Shown here: positions 1 to 32,000 of the stretch, piece by piece | How the letters are laid out: every line of letters begins with the position of its first letter | Numbering within the stretch: the first letter of the stretch is position 1 | Assembly: GCA_031316235.1 (NCBI GenBank) | Contig: JALDRA010000001.1 | Location: 3,300,001 to 3,332,000, forward strand | Direction: 5' to 3' | Length of the DNA: 32,000 bases | DNA from: Candidatus Scalindua sp. | GTDB lineage: Bacteria; Planctomycetota; Brocadiia; Brocadiales; Scalinduaceae | Made by a program: the position numbers and the translations under genes | Notes under the pieces: generated by a model | The model's database searches: none | What the model was told of the DNA's origin: nothing | The model's input: only the letters and a program-made list of their open reading frames with translations

Positions 1-1
1 G

Positions 2-478
2 CAATCCGCAGTAGAGCGGTTATATTGCAGGGACATTATCATAGGCTGGAATGTGCAGGAGCGCAGAAAGGCTTTAGACAAAGTACTAAACAATAGTCGC
101 TTTCTGATCATGCCATGGGTAGAGGTAAAAAATATTGCATCACATATTTTATCACGAGTTGTCCGACAATTGCAGAAAGATTGGGTAGAGAAGTATGGCA
201 CCCGATTATTATTTCTGGAAACATTTATCGATCCATCAAAATTTTCAGGAACGTGTTATCAGGCAGCTAACTGGGTAAAAATTGGCAACACGAAGGGCTA
301 TCGTAAAAAGCAGAAAGGATTTATATACCATGGAAACAGCAAGGAGGTTTATTTTTATGTATTAGATCCACAAGGCAGACAAAAGATTAAACAAGACAAA
401 ACAGAACCATTACTTACCCGAAAGTATCTCCTTTCAAACAGACCTTACAGCAATCTGCCATTGGAAAGGAGAAGCAGT
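2..478 (+). CDS. DUF4338-family protein, C-terminal part (5' end outside the window). It runs without a stop codon into the transposase frame.
   Basis: The frame is open from nt 2. The translation NNSRFLIMPWVEVKNIASHILSRV...DWVEKYGTRLLFLETFIDPSKFSGTCYQAANWVKIGNTKGY matches my memory of the conserved DUF4338 (DruA-type) core. Confidence 0.55.
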
Positions 479-1877
479 ATGATAGTACGTCCCCCGGACT
501 GGAGTCCTGAAGTAGAACCCGGAGTTGAATTGAGTGCAAGCGATATCGGAAAGCTTGCAACAGAGTTGGAGAAGTATCACGCATTGTTTGAGGAGGGATT
601 CAGACGGAAAGAGCAGAAAGATTTGAGCTTGTGCTATTTGCAGGGTTTATTAAGTAAGCTTGATCGTAAATCGATAGAGCCAATAGCACTTCGACTCCGA
701 GGTAAAGATACAGTACGAAGCTTGCAACGGTTCATGGGAGAGTACAAGTGGGATGGAGAATTTATCGCTTCACGGCACAAAGAGGAACTCTCAAAACTAT
801 TGTCCGAAGCTGATGGAGTACTCAGTCTTGATAGTAGAGAAGTGGTGAAAAAAGGAAAGGAATCGGTGGGAGTCGCTCGTCAATATTGTGGCCGTCTTGG
901 TAAAATAGAAAATTGTCAGTCTGGAGTGTACGTGGCATATACGAGTACGAAGGGGTATGGATTGATAGACCGCCGGCTGTATATGCCTGAAAAGTGGTTT
1001 GACCCTGAGTATAAAGAGAGACGTGAAAGATGCAAAGTGCCTAAAAATTTGGTATTCAGGAAGAAACCGGAACTTGCCGTTGAGATGATTGCTGAATTGA
1101 GTACGGGTGGGCTGTTCCCATTTCGTTGGATAACGTGTGATAGTATATTTGGCAATAGCCCTGATTTTTTAGAAAATCTTCCTCCACAGGTTTTTTATCT
1201 AGCTGATATAGCAAAGAATCGGAAAGTGTTAGTGAGCACGCAAGATGGTGAAGCTTGCCGGAAGAGAGTTGAAAGAAAAGTATCCGATATAGCACAGGAC
1301 GGAAATGTAAAGTGGAAGCTGGCCCAACTTGCTGAAGGAGCAAAAGGGCCAATTTATGGATTTGTCGCTCGAACCAGGGTGTTTGCAGGCGATGACAGTA
1401 CAGCGGAGAATGAAAGATGGCTGTTTTTAAGAAAAGATCCTAAAACACATGAAATAAAGTACTGCCTCAGCAATGCTCCGGCAGAGACGGCACTTGAAGA
1501 AATGATACGTGTATGTGTATTACGCTGGCCTGTCGAGCAATCATTTCAAGAAGGCAAAAGCGAATTAGGCATGGCAGATTATGAACATCGTTCCTGGCCC
1601 GCCTGGCATAGGCATATGACGTTTGTTTTTTTGGCACAATTATTTTTGCTTAGAATACGCGGAGTATTAAAAAAAAACACCGGCTCTGACTTTACCCCAA
1701 GCTCGTATGCTGTTGGAGGCCGTTCTGCCGGTTATTCCACTTGATAAAAAATACGTAATTGAACTTATCAGGTACCACCAGAAAAGGAATTATAGTGCTT
1801 ATCGTTCTCATAGAAAAACAAAAATAAAGGAATTCAAAAAATTGCAGCGGAAGCTGAGAAAAAAAGTGTCGCTGTAG
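479..1877 (+). mobile_element. IS701-family DDE transposase gene with its frame broken at an A9 run
   Basis: From the Met at 479 the translation has FRRKEQKDLSLCYLQGLLSKLDRKSIEPIA, VGVARQYCGRLGKIENCQSGV and YEHRSWPAWHRHMTFVFLAQLFLL, typical of IS701/IS4-type transposases. The listed ORF ends at 1744. Shifting +1 after the A9 run (1669-1677) restores PALTLPQARMLLEAVLPVIPLDKKYVIELIRYHQKRNYSAYRSHRK up to TAG at 1875-1877. Confidence 0.75.
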
Positions 1878-2040
1878 TGATACTAAATTTACCAGTCAGT
1901 ACACTGGTAGAACAAGACTGAAAAAAAATGACATCTTGTTTAGTGAATTAAAAAATGAGTATAATCGCTAATTAAGGTGTGAATCAAATCGAATGTAGTC
2001 AAGAATGAATTTGACCCCTTTACTGCAAGTGAGACTTAAA

Positions 2041-2107
2041 GCGGCAGTTTCAGTAAATATTAAATCGCATGGTTATTGGTGGTTGGCTTCATGCGATTGT
2101 TTGGTGT
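2041..2107. repeat. Hairpin repeat H, copy 1 (AATCGCATG, 18-nt loop, CATGCGATT, plus shared flanks)
   Basis: A perfect 9-bp inverted repeat lies at 2063-2071 and 2090-2098. The roughly 65-nt block recurs at 11088-11151. It supplies the last codons and the stop of the 78-aa ORF. Confidence 0.6.
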
Positions 2108-2309
2108 TTTTATCAGAATTAAGTTTTATTTCAGAAACAATATCTTCAACCGTCATTCCTCTAAAAATTTTATCTTTCATTTCAACATAATTACCTTTTC
2201 CAATACTATACTGATTTATAAACCTTATTGTTCTACTAACTCCTAGCTCTTTAAAAAGTACTTCAAATGCTTCTTTATTTATTTCGTTTGCTGTTGTAAC
2301 TATACTCAT
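2073..2309 (-). CDS. Small protein translationally coupled to the PIN gene (possible antitoxin partner)
   Basis: 78-aa ORF whose start overlaps the PIN gene stop by 4 nt (ATGA). I do not recognise the family. Confidence 0.45.
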   Translation of the reverse strand: MSIVTTANEINKEAFEVLFKELGVSRTIRFINQYSIGKGNYVEMKDKIFRGMTVEDIVSEIKLNSDKNTKQSHEANHQ

Positions 2310-2746
2310 TTTTCATACTCCTCTATAAACTTTAATGGAGAAATAACTTTTGTTTTTAAATTTTTAATCTTTTGAGCTCGCTTAATAAACCTATCGTCGG
2401 TAGTACAGATATAATCTATTTTTTCTATATCTCCTATGGCAAGATGTAATGCATCAATAGCCTTTACGTTTTTCTTTTCAAATTCTTTTGCTCGATTAAT
2501 AATTTTATCAGATAAATTAATATTTTTTGAACTTAGTGATAGAACCTTCAAACCAAACGCTACTCTTTCTGGATCTGGTGTTTTGCTTAATTCCAATTCT
2601 ACTATCGAAGATGCGACCAGCTCAATTTTCTTTTCTTCAATTAATTCTATAATACTGATAACTGCTTCTGCATCTATCCTAATACGAATTTGTGACTTAT
2701 CGTCAAATGGTCTTTGGATACAACAATTATCAAAGTAAATTTTCAT
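2306..2746 (-). CDS. PIN-domain (VapC-like) ribonuclease toxin
   Basis: 146 aa. It has an N-terminal MKIYFDNCCI..PFDD and a C-terminal ICTTDDRFIKRA with acidic residues spaced as in the PIN fold. Confidence 0.7.
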   Translation of the reverse strand: MKIYFDNCCIQRPFDDKSQIRIRIDAEAVISIIELIEEKKIELVASSIVELELSKTPDPERVAFGLKVLSLSSKNINLSDKIINRAKEFEKKNVKAIDALHLAIGDIEKIDYICTTDDRFIKRAQKIKNLKTKVISPLKFIEEYEK

Positions 2747-3192
2747 AATATAACTTGTTTACATCAAGTGATTCATTAAGATGATGTACTTGCTTAAGAA
2801 GTATGTTAGCAAAAAGATATGTAGAAAGGAAACCAAAAAAATGTTGAAACTACATGTAAATTTGCGATTAGCATAATATCAATGGCGAAGCTTTATGAAT
2901 GTTGATAATTGGTTTATGAAGTGATATTTTAATGTTTTGTAATCTGGCAGACCGCAAGAGTACACGCAATAAAAAATGCAATACCAAAGGAGATTGGAAC
3001 AAAAAATAGAAAACTACGATTAGAGAGACTTCGTTCAAACCAGTTAAGTTTCATATCCTTGGGCTGATCTTTCCAGGTGTCCTTCATTTATTGAATATGA
3101 TAGATGGCAAATTGATGACGTTGATCGAGCTTCTGCAGAGCATTTCTGAGCTCGGGGAATCGGGGGACACAATACCTATTTAATTGAGCCGG

Positions 3193-3350
3193 GTAGGGCA
3201 GGCATCGCCTGCCATGTATTTGATTTATGCGGGTAATTTGTGCGGATGTGGGATGGATGAAACGGATAAAGACTGATTGTTTTATGGGGGACCATGCATG
3301 CCTTTCATCATAATGATGGATTTGATTTGGCAGGTGATGCCCTGCCCTAC
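3193..3350. repeat. Inverted-repeat pair flanking about 115 nt (MITE-like or IS-end remnant)
   Basis: GTAGGGCAGGCATCGCCTGCC (3193-3213) matches the reverse complement of GGCAGGTGATGCCCTGCCCTAC (3329-3350). Each arm is itself a small hairpin. Confidence 0.5.
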
Positions 3351-3494
3351 ATACAAATTACTCGGACAGGAAATATACATATATGCCAAAATGTCAAAGA
3401 TTTCTGACATTCGGTAGAACATTTTCTTTACGGTTGTCACCTGCAACCTAAAGGTATACGGACAAAACCGGAGAGCTGGGACTTAATGTTTAAT

Positions 3495-3803
3495 TTACAA
3501 CCACTCAACGTTTACGAGTTTTTCAACTTTTAGATATGCGAGAAGGAAGAAAGAGTTCAACAGGTACTTTTTCTTCATGCTTTTTATCCTCCCTTCTTTG
3601 TCATAATAATGCCCTGGTAAGAGAAGAGAGGTGCCATCTTTGAAGATTCCGCAAAAGATTTCTATCGGTTTCTCCGGAAGCGGCTCTATCACTGCATGGT
3701 TTTTTACAATCGTTAAACTTTCTGCCTTGATTTTATGCCAAGGATGACTCTTATTTTCTTTCGGTATCCTCGTAGTCGAATAACAATAGCTGACGTCCAT
3801 CAA
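3495..3803 (-). CDS. Hypothetical protein (weak call)
   Basis: Open frame only; no recognisable motif or clear RBS. Confidence 0.25.
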   Translation of the reverse strand: MMDVSYCYSTTRIPKENKSHPWHKIKAESLTIVKNHAVIEPLPEKPIEIFCGIFKDGTSLLLPGHYYDKEGRIKSMKKKYLLNSFFLLAYLKVEKLVNVEWL

Positions 3804-3832
3804 AACGTTCAGACTTTGGACTGAAACGATGG

Positions 3833-3944
3833 TATACTCATCTCATATTGGTTTTCGGATAAAATCCGAGATAAATTTGAGCGAGTATACCATCACCAAG
3901 ATCTGGTTTCCGGTAAAACCGGAAACCAGATCGGTTTTAGTATA
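3833..3944 (+). repeat. 112-nt MITE-like element, copy 1
   Basis: The ends are TATACT...AGTATA. Inside is a perfect 15-bp hairpin, GATCTGGTTTCCGGT-AAA-ACCGGAAACCAGATC, followed by GGTTTT. Other copies are at 5046-5157, 9319-9430 and 25594-25705. Confidence 0.8.
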
Positions 3945-4085
3945 AATGAGGTGGTTGATGTTCTCTTACTGACTTATGTTAAAATGTATTTAATGATGAG
4001 TATGTAACTGTTTTTTTGGAGTATGGTAGGATAAAAACTGTTACGGTATAGGTGATTGTCGAGCGTATCCTATGGGAAATACTTA

Positions 4086-4337
4086 TTAAATGTCTTTTCT
4101 GTGAAGAAACCTTACAAAAATGATGCTATTATCAATATGATCTATTCCGATGCGATAGTTACCTGATTTAATCCTGAAGTATGAATCATAGCCTTTAAGC
4201 TTTCTAAGATTCTTTATTTCTTTAATCTTAGTTGCGTCCTTAACTTCTTGAATTATGAGACTAAGACGATTTAATGTTTTTCTATCTTTGATTCTTTTTA
4301 GGTCCTTGGCAAAGCTTTCTTCGAAGAGAGTTTCCAT
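4086..4337 (-). CDS. RelE/ParE-family toxin
   Basis: 83 aa with LRKLKGYDSYFRIKSGNYRIGIDHIDNSIIFVRFLHRKDI, a typical RelE/StbE C-terminal pattern. Confidence 0.8.
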   Translation of the reverse strand: METLFEESFAKDLKRIKDRKTLNRLSLIIQEVKDATKIKEIKNLRKLKGYDSYFRIKSGNYRIGIDHIDNSIIFVRFLHRKDI

Positions 4338-4540
4338 TATTTTCTTTCGAGTAGCTTTGTAATTTGATCTTCTTCTACAAATTTATTCTTTCGTCCTTTT
4401 TTAATTGCTTTACCAAGACCTACTTCCTCTATGGCTTCTGTGACAAGTTCATACAATTCTTCTTTATTTTCATGTAACATCTCAATTAAACTGTCTTTTA
4501 TTAATGATTTAAGCTTATCGTCTTCTCTTTTTGTCTTCAT
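4337..4540 (-). CDS. Antitoxin partner of the RelE/ParE toxin
   Basis: Starting at Met32 of the listed ORF (cat at 4538-4540) gives a 67-aa charged helical protein. Its stop overlaps the toxin start. Confidence 0.65.
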   Translation of the reverse strand: MKTKREDDKLKSLIKDSLIEMLHENKEELYELVTEAIEEVGLGKAIKKGRKNKFVEEDQITKLLERK

Positions 4541-5045
4541 TTCACTATCCCCTATTTTACTTTTATCTTGGGAGCAATTATAACAAAATAATTGCTCCCA
4601 AGATAAAAGTAAATACTGAGTCATGAGGATCACCTGTTAAGATGAAAACTTTAATACATTATCCACACCCTGATTTTTAAAGTTTTTAGTTACGGTTTAC
4701 TATTCCGCTCCAGTCACCCATCCATTCTTCACTACATGATGGGAATTAAAGTGCACTCTTAATTACGGTACGACCACCAAGAATAGAATATTCAGGAGCG
4801 TGATAATTCTCCAGGGCGCTAACTTGCAAAAACTATGGGCTAACGGAAAGTGAAACACTGAAAGTTGAAATATGGTCAGTTTAAACTGTTTTCAGTGAAA
4901 TCAGTCTTCCGTGGGTAAGCTGGATATCGTACCTACCAGTTTTTTTGTACAAAAAAAGCAGGAAAAAGTCGGAATTTGCTTGACAGGTTTTTCGTCTAAA
5001 ATTGCTAGGAATTTTTGTTACCAGAGGTTTAGAATATTTACGCAG

Positions 5046-5157
5046 TATACTCATCTCATACTGGATTTCGGATAAAATCCAAGATAAATTTGAGCGAGTA
5101 TACCTTCACCAAGATTTGGTTTCCGGTAAAACCGAAAACCAAATCGGTTTTAGTATA
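5046..5157 (+). repeat. MITE-like element, copy 2
   Basis: Near-identical to 3833-3944. Confidence 0.8.
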
Positions 5158-5329
5158 TATGTGAGGCAGGCAGGCTAAACAGAGCCGCTAAAAGTGAAAA
5201 CAGGCAGGAGTGTGCACGTTTTTTCAAGTGGCGTAAAGTGGCATTTAAGGGGCAAAAAAATCCCGAAATAAGCACATGGTATAATAGCAAAATTGAATTA
5301 CATTAAAGCTATTTCCCCATGTATCCTAA

Positions 5330-5659
5330 ATTGCGGATAAACAAAATTACAATAGAATCAACGCTCGGGGCCATGTGTTGGTAGTAATGTTGTCATATAT
5401 GATTATCCGGCATCTACATCGGGCATGGGAGAAATTTGACATGACAGTTCCTGAGGGGATAGCTCAACTGAGCACACTTTGTTCTGTAGAAATGAAAGTC
5501 AAAGACCAGGGGGCATGCATGAAAAGACCGAGACCAAGGGAGAATACCCAAAAGCTTCTTAAAGCACTCAAGATAACTTTGCCAATTGTATTGCCCCATA
5601 GAGAGGTGCCCCTGATTGATAATGAAATACCTGATAGAATTAAAACCCAAAGGAGTTAG
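5330..5659 (+). pseudogene. 3' remnant of an IS1634/IS4-like transposase gene
   Basis: ARGHVLVVMLSYMIIRHLHRAWEKFDMTVPEGIAQLSTL resembles the C-terminal block of IS1634-type transposases. No upstream coding part is present. Confidence 0.45.
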
Positions 5660-5698
5660 AGATATAAAGAAGTTGACAATTTACACACCTGAGTATAG

Positions 5699-5800
5699 AA
5701 TTTGCGAGTCTATGACTGGCTTAATCTTTCTGAAGTAGAGGAAGGAAGAATAATTATTTATCGTATTTGCCATCGAAGAGATGCATATAACAGGAGATAA
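5699..5800 (+). pseudogene. C-terminal fragment of a RelE/ParE-like toxin
   Basis: The translation LRVYDWLNLSEVEEGRIIIYRICHRRDAYNRR* covers only about 33 codons after an in-frame stop. Confidence 0.4.
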
Positions 5801-5802
5801 TA

Positions 5803-5998
5803 ATGACCCTTCATCCACAAATTATAGAAAAAAAACGGTAAAAAAGAATTTGTTGTATTACCCTGCGAGGAGTTTTTACAAATCCAAGAGACATTAGAAG
5901 ATCGTGAAGATCTAAAAGAGCTGAGAAAAGAAAAAGAAAAATCAAAGGATCAGCCTGCTACTCCTCTTGATAAGGTTACTAAAGAGCTTGATCGATAA
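5803..5998 (+). pseudogene. Antitoxin gene with a frameshift in an A8 run
   Basis: MTLHPQIIEKK stops after the A8 run at 5828-5835. Removing one A gives ...EKNGKKEFVVLPCEEFLQIQETLEDREDLKELRKEKEKS...KELDR*. The length of 196 nt is 3n+1. Confidence 0.5.
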
Positions 5999-6039
5999 AA
6001 AAGACATAACATATCTCTGAAGCCAACCAGTTAATTATC

Positions 6040-6400
6040 TTGATGTCCTTCCAGGTCGGAGGAGGAATTATCCTGTTTATCTTTGGTCTGCAGAGGGTCT
6101 TCGGATCCGGATCACAGCAATCACGAACGGAGCCAGAGCACGATATGGCAGTTTTTTCCATGGGCTATTCCAGCTACTGCAACGCCAGGTGCAATACTGG
6201 CACTACCCTAATAATGCTTGGAGTTTTAACAGTCACACTCCTGTTGCTTCTTCTTGCCAATTGGATAGGAAGAATGATTGGCCCTGGTGGGGCATCCATC
6301 CTTACGAGGGTGATGGATATGATCCTGGCTGCGCTGTCTCGTCATGAATGCGCTTGGAATCGAAAAATGGATAGAGCCAGTGCCATACCAACATGGAGGA
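6040..6400 (+). pseudogene. MarC-family membrane protein remnant, truncated and frameshifted
   Basis: GGGIILFIFGLQRVFG...DMAVF, then in another frame FPWAIPATATPGAILAL, then ...IGPGGASILTRVMDMILAAL. These pieces are MarC-like but not contiguous. Confidence 0.45.
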
Positions 6401-6473
6401 GACGTTGTAAACCGAGCGTGTCATGCGTCGTTAAGTGGCACTAATACCCATAAATCTAAAGAAAACAAAGCAT

Positions 6474-6956
6474 ATGAAGTCAAGACTAGTAAAGCAACTA
6501 TATCTATATTGTTTTTTTGTTCTTTGCTCCTCAACCTCGTTTGCTGATACTCAAACAAAACTATCAGCAGGCCAAACCATTTATGTCCCTATCTATTCCA
6601 ATGTTTTCAGTGGTCCAAAAGGCCTACCTTTCAATTTATCGGCAATTCTAAGCATAAGAAATATTGATCTTTATAATTCAATAACAATCACTTCTGTCGA
6701 ATATTATGACAATGCCGGCAAACTTTTAAGAAAATACACAGAAAACCCCCTGGTTTTGCGCCCATTGGCATCAAACCATATAATCATAAAAGAGAGTGAT
6801 GGTGCAGGCGGTTTTGGAGCGAACTTCATTGTCAGATGGAAATCGGTCAAAGAAATTAATGCACCAATCGTTGAAACCGTTATGATCGGCGTAAGATCTG
6901 GCCAAGGAATATCGTTTGTAAGTCAAGGGCAAGTCATAAAAGAAGATACTAAATAG
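6474..6956 (+). CDS. DUF3124-family secreted protein
   Basis: Signal-like MKSRLVKQLYLYCFFVLCSSTSFA, then GQTIYVPIYSNVF...LSIRNID...YYDNAGKLLRKY...GGFGANFIVRW...QGISFVSQG. Confidence 0.65.
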   Translation: MKSRLVKQLYLYCFFVLCSSTSFADTQTKLSAGQTIYVPIYSNVFSGPKGLPFNLSAILSIRNIDLYNSITITSVEYYDNAGKLLRKYTENPLVLRPLASNHIIIKESDGAGGFGANFIVRWKSVKEINAPIVETVMIGVRSGQGISFVSQGQVIKEDTK

Positions 6957-6985
6957 GAGCCTACTAATGGGTGACCCTGATATGA

Positions 6986-7434
6986 CCCTGTGCATATGAT
7001 AGCCTGCTGGTATTCTTTCGAAAGGCAGCAGGTCTTGGGTATGGAAGATCCGGTGCAGTTGTGACCATACATATCTTCAGCAACTGCGCGGAGAAATTTC
7101 ATCCTCACATCATGCCCTTGTTTCTGACGGACTTTTTCGAGAAACGGGAACATTCTACGTCATACCTGATGTTGATTTAAAACCTCTTGAGGAAATTATC
7201 CGTGCAAGTGTTTTCAAAATGCTTAAGGACGAAGGCAAAATAGATGATGATACAATTAACAAGCTCATGAGCTTGAGACATTCCGGCTTCAGTGTGCACA
7301 ATGGAGTAAAAGTTGCGAGAGAAGATGAAAATGGCAAGGAAGCCATTTCTCAATATATTATTCGTAATACCTTTTTTTTGCCAGAGCAGAGTATTTCAGA
7401 GCATAATTTCCAAAAAATATTTGACTTTTGCTAA
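6986..7434 (+). pseudogene. IS91-family transposase remnant (C-terminal third, 1-nt deletion)
   Basis: GAVVTIHIF...KFHPHI, then after a -1 shift at about 7110 HALVSDGLFRETGTFYVIPDVDLKPLEEIIRASVFKMLKDEGKIDDDTINKLMSLRHSGFSVHNG. Confidence 0.55.
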
Positions 7435-7517
7435 TAACTTGACTACCCTCACAGAAAACCTAATAAGCAGATTCCTGTCATCTCATCCGCCAATAATATA
7501 AGGAATTAATTTTAAAT

Positions 7518-8603
7518 ATGAAACTACCCAGCATAAAGCAAGTGAAGAATTTGAAGGGGAAGAAGGTTCTCTTGAGAGCAGATCTGAATGTATTTATAGA
7601 AGATGGTGAGGTGAAGGGTGACTTCAGGATAAAACAGGCCCTGCCTACTATCAAATTGCTAAAGAAGGGCGGCGCGAAGATCATTATTTTAAGTCATGTC
7701 ACTAAGGGGCGATCGGATGGCCTCTTGCCTGTGGCACGTTATATCAATGAATCTTTTAAAATAGATTTTTCTAGAGAGGTGTTAGGAAGCGAGACAAGGG
7801 AGAAGATTGATAGTATGAAAAATGGCGGAGTCCTCCTCCTTGAAAACTTAAGATCAGACGACAGAGAGAAGAACAATGACGCTGACTTTGCTCGACAGCT
7901 GGCTTCCCTCGGTGATATTTATGTTAATGACGCTTTCTCCGTCTCTCATAGGAAGCACGCTTCTATTGTTAGTCTGCCGAAGTTTCTCCCTTCATACTCT
8001 GGTCTTCTCATGGATGATGAAGTTTCTAATCTTTCTAAAGCGTTTAGGACAAAGCATCCATTTCTCTTAATATTGGGTGGAGTTAAGTTTGAGAGTAAAC
8101 TGGGCGTGTTGAAGCGGTTTATAAAAACTGCCGATAAGATATTTATCGGTGGTGCCTTGGCGAACGTCTTTCTCAAAGAGAAAGGGATTGATATCGGAAA
8201 GTCTATTTATGACAAAGATGTGAATATTAAGAAGTTTGTGAAGAGTAAGAAAATTGTCATCCCTAAAGACATGGTTACAGTGAGTGGTATCAATTGGGAC
8301 ATTGGAGATGGCGCAATAAAAGAATTGAAAGAGATAATCGATAAAGCTAAGTTTATCATCTGGAGCGGACCTTTGGGCAACTTCGAAGGCGGTTATAAGA
8401 AGGGGACGACCGAGGTTGCCAAAGCCATCGCGAAGTCGAAGGCTGATTCGGTGGTAGGAGGAGGGGATACTATCTCAGCTATTAGGAAACTAAAGATATT
8501 GAATAAGTTTTCCTTCGCCTCGACAGGTGGAGGGGCAATGCTCGCCTTTCTCTCGGAGGGCACACTGCCCGGCATAGAAGCGCTTAAGAAAAAGAATAAA
8601 TAA
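7518..8603 (+). CDS. pgk: Phosphoglycerate kinase (short, divergent)
   Basis: LKGKKVLLRADLNV at the N-terminus, and GGGDT and STGGGAMLAFLSEGTLPGIEAL at the C-terminus. 361 aa. Confidence 0.85.
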   Translation: MKLPSIKQVKNLKGKKVLLRADLNVFIEDGEVKGDFRIKQALPTIKLLKKGGAKIIILSHVTKGRSDGLLPVARYINESFKIDFSREVLGSETREKIDSMKNGGVLLLENLRSDDREKNNDADFARQLASLGDIYVNDAFSVSHRKHASIVSLPKFLPSYSGLLMDDEVSNLSKAFRTKHPFLLILGGVKFESKLGVLKRFIKTADKIFIGGALANVFLKEKGIDIGKSIYDKDVNIKKFVKSKKIVIPKDMVTVSGINWDIGDGAIKELKEIIDKAKFIIWSGPLGNFEGGYKKGTTEVAKAIAKSKADSVVGGGDTISAIRKLKILNKFSFASTGGGAMLAFLSEGTLPGIEALKKKNK

Positions 8604-8610
8604 TCAACAA

Positions 8611-8639
8611 AAAGAGCCTGCTATGGCGGACTCTTTTTT
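8611..8639 (+). terminator. Rho-independent terminator of pgk
   Basis: AAAGAGCCTGC-TATG-GCGGACTCTTT hairpin followed by a T run. Confidence 0.65.
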
Positions 8640-8730
8640 AGTTGACGCAAGGTTATACATACAAGAGAAATAATTTAACTATTGAAAATAGATGTCTGAT
8701 GCATTTCAGTTTTAAAGGAGATAAAACAAA

Positions 8731-9303
8731 ATGGAAACAGGTTCACAAACGTTAATCGCTAAAGCAGCATCTGCAATCTGGTGGACTGTTCTGCTAAGAG
8801 GAATATTGGCTGTCATAATCGGGATCATGTTTTTTTCTAACCCCGGGGCGACACTGGTTGTAATAATGATGTTCCTTGGTGCATACTGGTTAGTCGATGG
8901 TATATTTACACTCATTGCATCATTTTACGGAAAGAAAGTACATAAACACTGGGGCTGGGGAATGTTTGTTGCGATACTAAGTATCCTGGCAGGAATAGCA
9001 GTGTTCGCTCAACCAATAGCTGCTACACTTTTTACGACCACATTCCTTGTTTACTTTATGGGGTTTATGATACTTGCTTCAGGAATTTCATCAGTAGCAA
9101 CGGGTATCAAACTTCGTAAAACTTCAGGTGAATGGATGATGATTTTCGGTGGTGTGTTTGCCATACTGTTAGGTTTACTGTTATTATTTAATCCAATTTT
9201 TTCAGCAACATTTTTTGTTCTTTTGCTTGGCATTTTTACAATAATTGATGGTGTTTCATTAATCACAGTCTCATTCAGGATTCGTAAGTTCGGCAAAGCA
9301 TAA
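8731..9303 (+). CDS. HdeD/DUF308-family membrane protein
   Basis: Six hydrophobic helices with LLRGILAVIIGIMFFSNPGATL...GAYWLVDGIFTLI repeats typical of DUF308. Confidence 0.7.
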   Translation: METGSQTLIAKAASAIWWTVLLRGILAVIIGIMFFSNPGATLVVIMMFLGAYWLVDGIFTLIASFYGKKVHKHWGWGMFVAILSILAGIAVFAQPIAATLFTTTFLVYFMGFMILASGISSVATGIKLRKTSGEWMMIFGGVFAILLGLLLLFNPIFSATFFVLLLGIFTIIDGVSLITVSFRIRKFGKA

Positions 9304-9318
9304 ACTGAATCACAATTG

Positions 9319-9430
9319 TATACTCATCTTACAATGGTTTTCGGATAAAATCCGAGATAAAATTGAGCGAGTATACCTTCACCAAGATTTGGTTTCCGGT
9401 AAAACCGAAAACCAAATCGGTTTTAGTATA
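9319..9430 (+). repeat. MITE-like element, copy 3
   Basis: Near-identical to 5046-5157. It starts 16 nt after the hdeD-like stop. Confidence 0.8.
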
Positions 9431-9477
9431 TTAACAAGCACGCTGCTTTATGGTACGTCCTGGTAGAATTGCTTTGT
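9429..9477 (-). other. attC-like site, split by intron fragment A (weak)
   Basis: The plus strand reads TATTAAC-AAGCA...TGCTTTGT. The arms AACAAGCA and TGCTTTGT(T) are complementary. It ends in TTGT exactly at the intron 5' end. Confidence 0.35.
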
Positions 9478-9637
9478 GTACGCACAGAATGTGTATGAAC
9501 TAATAGTGTGAAAGTCCCTTTTGGTTTAACCACTGGGTTTCCGTTCAAGTACTGGATAAATGACCCCGGTTGTGTAGAGAAAGTCCAGATACTTATCCGG
9601 GGAGCTCATTTGGCATGCGATATTGCAGTTCATAGTG
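9478..9637 (+). ncRNA. Class C group II intron RNA fragment A (5' end plus distal domain I to J2/3, internally deleted)
   Basis: GTACGCACAGAATGTGTATGAACTAATAGTGTGAAAGTCCC ... GAGAAAGTCCAGATACTTATCCGGGGAGCTC...GCAGTTCATAGTG parallels fragments B and C. Confidence 0.55.
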
Positions 9638-9642
9638 TTTTT

Positions 9643-10096
9643 TTAATCGCCAATTCCTCCGAAAATGTATTCACAGGAACATCCTGAATATATATAATTG
9701 CCCCTTATAACGATAGTCCATCTCAACAGTGTCATTTTTCACTTCACCACCACAAAATGAACAGTCCCCAAATTTATGCATTGCTTCCTCCTTCCTTTGC
9801 CCTTGTTCTTTCATCAATCCATTTGGGCAGTTTAGGTATATAAACAGTTATTATTCTAAGCCATTTTATTAAGGTAAATCCGCAAACTATATGTATTGGC
9901 CGCTCCTCTGAATAGCCGAGAATAAGGCAGCTTGTACCCCTTGGATCATCAGGGTAAACTTCAATTATTTCACAATTAGAAATAACATTTTCAATATCTG
10001 AGTTTTTTATGTCTTCAGCATATCTTTCTTTCTCTGCATAAAACGTATTTCATATTCGTCACTTGAAAATTTTTCTCTGATTTCTCGAATATTCAT
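9643..10096 (-). pseudogene. Decayed duplicate of the DUF4258 toxin / YgiT zinc-finger antitoxin module
   Basis: Aligns with 12095-12662. Differences are a 111-nt deletion between CAGGAACAT direct repeats, a 1-nt deletion in the antitoxin part, and a 1-nt deletion near the toxin N-terminus. Confidence 0.7.
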
Positions 10097-10221
10097 ACAA
10101 TAGAATTTTTGAGATCACTAATCAAGATGTTACCCCAATCTTAGCTTCTTCATGGTTTCTCCAAAGTGTTTCCTTGTCCTATGCAGTCAAGAAGAGACCC
10201 CTTTATGACCCTTTATCTTAT

Positions 10222-10404
10222 TTAACAGTGTGTTATGCTTCCTTTAAGCGTATTTACCCACACGATTATCCGAATACCCATAATTGGTAAACGATTGTTA
10301 AATTTGCAATCCTCTATTTCATCATCATCATCTTTTGTACAGCCAAGTTTTGGATTCATTTTATCTCTTTGTGATTCAGAAAGATAAATCTCCCTCCTTG
10401 TCAT
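10222..10404 (-). CDS. Hypothetical 60-aa protein (weak call)
   Basis: Open frame only. Its stop lies in a GCATAAC box. Confidence 0.25.
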   Translation of the reverse strand: MTRREIYLSESQRDKMNPKLGCTKDDDDEIEDCKFNNRLPIMGIRIIVWVNTLKGSITHC

Positions 10405-10446
10405 TGAGATTGTTTTGGATATGGACTCTAAGTTATCTCTTTATTA

Positions 10447-10504
10447 GGATAACGATCAAACTCACCCGATTACGTAAGAGGTCGGGATGAGTAACCTTTT
10501 AGCT
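10447..10504 (-). other. Candidate attC site
   Basis: The minus strand reads AGCTAAA-aggtt-ACTCATCCCG-(14 nt)-CGGGTGAGT-ttgatc-GTTATCC, 58 nt. It starts 7 nt after the stop of the 160-aa ORF and has one extrahelical T. Confidence 0.35.
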
Positions 10505-10510
10505 GGATTT

Positions 10511-10993
10511 CTATGAAGAGTTTCCCAACCAATCACGTTTTGGTGGCTTAGGAAGTTGCTTACCTTTTTCACTTTCCGTATAAATCTGACAGTCTACTTT
10601 TATTGTTGTCCGCAATTTTGAAAATGCATCTCTGATGTCGTCTGGAGTTTTATCCGTATCACATAGAACCTCCCGCGCAATGTTTAAATCTTTTATTGCG
10701 TTAAATGACAAAAACATCGCTCCCCCTTTATCGTAATACCATTTAACAAGATCCAAATTAAGCTGTCGTCTTTGTTTATCACTAATATTTTTATCGCCCC
10801 AATATTTCGCACTCATTGTGTGCAACCATAGTTTCTGATACGCACTTACGCGCAAGTGGGCGATCTCTTTCAAAAATTCATCACGCGCCTTTCTTTTTTG
10901 TAAGAGCCAATTAAAGTAAAAACCAACAACAATAGCGAGCAGCGCTAGGAGTCCCTTATCAAGCAAAATCTTAAATAGTTCATCATGTTCCAT
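10511..10993 (-). CDS. Hypothetical membrane-anchored protein
   Basis: 160 aa with one N-terminal TM helix (GLLALLAIVVGFYFNWLL) followed by a helical soluble domain. I do not recognise the family. Confidence 0.5.
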   Translation of the reverse strand: MEHDELFKILLDKGLLALLAIVVGFYFNWLLQKRKARDEFLKEIAHLRVSAYQKLWLHTMSAKYWGDKNISDKQRRQLNLDLVKWYYDKGGAMFLSFNAIKDLNIAREVLCDTDKTPDDIRDAFSKLRTTIKVDCQIYTESEKGKQLPKPPKRDWLGNSS

Positions 10994-11087
10994 CTGGATT
11001 TCTCCAATTTGCCAAATAATTACATAGCTAACGCCTCACATACTCAATCACCACCTATGTGTTATGCTTGCAAGGGAGGCTAGAAGT

Positions 11088-11151
11088 GGCAGCCGTAATA
11101 AATATTAAACTGCGTGGTTATTGGTGGTTGGCTTAATGCGATTCGTTATGC
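11088..11151. repeat. Hairpin repeat H, copy 2
   Basis: Shares about 65 nt with 2041-2107 and ends in GTTATGC (11145-11151). A second GTTATGC lies at 11061-11067. Confidence 0.6.
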
Positions 11152-11181
11152 TTATTGTTTTGCCGTAGATTTTTGAGAAGA

Positions 11182-11467
11182 ACTAATAAACTTCATCATG
11201 TGTGCCAATATCAGCTAATAAAATATGGTCTTCCATTTCTTTTGAACTTTTCACGAAGTCAAATACAATTCGCATGTCATAATCTACAGTACATGCCCAT
11301 GATCCTAAAAGTTTTCCTTTTAGCTTATGTGTTTCTAGTTTTGGCGCAAAAGGATCTTTCTGTAATAGTCTTAAGGTGTCCGCTATAACCAGTTATAATT
11401 TTGGATTCTTCTTTAGTGTTCTTTATAACGCTCTTATGAATGTTTTGCCCCAAACAAGGGTCCTCAT
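11182..11467 (-). pseudogene. RelE/YafQ-type toxin pseudogene
   Basis: ..LVWGKTFIRAL*RTLKKNPKL*LVIADTLRLLQKDPFAPKLETHKLKGKLLGSWACTVDYDMRIVFDFV...ILLADIGTHDEVY*. There are in-frame TAA codons at 11422-11424 and 11392-11394. The ATG (11465-11467, ATGA overlap with the antitoxin stop) is one base out of frame; the length is 286 nt. Confidence 0.65.
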
Positions 11468-11685
11468 GGTGTAATCTCTTTCATTATGTCGTCAACTGAA
11501 CCTTTTCTGACTTCTCCTCGACTATATTCTTCTCTCGCTTCCTTTATATTTTCGGAAATTGTTTCTCGTCCTTTTTCGATTAATCGATTTTTCACAATAT
11601 TAATTAGATCCTGCTGCTGATAATCAGGAAAAGATTCTATTATATCCAAGGCTTCCTGAAATGAAACCGACTTCTGAACTTGCAT
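11464..11685 (-). CDS. Antitoxin, apparently intact, paired with the decayed RelE-like toxin
   Basis: Starting at Met41 (cat at 11683-11685) with AGGAGG 7 nt upstream gives MQVQKSVSFQEALDIIESFPDYQQQDLINIVKNRLIE...GSVDDIMKEI, 73 aa. Confidence 0.65.
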   Translation of the reverse strand: MQVQKSVSFQEALDIIESFPDYQQQDLINIVKNRLIEKGRETISENIKEAREEYSRGEVRKGSVDDIMKEITP

Positions 11686-11727
11686 AATTAAGACCTCCTG
11701 TAATAGTACAGTTAATTTAGTTTTAAA

Positions 11728-11786
11728 ACATAACGTTTGCAATTTCGAGGTCGCGTTTTTGCGGCGTTCTTCTCGAATTGCCTTGT
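11728..11786 (-). other. attC site, split by intron fragment B
   Basis: The plus strand reads ACATAAC-gttt-GCAATTTCGAG...CTCGAATTGC-CTTGT. The arms are complementary with one extrahelical T. On the minus strand it ends in GTTATGT. Confidence 0.5.
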
Positions 11787-12090
11787 GTAAGCCCGGCATG
11801 GGCATTAGCTATTGGGCTGAAAGTTCCCTATAGTAAGGAATATCATAACATAAACTATCAGTTGAAGGCAAGGGCAGCATATTGAGGTGATGTCTAAAGG
11901 AAGTGTAAAACAAAGCAGCGAGCTGACGAACAGAAACCTGGTGTAAGGCTAACCACTCAGAGGTGAGTCTGCACAATATGACAAAACCCTGTAGCTAGGG
12001 GGAAACGGTAAAAGACCTGGTTGTTTAGAGAAAGTTCACATACTTATCCGGGGAGATCTTTTCGGCATGCGATGTTGCAGTTCATAGTGG
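11787..12090 (+). ncRNA. Class C group II intron RNA fragment B (domain I to J2/3; degenerate GTAAG 5' end)
   Basis: GTAAGCCCGGCATGGGCATTAGCTATTGGGCTGAAAGTTCCC...TTGAAGGCAAGG...AAAGGAAG...GAGAAAGTTCACATACTTATCCGGGGAGATC...GCAGTTCATAGTGG closely parallels the remembered Oceanobacillus iheyensis IIC intron. No D5/D6 and no RT ORF. Confidence 0.7.
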
Positions 12091-12094
12091 TTTT

Positions 12095-12346
12095 TTAAAA
12101 CGTCAGTTCCTCCGAAAATTTATTCACAGGAACATTAATGGTTTTCTTCCATTGATTCTTTGCTTGGATTCTACGTTCTATTTCTTTCGATACTTTTCCA
12201 ATAAGATATTTTTCCCCACATTGTTGACAAACTCCAGCAGGAACATCCTGAAAGATATATAATTGCCCCTTATAACGATAGTCCATCTCAACAGTGTCAT
12301 TTTTCACTTCACCACCACAAAATGAACAGTCCCCAAATTTATGCAT
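12095..12346 (-). CDS. YgiT-type zinc-finger antitoxin (MqsA N-domain-like)
   Basis: MHKFGDCSFCGG...VPAGVCQQCGEKY has two CxxC pairs. GGAGG lies 6 nt upstream of the Met at 12346. Confidence 0.7.
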   Translation of the reverse strand: MHKFGDCSFCGGEVKNDTVEMDYRYKGQLYIFQDVPAGVCQQCGEKYLIGKVSKEIERRIQAKNQWKKTINVPVNKFSEELTF

Positions 12347-12662
12347 TGCTTCCTCCTTCCTTTGCCCTTGTTCTTTCATCAATCCATTTGGGCAGTTTAG
12401 GTATATAAACAGTTATTATTCTAAGCCATTTTATTAAGGTAAATCCGCAAACTATATGTATTGGCCGCTCCTCTGAATAGCCGAGAATAAGACAGCTTGT
12501 GCCCCTTGGATCATCAGGATAAACTTCAATTATTTCACAATTAGAAATAACATTTTCAATATCGGAGTTTTTTATGTCTTCAGCATATCTTTCTTTTTCT
12601 GCATGAAAACTTATTTCATATTCGTCACTTGAAAATTTTTCTCTGATTTCTCGAATATTCAT
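12339..12662 (-). CDS. DUF4258-family toxin
   Basis: FHAEKERYAEDIKNSDIENVISNCEIIEVYPDDPRGTSCLILGYSEERPIHIVCGF...LRIITVYIP matches the DUF4258 pattern and overlaps the antitoxin start. Confidence 0.65.
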   Translation of the reverse strand: MNIREIREKFSSDEYEISFHAEKERYAEDIKNSDIENVISNCEIIEVYPDDPRGTSCLILGYSEERPIHIVCGFTLIKWLRIITVYIPKLPKWIDERTRAKEGGSNA

Positions 12663-12737
12663 ACAATAGGATTATAAACCTTCTGAAACTTATTTGCTAT
12701 TGCGTTTTTGCCTTTTGTTCATTGTTGTTAATCTGTT

Positions 12738-12820
12738 GCCTGACGATGAAGTAAGAGGCGAGCCTAAAGTCTTGACCGTCAGGCCAGTGCGTTTTTTTGC
12801 GTCGGCTGAATTTTACTTGT
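12738..12820 (-). other. attC site, split by intron fragment C
   Basis: The plus strand starts GCCTGACGA (the intact site starts GCCTAACGA), contains TTTGCGTCGG (intact site TTTGCGTCCG), and ends CTTGT at the intron 5' GTGTG. Confidence 0.5.
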
Positions 12821-13150
12821 GTGTGCCCGGCATGGGCATGATCTAGTGAGCTGAAAGTCCTCTGTACATTTTCCGGTATGTTTAATGACTAAAATTACTA
12901 TCCGAAAGCAAGAGCTAAAGGGTTGCCTGAGTTTGAAGGAAGCCAGAGATCAAATCTGCGAGCCGACCTGCCTGCGTGTGGACGCACAGGCAGGCAGAAA
13001 GGTCATATTAGGATTAGCTTCCTGGCGAGTTCGCACAACATAACGAAGCCCAGTGATTCAGGAGGTAGGGTAAATGATCCGGTTGTGTAGAGAAAGTCCA
13101 CATACTTATCCGGGGAGATCTTTTTGGCGTGCGATGTAGTAGTCTGTATA
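12821..13150 (+). ncRNA. Class C group II intron RNA fragment C (canonical GTGTG 5' end, domain I to J2/3)
   Basis: GTGTGCCCGGCATGGGCATGATCTAGTGAGCTGAAAGTCC...TTTGAAGGAAGCC...GAGAAAGTCCACATACTTATCCGGGGAGATC...GTAGTAGTCTGTATA. A possible D3/D4 stub continues to about 13210. Confidence 0.7.
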
Positions 13151-13211
13151 TTAAATTTACCAGTCAGGAGACTGGTTGAGCAAGACTGACAAATAAAGCA
13201 TCACATCTTGA

Positions 13212-13646
13212 TTAGTCATTATACTCATTTTTGAGCTCACTAATCAAGATGTGACCCCAATCTTGTTCTAGATCGCCAATAAACATTTTTGCACCGTCAA
13301 AAATGGTGTAACCGCTTTTCGTTTGCGTATAAAAGACTTTACGATTTTCAATATCTATTCCCCACGATTCAACCACACCTTTGTAACTACCGCTCATGTA
13401 TACACCAACTATTAATTGTGGAGTGACTTCCTTAAAAGATATCTCTTCACTTCCTGTAACGGAACTTTTATTACCATTGATGCTTATATGGATTTTTTTA
13501 TTGGATAATCCATCTTCATGAATGTTAAATTTGTCAGCCGCATTACTACCATATCCTTTAAATCCAGAGGCTATCCAGCATTCAGCAAATGCATTATTGG
13601 CAATTAATAAAAGTAGCAAAGTGATCGTGATGGAAACAATTTTCAT
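13212..13646 (-). CDS. Secreted hypothetical protein
   Basis: The Met at 13646 is preceded by AGGAG. Signal peptide MKIVSITITLLLLLIANNAFA-ECW. 144 aa, family not recognised. Confidence 0.55.
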   Translation of the reverse strand: MKIVSITITLLLLLIANNAFAECWIASGFKGYGSNAADKFNIHEDGLSNKKIHISINGNKSSVTGSEEISFKEVTPQLIVGVYMSGSYKGVVESWGIDIENRKVFYTQTKSGYTIFDGAKMFIGDLEQDWGHILISELKNEYND

Positions 13647-13888
13647 ATTAGTTCTCCTGATAACGTCACGTATAAGTCGCTGCCACCTATGTGCTATCAT
13701 TAATAACAGAGGTTTGGAGCGGCAGCTTCAAAAATGATAAATCGCTGATGTATTGGCAGTCGACCTTCAGGCGCTTGTTAGGCTATGATGCTATGTAGAT
13801 TCTTCATGGTGTTGTTACAATAATTAGACTTTTTATAACTTATTCGTCCTTATGCTAGTTCCTCAGCCTCTCTTATAGCATCAATATG

Positions 13889-14119
13889 TCATGTTTGTGT
13901 AATTAATCTCGAATGTGCAATCTCTTTGGCATCAGTAGGCCGGACTTGGTTGGCTAGTAATGTGACCACCGCTAACATTGAACCATCGGTAGCTGTAAAT
14001 TCAATCTCATAACCAGCCCCTTTTTTATGAATCAACACGATAGTTCCAATATCTCCGGCTAATAGCCCGTGCTCAGGAACATCGGTTGTAAGAATAACAT
14101 CATCCAATTCTTTAATCAT
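13889..14119 (-). CDS. DUF4926-family protein
   Basis: MIKELDDVILTTDVPEHGLLAGDIGTIVLIHKKGAGYEIEFTATDG fits the DUF4926 pattern. It overlaps the upstream gene by 4 nt. Confidence 0.6.
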   Translation of the reverse strand: MIKELDDVILTTDVPEHGLLAGDIGTIVLIHKKGAGYEIEFTATDGSMLAVVTLLANQVRPTDAKEIAHSRLITQT

Positions 14120-14463
14120 TTTTTCTCCTTTTTTAATGGATGGGCGGTAACGAATCTAGGAGAGTCTCCATCATCATCTATAAACCACACCGTGCGTACA
14201 TTCAATAAAGAACCATCGGGAGATTTCATGAATCCGTCGATAATGTATTTAGTGCCAAATATTGTACGTTTAATACCAGAAATCTCATTTTCTTTTGCGT
14301 GGTGAATCAATGATTTTACTACTTCCTCCCATTTTTCTCTAACAAATCCGAATGACATAAAAAATTTGGCTTTTGCCTTTCCAGCTCTGCTCGAACTTGA
14401 GAGCAGATAGTCCGTAATCTTTTCACTCGGAATTTCAGCATTTTGAACATTTGGTAATTTCAT
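14116..14463 (-). CDS. DUF6883-like protein, partner of DUF4926
   Basis: From Met35: MKLPNVQNAEIPSEKITDYLLSSSSRAGKAKAKFFMSFGFV... (KxxDYLLxxxHxxGxxKAxFF-type motif). Confidence 0.55.
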   Translation of the reverse strand: MKLPNVQNAEIPSEKITDYLLSSSSRAGKAKAKFFMSFGFVREKWEEVVKSLIHHAKENEISGIKRTIFGTKYIIDGFMKSPDGSLLNVRTVWFIDDDGDSPRFVTAHPLKKEKK

Positions 14464-14696
14464 TAGATTCTCATAGTTCTTCCGATATGAAATTATAAGG
14501 ATGTGAAAAGTGAAGTTGCAAGTTAAAAATGTGCTAAATAATTTTTTAGAGAAATAGGGACTCAAGACTATAGGGTTCTTTCAGATTATATCATACTTTA
14601 ATGCCTCTATTATCCCCACATCTTTTTTCACCACTAATCAAAGCGATCCAACAATTCGATCCAGATGCTGGTTAGGTGAACAGTCCAATTCTCAAT

Positions 14697-15032
14697 CTAT
14701 TCCTTGTGCACTATGATGCCGCAGTATTCATTCTCGTTTATTCCCTCGTGAAACCTTCCACGCAACCATCGTTCCGTTCCATCACGTGCGGTGTTGTATA
14801 TGGCGCCGATACCATGTTCTCCACCATCAATGTGAATTTTTACTCTGCATCTCATACACGTAAGCCACAGCCATGTATCGGTTAGATGAGTTTCCATTGC
14901 GCCACTACCACAAGCAGCATGGTAGATGCGAAGTTTTTCGGGTGCAAGATTTTCCTCGTTTTGCATGGCCGCCACTTTGATCACGAAAGGTGGTCTTGAA
15001 TCTTTGCCAATGAGCCAATCAAAAAGTCCCAT
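14697..15032 (-). CDS. Hypothetical 111-aa protein (cassette ORF)
   Basis: AGGAGG lies 8 nt upstream of the ATG. Local GC is higher than the neighbours. It has Cys/His clusters (HAACGSG, CMRCRVKIH). Family not recognised. Confidence 0.5.
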   Translation of the reverse strand: MGLFDWLIGKDSRPPFVIKVAAMQNEENLAPEKLRIYHAACGSGAMETHLTDTWLWLTCMRCRVKIHIDGGEHGIGAIYNTARDGTERWLRGRFHEGINENEYCGIIVHKE

Positions 15033-15047
15033 GTCTTAATCCTCCTC

Positions 15048-15119
15048 GCCTAACGACCAAGCTGTGCGGCGCAAACGAAGCGCAGCGTAGTTTGCGTCCG
15101 AACGAGCGCCTTGTTAGCC
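15048..15119 (-). other. Intact attC-like recombination site
   Basis: The minus strand reads GGCTAAC-aaggcgctcgttcggacgcaaac-(13 nt)-gtttgcgccgcacagcttggtc-GTTAGGC, a 72-nt imperfect palindrome with unpaired bases. The TAA stop of the upstream ORF lies inside the first box. Confidence 0.6.
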
Positions 15120-16016
15120 ATTTGGACCATCATATTTTTGGTCAAATATCATAAATATTCTGCTGTTAACTCTTTCGATCCAATCAAGGATGTTCTGCAT
15201 ATTCTCGTCATAACAGTCTATTCGTTTTAACCAGAGCCTGTATGATTCATTGCAAAATCTGAGTGTAGGCGTGATATATCTTACATCAGCCTCATGATAA
15301 AAGGGATATACAGAGAATGTTGCATCTTCATTCTTTTGAAGGCACCAATCCATAGATTCGTTCCATGAGCCGTGTATGGATTCAGACATCATCCCATAGG
15401 TATATTTATACAAATCCTCATCTGTAATTTCCTTGAATATTTCGAAGAAGGTCTTCCCTTGAAGCCTCCATCGATTTTTCTTTTGTATTTTAAAATCATC
15501 TTCTGTGAAGCCTTCCAACTCCATTTTTTCCTGAACCGATTTTAGTAGGCGCTTCCCTGCCTTTGTCTCAAAAAACCGAGAGCCCTCTTTTAGTTCGCGC
15601 AATATTCTTAATCGGTCTTTATATGAACATTTTCTGTAATCTTCTATGACAGCAGTACCACTTAGCAGTAAATATTCTGCTGTTATTGCTGCTTCGATCA
15701 GTGGCCGTTCTAAGATGCTAATGATTTCAGCGTTATTTTTTTCGTAGTAACCAACGATTTCTTTAAGTAGCTTCCATATCCTAGTTAACAACCCCAAAAT
15801 AGGAGCATCTTCTAGATCGAAACCAGTAGGGTTTCGCTCAATATTACGTATCCTTGTAATACAGTCATAAATCTCCGCCACATCCTTTACGAAAGTACCA
15901 GTAAACTTATTGATATCGTCGAGTGATCTCAAGCTATCTGAGACATAGGCTTCATCATAACTACTGATAATTGTTTCTATTTCGTCCATGCTTGCGCTTA
16001 TTTGTATGGCTAACAT
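15114..16016 (-). CDS. Hypothetical 300-aa all-helical protein (possibly DUF5677-like)
   Basis: Long clean ORF. Contains MSESIHGSWNESMDW and repeated helical segments. The family assignment is only a faint recollection. Confidence 0.55.
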   Translation of the reverse strand: MLAIQISASMDEIETIISSYDEAYVSDSLRSLDDINKFTGTFVKDVAEIYDCITRIRNIERNPTGFDLEDAPILGLLTRIWKLLKEIVGYYEKNNAEIISILERPLIEAAITAEYLLLSGTAVIEDYRKCSYKDRLRILRELKEGSRFFETKAGKRLLKSVQEKMELEGFTEDDFKIQKKNRWRLQGKTFFEIFKEITDEDLYKYTYGMMSESIHGSWNESMDWCLQKNEDATFSVYPFYHEADVRYITPTLRFCNESYRLWLKRIDCYDENMQNILDWIERVNSRIFMIFDQKYDGPNG

Positions 16017-16248
16017 TGTTGATAAGTAGAAAATTTTCTATCTATTGCCTTTATAAAACTGAAATTATTCTATTTATTTATATATACAACCAAGTAAACA
16101 TGGAAAATATTTAATCGAATTTTCCACGTTTCCATGATGGGAAGCTATATCATGGAAATAAATAAGAAATTCAGACCAGATTCTTTTTTACAATGTTTTC
16201 AACTATATGCTATGAAAGCAACTACCTCACTTTTGGCGGTCAGCTGGT

Positions 16249-16512
16249 TTAATTGTGAGATGATTGAATTTCACTGTATTGCTCTACAGGGATAATTAAT
16301 TCTTTTTTTACTTTTTTCCCATGGGAGTGAATAGAAATAAATTCATTTTCGATTTGTTTTAATACACTTCCTTTAAAATACTGTTCTCCACAATATTCAC
16401 ATTGTTCACATGGAACATCATTAACTACAAGAAAATTATCATGATGTTTATAAGTATATTGAACGTGAGTATTTTTGAGATTTTTATTTCCACAAAAATG
16501 ACAAACTTTCAT
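16249..16512 (-). CDS. Orphan YgiT-type zinc-finger protein
   Basis: MKVCHFCGN...VPCEQCEYCGEQYF has the same two-CxxC layout as 12095-12346. No toxin gene is adjacent. Confidence 0.6.
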   Translation of the reverse strand: MKVCHFCGNKNLKNTHVQYTYKHHDNFLVVNDVPCEQCEYCGEQYFKGSVLKQIENEFISIHSHGKKVKKELIIPVEQYSEIQSSHN

Positions 16513-16550
16513 GCTGCATTAACTCCTTTCATAAGGATTTTTAATCTCAC

Positions 16551-16719
16551 AAAAAATCCAGTGGTTAAACTCTAACCGTCTGGTTGAACGAAAACTGCCC
16601 GGATACAAGGCGCGTAAAAATTTTGTAACCGGAGCGTACTCAAGTACGTGAGGATTACAAAATTTTTACAGCAACGCAGTAGGTGGGTAGTTTTCGTTCA
16701 ACCAGATTGGAAATTTTTT
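16551..16719. repeat. Long composite hairpin element L, copy 1
   Basis: TCTGGTTGAACGAAAACT pairs with AGTTTTCGTTCAACCAGA (18 bp). An inner pair is GTAAAAATTTTGTAA with TTACAAAATTTTTAC (15 bp). The right arm encodes the last recN codons. Confidence 0.7.
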
Positions 16720-18401
16720 GCGTCAGTTATCATCTCCTCCGCCTGCTTTCTTGTCACATCACTTTTCTCATCACCTCTTATCATCTCCGCAATTTCCTCA
16801 ATACGTGTTTTCGTTGAAAGTACTTCGATTTCTATCTTTGTACTGTTTTTCTTTGTCGATTTGTTTACCTTCAAATGCTGATCAGCATAGCTTGCGATCT
16901 GGGGGAGATGGGTAATACAGATGACCTGGTGGGTCTGTGATACGAGTTTTAATTTTTCTCCGATAGTTTTCCCCATTCTGCCTCCAATATTCGCATCGAT
17001 CTCGTCAAATACCAGTACCGGAGTCCTGTCTGCCATGGCTAAATGCCTCTTCAGGGCGAGCATTATCCTGGAAGTTTCTCCTCCTGAGGCAATTTTTCTG
17101 AGAGGTTTTACTTCTTCACCCGGGCCGGAAGAGAACATGAATTCAACCCGGTCAAACCCTGAACTGCGAACCTCTTCCAGATTGAGATGGTTGTGATTGG
17201 TTTCCTTGATGGTTGTGATGGCAATTTCAAACTTTCCATTACGGATGCCGAGGTCTGCCAACTCTTTTTTGATCAGCGAAGATAGCCTGGTGCCTGCCTT
17301 TTTCCTCAACTGGGTAAGTTCCGTACCGTGAGCAGTGACTGATTTTTTTAACTGAGCCAGCTCTTTTTCACTGGTATCAAGGGATTCGCTTTCAGCTAAA
17401 AGATGTTCGAGCTTTTTTCTTGATTCCTCACCGTATAAGAGTATATCTTCAATTGTTGCTCCATATCTGTTGGTGAGTCTTCGGATGACCTCGATGCGCT
17501 CCTCTATTTCCCGTAACCGTTCAGGATCTGACTCATATTTTTCACTGTCTGCTCTTAACGAATTTGCAACATCTTCCAGCTGGTAAATGGTTTGATTGCA
17601 TACCTCCAGGGAATTCTCAAATCCCTTGTCAATCTCCCTGGCTTTGGACAATTCGTCTGTAACCTCTCTTAATCTACCGACTATTGAATCATCAGACTCA
17701 TACAGGCTGTTGAGGCAGTGTAATAGGGTGCTCTGTATCTTCTCGGAGTTTACGAGAATGCAGCGATCATCTTCCAGGGTATTCAGTTCAGCGGGTTTGA
17801 GATTGGCATTCTCGATCTCTTCAATCTCAAACTGGTAGAGGTCGATCTGTTTCTTTCTCTCTTCCTGATGCTCTTTGAGTGAAGAGAGATGTCTCTCCTT
17901 TTCTCTGGACAGAGAGTAAAGTTCGGAAAATTTTACACGGTGGTCGGCTGATTTTCCAAAACTGTCAAGAATAGCAAGCTGATTGTTCGGATCTGTGAGT
18001 GTCTCGTGCTCTTGCTGTCCATGGATATTGACCAGGAGCTCACCGATCTCCCGCAAGAGGGATACCGTAATGGGGTGGTTGTTAAGCGTACACTTGTTAC
18101 GTCCCTTCTGATCCAGGCGCCGCTGCATGATGATCTCATCATCCATGCAATCGACATGTTTCTGGATCTCTTCCCGGATATGTCCGTTTTCAATAAGAAA
18201 TACACCGCTCACGGCAGCCTCCTTCTTATCCGTCTTGATCACGTCACTTGATGTCCTGCTTCCCAGAAGGAAATTGAGAGCCCCGATGACCAATGATTTC
18301 CCGACACCCGTTGTACCTGTTACGATATTGAGCCCTTTGTCGAACTGGACTGTAATGGTATCGATGAGGGCAAAATTTGATATGTAGAGCTCGCTTAACA
18401 T
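16698..18401 (-). CDS. recN: DNA repair protein RecN
   Basis: MLSELYISNFALID...NIVTGTTGVGKS Walker A, long coiled-coil middle, C-terminal ASGGETSRIMLAL...LVFDEIDANIGG. Confidence 0.9.
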   Translation of the reverse strand: MLSELYISNFALIDTITVQFDKGLNIVTGTTGVGKSLVIGALNFLLGSRTSSDVIKTDKKEAAVSGVFLIENGHIREEIQKHVDCMDDEIIMQRRLDQKGRNKCTLNNHPITVSLLREIGELLVNIHGQQEHETLTDPNNQLAILDSFGKSADHRVKFSELYSLSREKERHLSSLKEHQEERKKQIDLYQFEIEEIENANLKPAELNTLEDDRCILVNSEKIQSTLLHCLNSLYESDDSIVGRLREVTDELSKAREIDKGFENSLEVCNQTIYQLEDVANSLRADSEKYESDPERLREIEERIEVIRRLTNRYGATIEDILLYGEESRKKLEHLLAESESLDTSEKELAQLKKSVTAHGTELTQLRKKAGTRLSSLIKKELADLGIRNGKFEIAITTIKETNHNHLNLEEVRSSGFDRVEFMFSSGPGEEVKPLRKIASGGETSRIMLALKRHLAMADRTPVLVFDEIDANIGGRMGKTIGEKLKLVSQTHQVICITHLPQIASYADQHLKVNKSTKKNSTKIEIEVLSTKTRIEEIAEMIRGDEKSDVTRKQAEEMITDAKNFQSG

Positions 18402-18446
18402 AGAGTTCGTCCAGACAGTATGTACTGGAAGTAGTTTATTATAATG

Positions 18447-20018
18447 TTACTGTTCATAACTGTTCTTTCTCTTCCAGCCTAACAGTAAATCTGTGTACTC
18501 TCCCTGTTTCCAGAATTCATATGCATTGTGTGTAATGCCCAGATTTTTTTCAATCTCTGCAAAACGCCTGAGTTTGCTCGCCTCGTCCTTAATCTGAACG
18601 AGCCAGCGGTCCTGCGCCCATTCCCAGTAACCATAAACCGGGCTGTAGTACGCATTGTGGGACTTGGCCTTAAAGATGCCGTCAACGATATCGACCAGCA
18701 TTTCGTACGTCAATCTCTCCACATTGGAAACATTATATTTTCTCATCTCCCCCTTTCCGGGCAGGAGACTGAAGATGTTGTGGCCGGTAGAATCCGGAGC
18801 AAGGTCGATGGGCATGGGGTCTATCAGTTCTTCATTGTAGAGATCCATGACAATGGACATTGCCTCACGGTATTTCGCAAAGCTCAGCTTGATTCCTTCA
18901 TCCATTGCCTCCAGCTGGTCCTTTGCGAATCTTGGTGAATGACAATCCCTGCAGACCCTGATCCATGACTCTCGTTTTTCCCTGTATCGATCAGCGCCTC
19001 TATCTACAAGAGAGGTACCCATGTAGGTATAAACGGTTGAGGTATTAATAACATTGTGATCTCCTTCCGGCATATGGCAGTATGCGCACGTTGGAACGGG
19101 GTAATTTTCTGCATCAAGAGGCTTTGTCCAATCCCATGTCTGGCCTTCTCCCTGATAGACCATGCCGTGATACGACTGCATGTACATCTCATATTCGTAC
19201 TGCTCAGGGCCGGAATGGCATACTGCACAACTTGTGGGCTTCCGGGCCTCAGCGGCTGAAAATCTGTGCCGTGTGTGGCAGCCATCACATCGGTTCTCAA
19301 CTGCGTGACAACCGAGGCAGGCAACCGTCTCTTCCGCAGGTTTCTCTATCTGGCATCCCAGTTCGATCAACTCATAATGGTAAGCGTGTGCGTGTGATCC
19401 TTGACCGCCTTCCCGGTGTCCCCTTAACTGCTTTTCATGACATTCACCACAAAGATCGTATGATGGCATCATGAGCTTTTTGTGGTTCTTTCCATGACAC
19501 CTGTCACATCCGACAACCTCTTTTCCACTCGATGGTGTTCCGTGTTTACTCGCTTTCCATTGTGCAACTATTCCGGGGCTCTCCACCCGGTGACAGTTTA
19601 CACACTGCGTATTGGTGTATTCTCCATCAACAGTACTGCCCGGATGGAAGGTGTCGCTGTTGTAATAGTACGTTGGATCGTACCAGCGTATTACCGGGAG
19701 AAAATTATAGAGGTGTCCGAATTTTCCCTTGCCGGGAAAGAGGTTTTTCGGGCCGGTGTAGTAGCTTGAAAGACCGCCGGCGTGATATACGTCGCCTGAA
19801 TCATCAGGGCCAACTCTTTCTCCCAGCAGTGCTGCCATGTCCTGACGGAAGTTCGAATTCTCCACAATACTCAGTTGTCCGGGGGAGGGATTAACCGTGG
19901 ATTTTTCCAGTTGCTGAAGATACTCGATCTCCTGTGCTGAAGAATCTGCTGGAAAAGGAAATGTGACGTATACAAAAAGAGAGATAAGCAGGAAATGTTT
20001 TATGACAGGGTATTTCAT
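18447..20018 (-). CDS. Octahaem hydroxylamine-oxidoreductase-like cytochrome c
   Basis: Eight CXXCH motifs (CVNCH, CDRCH, CGECH, CLGCH, CDGCH, CAVCH, CAYCH, CRDCH). Signal-like MKYPVIKHFLLISLFVYVTFPFPA begins at the Met at 20018. The ORF is open up to 20093. Confidence 0.85.
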   Translation of the reverse strand: MKYPVIKHFLLISLFVYVTFPFPADSSAQEIEYLQQLEKSTVNPSPGQLSIVENSNFRQDMAALLGERVGPDDSGDVYHAGGLSSYYTGPKNLFPGKGKFGHLYNFLPVIRWYDPTYYYNSDTFHPGSTVDGEYTNTQCVNCHRVESPGIVAQWKASKHGTPSSGKEVVGCDRCHGKNHKKLMMPSYDLCGECHEKQLRGHREGGQGSHAHAYHYELIELGCQIEKPAEETVACLGCHAVENRCDGCHTRHRFSAAEARKPTSCAVCHSGPEQYEYEMYMQSYHGMVYQGEGQTWDWTKPLDAENYPVPTCAYCHMPEGDHNVINTSTVYTYMGTSLVDRGADRYREKRESWIRVCRDCHSPRFAKDQLEAMDEGIKLSFAKYREAMSIVMDLYNEELIDPMPIDLAPDSTGHNIFSLLPGKGEMRKYNVSNVERLTYEMLVDIVDGIFKAKSHNAYYSPVYGYWEWAQDRWLVQIKDEASKLRRFAEIEKNLGITHNAYEFWKQGEYTDLLLGWKRKNSYEQ

Positions 20019-20193
20019 AGGAATCACCATTTTACTGTTCTGCCGCACCTTCCGGGTGTTTACGGAGAAGGTTTCACTATTCTTTTTATACAAATTTATA
20101 AAGACTTCATTTTATAAATTGGAAGTTGTAATTTGTCTGTAGTTTATGATTTTAGATTTGTAATTTAATCCATAGAATTTTCAGCATTTGATA

Positions 20194-20238
20194 CACTTTG
20201 TCTCCCAGTACTGCATGTTCGGGCTGGGAGACAAAGTG
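20194..20238 (-). promoter_or_regulatory. Perfect 15-bp stem hairpin between the membrane-fusion gene and the HAO-like gene
   Basis: CACTTTGTCTCCCAG-(15 nt)-CTGGGAGACAAAGTG, 10 nt after the stop at 20249. No U-tract follows on the coding strand. Confidence 0.5.
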
Positions 20239-20248
20239 CATCAATAGG

Positions 20249-22666
20249 TTACTTTTTTTTGACCTGTATTGCTTCGTTCAATTCTTTCAGTAATTGATCG
20301 ATATCTGTTGGTTTGATCTTAACTGCCTGAGTAATGTTTACGGCCCGTGCAAGTGTTCTTCGGAGAATAGGATTTTTAAGCTGTGTAAATCCTTTGCTTA
20401 CGAAAATATCTATCGCCTGTGGGAATTGGGTGATAAGCTGGTGTACATTCGTAGATTCGGTAACAGTAGTAATCCTCTCTTTTACTTCATCTTCTTCCGG
20501 TCCTCTTGTTCCCGCATTTAAGGTTTTCCATATATTAATGCCGAATAATAAGATAGCGAAACTTTCGATAAAACCGCTTACACCCATAATCCAGTAAAAA
20601 TGGGTTGAACCTGTATGGACGGCCAGGGGTTGGAAGATTACCCGCAATATACTCCCGATGTTAATAAGGACAAATGTTATGATAAGCGAGGTGTAGCTGT
20701 ACAGTTTGATACCCTTGCTGATGGGAATAATCCGTGATGCATAACCAAAGATCAGCATGGTAATGAATCCAACCGTAACGGCGTGCCTGTACGAACCCAT
20801 TATTGCATGTGAAACAGGGGAACCGGTAGCCGTCTCATAGAAGGTGAAGATCAGCATTGCTATTTCAGCAGTTACCAGCCACAGAATCCCCGCCCAGACA
20901 AATTTTTCGTATCCCTTCTCTATGTCCATTCCGCTGTAATCAACTTCCGGTTTTGTCAGGAGGTTCAGGGTGTAGAAGAACAACAAGATGGACAGAAATT
21001 GAAGACATCCGGAGGTGAAATAGATAGAGTTCAGGGTATAATATACCGGCAGATTTATGTCTAAAAAGTATGCCTTTAAGGGTTCTGAAAAGGCCCTGAG
21101 CAGCACAGAAAAGTTCAAGGTCAGCATAATGAGGACAAGGAGTTTGGGATTTGGAGCCCGTAAACCGAGAAATACCGGTAACGTTCTGGTGAGAACACCG
21201 AAGATCACAAATGTTATGAATCCCATTACCTGTATATGGCGAAGGGGATAAACAAGGGCATGCGGCATGACTGTCATGTCTTCCTTTATCATGTAGACGG
21301 TAATGCCCGAGAAGAGCAGGGCCTGCACGAGAAACCAGAGGTAACCGGAGACGATAAATCCTTCATAAGGTTCAATGTCCTGTTTTTCTCCCGACAGGAT
21401 CGTCTTAAAGGCTACAATCAGGAACAGGATAACGGCCAGAACCTCCAGCAGGCATCCGATTAAGATCAGGATTTTAAAGAAAAATGGATCTGAAACAGGG
21501 AGAAGGGTCCGGAATACAAATACGAGAAAAATACCGGTGATCATGAAGACGAAAGAGAGATTTGCCATCTTCCCGCTATAGAGGCGCGTGGCATAAAATC
21601 TGGGGAGAATGAAGTACGACACACCCATTATGAATAGACCGCACCAGCCGAATATCTGGGTGTGGCCATGGGTCTCTATCAGCACCCTTGAGACACCGTA
21701 GAGAGAGTGCTGCAGTCCCATCTGGAAGAGCAGTACAGCGCCGTAGACACAGCCGGTTGTGAGCGCGATGACAATAGCCGCCTTAATGAATTTTTCATGG
21801 ATATTTTCAAATGCGGTTGCGGCGTTATCTTCAGGAATCTCAGGGGCTTCTGTCTTACCTTGTATAACATCATTGAGTTCCTTTATTAAATTATCACTGT
21901 CAACGTTATGAACCTTGGCAAAGAAGTATACGGCTTCCTCCGGGCCGTATTCTCCCCCGCACTCAAGTAAACCATATTTCGAAAAGACACCTTTTGTCTG
22001 CGGGTGGCACATTATAATGTCTTTTACCGTTGTATGCCCCGTTATTTCCTGTTTGCCTTCAGATTCGGGAGAGGCAGGAGAATCATTCTTTTCTCCTTTT
22101 ACGGTTTTTTCCTGCGTACTGCTCTCTTCTGAAGCGGGTTCCTGAGGAAAAGAGTTATTTAATACCCTGATAAGGTTGTCTACGTCGACGTTACACGCAA
22201 TAGCAGTCTTTTCAATACTCTGTACACCACCGCAGCAGGTATCAACACCGTATTTATTGAATATTTCTGTAGTGTGCGGATATTTTTCCGTAACGTCATT
22301 AACAATCATATCCCTGGTAATTCTGTTTTGCCCAGTACCGGGTTTGACATCTTTTTTTACCGTCCGCCTCTCTTCTTGAGTGGATACTTTCTGAGTGGTT
22401 TCCTGCGGAAGGGACTCGTTCAACACTCTGATAAGGTTGTCTACGTCGACATTACAGGCAATGGCGGTTTTTTCGATACTCTGTACCCCGCCACAGCAGG
22501 TATCAACACCGTATTTATTGAATATTTCTGTGGTTTGCGGATATTTTTCCGTAACGTCATTAACAATCATATCCCTGGTAATCTTGTTGTGTCCCATACG
22601 TATAATGCCCCTTTCGCTTTCCATCAAAGAATGGAAAAGAGAGTATTTTCCCACACATGTTTTCAC
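20249..22666 (-). CDS. Fusion protein: 3 x ScdA_N/RIC-N-like domains, a 12-TM His-rich (NnrS-like?) core, and a C-terminal DUF1858-like domain
   Basis: Two copies of ITRDMIVNDVTEKYP.TTEIFNKYGVDTCCGGVQSIEKTAIACNVDVDNLIRVLN, as in the YtfE N-terminus (DYCCGG). A third, diverged copy has LECGGEYG. Twelve hydrophobic helices carry THGHTQIFGW, LRHIQVMGF and YRHAVTVGF. The C-terminus is VHQLITQFPQAIDIFVSKGF...LLKELNEAI. The start may be the Met at 22597. Confidence 0.7.
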   Translation of the reverse strand: MKTCVGKYSLFHSLMESERGIIRMGHNKITRDMIVNDVTEKYPQTTEIFNKYGVDTCCGGVQSIEKTAIACNVDVDNLIRVLNESLPQETTQKVSTQEERRTVKKDVKPGTGQNRITRDMIVNDVTEKYPHTTEIFNKYGVDTCCGGVQSIEKTAIACNVDVDNLIRVLNNSFPQEPASEESSTQEKTVKGEKNDSPASPESEGKQEITGHTTVKDIIMCHPQTKGVFSKYGLLECGGEYGPEEAVYFFAKVHNVDSDNLIKELNDVIQGKTEAPEIPEDNAATAFENIHEKFIKAAIVIALTTGCVYGAVLLFQMGLQHSLYGVSRVLIETHGHTQIFGWCGLFIMGVSYFILPRFYATRLYSGKMANLSFVFMITGIFLVFVFRTLLPVSDPFFFKILILIGCLLEVLAVILFLIVAFKTILSGEKQDIEPYEGFIVSGYLWFLVQALLFSGITVYMIKEDMTVMPHALVYPLRHIQVMGFITFVIFGVLTRTLPVFLGLRAPNPKLLVLIMLTLNFSVLLRAFSEPLKAYFLDINLPVYYTLNSIYFTSGCLQFLSILLFFYTLNLLTKPEVDYSGMDIEKGYEKFVWAGILWLVTAEIAMLIFTFYETATGSPVSHAIMGSYRHAVTVGFITMLIFGYASRIIPISKGIKLYSYTSLIITFVLINIGSILRVIFQPLAVHTGSTHFYWIMGVSGFIESFAILLFGINIWKTLNAGTRGPEEDEVKERITTVTESTNVHQLITQFPQAIDIFVSKGFTQLKNPILRRTLARAVNITQAVKIKPTDIDQLLKELNEAIQVKKK

Positions 22667-22938
22667 CTGATTCCGGTTTCGGTAATTCGATTCCTGATCA
22701 GGTGTTAAAACAGATGCATCCTGAGAAGTTTCGATCTTTAATAAATTTTGTTTATTGACGCAGGATGGTAAATTTTATAGTTCTCATGTTTTTCATCATG
22801 CGTATCTCGCAGTACAGAGTTTACCTCGTATTCAAGTCTATATATCATAAAGGAAAATGCATGTCAATTCCATTCTGAAAAGATGTTTTATAAAAAAAAC
22901 TTGCAAAATAATTGGCTATGTGATTTATTGACGGTACT

Positions 22939-23466
22939 TTGGAGAATGGATTACTTATTGTATATACGGGTAACGGGAAAGGGAAAACAACGGCGGCAAT
23001 CGGGTCTGCAGTCAGGGCCGTTGGTCAGGGCTGCAGAGTATTGATGCTTCAATTCATAAAAGGGTCGTGGAAGTATGGTGAATTGGAGTCAGCGAAAAGG
23101 CTGCAGCCCGATTTTGAAATCCTGCCTCTCGGGAAGGGATTTGTTGGTGCGAATTCAAAACTGGATGAAAAAGAGGTTCAGGAAAATATCTCAAAATCAT
23201 GGTCCAGAGCAAAAGATGCAATCCTTTCAGACAGGTACGACATGGTCATCCTTGATGAGATAAATTATGTAATTGGCTATGGTCTCATTCCTGTTGAAGA
23301 GGTAGTAACAGTGCTTGAGAAGAGGCCGAAGAGATTACATGTGATTATGACGGGAAGGAATGTGCATGAAAGAGTAGTTGAAAAAGCAGATTTAGTTACT
23401 GAAATGAGAGAGATCAAACACCCGTATTCCAGAGGTATTAAGGCACAAAAGGGAATAGAATTCTAA
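22939..23466 (+). CDS. cobO: Cob(I)yrinic acid a,c-diamide adenosyltransferase
   Basis: GLLIVYTGNGKGKTTAAIGSAVRAVGQGCRVLMLQFIKGSWKYGE and DMVILDEINY. Confidence 0.85.
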   Translation: MENGLLIVYTGNGKGKTTAAIGSAVRAVGQGCRVLMLQFIKGSWKYGELESAKRLQPDFEILPLGKGFVGANSKLDEKEVQENISKSWSRAKDAILSDRYDMVILDEINYVIGYGLIPVEEVVTVLEKRPKRLHVIMTGRNVHERVVEKADLVTEMREIKHPYSRGIKAQKGIEF

Positions 23467-23610
23467 GCGGGTGGTTTCTTAAGCGGGTGAACGGAAACTC
23501 CCGTCTGCCGCGTGGCTGTGATTATTTCGTAACCGTCATGTATGTTACGGTTACCATGTAAACGCCTTTTGTATCCGGACAGTTCCGGTCAGACCACAGG
23601 GTTTCCTTTC
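23465..23610. repeat. Long hairpin element L, copy 2 (inverted, diverged)
   Basis: The reverse complement aligns with 16575-16705 (GTCTGACCGGAACTGTCCGGATACAAAAGGCG...GTAACCG...CGGTTAC...). It starts at the cobO stop. Confidence 0.55.
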
Positions 23611-23746
23611 AGGTACTGTTTATCCGTTCCTCAACCCTCATCATCACCAACCTGTCGGGGAAAGGCAGAGAGGTCAAAATAAGATCGCTGGCTGGCCAAC
23701 ATTTACAGAGACTTTTCATTTTTAGCCCAGTTCGGGTGATTTTACC

Positions 23747-24478
23747 ATGGCAGAAGTTACATTAAAAGTAATTTTGTTGAATCACACAAAGAGGCCGGAA
23801 GAAACGATAGCCCACGCTGCAAAACTGTGTTATAGTCCCGCTTCAATAGAACAACTCAAAAATACGATAGAAAAGTCAGATAATGAGAAATTTGTTGAAA
23901 GACTCCTTCGATTAGGGCATCTTTCTCCTCTGGAACATGCGGTGTTTACGTTTGGCGTTGAGGGCATATCAAGGGCATGCTCCCATCAGCTTGTCAGACA
24001 CAGGATCGCCTCTTATTCTCAACAGAGCCAGCGGTATGTCGGTGAACGCCGCAAAAAAGAGCATGAGATCTTTGATTTCGTCATACCTCCGAGCATTGAG
24101 GAGTCGGGAAAGAAGGAATGGTTTATCGGCAAGATGCAGGAGATCCAGAACTGGTATGATGAACTTGTTGATGGGCTGGGAGATTCTGGAGAGAAATCGA
24201 ATGAGGATGCGCGTTTTATACTTCCAAATGCAGCAGAAACCAAGATCATTGTTACGATGAATGCGAGGGAACTTATCCATTTCTTCAGTGTGCGGTGCTG
24301 TGAACGGGCGCAATGGGAAATTAGAGGCCTCGCTACTGAAATGTTGAGATTATCAAGAGAGGTTTTGCCGGGAGTCTTTTCACCGTCAGGTCCGAATTGT
24401 GTAAAAGGGCCGTGTACAGAGGGTAAAATGACGTGCGGGAACATTGAAGAAGTGAGAGAGAAGTTTCGTAACTTATAA
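23747..24478 (+). CDS. thyX: FAD-dependent thymidylate synthase ThyX
   Basis: Contains the ThyX signature RHRIASYSQQSQRY. Confidence 0.9.
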   Translation: MAEVTLKVILLNHTKRPEETIAHAAKLCYSPASIEQLKNTIEKSDNEKFVERLLRLGHLSPLEHAVFTFGVEGISRACSHQLVRHRIASYSQQSQRYVGERRKKEHEIFDFVIPPSIEESGKKEWFIGKMQEIQNWYDELVDGLGDSGEKSNEDARFILPNAAETKIIVTMNARELIHFFSVRCCERAQWEIRGLATEMLRLSREVLPGVFSPSGPNCVKGPCTEGKMTCGNIEEVREKFRNL

Positions 24479-24503
24479 CAAAATTTTACTGGGAGGAGAA
24501 AAT

Positions 24504-25553
24504 TTGTTCAAGGGGAATTTTTCAGCGACTGCAATTGGCAGCTTTCCGCACAAAGATGTCGGTGATGCCTGCGATCTCGTCTTGAAGACGCTAACAGAAA
24601 TACCATGCTGGCCCCAACTGCCTGAACGGGATATGAGAGAAGAGATGTGTGTTCAGTATACAGAAGGGTTACCATTCTTAAAACTCATTCCGGAGGAAAG
24701 CAGGATTTATATAGACATGCCGGAGGACAATACCAGCGAATTGGAAGATTTTTATACTAAATACCTCACGGGAGATGCGAGTTGTTTTCCCATCAGTGAA
24801 GAGTGCTCTATCGGATTTCCGGATATAATTTCTCGACTTCAAAAAGAGTGGCCGGACACCATCCGGGCAATCAAAGGACAGATAGTAGGTCCCATAACGC
24901 TGGCAGGGACCCTTAAAGGGAAAGATGAGATCCCCATTCTCCACAATGCGACCTTATTTGATACCGTTGTCAAACTCCTTGCGATGAAGGCGTGCTGGCA
25001 GATTGAGAGGTATTCGGCATTTGATGTCCCGAAGATAATATTTCTCGATGAACCGTATCTTTCAAGCTATGGATCCGCATTTGCCAGTTTAAAGAAGGAG
25101 CAGGTTGTCGGTTCGTTGAATGAGATATTTGAAGCGATTCAACAGCGTGACGCACTGGCGGGTATACACTGCTGCGGTAATACCGACTGGCCAATGCTTA
25201 TGGAGACCAAAGTTGATATCCTCAACTTTGATGCATTCGGGTACATGGAGACGATACTGATCTATAAAAAGGAGATAGAAACCTTTCTTAAAAGAGGTGG
25301 TTACCTGGCCTGGGGCATTGTGCCTACCACAGACAGCATAAACGACGTTACCGCAAATGGGTTGTTTGATACACTGGAATCCGCGGTTGATCAGCTGGTA
25401 AATAGGGGGATAGAAAAAAGTTTGATCATTGAAAACTCTCTGATAACGCCGAGTTGCGGAACCGGTTCATTATCGATCGGTGAGGCGGAGAAGTCAATGA
25501 AGATGACGCATGATCTGTCAGTGATGATCAAGGAGAGGTTTGGAATCTCATGA
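24504..25553 (+). CDS. MetE catalytic-domain-like Zn methyltransferase (UROD/MetE superfamily)
   Basis: IHCCGNTDW and ITPSCGTG resemble the His/Cys...Cys zinc ligand motifs of cobalamin-independent methionine synthase. 349 aa, single domain. Confidence 0.55.
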   Translation: MFKGNFSATAIGSFPHKDVGDACDLVLKTLTEIPCWPQLPERDMREEMCVQYTEGLPFLKLIPEESRIYIDMPEDNTSELEDFYTKYLTGDASCFPISEECSIGFPDIISRLQKEWPDTIRAIKGQIVGPITLAGTLKGKDEIPILHNATLFDTVVKLLAMKACWQIERYSAFDVPKIIFLDEPYLSSYGSAFASLKKEQVVGSLNEIFEAIQQRDALAGIHCCGNTDWPMLMETKVDILNFDAFGYMETILIYKKEIETFLKRGGYLAWGIVPTTDSINDVTANGLFDTLESAVDQLVNRGIEKSLIIENSLITPSCGTGSLSIGEAEKSMKMTHDLSVMIKERFGIS

Positions 25554-25593
25554 GCTCTTTTACCTGAAAGTGGCTGCAGGATGCAAGCACGTC

Positions 25594-25705
25594 TATACTC
25601 ATCTTATAATGGTTTTCGGATAAAATCAGAGAAAAAAGGGAGTGAGTAAGGTCCTCGGCGCTTTTTGTCCGGGGATACCATTAATCAGGATCTGGTTTCA
25701 GTATA
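25594..25705 (+). repeat. MITE-like element, copy 4 (degenerate)
   Basis: The first 45 nt and the last 20 nt match the other copies. The central hairpin is replaced. Confidence 0.6.
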
Positions 25706-25865
25706 ACACCTGACGAACAAAGAGGAAAGCATCTCCTGGCAAAATTACAAGATCCACCGCAAGTACAGAATGTCACTACCGGCATGATACTTATTATCTT
25801 AATGACTGCTTTTACGGCTCGTTTAGCGCATCAAGGTTGACGGGGGGTAGTGGAATCAGGCTCTA

Positions 25866-28800
25866 TTAATGTGGTAACGGCTCATGGGTAACCCCGCGGG
25901 ATCCCTCTTTTACTGCTTCAACGGCTGCCGCAGCAACAGAAGTTCTTTTTAATTTGCTCATCAGAATATAGACTACCGGAATCACAAACAGTGTTAAAAA
26001 GGTGCTTGTTGTCAAACCGCCAACGGCGGCAACGCCTAACGGACGACGGCTTTCAGCCCCGGCACCGAAACCTATCGCAATAGGTAATATCCCTGCTATG
26101 GTTGAAGTTGCCGTCATAAGGATCGGTCTTAACCGTACCGTTCCGGCCAGCAGCATGGCTTCACCGGCAGACTTGCCTTTTTTCATCTGCTGATTGGCAA
26201 AATCGACCAGAAGTATTCCGTTCTTCGTTACAATGCCGATTAACAGTATCAGGCCTATCTGGCTGAACAAATTGACACCCATTGCAGGAATCCGGGGAAT
26301 AAAGCCGAAGAAATGATCTGGCGGCAGACTGGCTGCAAACTGGTCTAATTCTCCCAGGGCCCATAATGCGCCAAAGGCGCCAAAAGCTGCTAACGGGATG
26401 GTAAACAGTATGGTAAACGGGTGGATCAGACTTTCAAACTGTGACGCTAATACCATATAAATGATGAGAATCGCCAGGATCATAACAAACAACATATCAT
26501 TGCCGCTTTCTACTAAATCCTTTGCCTCTCCCGCCCATTCGTACCGAAAGCCCGGGGGTAAATCCTGTTTTAAGATTTCTTCAACACGCTCAACAGCATT
26601 ACCTAGCGGAATAGTAACAGGGGTAGCTTCAATCGTTGCGGAACGAAAACGATTATAATGGTTAATTGCACTCGGGCCGGCACCTGTTTCATAACTGACA
26701 ACATTGCTCAACTGAATGAGTTTACCATTGGAGCTGCGGATGTAGAGTCGCTCTAGATCTGTTGGAGAGAGTCTGGATTCACGTGCGAGCTGGACAATCA
26801 CATCATACTCTTTACCCGACAAATTGAACTTGCTTAAATCGGATCCGCCAAATAATACCTGCAGGGTACGGGAAATATCTTGTACCGACACCCCTAATGC
26901 TGCGGTACGGTCACGGTCTATGTTAACCCTGAGCTCCGGCTTGCTTAGTTCAAAGCTTGTACGGACATTCATGAGAAAACCGGAACTTTGCAGCTTCTCT
27001 GTCAGGGACTGGGCATATCTGTTCAGTTCTTTCAGATCCTGATTTTGTAAGACCAGCTGGAAATTCTGTGAAAAACCTCTCCCGATCGCCTTAGGTAATA
27101 TTGGAAAAGCAAGAGCTCCCTCAATCTCATTAAAAAATCGTGATCGCAGACCCGTTGGTCCGCCGATAATCTCGCGGACGTGCCGATCTCTCACTTCCTT
27201 CAACCTGATAAATGCGCGTCCTTGTGAAGACTGGCCCACTCCTCCACGGGCAAGCGCAACTGCGGAAAAAAATCCTTCAATCTCCGGTACTTCGCTTATA
27301 ATCTTTTCCGCCTTTCTTACCATGCGGTCCGTGTATTCACTCGTTGAGCCCTCCGGAGCGATTACCATACAAAAGAGACGCCCTTTATCCTCGTCCGGTA
27401 AAAACTCTTTATCCAGCTGTGTATAAAAATAGATGCCTGCTCCCAGGGCAAGGAAGCTGATAACGATGGTTATGAAAGAGTATTGTATCGCCCTCTTCAG
27501 CATCTTCTCATAGAAGAGAGATATCTTTTCCAGCCCTTCTTCAAATTTTTTCAATACTGCATTTTTGGTATGAAGAGAGTTTGCTTTCAGAAGCCGTGAG
27601 GAAATCATCGGCGCAAGCGTAAGGGCGACAAATGTTGAAATCATGACACCAAAAGAGATAGCGACGGCAAATTCAATAAACAGACGTCCCGTAACGCTTG
27701 TCTGAAATGCCATTGGAAGAAAAACAGCAACCAGGGCAACGGTAGTTACAATTACGGCAAAACCTATCTCTTTCATCCCTGCAATCGCTGCATTCATCGG
27801 CGTCATTCCTTCTTCAATATGGCGATGGATATTCTCTAATACAACAATTGCATCATCGACGACAAGTCCTATTGCCAGGACAAAAGCCAGCATGGTAATA
27901 ATGTTTATCGAATATCCAAACAGGTAAAGAATTCCAAACGTTGATATAATCGAAACGGGGATCGTGACAGCCGGGACAATTGTTGCACGCAGATTATGCA
28001 GGAAGATATAAATTGTCAGCACAACTAAAAAGAACGCCATCCCGAGAGTAATCCAGACCTCCCTGATCGATTTTTCGACAAAAGCAGACTCATCATAGGG
28101 GATGGCATAATGAATCCCCTCCGGAATAAACGGCCGAATATCTTCCAACTTTTTTTTGATGCCTTTGGCGACTTCAATGGTATTTGCCTTTGATTGCTTG
28201 ATTACTCCGATACCGACAGCAGGTCTCGAATTATAGCGGGCGGCAGAGCGTTCATCTTCAACTCCGACAGCCGCGAAGCCTATATCCCGCAGCCTGACAA
28301 AATTGACGCCTTCACGTCTGATAACTAATTTGTTGTATTCCTCAGGTGTTTTCAGTTCTCCCCTGGTTTCAATTGACATCTCTCTTTGCCAGCTTTCTAC
28401 ACGGCCGCTTGGTAATTCAACACTCTGTTCACGCATCGCTTTCTCCACATCAAGTACCGTGACGCCACGGGCTGCCATCTTCTCTGAATCCAGCCAGATT
28501 CTTATAGCAAACCGCTTTGACCCGCCAAACATGATGGAACTGACACCGGAAACCGTCTGCAATGTATCCTTAAATACGGTTTCTGCCAGTGATGTAAGTT
28601 CCAGCGTAGAGTAGCGGTCACTGTATAATGCAACCCATAGAGAAGCATTCGCATCCGCATCCTGCTTGGCTATAATCGGTTCATCAACATCATCCGGCAG
28701 CTTTCCCCGGGCGCGGGACACCCGGTCACGCACATCCTGTGCAGCAACATCTATATCACGGGAGAGGTCAAATTCTATTGTCACAGAACTGGACTGCTCG

Positions 28801-29054
28801 CTGCTTGTGCTTGTAAGGGTTTTTATCCTCTCAATGCTTGAGAGTGTTTCCTCAAGCGGTTCTGTTACCTGGGATTCAACAACCGATGCGCTTGCTCCGG
28901 GATAAACCGTCTGCACATTTATGATAGGCGGATCGATATCCGGGAGCTCACGGACAGGAAGACGCAAGATACCGATAATGCCGAACAGGACCAATCCCAC
29001 ACTCATCATCGTTGCCAGTATCGGGCGGTTTATGCTCAGTTCCGACAGCTTCAT
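25866..29054 (-). CDS. RND efflux transporter permease (AcrB/HAE-type)
   Basis: 1062 aa with a typical N-terminus (MKLSELSINRPILATMMSVGLVLFG...LPDIDPP), 12 TM helices and two large loops. Confidence 0.9.
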   Translation of the reverse strand: MKLSELSINRPILATMMSVGLVLFGIIGILRLPVRELPDIDPPIINVQTVYPGASASVVESQVTEPLEETLSSIERIKTLTSTSSEQSSSVTIEFDLSRDIDVAAQDVRDRVSRARGKLPDDVDEPIIAKQDADANASLWVALYSDRYSTLELTSLAETVFKDTLQTVSGVSSIMFGGSKRFAIRIWLDSEKMAARGVTVLDVEKAMREQSVELPSGRVESWQREMSIETRGELKTPEEYNKLVIRREGVNFVRLRDIGFAAVGVEDERSAARYNSRPAVGIGVIKQSKANTIEVAKGIKKKLEDIRPFIPEGIHYAIPYDESAFVEKSIREVWITLGMAFFLVVLTIYIFLHNLRATIVPAVTIPVSIISTFGILYLFGYSINIITMLAFVLAIGLVVDDAIVVLENIHRHIEEGMTPMNAAIAGMKEIGFAVIVTTVALVAVFLPMAFQTSVTGRLFIEFAVAISFGVMISTFVALTLAPMISSRLLKANSLHTKNAVLKKFEEGLEKISLFYEKMLKRAIQYSFITIVISFLALGAGIYFYTQLDKEFLPDEDKGRLFCMVIAPEGSTSEYTDRMVRKAEKIISEVPEIEGFFSAVALARGGVGQSSQGRAFIRLKEVRDRHVREIIGGPTGLRSRFFNEIEGALAFPILPKAIGRGFSQNFQLVLQNQDLKELNRYAQSLTEKLQSSGFLMNVRTSFELSKPELRVNIDRDRTAALGVSVQDISRTLQVLFGGSDLSKFNLSGKEYDVIVQLARESRLSPTDLERLYIRSSNGKLIQLSNVVSYETGAGPSAINHYNRFRSATIEATPVTIPLGNAVERVEEILKQDLPPGFRYEWAGEAKDLVESGNDMLFVMILAILIIYMVLASQFESLIHPFTILFTIPLAAFGAFGALWALGELDQFAASLPPDHFFGFIPRIPAMGVNLFSQIGLILLIGIVTKNGILLVDFANQQMKKGKSAGEAMLLAGTVRLRPILMTATSTIAGILPIAIGFGAGAESRRPLGVAAVGGLTTSTFLTLFVIPVVYILMSKLKRTSVAAAAVEAVKEGSRGVTHEPLPH

Positions 29055-30118
29055 CGTTTTTCCGTTTCTTCCTGAAATTTCATAGTAACTTTTACCCCTT
29101 CGCGAAGTTTCTGATGGCCTTCTGTAACTACTATTTCGCCTTCCTTTAATCCGGATAGTATCTGAATCATCCCATCAAACCGTAAACCCACCTCTATTTT
29201 CATTAAGTGGACCCTGTCCTCATTATCAACAGTAAAAACTGACACCTCATCGCCTTTCAGCATCATTGCCGTTTCGGGGATAATAAGGGCATCATTCTGT
29301 ATGTCTACTATCAGATTCAGACTGGCAAACATCCCTCTTCTTAGTATTCCGTCAGGATTTGGCACCCTTGCCTTTACAAGAGCCGAACGCGTCAACTCGT
29401 CAATTTGAGGAGCAACAAAATATACTTTTCCATTAAATTTCTTTTCCGGATACGCAGCTACGGTTATTTCAATATCCTGTTCCAGGTCAACCCTGCTTAG
29501 ATATCTTTCCGGAACATTAAATTCAGCTTTCATCGGATTCTGGTTGATGATAGAGGACAGGCTTGTACCCTTTGTAATAAACTGGCCTTCGCTGACTGAC
29601 CGTGCACCCATAACACCGTCAAACGGAGCAACAATCGTCGCATCGTCAAGCAGCTCCCTGGTCAATATAACCGTCGCCTCATCCGCCTCCAGAATTGCCA
29701 TGGATTGATCGTATTCCTGCTTTGATACAACCCTGGATTCAATAAGAGCCTTATATCTATCCGCAGAGGCCTGTGACAATCTCAGATTTGCTTGGGTTTG
29801 AGCAAGGGATGCTTTCAGTTTCTTCTCATCGATACGAAAAAGGATCCTGCCCTTTGTAACGTTCTGACCTTCCTCAAACCCTATGGATTCCACAATCCCG
29901 TCTATCTCGCTTTGAATTACAACATATTCATTCGCAGCCATATTTCCTATAAGAGATATCTTCTCAGATATCTGCTGTTTCTTGCTTTTATAGGCAATGA
30001 CATTGACGGTCATTTCACCGTGGGGTCTCTCCGCCGCTTTGTTTCTGCAGCCTGTGCAGAAGAAAATTGACAATAAAGGAAAAATTAAGAGAAGAAATCC
30101 TGATAAGACTTTTGTCAT
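29051..30118 (-). CDS. RND periplasmic adaptor (membrane fusion protein)
   Basis: Lipoprotein-like signal (FFCTGC), coiled-coil hairpin and beta-barrel segments. Overlaps the permease start by 4 nt. Confidence 0.85.
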   Translation of the reverse strand: MTKVLSGFLLLIFPLLSIFFCTGCRNKAAERPHGEMTVNVIAYKSKKQQISEKISLIGNMAANEYVVIQSEIDGIVESIGFEEGQNVTKGRILFRIDEKKLKASLAQTQANLRLSQASADRYKALIESRVVSKQEYDQSMAILEADEATVILTRELLDDATIVAPFDGVMGARSVSEGQFITKGTSLSSIINQNPMKAEFNVPERYLSRVDLEQDIEITVAAYPEKKFNGKVYFVAPQIDELTRSALVKARVPNPDGILRRGMFASLNLIVDIQNDALIIPETAMMLKGDEVSVFTVDNEDRVHLMKIEVGLRFDGMIQILSGLKEGEIVVTEGHQKLREGVKVTMKFQEETEKR

Positions 30119-30526
30119 ATTACGCCACCATTGTTTTTACCTGAATTGAACGATTCGTGATCAAATAAACATAGGGGATTTCTTGCCCGGCTGGGAAAAG
30201 AACTTTCACCTGATGGATTGTACCAATTATTTGCATATCCGGCTAATTATAAATGATAACTGGTAGATAATGATGGAGGATAGCTCAAATCAGTTTGCTG
30301 CAGCAACAATTCACTTATTCCATGTCCATGGCTGCGTTTATTCAGTGCGTGAACGAAAACCTTCATCCTTGTCCCATACCCTTTTCTTCTTTGACTGCAA
30401 CCAATCCACCGGTGCTGTTATCTGCCACAATTTTTAATGCCTTCTATAAGGTATCTTCAGGTGCAGCGGTAAAGATCCCTCTCTGCGTATCCTGGATAAT
30501 TGGTTTTACAGATATCTTATAACCCT

Positions 30527-31042
30527 TCACCGGCTTTTTTTATTAAATTCCCAGCTATCGAGTACTTCCAGAAGCATCTGTTTGGATGACGATTTCAGTA
30601 TGCTCCCTGATGAAAGGACAAAGGAGTGTTTTATCTCCACATAGTCCCCGAATTCCTCTAAAATATTTCTGAAATATGAGTCATATTCCTTAATATTCCT
30701 GAAAGCATAAATTATTATGTGGGTTATGTCTGTCTCAGGTATTGCATAGCATCTGATAGCATTATTCGGCTTTAAAACCTTATCTAATTCGTTGTTCTTG
30801 AACTTTTTAAAAACACTGGGTAATATCTTTATCAAAGCAATTGTATGTATGTTTACGCCTAATTTTTCATAATCAAGGCTTAATTCCTGGTTTTTTATAA
30901 ACCCTTTCTCTGTGAGCTGCTTCCGTATCTTGCCGACACCCTGGGAGGTTATCTCAAGCTTATTTGATATTTCCTGGTTTGTACTTAGTGGATTCTGGAC
31001 CAGCAGCTTAAGTACATGCACCTCGTTCTTTGTGAGTTTCAT
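30527..31042 (-). CDS. Lrp/AsnC-like winged-helix regulator
   Basis: N-terminal HTH (VLKLLVQNPLSTNQEISNKLEITSQGVGKIRKQLTEKGFI) followed by an alpha/beta effector-like domain. Confidence 0.6.
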   Translation of the reverse strand: MKLTKNEVHVLKLLVQNPLSTNQEISNKLEITSQGVGKIRKQLTEKGFIKNQELSLDYEKLGVNIHTIALIKILPSVFKKFKNNELDKVLKPNNAIRCYAIPETDITHIIIYAFRNIKEYDSYFRNILEEFGDYVEIKHSFVLSSGSILKSSSKQMLLEVLDSWEFNKKSR

Positions 31043-31562
31043 TATGAAACCTCCCCTTTGTCATGCTGCCCTGTTGGTTTTATTATTGAACGGAATTCTG
31101 CGGAAGGTTTATAGTAGGAAAATATATTGCAGGTGTCAATATGTTTTATACACGGTAACATTAAAGGGTAATATATCAGATGGAATCGTAACGAGTGAAA
31201 ATATAGCCGTGGATGCATGAGATGAGTATACTTCAGAGATATCTTTACGAGAATATGACAGTTGGCAGCATGGTTTTTAAAGAGCGGAAGTAATACAATC
31301 ACGCAGTGGTGAATAGTATTGGACAAACGAGAGTCTGATAACTACAATCTGTATCGAGACGTAACAGAATTCAAGCATTGGAGGCGGAAATCTGCTCCTG
31401 TCAAGGGTGAAATCGTAAGGAATAGTTTTCAGATGAGGGCCTTCCCGTGTAAATGGTAATTTCCATGGATTACATTTTTTGTGCGTCACCACGCCAGGTG
31501 GAATGCACAAACTTGAAGGAATAAAGGCATTTTACAAAAATTTTACAGAAAGCTGAGTTATC

Positions 31563-32000
31563 ATGAACCCTATATCGTCAGATATTGTTGAGAAGACGTG
31601 GAATACGATATCAGAAACATCTGATCATATGGCATCAGAAATGGTTAAGCATATGGGCGAACAACAGCCGCTTATGTTAGCGTATCTTATGGAAGCAGGA
31701 GGTGATGAATTAAACCAGGAAGAGCGTGAACACTTACTCTACTTGGGTATTGTTGTGTGGCAGATAATGCTACAGGGGAAGACATCACCTCCTGTGATAA
31801 ATGAAGAGATACTGGAGGGAGTTGAGGATCTTAACATTAAGATGCTGGAATATGTCGAGGGAGAACCTGATTCTGAATTTATCGATACCGTACAAAAGAT
31901 CATAAACAGTTACAATCAGCCGGAGATCCTGCGGTATATTGTTGAAGCCCTGATGGAAGATCCGGAGGAGGAGGAATGTATGATAAGAGATGAGAATATC
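31563..32000 (+). CDS. Hypothetical acidic protein, 3' end outside the window
   Basis: Not in the ORF track. ATG at 31563 and the frame is open to the window edge (146 codons: MNPISSDIVEKTWNTISETSDHMASEMVKHMGEQQPLMLAYLMEAGGDELNQEEREHLLYLGIVVWQIM...). Confidence 0.5.
   Translation, partial: MNPISSDIVEKTWNTISETSDHMASEMVKHMGEQQPLMLAYLMEAGGDELNQEEREHLLYLGIVVWQIMLQGKTSPPVINEEILEGVEDLNIKMLEYVEGEPDSEFIDTVQKIINSYNQPEILRYIVEALMEDPEEEECMIRDENI

Follow-up and report, generated by a model that had tools for sequence, protein, structure and literature searches.

Immediately downstream of recN on the chromosome of Candidatus Scalindua, an anammox member of the Planctomycetota, a run of small genes and imperfect palindromes raises the question of whether this bacterium carries an integron-type gene-cassette array and, if so, in what state. 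We analyzed the 32,000-nucleotide stretch around this locus, referred to here as the window. The original prediction placed an array lacking an integrase at 9429-16512. We arrive at a narrower version of this reading, to which we assign a probability of roughly 85%: positions 9429-16013, on the minus strand between recN and a DUF308 gene, form a chromosomal integron-type cassette array of the CALIN type, without a nearby integrase and in decay. This interval holds about 8 to 10 cassettes and has a GC content of 0.36 to 0.39, versus 0.43 to 0.49 in the flanking core genes. As had been proposed, the minus strand carries every credible ORF listed between 16512 and 9671, among them toxin-antitoxin modules (DUF6883/DUF4926, DUF4258/MqsA-like, and an antitoxin with a RelE/ParE-like toxin).

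The recN-side limit of 16512 proved too generous. The 87-aa gene at this edge is kept beside recN in another Scalindua species (L002) and is therefore backbone rather than a cassette. Between it and the first cassette lies a leader.

16249-16512, minus strand: 87-aa YokU/MqsA-like gene
16014-16248, minus strand: conserved noncoding leader separating cassette 1 from the 87-aa gene

The leader terminates in ...TTATCAACAATG, with the cassette junction G/TT at 16014/16013. It is 84.6% identical to its counterpart in another Scalindua species (L003), the homology ending exactly at G 16014, and its final 31 nucleotides also occur in contigs L038 to L042, which have cassette 1 too. Scanning the leader for a sigma-70-like promoter returned none. 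The leader may represent an attI-like region or the relic of an ORF-less cassette.

The strongest evidence for an integron origin comes from the cassette nearest recN and its recombination site.

15054-16013, minus strand: cassette 1, a DUF5677 gene (Pfam E value of 1.9e-27) with its own attC
15048-15119, minus strand: S1, intact attC and best covariance-model match on either strand of the 32 kb

S1 spans 72 nucleotides and reads GGCTAAC...GTTAGGC on the minus strand. All of the features originally described for this palindrome were seen: the 300-aa ORF ends within the first box, at its TAA stop, and the second box is followed by GAGGAGG and an ATG. The first arm consists of R'' (GGCTAAC), a 5-nt spacer, 3 bp, an extra C, 6 nt, an extra A, and a 7-bp stem; a loop, the return arm, a 6-nt spacer, and R' (GTTAGGC) complete the site. 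This geometry is identical to that of the attC sites of aadA1, blaVIM-2, aacA4, and dfrA1, matching aadA1 base for base. The covariance-model check suggested earlier was carried out with two self-built models trained solely on unrelated class 1 and environmental attC sites, and S1 scored 36.4 bits (E value of 4e-7) with model R1 and 40.7 bits (E value of 2e-8) with model R2. S1 is thus a textbook attC, far beyond chance. It shares with class 1 sites (aadA1, aadB, blaVIM-2, aacA4, and dfrA1) the box order, the 5/6-nt unpaired spacers, and the two extrahelical-base positions, and models built from class 1 sites recognize it; outside the consensus boxes, its sequence is not homologous to theirs. 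Its loop and stem belong to a different, environmental attC lineage, common to the homologous sites found behind the same gene in L037, L038, and L034.

The DUF5677 gene stops at 15114, and its true start is probably the ATG at 15989, which would give 291 aa. Homologues of the protein number 1,406, with 87 to 96% identity in Vibrio, Pseudomonas, Marinobacter, and Verrucomicrobia, and all are 291 aa long; a nucleotide copy with 93% identity is present in a marine metagenome. In both Pseudomonas mendocina L030 and metagenome L037, the match to cassette 1 is confined to the segment that opens with GTTAGCC (16014) and closes at the R'' box or the attC. TTAGCC, the hexamer with which the cassette opens, pairs exactly with its own R'' (GGCTAA). 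In a further metagenomic contig (L035), cassette 1 recurs with the same boundaries, is flanked by attC sites, and adjoins an integron integrase scoring 379 bits on TIGR02249; this copy sits in a complete integron with a bona fide intI. The canonical attC and the near-identical copies in other phyla mark cassette 1, on sequence grounds, as the youngest of the array.

The remaining cargo consists of the following units.

14697-15032, minus strand: cassette 2, a 111-aa ORF preceded by a GAGGAGG ribosome-binding site of its own; the cassette opens with TTAGGC at 15053
13889-14565, minus strand: DUF6883/DUF4926 gene pair, putative toxin-antitoxin (Pfam E values of 3.4e-31 and 9.8e-20)
13212-13700, minus strand: 162-aa ORF with a signal peptide, start likely at 13645
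12095-12662, minus strand: DUF4258/MqsA-like zinc-finger pair, toxin-antitoxin cassette (Pfam E values of 2.3e-19 and 1.7e-7)
11180-11685, minus strand: antitoxin ORF (11464-11685) with a RelE/ParE-like toxin pseudogene (about 11180-11478)
10448-11031, minus strand: cassette with a 160-aa ORF (10511-10993), starting with TTAGCT
9671-10142, minus strand: decayed, frameshifted duplicate of the DUF4258/MqsA-like cassette

The 111-aa ORF has no Pfam match, the DUF6883 and DUF4926 ORFs overlap by 4 nt, and the RelE/ParE-like pseudogene contains three in-frame stops. The DUF4258/MqsA-like cassette begins with TCAGGC at 12743; 300 nt of its duplicate are 99% identical to 12252-12551, with flanking repeats 89 to 97% identical. 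The first hexamer complements the unit's own R'' box at 6/6 positions in four cassette units, among them the 160-aa cassette, where TTAGCT pairs with AGCTAA at 10504. An 84%-identical copy of this cassette in L043 to L045 covers only positions 11032-10499 of the window, with both flanks unrelated. Homology running from the G/TT of R' to R'' in both the DUF5677 and the 160-aa cassettes marks them, in these alignments, as discrete mobile units.

The other attC candidates are mostly degenerate, and the cleanness of the array had been overstated in the original prediction.

14626-14676, minus strand: S2, degenerate attC remnant; only an R''-like box, ACCTAAC, is recognizable, with no score from R1 or R2
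13701-13783, minus strand: S3, attC remnant with a perfect R'' (GCCTAAC, 13783-13777) and a decayed 3' half
12738-12820, minus strand: S4, attC remainder; plus-strand GCCTGAC...ACTTGT, then intron
11728-11786, minus strand: S5, attC remainder; plus-strand ACATAAC...GCCTTGT, then intron; R' is GTTATGT
11026-11133, minus strand: S6, attC; R' is GTTAGCT, model core at 11026-11067, longer form beginning with AGCCAAC at 11133
10447-10504, minus strand: S7, attC; AGCTAAA, 5-nt spacer, 9-bp stem, 6-nt spacer, GTTATCC
10220-10303, minus strand: S8, weak attC-like site; ATTTAAC...GTTAAAT (R2, 9.4 bits, E value of 3.3)
9429-9477, minus strand: S9, last attC remainder; plus-strand TATTAAC...GCTTTGT, then intron

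Four R2 matches have E values below 10, all on the minus strand between 10.2 and 15.1 kb. The second-best site, S6, lies 3,981 nt from S1 on the same strand and reaches 15.5 bits with R2 (E value of 0.09) and 13.5 bits with R1 (E value of 0.31); a rule-based scan agrees, and the homology of the 160-aa cassette to L043 starts exactly at the S6 crossover G. S7, whose stem carries one extra T on the canonical arm, receives no model score because the last base of its R'' box is A instead of C; hairpin geometry and the homology boundary of the 160-aa cassette support it, in agreement with its earlier listing as a weaker candidate. Other members of that list fared less well: 13708-13783 (S3) and 14630-14677 (S2) retain only an R'' or R''-like box, and the imperfect palindrome at 4002-4046 is scored by neither covariance model. 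S3 holds the sole complement of the hexamer TTAGGC within the array; a convincing partner box is absent, and neither model scores the site. S4 contains an internal short site (GCCTGAC...GTCAGGC, 12738-12784) and has weak minus-strand model matches (9.3 and 8.8 bits). S5 has a weak R1 match (8.3 bits) and a single bulged base on the noncanonical arm, and its DNA fold has a z-score of -2.2. In S8, GGATAAT at 10271 complements the preceding TTATCC. S9 is poorly paired, hardly folds (z-score of +0.4), and abuts a dispersed repeat (9315-9434). The minimum-free-energy z-scores of the candidate sites are unremarkable. Besides the attC-like sites, the window contains two families of dispersed palindromic repeats, at 16579-16706 and 9315-9434.

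Could the locus instead be an ordinary hypervariable island rich in toxin-antitoxin genes, its palindromes being terminators or REP-like repeats whose hairpins attracted introns and whose likeness to attC is coincidental? Class C introns target terminator-like hairpins, and this known preference, the two dispersed repeat families, and the absence of a covariance-model score for most candidate sites speak for such a reading. However, S1 scores 36 to 41 bits with exact attC geometry, three comparisons, independent of one another, place cassette boundaries at G/TT and the R'' box, cassette 1 adjoins an integron integrase elsewhere (L035), and the intron target in the intact site is the R'' box. 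We therefore give this explanation almost no credence; for S1, S6, and S7, it is effectively refuted already.

The predicted half sites at 12738-12820, 11728-11786, and 9429-9477 (S4, S5, and S9) were found as described, except that the last ends in TTTGT rather than the CTTGT of the other two. Their cause had been missed: directly after each, a group II intron (RF02001) begins with its 5' end, and they are half sites because group IIC-attC introns inserted there.

12821-13264, plus strand: stub c3 (RF02001, 60.1 bits at 12916-13105)
11787-12094, plus strand: stub c2 (RF02001, 69.5 bits at 11876-12043; also supported by alignments), retaining domain I up to where domain III begins
9478-9640, plus strand: stub c1, with an internal deletion, identified by repeats and an alignment

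Stub c3 begins with GTGTGCCCGGCATGGG, retains domain I and part of domains II/III, including a hairpin at 13201-13254, and aligns with the full intron of the Klebsiella pneumoniae plasmid L023. Searched for a reverse-transcriptase ORF, an ltrA remnant, any part of RF01998, and domain V-like sequence, c3 yielded none; domains V/VI are absent. The final 14 codons of the 162-aa ORF extend into an intron stub, the stop codon of the MqsA-like gene directly adjoins stub c2, and at 10105-10142 the decayed duplicate is fused to a piece of the intron's hairpin region. The stubs are homologous to an intron that follows aadA2 in a class 1 array, and the target as preserved in S1 (CCTTGT/TAGCC) is the R'' box itself. 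Group IIC-attC introns insert in the attC bottom strand, opposite to the cassette genes (PMC3001079). The stubs share with such introns (S.ma.I2, Kl.pn.I-type) the class C domain I, insertion after TTGT in the bottom strand, and a location that separates a cassette gene from most of its attC, in antisense orientation relative to the cassettes; unlike them, every copy in this array and in L003 is a stub of about 160 to 440 nt, truncated at the 3' end. Lacking a reverse-transcriptase ORF and catalytic domain V, they are relics.

Rather than late invaders, the introns might have created these units: in the model of Leon and Roy, group IIC-attC introns are said to join resident genes to attC sites, and the gene-intron-attC units would then be intermediates of cassette genesis. 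In keeping with this, the R'' pentamer is gone from the gene side of every stub (c2 touching a stop codon), the attC halves on either side of the K. pneumoniae intron differ in origin, and the same ORF has different attC bodies in different hosts. Yet none of the components required for splicing or reverse transcription survives in the stubs, the ends facing the genes vary from copy to copy, as deletions would leave them, and the model itself is unproven; we regard this origin as very unlikely.

The predicted absence of a tyrosine recombinase held: neither a Pfam search of ORFs of at least 100 aa nor tblastn with two IntI proteins found an intI gene or pseudogene in the window, and no intI lies within 10 kb of recN here or in three related Scalindua species. 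Nor is the locus invariant among relatives, a possibility that had been raised earlier: across four Scalindua species, the recN side is syntenic and the cargo downstream of it wholly different. An attC occupies the equivalent place in L004 (19 bits, E value of 0.024), and only a weak candidate turned up in L003, the nearest relative represented by a long contig. Covariance models, cassette boundaries, the integron-linked copy in L035, and cargo turnover all support an array without an integrase in the window.

The cargo turnover in four species, none of which has intI within 10 kb, also suits a working cassette store, still exchanging cassettes through an integrase encoded elsewhere in the genome, with the leader as an orphan attI-type landing site. 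The leader is kept in the window and in L003 up to exactly the crossover G, 31 of its nucleotides recur upstream of cassette 1 in unrelated contigs, and cassette 1 looks recent, with its intact attC and 93%-identical marine copy. Cury et al. deemed trans-mobilization of CALIN cassettes plausible (2016; PMC4889954). Against this stand the sequence after the G in L003 (CATCCG, not TT), the lack of the leader in L002, the promoter-like site missing from the leader, and the pseudogenes and mostly decayed or intron-split attC sites, which do not suggest active shuffling. We consider such a store a credible but distinctly less probable alternative.

Among known systems, the decaying array most resembles CALIN elements (Cury et al. 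2016; PMC4889954): co-oriented promoterless ORFs lie between attC sites with no intI gene or pseudogene nearby, cassette functions are mostly unknown, antibiotic resistance is found in none, and about 8 to 10 units is a typical size. The array is assigned to this type because no integron integrase is nearby, and it is a decaying rather than a clean one because most downstream attC sites are degenerate; with one strong attC, a second at an E value of only about 0.09 on a self-built model, and all other sites below threshold, it has the two or more attC sites of the CALIN definition by a narrow margin. It differs from CALIN elements in having a single intact attC, the others being degenerate or split, in its orthologous position downstream of recN in several congeneric species with wholly different cargo, and in its anammox planctomycete host. 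Sedentary chromosomal integrons, such as the Vibrio superintegron, are likewise chromosomal and carry toxin-antitoxin cassettes among ORFs of unknown function, and Vibrio shares cassette 1 at 90% amino acid identity; unlike them, the Scalindua array lacks a neighboring intI and contains few cassettes, and its attC sites are heterogeneous where theirs are homogeneous.

The history that we propose runs as follows. Promoterless ORFs, each with an attC, would have entered as cassettes when an integron integrase recombined the folded attC bottom strand at G/TT. The older cassettes, chiefly toxin-antitoxin pairs along with short ORFs that have no known function, show decayed attC sites, pseudogenes, and a single scrambled duplication. 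Group IIC-attC introns invaded three of the attC sites on the bottom strand, after TTGT and antisense to the cassettes; each intron later lost its 3' two-thirds, with the reverse-transcriptase ORF and domains V/VI, and is dead. The integrase presumably disappeared or works from another place in the genome, the array would now be largely immobile, and its toxin-antitoxin modules may help to retain it. Our literature search found no report of integron elements for anammox planctomycetes. The locus is a good, fresh example of an already known type of element rather than a new type.

Genes for phosphoglycerate kinase, RecN, a hydroxylamine-oxidoreductase-like multihaem cytochrome, and an NnrS/ScdA fusion protein lie in the window; its RecN is 78-86% identical to those of three related Scalindua species (L002, L003, and L004), and a protein of the array shows 100% identity to a database protein of Candidatus Scalindua sp. 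In the region from 9.4 to 16.5 kb, ORFs occur exclusively on the minus strand, and the GC content is 0.36-0.39, compared to 0.43-0.49 in the neighbouring core genes. The original prediction read this region as an integron-type cassette array, a reading now supported by attC covariance models, by cassette boundaries, and by a copy of one cassette beside an integron integrase gene. Overall, the evidence supports a decaying array of integron cassettes in this anammox planctomycete, with no integrase close by and with dead group IIC-attC introns in three of its attC sites. The array comprises ∼8-10 units, and its attC sites are heterogeneous and mostly degenerate. Short-read contigs of the source samples end abruptly at both array ends. 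Pfam matches agree with the toxin-antitoxin content that had been predicted, and the sequence contains the predicted 72-nt palindrome, which is the intact attC site of the array:

15048-15119, minus strand: attC site S1, recognised by its R boxes, its L-box geometry, and two covariance models

The terminal boxes of S1, R'' GGCTAAC and R' GTTAGGC, pair at 6 of 7 positions. R' is a perfect match to GTTRRRY and R'' is one base off RYYYAAC, as also found by a rule-based scan. On the cassette-sense strand, the 5' arm reads GGCTAAC, AAGGC, GCT, (C), GTTCGG, (A), and CGCAAAC, followed by the loop, and the 3' arm reads GTTTGCG, CCGCAC, AGC, TTGGTC, and GTTAGGC. The resulting layout, 7-5-3-(C)-6-(A) / 6-3-6-7, with an unpaired spacer, paired L boxes, and two extrahelical bases, is identical to the arm layout of the class 1 attC sites of aadA1, blaVIM-2, aacA4, and dfrA1. 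Read on the bottom strand, the extrahelical bases of S1 are G and T, the hallmark of attC sites that directs strand choice.

Two attC covariance models were built for this analysis. The first, R1, was trained on 8 class 1 sites (those of aac(6')-29a, blaVIM-2, arr-3, aacA4, aadB, aadA2, dfrA1, and aadA1) excised from integron arrays of clinical plasmids and aligned, with the canonical structure imposed (R boxes, an unpaired spacer, and L boxes with two bulged positions). The second, R2, was trained on 14 sites, including five environmental ones, with the window sites left out. Covariance modelling of the contig had been proposed as a check, and the 72-nt palindrome scores as attC with both models. 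With filters off, the best R1 hit in the whole window is 15048-15119 on the minus strand, at full length, with 36.4 bits (E value of 4e-7); for comparison, environmental attC sites beside a metagenomic integron integrase score 16-20 bits with R1. In the window scan with R2, S1 reaches 40.7 bits (E value of 2e-8). All four R2 hits at an E value of <10 are on the minus strand and within 10.2-15.1 kb, a distribution that would be unlikely for noise. Two further approaches were set aside. Single-strand folding z-scores of the candidate sites were unremarkable, and minimum free energy was abandoned as a poor test for attC. The scan for RYYYAAC...GTTRRRY mainly caught a 128-nt palindrome after recN, which is a dispersed Scalindua repeat rather than an attC.

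The unit closed by S1 (cassette 1) encodes a DUF5677 protein with 1,406 homologues. Relatives at 87-96% identity occur in Vibrio, Pseudomonas (Ectopseudomonas) mendocina, Marinobacter, Shewanella, Halomonas, and a verrucomicrobium, and since all of these are 291 amino acids long, the true start of the window gene is probably at 15989. The first hexamer of the cassette, TTAGCC (16013), exactly complements the cassette's R'' GGCTAA, as expected because the R' box of a circular cassette is completed by the first six bases of that cassette. In P. mendocina (L030), the DUF5677 gene lies between two attC sites, and nucleotide homology is limited to the stretch from GTTAGCC to the R'' box (window positions 16014-15112). 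A metagenome contig (L037) is 93% homologous to the window over 16014-15059, including an attC of the same lineage. A stromatolite metagenome contig (L035) carries a complete integron in which a 90%-identical copy takes the second cassette position; the divergent 320-amino-acid recombinase of this integron scores 379 bits on the TIGR02249 "integron integrase" model (cutoff, 265). Not all copies of cassette 1 reside in arrays: the Vibrio maritimus copy has no detectable attC and belongs to an island that encodes a phage-type integrase.

A second unit of the array, which encodes a 160-amino-acid ORF, has comparable boundaries. It opens with TTAGCT (11031), directly after the R' GTTAGCT of site S6 (15.5 bits and an E value of 0.09 with R2), and closes with site S7 (10504-10447), whose R'' AGCTAA complements TTAGCT and whose stem has one extra base on the canonical arm. 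An 84%-identical copy of this unit is present on three contigs (L043 to L045), where the match is confined to 11032-10499 and both flanks are unrelated. The units at 16013-15054 and 11031-10448 are thus confirmed, by sequence comparison, as discrete mobile integron cassettes with the same boundaries in other arrays.

At 79-93% nucleotide identity, the DUF5677 ORF precedes no fewer than three unrelated attC bodies in different hosts (L030, L035, L037, and the further carriers L034 and L038, compared with the window). The first hexamer TTAGCC and the R'' box, in which the stop codon lies, are constant despite this change of attC. This pattern bears on the exchange or creation of attC sites.

Three further sites that had been described on the plus strand are half sites. 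Their sequences are as predicted, ending in CTTGT or TTTGT; what the original prediction missed is that introns caused the splitting. On the plus strand, GT(G/A)..GCCCGGCATGGG follows each half site and marks the start of a class C intron, and the three intron stubs (c1 to c3) are as follows:

9478-9640, plus strand: intron stub c1, the 5' part of a class C intron
11787-12094, plus strand: intron stub c2, matching RF02001 (group-II-D1D4-3) with 69.5 bits at 11876-12043
12821-13264, plus strand: intron stub c3, matching RF02001 (group-II-D1D4-3) with 60.1 bits at 12916-13105

A blastn search with the intron fragment matched 344 plasmids. In Klebsiella pneumoniae pCRKP-1215_1, the match covers the 5' end of an intron that is complete (RF02001, 134.9 bits) with ltrA on the plus strand, located immediately downstream of minus-strand dfrA12-orfF-aadA2. 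The plus-strand junction YTTGT^GT(G/A)(T/A)(G/C)CC (the caret marks the boundary) is common to c1 to c3, the K. pneumoniae intron, and Methylocalor. At the equivalent position, the intact S1 reads CCTTGT^TAGCC, which indicates that the introns entered the R'' box. Group IIC-attC introns are known to target the attC bottom strand, to lie antisense to the cassettes, and to part a gene from its attC (PMC3001079). Judged from their sequence, the three half sites are attC sites split after TTGT by group IIC-attC introns antisense to the cassette genes. Three comparable stubs, likewise antisense to ORFs, are found in L003. In the K. pneumoniae plasmid (L023, 3140-5190), the attC half 5' of the intron is not that of aadA2, indicating that the two flanks differ in origin. 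A scan of metagenomes with the intron 5' pattern matched nothing.

In c1 to c3, we found no RF01998 segment (Rfam), no ltrA or reverse transcriptase remnant (tblastn, E value of 1 or better), and no domain V-like sequence (blastn-short and pattern search). The stubs are relics rather than functional introns, with domain I kept and the reverse transcriptase and domains V/VI missing. RF00029 was discarded as a domain V test: even domain V/VI of the complete K. pneumoniae intron stays below its gathering score, which makes it uninformative for class C. Two other assignments were rejected: the S6-type sequence as reversed intron domains V/VI, which is unlike domain V of K. pneumoniae or Oceanobacillus iheyensis, and 10105-10142 as a fragment of the 162-amino-acid gene, since an intron hairpin region fits better and is present in L003 without that gene. 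Outward promoters are known from the 5' part of such introns. Our promoter scan gave 19 hits versus 24 expected, i.e., fewer than by chance, and the two consensus matches inside stubs (11871-11842 and 13247-13218) are leads only for an outward promoter. The equivalent variable region of L004 (15698-16806) carries a different group II intron (RF02012 and RF00029), which shares the strand of the ORFs and whose maturase ORF is truncated.

The remainder of the array is degraded. Sites S2 and S3 consist of R'' boxes only (ACCTAAC and GCCTAAC); among the intron-split sites S4, S5, and S9, the bulge of S5 is on the non-canonical arm, and pairing in S9 is poor. One toxin gene of the array is a pseudogene, and a DUF4258/MqsA-like cassette is duplicated, with the second copy frameshifted and fused to intron debris. 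We read this as a gradient in which the cassette nearest recN is recent and those behind it are increasingly old and decayed, the order expected if insertion happens at the array front.

An apparent second, more decayed piece of cassette array occupies 1889-4700 on the minus strand, with a PIN toxin and antitoxin (2073-2746), ParE/RelB (4086-4633), and a palindrome at 4002-4046. Positions 2020-2087 are a copy of the 5' half of an S6-type attC, fused to a fourth intron stub (1889-2023) that is 79% identical to L003 17274-17414. A ∼120-nt dispersed repeat with a strong hairpin occurs at 9315-9434, 3833-3944, 5046-5159, and 25593-25701, as well as several times in L004; two of these copies lie immediately behind the attC-like palindrome that closes a cassette run (9429 and 4002). 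The 128-nt near-perfect palindrome at 16579-16706, which overlaps the recN stop codon and at which short-read contigs break, is REP- or MITE-like and not an attC; further copies lie at 3608-3717 and 11696-11823 in L002 and at 13-133, 4793-4909, and 11696-11821 in L003. At 53-1744, a 563-amino-acid ORF contains a DDE_5 transposase domain, and its N-terminal stretch matches the Druantia DruA and Mom families. An IS91-family transposase fragment lies upstream of pgk (6989-7434), and L002 has a full copy behind its recN region (13163-14557), which points to rearrangement of the neighbourhood between species.

The predicted lack of a tyrosine recombinase gene in the window was borne out. No Phage_integrase domain was found in window ORFs of ≥100 amino acids, and tblastn with IntI1 and an environmental IntI gave nothing at an E value of <5 in the window or in L001 to L004. 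Neither the window nor the 10 kb around recN of L002 to L004 contains a detectable intI gene or pseudogene. The expected intI position, adjacent and divergent to the array, is instead taken by recN and an 87-amino-acid gene. A complete integron has an adjacent divergent intI with the IntI-specific insertion, which is absent from this 32-kb window. Sedentary chromosomal integrons have >19 homogeneous attC sites and are fixed in a species, unlike this short, mixed array. A cluster of attC sites lacking an integron integrase (CALIN) has ≥2 attC sites within 4 kb on one strand with no integron integrase nearby. With R2, a model built here, S1 (E value of 2e-8) and S6 (E value of 0.09) are on the same strand, 3,981 nt apart; S7 and the intron-split sites draw their attC support from evidence other than model scores. 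The array probably qualifies as a CALIN as defined by Cury et al. 2016 (PMC4889954), with its second site only marginal under R1 and R2. Integrons in Planctomycetes have already been reported (PMC4889954); our literature search found no paper joining integrons to Scalindua or anammox genomes.

Among the four Scalindua species, the recN side is syntenic, and the downstream cargo is wholly different in each. L004 has an attC (19 bits, E value of 0.024) immediately behind its first small ORF, and in L003 the stretch between the two ORFs contains a weak candidate. The leader between the 87-amino-acid gene and cassette 1 (16014-16248) is conserved with L003, and this conservation stops exactly at the crossover G. 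A complete integron would have attI and a Pc promoter ahead of its first cassette; the promoter scan found no promoter-like site in the leader. Its last 31 nt (window positions 16014-16045) also lie upstream of cassette 1, beside thiC, on five contigs (L038 to L042). Integrase-mediated movement should not carry such a shared stretch, so these 31 nt may represent the core of an attI-like site or the end of a long attC. The five contigs are HIP1-rich, with many GCGATCGC motifs, which suggests cyanobacteria, and contain repeated short sites ending in ACTAAACG^TT. Within the leader, 16087-16160 forms two adjacent hairpins on the motif TTTCCATG/CATGGAAA, conserved in L003 and possibly protein-binding; one of them gives a chance microRNA match in Rfam. 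A scan of metagenomes with RecN yielded no Scalindua contig.

A bolder possibility, which we consider improbable, is that the locus downstream of recN is a living capture site, with its ∼230-nt leader as an orphan attI-type site used by an integrase whose gene lies elsewhere. If true, this would explain the full turnover of cargo at one fixed chromosomal position. As a corollary, intron 5' stubs would be kept for outward promoters that serve the cassettes behind them.

The decaying array leaves the understanding of integrons unchanged and introduces no new principle. It does place integron-type gene capture in anammox bacteria of the genus Scalindua, which are slow-growing, uncultured, and ecologically important. 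A cassette with ∼90% protein identity to copies in Vibrio, Pseudomonas, and Verrucomicrobia is direct evidence of a common marine cassette pool. The life history of an array can be followed in one locus: a fresh front cassette, decay behind it, intron invasion, and retention of toxin-antitoxin modules. With the same array position in four species, different cargo in each, and no local integrase, Scalindua offers a tractable case for the servicing of cassette arrays in trans.

Follow-up and report, generated by a model that had tools for sequence, protein, structure and literature searches.

What are the three short repeats that lie, backwards, among small minus-strand genes in a Candidatus Scalindua-like anammox chromosome, and can any of them still act as an intron? 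The locus was analyzed within a stretch of 32,000 nucleotides (the window) and compared with integron-borne reference introns and with three contigs of one related MAG (L002-L004), the sole returns of a scan of a genome collection. A first-pass annotation had regarded the repeats as truncated, immobile class C group II (IIC) introns of the attC-targeting type, antisense to the neighbouring genes, and in this core reading it was right. The pieces, named A, B and C, are dead 5' pieces of IIC-attC introns, placed backwards between genes and integron-type recombination sites; they are relics of an ordinary type in a new host and not a new kind of element. The IIC-attC lineage is formally a monophyletic clade of the intron-encoded protein (PMC3001079), so that the assignment of A, B and C, which is based on RNA homology to the references, is a putative one under that definition. 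The whole reading, in which IIC-attC introns invaded a cassette array and then decayed to immobile debris, is considered highly probable.

Identification and extent of the intron remnants

All three fragments were confirmed on the plus strand, as were the 5' end and 3' block that they have in common (repeat families D6 and D7; alignment A1).

9478-9634, plus strand: remnant A (alignments, BLAST)
11787-12086, plus strand: remnant B (RF02001, collinear domain I alignment)
12821-13262 (end approximate), plus strand: remnant C (RF02001, alignments, BLAST, inverted repeat I3)

Remnant A consists of the intron 5' end (about 45 nt), the last 115 nt or so of domain I and some 27 nt from the start of domain II; the middle of domain I has lost about 150 nt, EBS1 among them. 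Remnant B carries a complete domain I (11787-12058) and about the first 28 nt of domain II. The domain I of C (12821-13120) contains a 31-nt hairpin insertion at 12960-13000 and is followed by the 5' part of domain II with its conserved hairpin ACCAGTCAGGAGACTGGT (13159-13176), and by a 16-bp palindrome (13201-13254) common to other Scalindua remnants. The annotated starts were retained and the ends revised: the intron part of A and B stops at 9634 and 12086, the GTG(G)TTTT that follows being 3'-exon/attC sequence, and C, which had been ended at 13150, runs on through the domain II hairpin and the palindrome to about 13262.

Based on an Rfam covariance search, B and C matched the domain I model RF02001 with 69.5 bits (E 4e-12) and 60.1 bits (E 8e-10), respectively, against a gathering score of 32. 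No Rfam match was obtained for A, owing to the deletion in its mid domain I; its BLAST matches were to the 5' ends of L003/L004 and to L002C. The similarity reaches far beyond the first 20 nt, as B and C align over the entire domain I with integron-borne introns such as Kl.pn.I3, and B is collinear with domain I of L005, L006, L007 and L009. BLAST likewise revealed homology to plasmid-borne integron introns, including those in the attC of aadA2 (L005) and of blaIMP-4 (L009), the latter being the group IIC intron Kl.pn.I3 (PMC5027574). A 26-nt block, GAAAGTNCANATACTTATCCGGGGAG, occurs three times in the window and in none of 100 shuffles. Chance resemblance, or membership of a non-intron repeat family, finds its one argument in the missing Rfam match of A; it is already refuted by the two RF02001 E-values, the full-length collinearity with annotated integron introns and the EBS1/IBS1 complementarity described below, and its probability is negligible.

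Three further pieces of intron origin were identified.

10105-10215, plus strand: intron-derived module (repeat D12; BLAST to L003 and winC elements)
about 10440-10470, plus strand: intron 3' end remnant, end of domain VI (motif search)
1880-2020, plus strand: further intron piece (repeat D10, alignment A2, BLAST)

The module at 10105-10215, separated from A by a degenerate toxin-antitoxin (TA) copy, comprises the right palindrome arm and a ...ATGCAGTCAAGAAGAG.. motif. The 3' end remnant ends ...ATCAAACTCACCCGAT; next come the 3' exon, TACGT, and the stop codon of the minus-strand ORF 10511-10993. The terminus of the remnant reads ...AAACTCACCCGAT/TACGT, to be compared with GGCTACCCGAT/T in the references and ...AACTCACCTTTACCCGAT/TATGTGG in L004. 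The piece at 1880-2020 includes the domain II hairpin, the palindrome region and the terminal motif, is 93% identical to L002C over 140 nt, and had its 5' side cut away by an insertion sequence (transposase 53-1744). The array was invaded repeatedly, by two or more intron subfamilies (B-type and C-type).

Loss of the catalytic core and of the protein gene

The earlier statement that D5/D6 and a reverse transcriptase ORF are lacking from A, B and C agrees with both searches made. With the IIC-specific D5-D6 model R1, the references reach 96-100 bits and 32 metagenomic hits 41-98 bits; the best score in the window and L002-L004 was 11.8 bits (E 1.4). Since the model finds no D5-D6 in the window, no copy is catalytic. 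RF00029 returned nothing at E<=1 in the window and also misses the reference IIC introns. The Rfam model Intron_gpII is blind to class C domain V/VI, so a missing match to it is uninformative without a class-specific model, which is a lesson of method for such searches. No plus-strand ORF longer than 77 aa, and thus no reverse transcriptase/maturase ORF, was found in 9478-13300, and the DNA after each fragment is antisense coding sequence. None of the three can splice or move, because the reverse transcriptase gene, domain III and domain V have been lost in all of them. The only trace of domain V/VI in the window is the 3'-end scrap of about 30 nt at 10440-10470, and neither a full-length Scalindua copy, a protein gene of this intron type nor intI was found in the window and the three contigs of the related MAG.

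Two structural arguments of the first-pass annotation had to be given up. The motif GCAGTTCATAGT had been read as J2/3-domain III and likened to domain III of the Oceanobacillus iheyensis intron; the alignment to reference IIC-attC introns does not support that match and places the motif in the 5' part of domain II. In the references, the actual J2/3-domain III motif, CAGAAGTCAGCAGACGGCATAGTAGCC, follows after another 110-150 nt; the same alignment shows no such motif in A, B and C. The change from CAC..GTG to CCC..GGG had been taken as compensatory within one stem, but the IIC fold has no such helix; the supposed CCC/GGG hairpin shows a single double change, is disrupted in 3 of the 12 copies and is matched by 136 of 500 shuffles. 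Its bases are part of the long-range helices I(i)/I(ii). These helices covary (six pairs with double changes, equalled by 0 of 500 shuffles), and in A a C-to-A change disrupts a genuine long-range pair.

Fragmented, trans-splicing group II introns exist in organelles, and on this precedent the D1-D2 RNAs could be thought of as functional halves of a split ribozyme which assemble with a D3-D6 RNA from elsewhere; the shared orientation and similar end point of the three copies would fit. Against such a role, domain III is missing, A is without most of domain I, EBS1 included, pairing in the I(ii) helix is poor (7 of 11 pairs in B, 6 of 11 in C), the 5' splice consensus of B is mutated, the remnants diverge rapidly, and the window and three related contigs hold no D5-D6. 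A trans-acting function is thus exceedingly improbable.

Target sites and the cassette array

The published consensus for IIC-attC introns is insertion at TTGT/T within R'', on the bottom strand of an attC and antisense to the cassette (PMC7923331; PMC3001079). The junctions are gcTTTGT/GTACG in A, gcCTTGT/GTAAG in B and taCTTGT/GTGTG in C, so that each copy does begin directly 3' of TTGT, as annotated, and the neighbouring ORFs lie on the minus strand, opposite to the copies. EBS1 (ACAA, in the loop GCACAAnAT) was identified at 11973-11976 in B and 13035-13038 in C and is complementary to the TTGT of the 5' exon. A test for class C behaviour found this short IBS1-EBS1 pairing and a stem-loop ending 3 nt before the insertion point of B.

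11725-11786, plus strand: 5'-exon part of attC_B (bottom strand; read from the sequence and folded)
12087-12094, plus strand: 3'-exon part of the attC_B R'' box, GTGGTTTT, complementary to AAAACATAAC (11725-11734)
12095-12662, minus strand: DUF4258/MqsA-like toxin-antitoxin pair (Pfam; repeats D1/D9/D11)
9318-9434, plus strand: 117-nt MITE-like repeat (repeat families D2/D4)
15048-15119, plus strand: unoccupied attC-like site (read from the sequence; fold)

The 5'-exon part of attC_B runs AAAACATAAC-GTTT-GCAATTTCGAG...CTCGAATTGC-CTTGT and comprises the R' complement, a spacer, an L box in which one base bulges out, and TTGT, which serves as IBS1. The 3'-exon part directly precedes the stop codon (12095-12097) of the MqsA-like gene and agrees with the 3' exon CGAT/TATGTGGTTTT of L002 and L004; the DUF4258/MqsA-like pair is the cassette whose attC carries B. 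With the remnant removed and TAT restored, the R and L boxes fold at -15.9 kcal/mol (z -3.66; 0 of 200 shuffles equal), giving ACATAAC/GTTATGT R boxes, spacers and the bulged L box. The annotated attC-like hairpin target accordingly found support for B, in the reconstructed fold, but not for A and C, where the upstream hairpins are at the level of shuffled sequence (z +0.6 and -1.1). The target site of A is interrupted by the MITE-like repeat, which lies 43 nt upstream of A and possibly split its original target hairpin; the same element was found inserted within remnants in L004. B therefore sits in a convincing attC, and the sites of A and C are weak.

A crude attC motif scan of the array was insensitive and its count was not above chance; judged by hand and by folding, attC_B and 15048-15119 were convincing. 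The latter reads GCCTAAC...CGCCTTGT/TAGCC, an empty TTGT/T target with the stop codon of a DUF5677 gene within R'', and folding pairs its R box and an inner stem (-15.9 kcal/mol, z -1.4). The attC at 4778-4833 of L004, a contig of the related MAG, was judged convincing as well. No Phage_integrase-type ORF was present among the 30 ORFs scanned, nor any integrase within the 32 kb; IIC-attC insertions are also known from integrase-less attC clusters, or CALINs (PMC7923331; PMC3001079). A degenerate copy of the TA pair (9638-10104), frameshifted, deleted and with stop codons, adjoins A.

Origin of the truncated copies

The main explanation is that group IIC-attC introns would once have retrohomed into a chromosomal array of small minus-strand genes with attC-type sites, part of which lies in the window. 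By analogy with the known behaviour of the lineage, the intron RNA would have recognised the folded attC bottom strand, EBS1 (ACAA) pairing with TTGT, and insertion would have taken place between GT and T of the R'' box; the intron would thereby have come to lie antisense to the cassette gene, separating the gene from the rest of its attC. The pieces were then shaped by deletions, by MITE and IS insertions, by duplication together with adjacent TA genes, and by recombination or gene conversion between paralogous remnants.

One observation counts against later deletion. The right end of the B deletion lies about 3 nt past the inferred 3' splice site and other remnants retain 4-45 nt of the intron 3' end, and such breakpoints are tidier than expected from random deletion. 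Domains II and VI are in contact in the folded intron via eta-eta'. Copies without distal domain II to D5 might accordingly have been made during retrohoming itself, the reverse transcriptase starting at the 3' exon/domain VI, jumping to domain II and copying to the 5' end; the product would consist of D1-D2' with no more than 0-45 nt from the 3' end. In agreement with this route, domain II (..GTTCATA) is fused in B to a 3' exon that lacks 3 nt; of the intron 3' end, L002C retains just CGAT, and some 30-45 nt survive in L004b and at 10440-10470 of the window; three junction types have their left breakpoints clustered in domain II, about 10 nt apart at most; and metagenomic derivatives with both ends exist (L042, 563 nt; L055, 202 nt). 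However, A and B share one junction as duplicates including flank, so that the independent events are few; the AT-rich stretch CATATACCAAATTTA also took MITE and IS insertions and may simply be fragile; metagenomic truncations end at scattered points (58, 65, 121, 217, 457, 627, 983 and 1176) unrelated to the 3' exon; and the breakpoints were placed without a full-length parent. Truncation during retrohoming is thus judged unlikely; if true, it would parallel, for group II introns, the truncation of LINEs, and would offer a path to permanently split attC sites and fixed cassettes.

Decay and present-day effects

Decay of inserted introns, the main explanation, is seen in the comparison with L002. 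The remnants are decaying, since they are 91-93% identical to their counterparts while the flanks are 96-99% identical (coding flanks 97-99%; attC_B 98%). Their divergence is 3-5 times faster than that of the adjoining non-coding attC and upstream DNA. The remnants score 60-70 bits with RF02001, compared with 127-135 bits for the references. Of the domain I pairs in the reference consensus, 75-79% can be formed by the remnants and 96-99% by the references, percentages that depend on an alignment and consensus from four proteobacterial introns. B has GTAAG and GGGC in the window where L002 retains GTACG and GGGG.

P1out is an outward promoter active in several IIC-attC introns (PMC3001079), and a promoter-like site was found at the homologous position within B.

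11842-11871, minus strand: outward promoter-like site TTGCCT-N18-TATGAT with TG (compared with PMC3001079 Table 3)

The remnants might, then, have been exapted, selected for a P1out driving the next cassette in an array without Pc and/or for an R'' splitting that locks cassettes. The site in B has an extended -10 and is directed through attC_B to ORF 11464-11687, and B and C occupy the same positions in the second Scalindua genome. On the other hand, the -10 hexamer is TATGAC in L002 and hence not conserved, C is without a credible P1out and A has lost that region, promoter-like sites in the region number 11 against 12.3 expected, not above chance, and the remnants diverge faster than the non-coding DNA beside them. 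Exaptation is consequently quite improbable. The present-day effects are likely passive: the split R'' box should block integrase-mediated cassette excision, the repeated homology likely allows rearrangement, and an outward promoter is possible, from its sequence, in B only. As such, the remnants illustrate R'' splitting and leftover repeated homology inside an array.

Comparison with known systems

The Oceanobacillus iheyensis IIC intron is the crystallised model, a complete ribozyme that targets terminators rather than attC; in its class C architecture IBS1 is short and EBS2 lacking, and the intron inserts behind a stem-loop. The Scalindua copies are like it in this architecture, presumably including the lack of EBS2, and unlike it in their attC target, convincing only for B, and incomplete ribozyme.

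With the IIC-attC introns (S.ma.I2, Kl.pn.I3; L005, L009) they share the 5' end GTACGCCCrrCATGGGCAT..GTGAAAGTCC, the architecture of domain I in its entirety, GGGGAGATCT at the junction with domain II, the hairpin ACCAGTnAGGnnCTGGT of that domain, EBS1 ACAA with TTGT, the P1out-like site in B, and an insertion into R'' on the bottom strand of attC, in antisense orientation to the cassette, the attC being convincing only for B. They differ in having no RT/maturase gene, distal domain II or domains III, V and VI, in a sequence identity of only about 65-75% in domain I, and in residing in a planctomycete chromosome with no integrase gene nearby instead of a proteobacterial integron.

Marine metagenome derivatives (L042, 563 nt; L055, 202 nt; L032, 998 nt; L046/L022b, cut at about 627) resemble the Scalindua pieces in their conserved 5' end, multiple copies per contig, small-gene arrays and truncations or internal deletions; the internal-deletion derivatives among metagenomic relatives measure 202, 563, 998 and 1574 nt. 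Of 16 related 5' ends from metagenomes that are followed by 2.1 kb of sequence or more, six are without D5-D6. Several marine derivatives, unlike the Scalindua pieces, retain domains V-VI and could therefore still be ribozymes. Truncated copies of this lineage are common in environmental DNA, and no new mechanism is shown here.

The fragments UHB.F1, H.ha.F1 and H.ha.F2 are likewise immobile, lie in attC cassette arrays, some of them integrase-less, and have TA cassettes and IS200/IS605-type elements nearby (PMC7923331). H.ha.F1 and F2 are, however, of class IIB and not IIC, and all three fragments are 5'-truncated, with domains V/VI and a partial protein gene (PMC7923331), a form that fits incomplete reverse transcription. 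The Scalindua copies are the opposite, with the 5' end kept and the 3' part missing, and they extend the association of attC-targeting class C introns with cassette arrays to an anammox planctomycete chromosome.

Identification of the intron remnants

The positions and plus-strand orientation of the three fragments A, B and C, assigned in the first-pass annotation to truncated class C group II introns inserted at attC-like sites, were confirmed. Their identification as remnants of IIC-attC introns is correct, although two of the arguments offered for it were faulty and the boundaries were incomplete. The intron-derived segments of the window are listed below.

Intron remnants and debris in the window
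9478-9634, plus strand: remnant A
11787-12086, plus strand: remnant B
12821 to about 13262, plus strand: remnant C
1880-2020: intron debris, its left side cut by an insertion sequence (IS)
10105-10215: intron debris
10440-10470: 3'-terminal scrap (..AAACTCACCCGAT/TACGT)

A, B and C have in common a 5' segment and a 3' block of about 46-70 nt (repeat families D6 and D7, alignment A1); the window has three occurrences of a degenerate 26-nt form of this block, compared to none in 100 shuffles. TTGT directly precedes each of the three, as had been claimed. The small ORFs around them lie on the minus strand and include a DUF4258/MqsA-like toxin-antitoxin (TA) pair, DUF6883, DUF4926, DUF5677, PIN, ParE/RelB and others. 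Hao-like multihaem and NO-reductase-like proteins are also encoded in the window, which contains no integrase gene. A plus-strand block (MarC-like, DUF3124, PGK, DUF308) divides the minus-strand small-gene array into two stretches; its 361-aa phosphoglycerate kinase ORF (7518-8603) covers positions 5-377 of the 379 of the Pfam PGK profile, with internal gaps.

The window stems from an anammox bacterium resembling Candidatus Scalindua. Matches to the block in the genome collection were restricted to three contigs (L002, L003 and L004) of the related MAG Ca. Scalindua sp. SCAELEC01, of which L002 is syntenic with window 11400-13150. A contig search returned only short contigs of sample SRR28338161, none for the DUF4258 protein, and no empty-site or full-length allele.

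Based on the Rfam group-II-D1D4 models, B (11876-12043, 69.5 bits) and C (12916-13105, 60.1 bits) scored above the gathering threshold of RF02001 (group-II-D1D4-3), while no Rfam match to A was found. BLAST of C against plasmids gave 333 records, mostly class 1 integrons of Enterobacterales with an annotated group II intron. These introns sit antisense between a resistance gene and its attC, L005 after aadA2 and L009 after blaIMP-4; the latter is the group IIC intron Kl.pn.I3, which disrupts an attC (PMC5027574). Together with L006 (Methylocalor) and L007 (Thiothrix) they served as four references, all of which have the 5' boundary TTGT/GTACGCCC.. and the 3' boundary ..TACCCGAT/T. B (272 nt) and C (300 nt) are collinear with the entire domain I of the references (286-291 nt), and A is reduced to its first ~45 and last ~85 nt. 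The EBS1 loop, the intron partner in exon pairing, reads GCACAAGAT in the references, GCACAATAT in B and GCACAACAT in C, and the ACAA in the loop of B and C is complementary to the TTGT preceding each copy. The insertion point of IIC-attC introns is TTGT/T within R'' on the bottom strand of attC, with the intron running against the direction of cassette transcription; attC clusters lacking an integrase host them as well (PMC7923331; PMC3001079). The strong homology, the EBS1/IBS1 pairing and the attC evidence suggest that the introns would have arrived by retrohoming into the attC bottom strand.

Target sites

The 5' exon of B reads AAAACATAAC-GTTT-GCAATTTCGAG...CTCGAATTGC-CTTGT, and the remnant is followed by GTGGTTTT and then by the stop codon of the MqsA-like gene; remnants of the related MAG which retain the 3' terminus read ..CGAT/TATGTGGTTTT. 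With the exons joined and TAT restored, the rebuilt site (attC_B) is a textbook attC bottom strand: its R box pairs ACATAAC with GTTATGT, its spacers are unpaired and a single base bulges from its L box (-15.9 kcal/mol, z -3.66, 0/200 shuffles as good). An empty site of like architecture was found at 15048-15119 (GCCTAAC...CGCCTTGT/TAGCC), the stop codon of the gene lying within R''. The hairpins adjoining A and C did not exceed shuffled sequence, and a 117-nt MITE-like repeat 43 nt upstream of A interrupts its site; the description "attC-like", proposed for all three, is thus established for B only.

A home-made RYYYAAC...GTTRRRY attC scan was discarded since it missed the obvious 15048-15119 site and was not above shuffles, and single-site folding was used instead. 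Insertion of the TA genes into the intron by an integrase, as a cassette, was also rejected because no attC lies between the MqsA-like stop codon and the remnant, where only ~8 nt, matching R'' of attC_B, are present.

Ends of the remnants and further debris

In the Scalindua copies the sequence closing domain I, GGGGAGATCT, is followed by TTTTYGGCRTGCGATG, which aligns with the 5' strand of Kl.pn.I3 domain II (GCTTAGCATGCGATCGG). Next in C and its relatives is the hairpin ACCAGTCAGGAGACTGGT, which aligns with the reference domain II hairpins ACCAGTTAGGGACTGGT, ACCAGTAAGGCTCTGGT and ACCCGTACAGGCGCGGGT, the last with compensatory changes. The GCAGTTCATAGT block had been taken for the J2/3-domain III motif. 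It falls between the 5' strand and the hairpin of domain II, its L002 counterpart, GCCGTTCATATACC, being continuous with the hairpin; domain II is thus represented in A and B by its first ~28 nt only. The true motif of this lineage, CAGAAGTCAGCAGACGGCATAGTAGCC, is located 110-150 nt downstream in the references and, based on alignment to them, is absent from the Scalindua copies. C had been ended too early and runs to ~13262. At the B junction, ..GTTCATA/GTGGTTTT, domain II runs directly into the 3' exon, from which TAT is missing; a deletion would have removed all sequence between domain II and a point 3 nt beyond the inferred splice site.

Remnant A, a degenerate TA copy (9638-10104) and the pieces at 10105-10215 and 10440-10470 look like a single much-rearranged element. 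The palindrome and "module" after C were considered as domains III-VI of an ORF-less mini-intron and rejected, as neither the J2/3-domain III motif nor D5-D6 was present. A secreted-protein-like ORF (13212-13700) derives its last ~19 codons (LEQDWGHILISELKNEYND*) from the intron-derived palindrome (13212-13270); the deletion truncating C probably took away the original stop codon of this gene.

Mobile elements and palindromes

An IS (53-1744 and 1745-1880) encodes a transposase in which an N-terminal DruA-like segment is combined with a DDE_5 domain; the right end of the IS adjoins an intron remnant, which it apparently truncated. A 75-nt repeat (11069-11143 and 2024-2098, 81% identical), bounded by direct GTTATGC motifs, comes after the intron piece 1880-2020, and in L002 after a 56-nt intron 5' stub (L002 3905-3850). 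The minus strand of L002 1-1460 carries a second group II intron, not of class C (RF02003 matches, RVT_1 ORF), directly after ATGCAGTCAAGAAGAGATTTGACC. That sequence is also found at the end of the intron-derived module (window 1990-2020 and 10175-10215), which may therefore serve a nested intron as its homing site.

The 117-nt MITE-like repeat is present at 3832-3948, 5045-5161 and 9318-9434, with a partial copy at 25594-25648, and has short terminal inverted repeats (TATACT...AGTATA) and two internal hairpins. On L004 (~3868-3985, ~5150-5200) it is inserted at TA within intron remnants, and an IS200-like Y1 transposase ORF (5284-6261) adjoins these insertions. A perfect palindrome (4556-4613; 26+26 nt, 6-nt loop) upstream of a RelB-like/ParE-like pair (4086-4633, minus strand) gives spurious miRNA-family matches on both strands and may be an operator or terminator. 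At the right edge of the small-gene array lies a near-perfect 120-nt palindrome (16583-16702, GTTGAACGAAAACTGCCC...GGGTAGTTTTCGTTCAAC; DNA fold -39 kcal/mol, z -10.7) abutting an SMC/AAA-type ORF (16698-18401).

Catalytic core

None of the copies was found to contain D5/D6 or a reverse transcriptase ORF, in agreement with the first-pass annotation; there is no room for such a gene. Intron_gpII (RF00029, domains V-VI) found nothing in the window at E<=1, and it also gave no match at E<=0.01 to the complete class C integron introns L005 and L006. Since it misses reference IIC introns, its negative result in the window says little; RF00029 was rejected as a D5/D6 test, and its negatives are unusable for calling class C introns truncated. 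It was replaced by R1, a D5-D6 covariance model built from the four references, which scored 96-100 bits on these and 41-98 bits on 32 matches in unrelated marine metagenome contigs, and is therefore reasonably general. In the window and L002-L004, with filters off, its best score was 11.8 bits (E 1.4), on the wrong strand and within a domain I hairpin.

Covariation and decay

A compensatory change in a CCC/GGG hairpin had been cited as a sign of selection. In an alignment of 12 sequences (four references and eight Scalindua copies) this hairpin has one double change, that of A itself, 136/500 shuffles being equal or better, and is unpaired in the three L003/L004 copies. Its bases belong to two canonical long-range helices, I(i), in which CCCGR pairs with YCGGG, and I(ii); in these, six pairs have double changes (13 such cells; 0/500 shuffles as good). 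The C-to-A change in A disrupts an I(i) pair.

RF02001 scores of the remnants are about half those of the references, and only 75-79% of the domain I pairs of the reference consensus can form, a figure which depends on the alignment and on a consensus taken from the references themselves. Between window and L002 identity is 97-99% in the coding flanks, 98% in attC_B and 96% in the TA upstream region, compared to 90.8% in domain I of B and 93.3%, with 55 gap columns, in that of C. The conserved GTACG is lost in window B and one stem pair is broken. A promoter-like site in B (TTGCCT-N18-TATGAT, 11871-11842) resembling P1out, the outward promoter of IIC-attC introns, has lost its last T in L002 and has no counterpart in C or A. 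Scores, pairing, divergence, promoter loss, mosaicism and substitution spectrum all fit neutral decay, and in their present state the remnants are inert debris. The 3' third of C is mosaic, which points to exchange between paralogous remnants. DGR-like adenine-specific mutagenesis was rejected as the source of the high divergence, the substitution spectrum being mixed with no adenine bias.

Truncated relatives in metagenomes

Metagenome contigs scanned with the conserved 5'-end pattern yielded 48 loci, none of them a close relative of the Scalindua copies past the first ~45-60 nt. The 3' block of domain I, AGAAAGTNCANATACTTATCCGGGG, matched nothing when used in the same way, and neither scan provided a full-length parent intron. 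Completeness was counted in the 16 copies for which 2.1 kb or more of downstream sequence was available. Nine were full-length introns of 1.92-2.0 kb, and D5-D6 was absent from six, whose homology ends at ~121, 217, 627, 983 (the near-identical L029 and L030) and 1176; further ends, at ~58, 65 and 457, came from shorter contigs. One copy of 1574 nt has two internal deletions, and both ends are kept in L032 (998 nt) and, from shorter contigs, in L042 (563 nt) and L055 (202 nt). Copies spaced ~1 kb apart, two or three to a contig, were seen on several contigs, an arrangement shared with the window.

A single point fits less neatly: the deletions have their right ends very close to the 3' splice site. 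On this account a small chance is given to some copies having been born truncated by a template jump of the reverse transcriptase; truncation by deletion is the preferred reading. The truncated introns of cassette arrays described in print are 5'-truncated (PMC7923331), whereas among the environmental copies 3'-truncated forms are equally ordinary.

Follow-up and report, generated by a model that had tools for sequence, protein, structure and literature searches.

A domain-fused, NnrS-like membrane protein in Candidatus Scalindua and its local association with an octahaem HAO paralogue

Within the 32,000-nucleotide stretch of Candidatus Scalindua DNA analysed here (the window), we examined a membrane protein gene (gene A) and the HAO paralogue next to it (gene B). 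Sequence comparison and structural modelling suggest that gene A encodes a divergent, domain-fused and uncharacterised member of the NnrS superfamily. The best explanation overall, to which we assign a probability of about 55%, is that this protein is an NnrS-type haem protein guarding against NO, independently of the HAO gene. An earlier note on this DNA had described an 805-aa protein and an octahaem HAO paralogue 155 nt downstream on the same strand, and we found both open reading frames (805 and 548 aa) on the minus strand (Table 1). Its authors knew of no characterised protein with the architecture of gene A, and we likewise found none in the literature examined.

Table 1. Features of the gene A region, in window coordinates
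Feature	Position	Strand	Evidence
recN	16698..18401	-	Pfam SMC_N; synteny map
Gene B, octahaem HAO paralogue of HOX (kustc1061) type, 548 aa	18447..20093	-	ORF list; PDB matches
Hairpin 3' of gene A, perfect 21-bp stem	20188..20244	-	Fold energy -35.4 kcal/mol, z = -6.9
Gene A, maximal ORF, 805 aa from GTG	20249..22666	-	ORF list; homologues E = 0
Domain 4 (aa 736-805), C-terminal Cys-free DUF1858, motif GF..L.NP.LR.T.A	20252..20461	-	Pfam; PDB 2fi0
12-TM core (aa 289-720), HCO subunit I fold, NnrS-like	20507..21802	-	AlphaFold2, Foldseek, HMM alignment, hhalign
H628, TM10 of core	codon 20783-20785	-	
H477 (LRHIQ), TM6 of core	codon 21236-21238	-	
H335, TM2 of core	codon 21662-21664	-	
H333, TM2 of core	codon 21668-21670	-	
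Domain 3 (aa 208-268), membrane-proximal DUF1858/TIGR03980	21863..22045	-	NCBIfam TIGR03980
Domain 2 (aa 116-175), ScdA_N, DTCCGG	22142..22321	-	Pfam; optional module of family
Domain 1 (aa 29-88), ScdA_N/DUF1858 fold, DTCCGG	22403..22582	-	Pfam ScdA_N; best PDB match ScdA 9r7j
Cob(I)alamin adenosyltransferase-like gene, divergent from gene A	22939..23466	+	Cluster c1 in 24 loci, c3 in 22 loci

To define the membrane core of gene A, we modelled the protein with AlphaFold2 (pLDDT 87.4), recovering the 12 TM helices that had been claimed for it. The core has the 12-TM pseudo-threefold fold of HCO subunit I (cbb3 CcoN, cNOR NorB and qNOR): in Foldseek searches, cbb3 CcoN ranked first (E = 2e-9, TM-score 0.73, the highest obtained), NorB scored 0.66–0.71, and aa3, bo3 and ba3 oxidases followed. 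Three histidine motifs, described earlier as conserved, sit at the outer ends of TM2, TM6 and TM10; conservation holds for H333 and H628 (104/104 family members) and for H335 (94/104, 90%) but not for H477, which is present in 46/104 (44%). Aligning the family profile with CcoN matched H333 with the TM2 haem b histidine, H628 with the second histidine of HVHAGALGW in TM10, and H477 with the TM6 CuB histidine. The equivalents of H333 and H628 in oxidases and NO reductases sandwich a low-spin haem near the outer membrane face. Gene A thus retains both low-spin-haem ligands of HCO subunit I, but it differs in having Y626 in place of the high-spin-haem histidine, in lacking the TM7 His-His pair of CuB/FeB, and in having no subunit II/III, CcoO or NorC partner genes. 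Because H333 and H628 are kept while the ligands of the binuclear centre are missing, we infer that the protein most likely binds one bis-His haem b and, without high-spin-haem and CuB ligands, does not act catalytically as an NO reductase or oxidase.

The resemblance to NnrS that had been suggested for this core extends across its length. Pfam NnrS matches gene A above its cut-off (31.4 bits versus 28), although only at residues 592–716, covering TM10–12 in the last third of the core, and identity to NnrS is about 16%. Comparison with the canonical NnrS profile by hhalign is nevertheless co-linear over TM1–12 (probability 47%, E = 2e-4), pairing H333/H335 with WHAHEMLFGF of NnrS and H628 with NnrS H312, and a core-only relative (P0101) matches NnrS full-length. 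Canonical NnrS (Pfam PF05940 / COG3213; V. cholerae VC2330, R. sphaeroides, S. meliloti) likewise has 12 TM helices and, when modelled, also adopted a CcoN-like HCO subunit I fold; the two groups share an invariant H-x-H-x-x-x-F-G-(F/W) in TM2 and an invariant TM10 histidine. These comparisons point to a remote sequence tie between gene A and canonical NnrS. Canonical NnrS consists of the core alone (about 400 aa), whereas the gene A family adds two to four fused DUF1858/ScdA_N domains, predicted to be cytoplasmic.

Pfam assigned three stretches of the gene A protein to ScdA_N (89.7 bits) and four to DUF1858 (117 bits), so that, with NnrS, all three families proposed for it were matched. The three ScdA_N copies claimed earlier are present, two of them with DTCCGG, but the arrangement is lineage-specific rather than family-wide. 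Domain 1 is an extra copy that arose by tandem duplication (period 87 aa; 84% nucleotide identity over 72 codons); it is absent from P0001 and most homologues, and the duplication is restricted to this subclade. Domain 2 occurs in 60/104 family members, and the number of DTCCGG domains rises from none in Brocadiaceae orthologues to one in most Scalindua, whose homologues are mostly about 695 aa, and two in the window protein. Domain 3 scores 82.7 bits against NCBIfam TIGR03980 (cut-off 44.95) and has a single cysteine in its translation (LLECGG), within a near-invariant motif, C236-G-G-x-x-G-P-x-E ... H253; C236 is kept in 98/100 sequences having that column. For domain 4, whose translation is free of cysteine as had been noted, the best Pfam DUF1858 stretch is 736–793, and the family profile matches PDB 2fi0 (E = 1.6e-15). 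Domains 3 and 4 are constant partners of the core, and the DTCCGG domains are optional add-ons. Inner loops of the core carry 7 K/R versus 0 in outer loops; both termini are predicted to face the cytoplasm, which would place all four small domains there.

Domains 1 and 2 share the vicinal-cysteine CCGG motif of RIC/YtfE/ScdA proteins, with residues 3–59 of S. aureus ScdA as their best PDB match, but gene A lacks the hemerythrin-like di-iron domain, joins ScdA_N to a putative membrane haem protein, and scores far under the NCBIfam RIC equivalog cut-offs. Domains 3 and 4 match stand-alone DUF1858/TIGR03980 "hybrid-cluster-protein-associated redox disulfide" proteins (PDB 2fi0, 2k53, 2k5e), differing in their fusion to both ends of a membrane core and in their cysteines, since domain 3 has one and hence no disulfide pair, and domain 4 has none. 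One such stand-alone DUF1858 gene, bsl7085, is strongly NnrR-dependent in Bradyrhizobium, within the NnrR denitrification regulon (PMC6710368).

The gene A family comprises 808 clusters at 50% identity; it is conserved throughout the anammox genera and extends to several other phyla. In 15 non-anammox loci we found, no more than four genes away from the fusion gene, 6 Crp/Fnr regulators, 4 qNOR genes, 3 hemerythrin genes, 2 ScdA_N (RIC-type) genes and 2 cysteine desulfurases. This enrichment in Crp/Fnr, qNOR and RIC/hemerythrin neighbours supports the proposed link to NO and an NO-stress role for the family; in several phyla, the family also resembles NnrS in lying near nor genes and NO-responsive Crp/Fnr regulators. 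By contrast with NnrS, family members in anammox genomes have no NO-related gene context: their neighbours are housekeeping genes (cobO, thyX, recN, parA, trkAH, pgsA, rimO, ftsK) and offer no functional hint.

We next considered the boundaries of gene A. Translation probably starts at ATG 22597 (M24), giving 782 aa, because a GAAAGGGG ribosome-binding site about 10 nt 5' of M24 is kept across Scalindua and homologues begin MGHNK/MGQNK. No conserved FNR/NsrR-type operator was found upstream, where the adenosyltransferase-like gene and thyX (23747–24478) form a synteny block kept in Scalindua. The hairpin begins 6 nt past the stop codon; it has no U-tract after it and is not a dispersed repeat within the window, and it is specific to this genome, not being conserved in the three closest relatives (L001, L002 and L005). 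In many other Scalindua genomes, recN lies directly 3' of gene A, so gene B stands between the two only in this subclade.

Gene B has eight CxxCH motifs and a signal peptide, and it matches PDB 4n4j (E = 2e-149) and 6t5e (E = 3e-146), in keeping with its earlier identification as an octahaem HAO paralogue, while scoring under the HDH equivalog cut-off. Its probable start is ATG 20030, which would widen the 155-nt gap to about 218 nt. Like Kuenenia HOX (kustc1061, PDB 4n4j), with which it aligns end to end, it keeps the cross-link tyrosine (Y487 in the PDB-match alignment; position from bioRxiv 10.64898/2026.07.28.741245), and oxidative chemistry is predicted from this conservation. It differs from HOX as a paralogue at a variable genomic position, and it is distinct from the copy that has been reported next to hzsA in S. 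profunda (PMC3655542). The earlier note had proposed that gene A is a partner of this enzyme, and as a dedicated membrane redox partner it could pass hydroxylamine electrons from the outer/anammoxosome side through a nearby haem b to quinone or to the cytoplasmic thiol domains. The two genes are adjacent on one strand in the window and the three closest relatives, the gap in L002 is only about 15 nt, making co-transcription possible there, the putative haem would lie close to the outer face, on which side an exported HAO is expected, and the HAO insertion and the extra DTCCGG domain occur in the same subclade. We nonetheless regard this role as very unlikely. Adjacency is confined to these 4 of 81 gene A loci, with no HAO gene beside gene A in other Scalindua, Brocadia, Jettenia, Kuenenia or Loosdrechtia, and gene A is near none of the HAO relatives (64–89% identical) in 61 metagenome loci, which instead adjoin tdh/kbl, a CBS-domain gene and focA, or gcvT/gcvH. 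Spacing varies from 15 to 385 nt, a strong hairpin intervenes in this genome, the small domains are predicted to face the cytoplasm but the HAO is exported, neither a quinone site nor a cytochrome c docking domain can be recognised in gene A, and phyla that lack anammox metabolism widely carry the family. As the pairing is not conserved in relatives, the adjacency is a local rearrangement in one Scalinduaceae subclade rather than a conserved partnership, and gene B is predicted to be an independent, exported hydroxylamine-oxidising enzyme.

Other roles for gene A can be weighed against the same evidence. A transmembrane sensor or redox relay, in which the haem responds at the membrane to NO, O2 or redox state and cytoplasmic partners such as regulators, RIC or Fe-S assembly proteins receive a signal or reducing equivalents through the DUF1858/ScdA_N domains, is possible but rather unlikely. 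It would fit a non-catalytic haem site, the two cytoplasmic-side DUF1858 domains that always accompany the core, a family member (P0098) fused to a DUF59 Fe-S-assembly domain, and a Crp/Fnr regulator directly upstream on the same strand in 9/80 loci fetched, all outside anammox genera; such a regulator, however, equally fits gene A as its target, as nnrS is for NnrR, and gene A has no recognisable output domain (kinase, GGDEF, HTH). To our knowledge, DUF1858 has no experimental precedent as a signalling module. Metal or haem handling (copper/iron delivery, haem trafficking) in place of an NO response seems distinctly improbable: according to citing papers, R. sphaeroides NnrS was reported to hold haem and copper, the soluble domains contain conserved Cys and His, and Fe-S-related neighbours and fusions exist, but we found neither a transporter-like fold nor motifs for metal transport, all of the best structural matches are to respiratory HCO subunits, and the neighbourhood signal is mainly NO-related rather than one of metal homeostasis. 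That gene A is a catalytic haem-copper NO or O2 reductase is extremely unlikely despite its fold, the qNOR genes close by in other phyla and a relative (P0197) bearing such a name; the missing TM7 pair, the Tyr626 substitution and the poorly conserved TM6 histidine all speak against it, and the Pfam COX1 match (34.2 bits, residues 297–521) falls just below the 34.8 gathering score.

Our preferred reading remains an NnrS-type protein with a role in NO defence. NnrS shields the iron pool from dinitrosyl-iron formation (PMC9246220), and by analogy with V. cholerae NnrS the gene A protein may guard the cellular iron and Fe-S pool from NO, its membrane haem serving as a redox or NO-binding centre; as a mechanistic statement, "works like NnrS" is a weak claim. 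That the cytoplasmic thiol domains capture or pass on NO-derived adducts or reducing equivalents is speculative, because ScdA activity does not require the cysteines of its N-terminal domain, which is non-catalytic (PMC12412097). In a single subclade of Scalinduaceae, the HOX-type HAO gene came to sit between gene A and recN. In anammox bacteria, for which NO is an obligate intermediate, gene A would be a singly transcribed housekeeping gene.

We examined the protein encoded by gene A, which the earlier note had tentatively read as an NnrS/RIC-like fusion serving as an NO-handling or electron-transfer partner of the HAO-like product of gene B. All top-listed homologues of A come from Scalindua-type anammox bacteria and begin with MGHNK or MGQNK, and a ribosome-binding site, GAAAGGGG, lies about 10 nt 5' of an inner ATG of A and is kept in nearly all Scalindua loci; for these two reasons the inner ATG is probably the true start (residue numbers below follow the longer frame). 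In Pfam, A matches DUF1858 over four stretches (117 bits) and ScdA_N over three (89.7 bits), with the motif DTCCGG in the first two N-terminal domains, LLECGG in the third and a Cys-free C-terminal domain, confirming the proposed soluble architecture. The third domain matches the NCBIfam model TIGR03980, named "hybrid-cluster-protein-associated redox disulfide domain", at 82.7 bits (cut-off 44.95). Three parts stay constant across 104 diverse family members: the core, the membrane-proximal domain before it and the DUF1858 domain at the C-terminus. The membrane-proximal motif C236-G-G-x-x-G-P-x-E...H253 is kept at ≥ 98%, and the DTCCGG domain is found in 60 members.

Features of the window and of one comparison locus
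Feature	Coordinates	Strand	Description
Gene A	20249-22666	-	805 aa from GTG (ORF list)
Probable start of A	22597	-	ATG, 782 aa
Two DTCCGG domains of A	22124-22600	-	
Hairpin between A and B	20188-20244	-	perfect 21-bp stem, -35.4 kcal/mol, z = -6.9, 6 nt past the A stop
Gene B	18447-20093	-	548 aa; eight CxxCH motifs, signal peptide
Promoter-like block, A-cobO intergenic	22862-22880	-	TTTCAGAATGGAATTGACA
Small-gene cluster downstream of recN	14116-16512	-	DUF6883, DUF5677, zinc-ribbon-like 87-aa ORF, others
ORF off left end	2-1744	+	DDE_5 transposase domain, DruA-like (Druantia) N-terminal region
Very low GC	2001-5000		0.30-0.34
ORF between nnrS and norB, S. meliloti pSymA (locus L081)	18232-19590	-	unannotated, 452 aa, multi-TM, no Pfam family

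To characterize the membrane core, we built an AlphaFold2 model of A on the 104-sequence alignment. The model is confident (pLDDT 87.4, pTM 0.74) and bears out the expected 12 transmembrane helices. Foldseek searches of the PDB returned haem-copper oxidoreductase subunit I chains as all of the top matches, led by cbb3 CcoN (E = 2e-9, target TM 0.73) and followed by NorB (TM 0.66-0.71) and then the aa3, bo3 and ba3 oxidases; CcoN was also found by sequence with the A family profile (E = 5e-4). In the co-linear alignment, H333 of A aligns with the TM2 haem b ligand of CcoN, H628 with the second histidine of TM10 HVHAGALGW, the other low-spin haem ligand, and H477 with the TM6 CuB histidine. The first TM10 histidine of CcoN, the proximal ligand of the high-spin haem, corresponds to Tyr626 in A, a column in which 83 of the 104 members carry Y and H is absent among the five commonest residues, and TM7 of A, aligned to CcoN, contains no His-His pair and indeed no histidine at all. 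The conserved core histidines described earlier therefore hold in part: H333 and H628 are invariant (104/104) and H335 is nearly so (94/104), but H477, in the LRHIQ motif, is present in only 46/104. Since H333 and H628 are invariant and the other ligands are missing, a low-spin bis-His site has been kept and the catalytic binuclear centre has not, and structural modelling together with residue conservation shows A to have a haem-copper oxidoreductase subunit I fold without a catalytic centre. The histidines lie near the outer membrane face of the model, as in oxidases, and the loops carry seven K/R residues inside and none outside, so both termini and all soluble domains of A are predicted to be cytoplasmic.

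These data bear on two familiar protein classes to which A might have been assigned. A catalytic haem-copper oxidoreductase would account for the 12-TM fold and the TM2/TM10 low-spin ligands, which A shares with subunit I, but A lacks the high-spin histidine and the TM7 CuB/FeB His-His pair, its TM6 histidine is unconserved, and its match to Pfam COX1 (residues 297-521) falls just under the cut-off (34.2 against 34.8 bits); we rejected this assignment. With RIC/YtfE/ScdA proteins, A shares the N-terminal ScdA_N domain and its CC motif, but it is without their C-terminal hemerythrin-like di-iron four-helix bundle, no match to such a domain being found in A with Pfam or NCBIfam, and is therefore not a RIC protein; its scores against the NCBIfam RIC/ScdA/YtfE equivalogs, 62-106 bits, are far under the cut-offs of 205-259.

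By contrast with catalytic subunit I, the resemblance to NnrS survived scrutiny. The Pfam NnrS profile (PF05940) matches A above its cut-off (31.4 against 28 bits) over residues 592-716 only (profile positions 247-367 of 371), and P0101, a relative consisting of the core alone, matches positions 20-371 at 35 bits. For comparison, we turned to the nir-nor region of S. meliloti pSymA and located its canonical nnrS (Pfam 380 bits) and norB by scanning ORFs with our own HMM and Pfam; tblastn of P0101 against plasmids gave no match. Aligning the A family with a profile of 15 collected NnrS homologues in hhalign produced a co-linear match through TM1-12 (357 columns, E = 2e-4, with a probability of only 47%), in which H333/H335 of A pair with NnrS H67/H69 (WHAHEMLFGF) and H628 with H312, all invariant in the NnrS set. 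The two share 12 TM helices, the TM2 H-x-H and the TM10 histidine. Single NnrS or NorB sequences gave local hhalign matches only, and we discarded the NorB match, which is out of register (TM2-4 against TM10-12) owing to internal pseudo-symmetry. A model of canonical NnrS also best matches cbb3 CcoN (query TM 0.65). On the profile comparison, the shared histidines and the shared CcoN-like model, we file A in the NnrS superfamily, as a divergent branch with fused domains, and place the superfamily as a whole under an oxidase-like fold. The pSymA ORF between nnrS and norB matches the A-family core profile (49 bits, E = 3e-15) better than canonical NnrS does, and may represent a third NnrS/HCO-like paralogue, so far undescribed, within a classical denitrification island.

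Gene B, with its eight haem-binding motifs, is indeed an octahaem HAO paralogue, its nearest matches being kustc1061, the hydroxylamine oxidase of Kuenenia (4n4j, E = 2e-149), and 6t5e, a HOX-like protein of Brocadia. Y487 of B aligns with the tyrosine of KsHOX "NQTYGNG", the P460 cross-link tyrosine, whose counterpart in kustc1061 we take to be Tyr451. In the Brocadia fulgida HOX-like protein, the cross-link tyrosine of this motif is Tyr449 (bioRxiv 10.64898/2026.07.28.741245). Because this residue is kept, B is presumably an oxidative paralogue of the HOX type; assignment as a hydrazine dehydrogenase (NF052343) was rejected at 415.9 bits against an equivalog cut-off of 900.

Both ORFs were confirmed on the minus strand with a gap of 155 nt, and we asked how widely this arrangement is shared. 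A and B adjoin in 4 of 81 loci with A, at spacings of about 15 to 385 nt; tblastn of B against 80 A-bearing loci found it only in the three closest relatives (L001, L002 and L005), between A and recN, and in the other loci recN or other genes directly follow A. Relatives of B with 64-89% identity lie at 61 metagenome loci, none of which has A or recN nearby; the neighbours there are gcvT/gcvH or else tdh/kbl together with focA and a gene for a CBS-domain protein. On gene order, the pairing is a subclade-specific rearrangement, given its frequency of 4/81 A loci and 0/61 loci of B relatives; it is not conserved in relatives, an outcome that by the earlier note counts against the partnership, and the attractive idea of A as membrane partner of the HAO paralogue is corrected here as unsupported, the pairing being confined to the window and those three genomes. 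At L084, L086 and L089-L093, Scalindua-like metagenome contigs with the closest B relatives, the HAO gene is followed on the same strand by genes for a CBS-domain protein and a FocA/NirC-type formate/nitrite channel, with divergent tdh/kbl genes on the upstream side; HAO, CBS protein and nitrite channel may form a conserved unit there. The strong hairpin between A and B, specific to this genome, has no U-tract after it and no further copy in the window that would mark a dispersed repeat; we rejected it as a conserved terminator or attenuator, as it is absent in the three same-order relatives and in other Scalindua. Elsewhere in the window, the small-gene cluster downstream of recN lies outside conserved Scalindua synteny and resembles an islet of accessory or toxin-antitoxin-type genes, and the left end, with its transposase-like ORF and low GC, is possibly an island of mobile or defence genes.

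The same subclade carries the extra DTCCGG domain. Typical Scalindua homologues of A are about 695 aa long with a single such domain, and two CCGG motifs occur only in the window, L001, L002 and L005; the Brocadiaceae orthologues carry no such motif. The window's two copies have a spacing of 87 aa and, compared in register, share 84% nucleotide identity across 72 codons against 31% in the linker. Judged from these comparisons, the threefold ScdA_N count is a recent, local duplication: all three stretches are present in A, but the tripling is lineage-bound. Tandem Repeats Finder reported no repeat in 21800-22800, the linker of the 261-nt duplication being too diverged. The two DTCCGG domains are closer to each other within each genome (the window and homologues P0002 and P0004) than across genomes, which suggests concerted evolution through gene conversion, or else recent duplications that arose independently. 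One copy is missing from P0001, a protein of a read-archive assembly that is otherwise 100% identical to the one in the window; this could reflect assembly collapse or a real polymorphism.

A genome scan found gene A in Scalindua, Brocadia, Jettenia, Kuenenia, Loosdrechtia and Wunengus, and also in Acidobacteriota, Verrucomicrobiota, Armatimonadota, Chloroflexota and Poribacteria. A second protein search and an exhaustive profile search (E ≤ 1e-30) revealed a large family of 808 clusters at 50% identity, some of them proteins of about 420-480 aa that consist of the core alone. The conserved Scalindua order runs c5, thyX, cobO (divergent) and A, with recN or other genes after it. The Brocadiaceae neighbours of A are, upstream, parA, trkA and trkH and, downstream, pgsA, rimO and ftsK, on the opposite strand. 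From these gene orders, A looks monocistronic among housekeeping genes in anammox genomes. The A-cobO intergenic region of the window carries a promoter-like block (consensus TTTTAGAATGGATTTA) that recurs in 14 of the 21 Scalindua loci compared. Some genomes have the fusion gene twice, in different contexts: one Brocadia MAG (L044 and L048) and one Verrucomicrobia MAG (L077 and L078), both copies in the latter adjoining qNOR.

The link of A's families to nitric oxide, drawn in the earlier note, is upheld outside the anammox genera. Counting genes up to four positions from A at 15 non-anammox loci, we found six Crp/Fnr regulators, five radical-SAM proteins, four quinol NO reductases, three cytochromes c, three hemerythrins and two each of ScdA_N (RIC-type) proteins, YwiC and cysteine desulfurases. 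A Crp/Fnr gene lies upstream of A in 9 of 80 fetched loci, all outside anammox genera; in the Scalindua loci, we found neither an NO-responsive regulator gene near A nor an operator, and no FNR/CRP-like palindrome or other dyad is conserved upstream of A across the 21. P0098, a 711-aa homologue without the DTCCGG domain, carries a fused C-terminal DUF59 (PF01883, SufT/MIP18-like Fe-S assembly), a fusion that by its domain content ties the family to the biogenesis of Fe-S clusters. In Bradyrhizobium, a stand-alone DUF1858 gene ranks with those that depend most on NnrR (PMC6710368). NnrS does not remove NO but protects the iron pool against dinitrosyl-iron complexes (PMC9246220), and the ScdA N-terminal domain is non-catalytic with redox-active cysteines (PMC12412097). 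A literature search for DUF1858/DUF542/ScdA_N or NnrS in an anammox context returned nothing relevant, and supplements of S. profunda and K. stuttgartiensis studies held no expression entry for A by name.

We infer haem binding by A, the role of its cysteines and its physiological function from this evidence. Our main reading, to which we give a probability of about 0.55, is that A is an NnrS-type bis-His haem b membrane protein with cytoplasmic thiol domains tied to iron/NO chemistry, protecting generally against nitrosative stress. The thiol-bearing DUF1858/ScdA_N domains would connect the membrane haem with cytoplasmic iron and NO chemistry, and A would act as a general device against nitrosative stress. 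A bolder extension, which we consider unlikely, treats the fusion as a "Rosetta stone" that identifies ScdA_N/DUF1858 as modules for docking or relay on the cytoplasmic side of NnrS-type haem proteins. If so, RIC/YtfE, stand-alone DUF1858 proteins and NnrS would belong to one pathway, in which NO-derived adducts (S-nitrosothiols, dinitrosyl-iron) or electrons pass between the cytoplasmic Cys motif and the membrane bis-His haem b; in anammox bacteria the A module would universally protect against NO that leaks out of the anammoxosome, and the Scalinduaceae subclade would have reinforced A with a second DTCCGG domain and placed it beside an NO-producing HOX.

How the two widespread nitrosative-stress families NnrS and RIC/YtfE work is poorly understood. 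The 808-cluster family joins an NnrS-like core with RIC-type N-terminal domains, which argues that both act in one process. A is an uncharacterised variant within the NnrS superfamily, which would, if the models hold, be pictured as a cytochrome-oxidase-fold protein retaining only the low-spin haem site. Free NO is an obligate and toxic intermediate of anammox, and the presence of A in every anammox genus examined makes it a candidate for the management of free NO.
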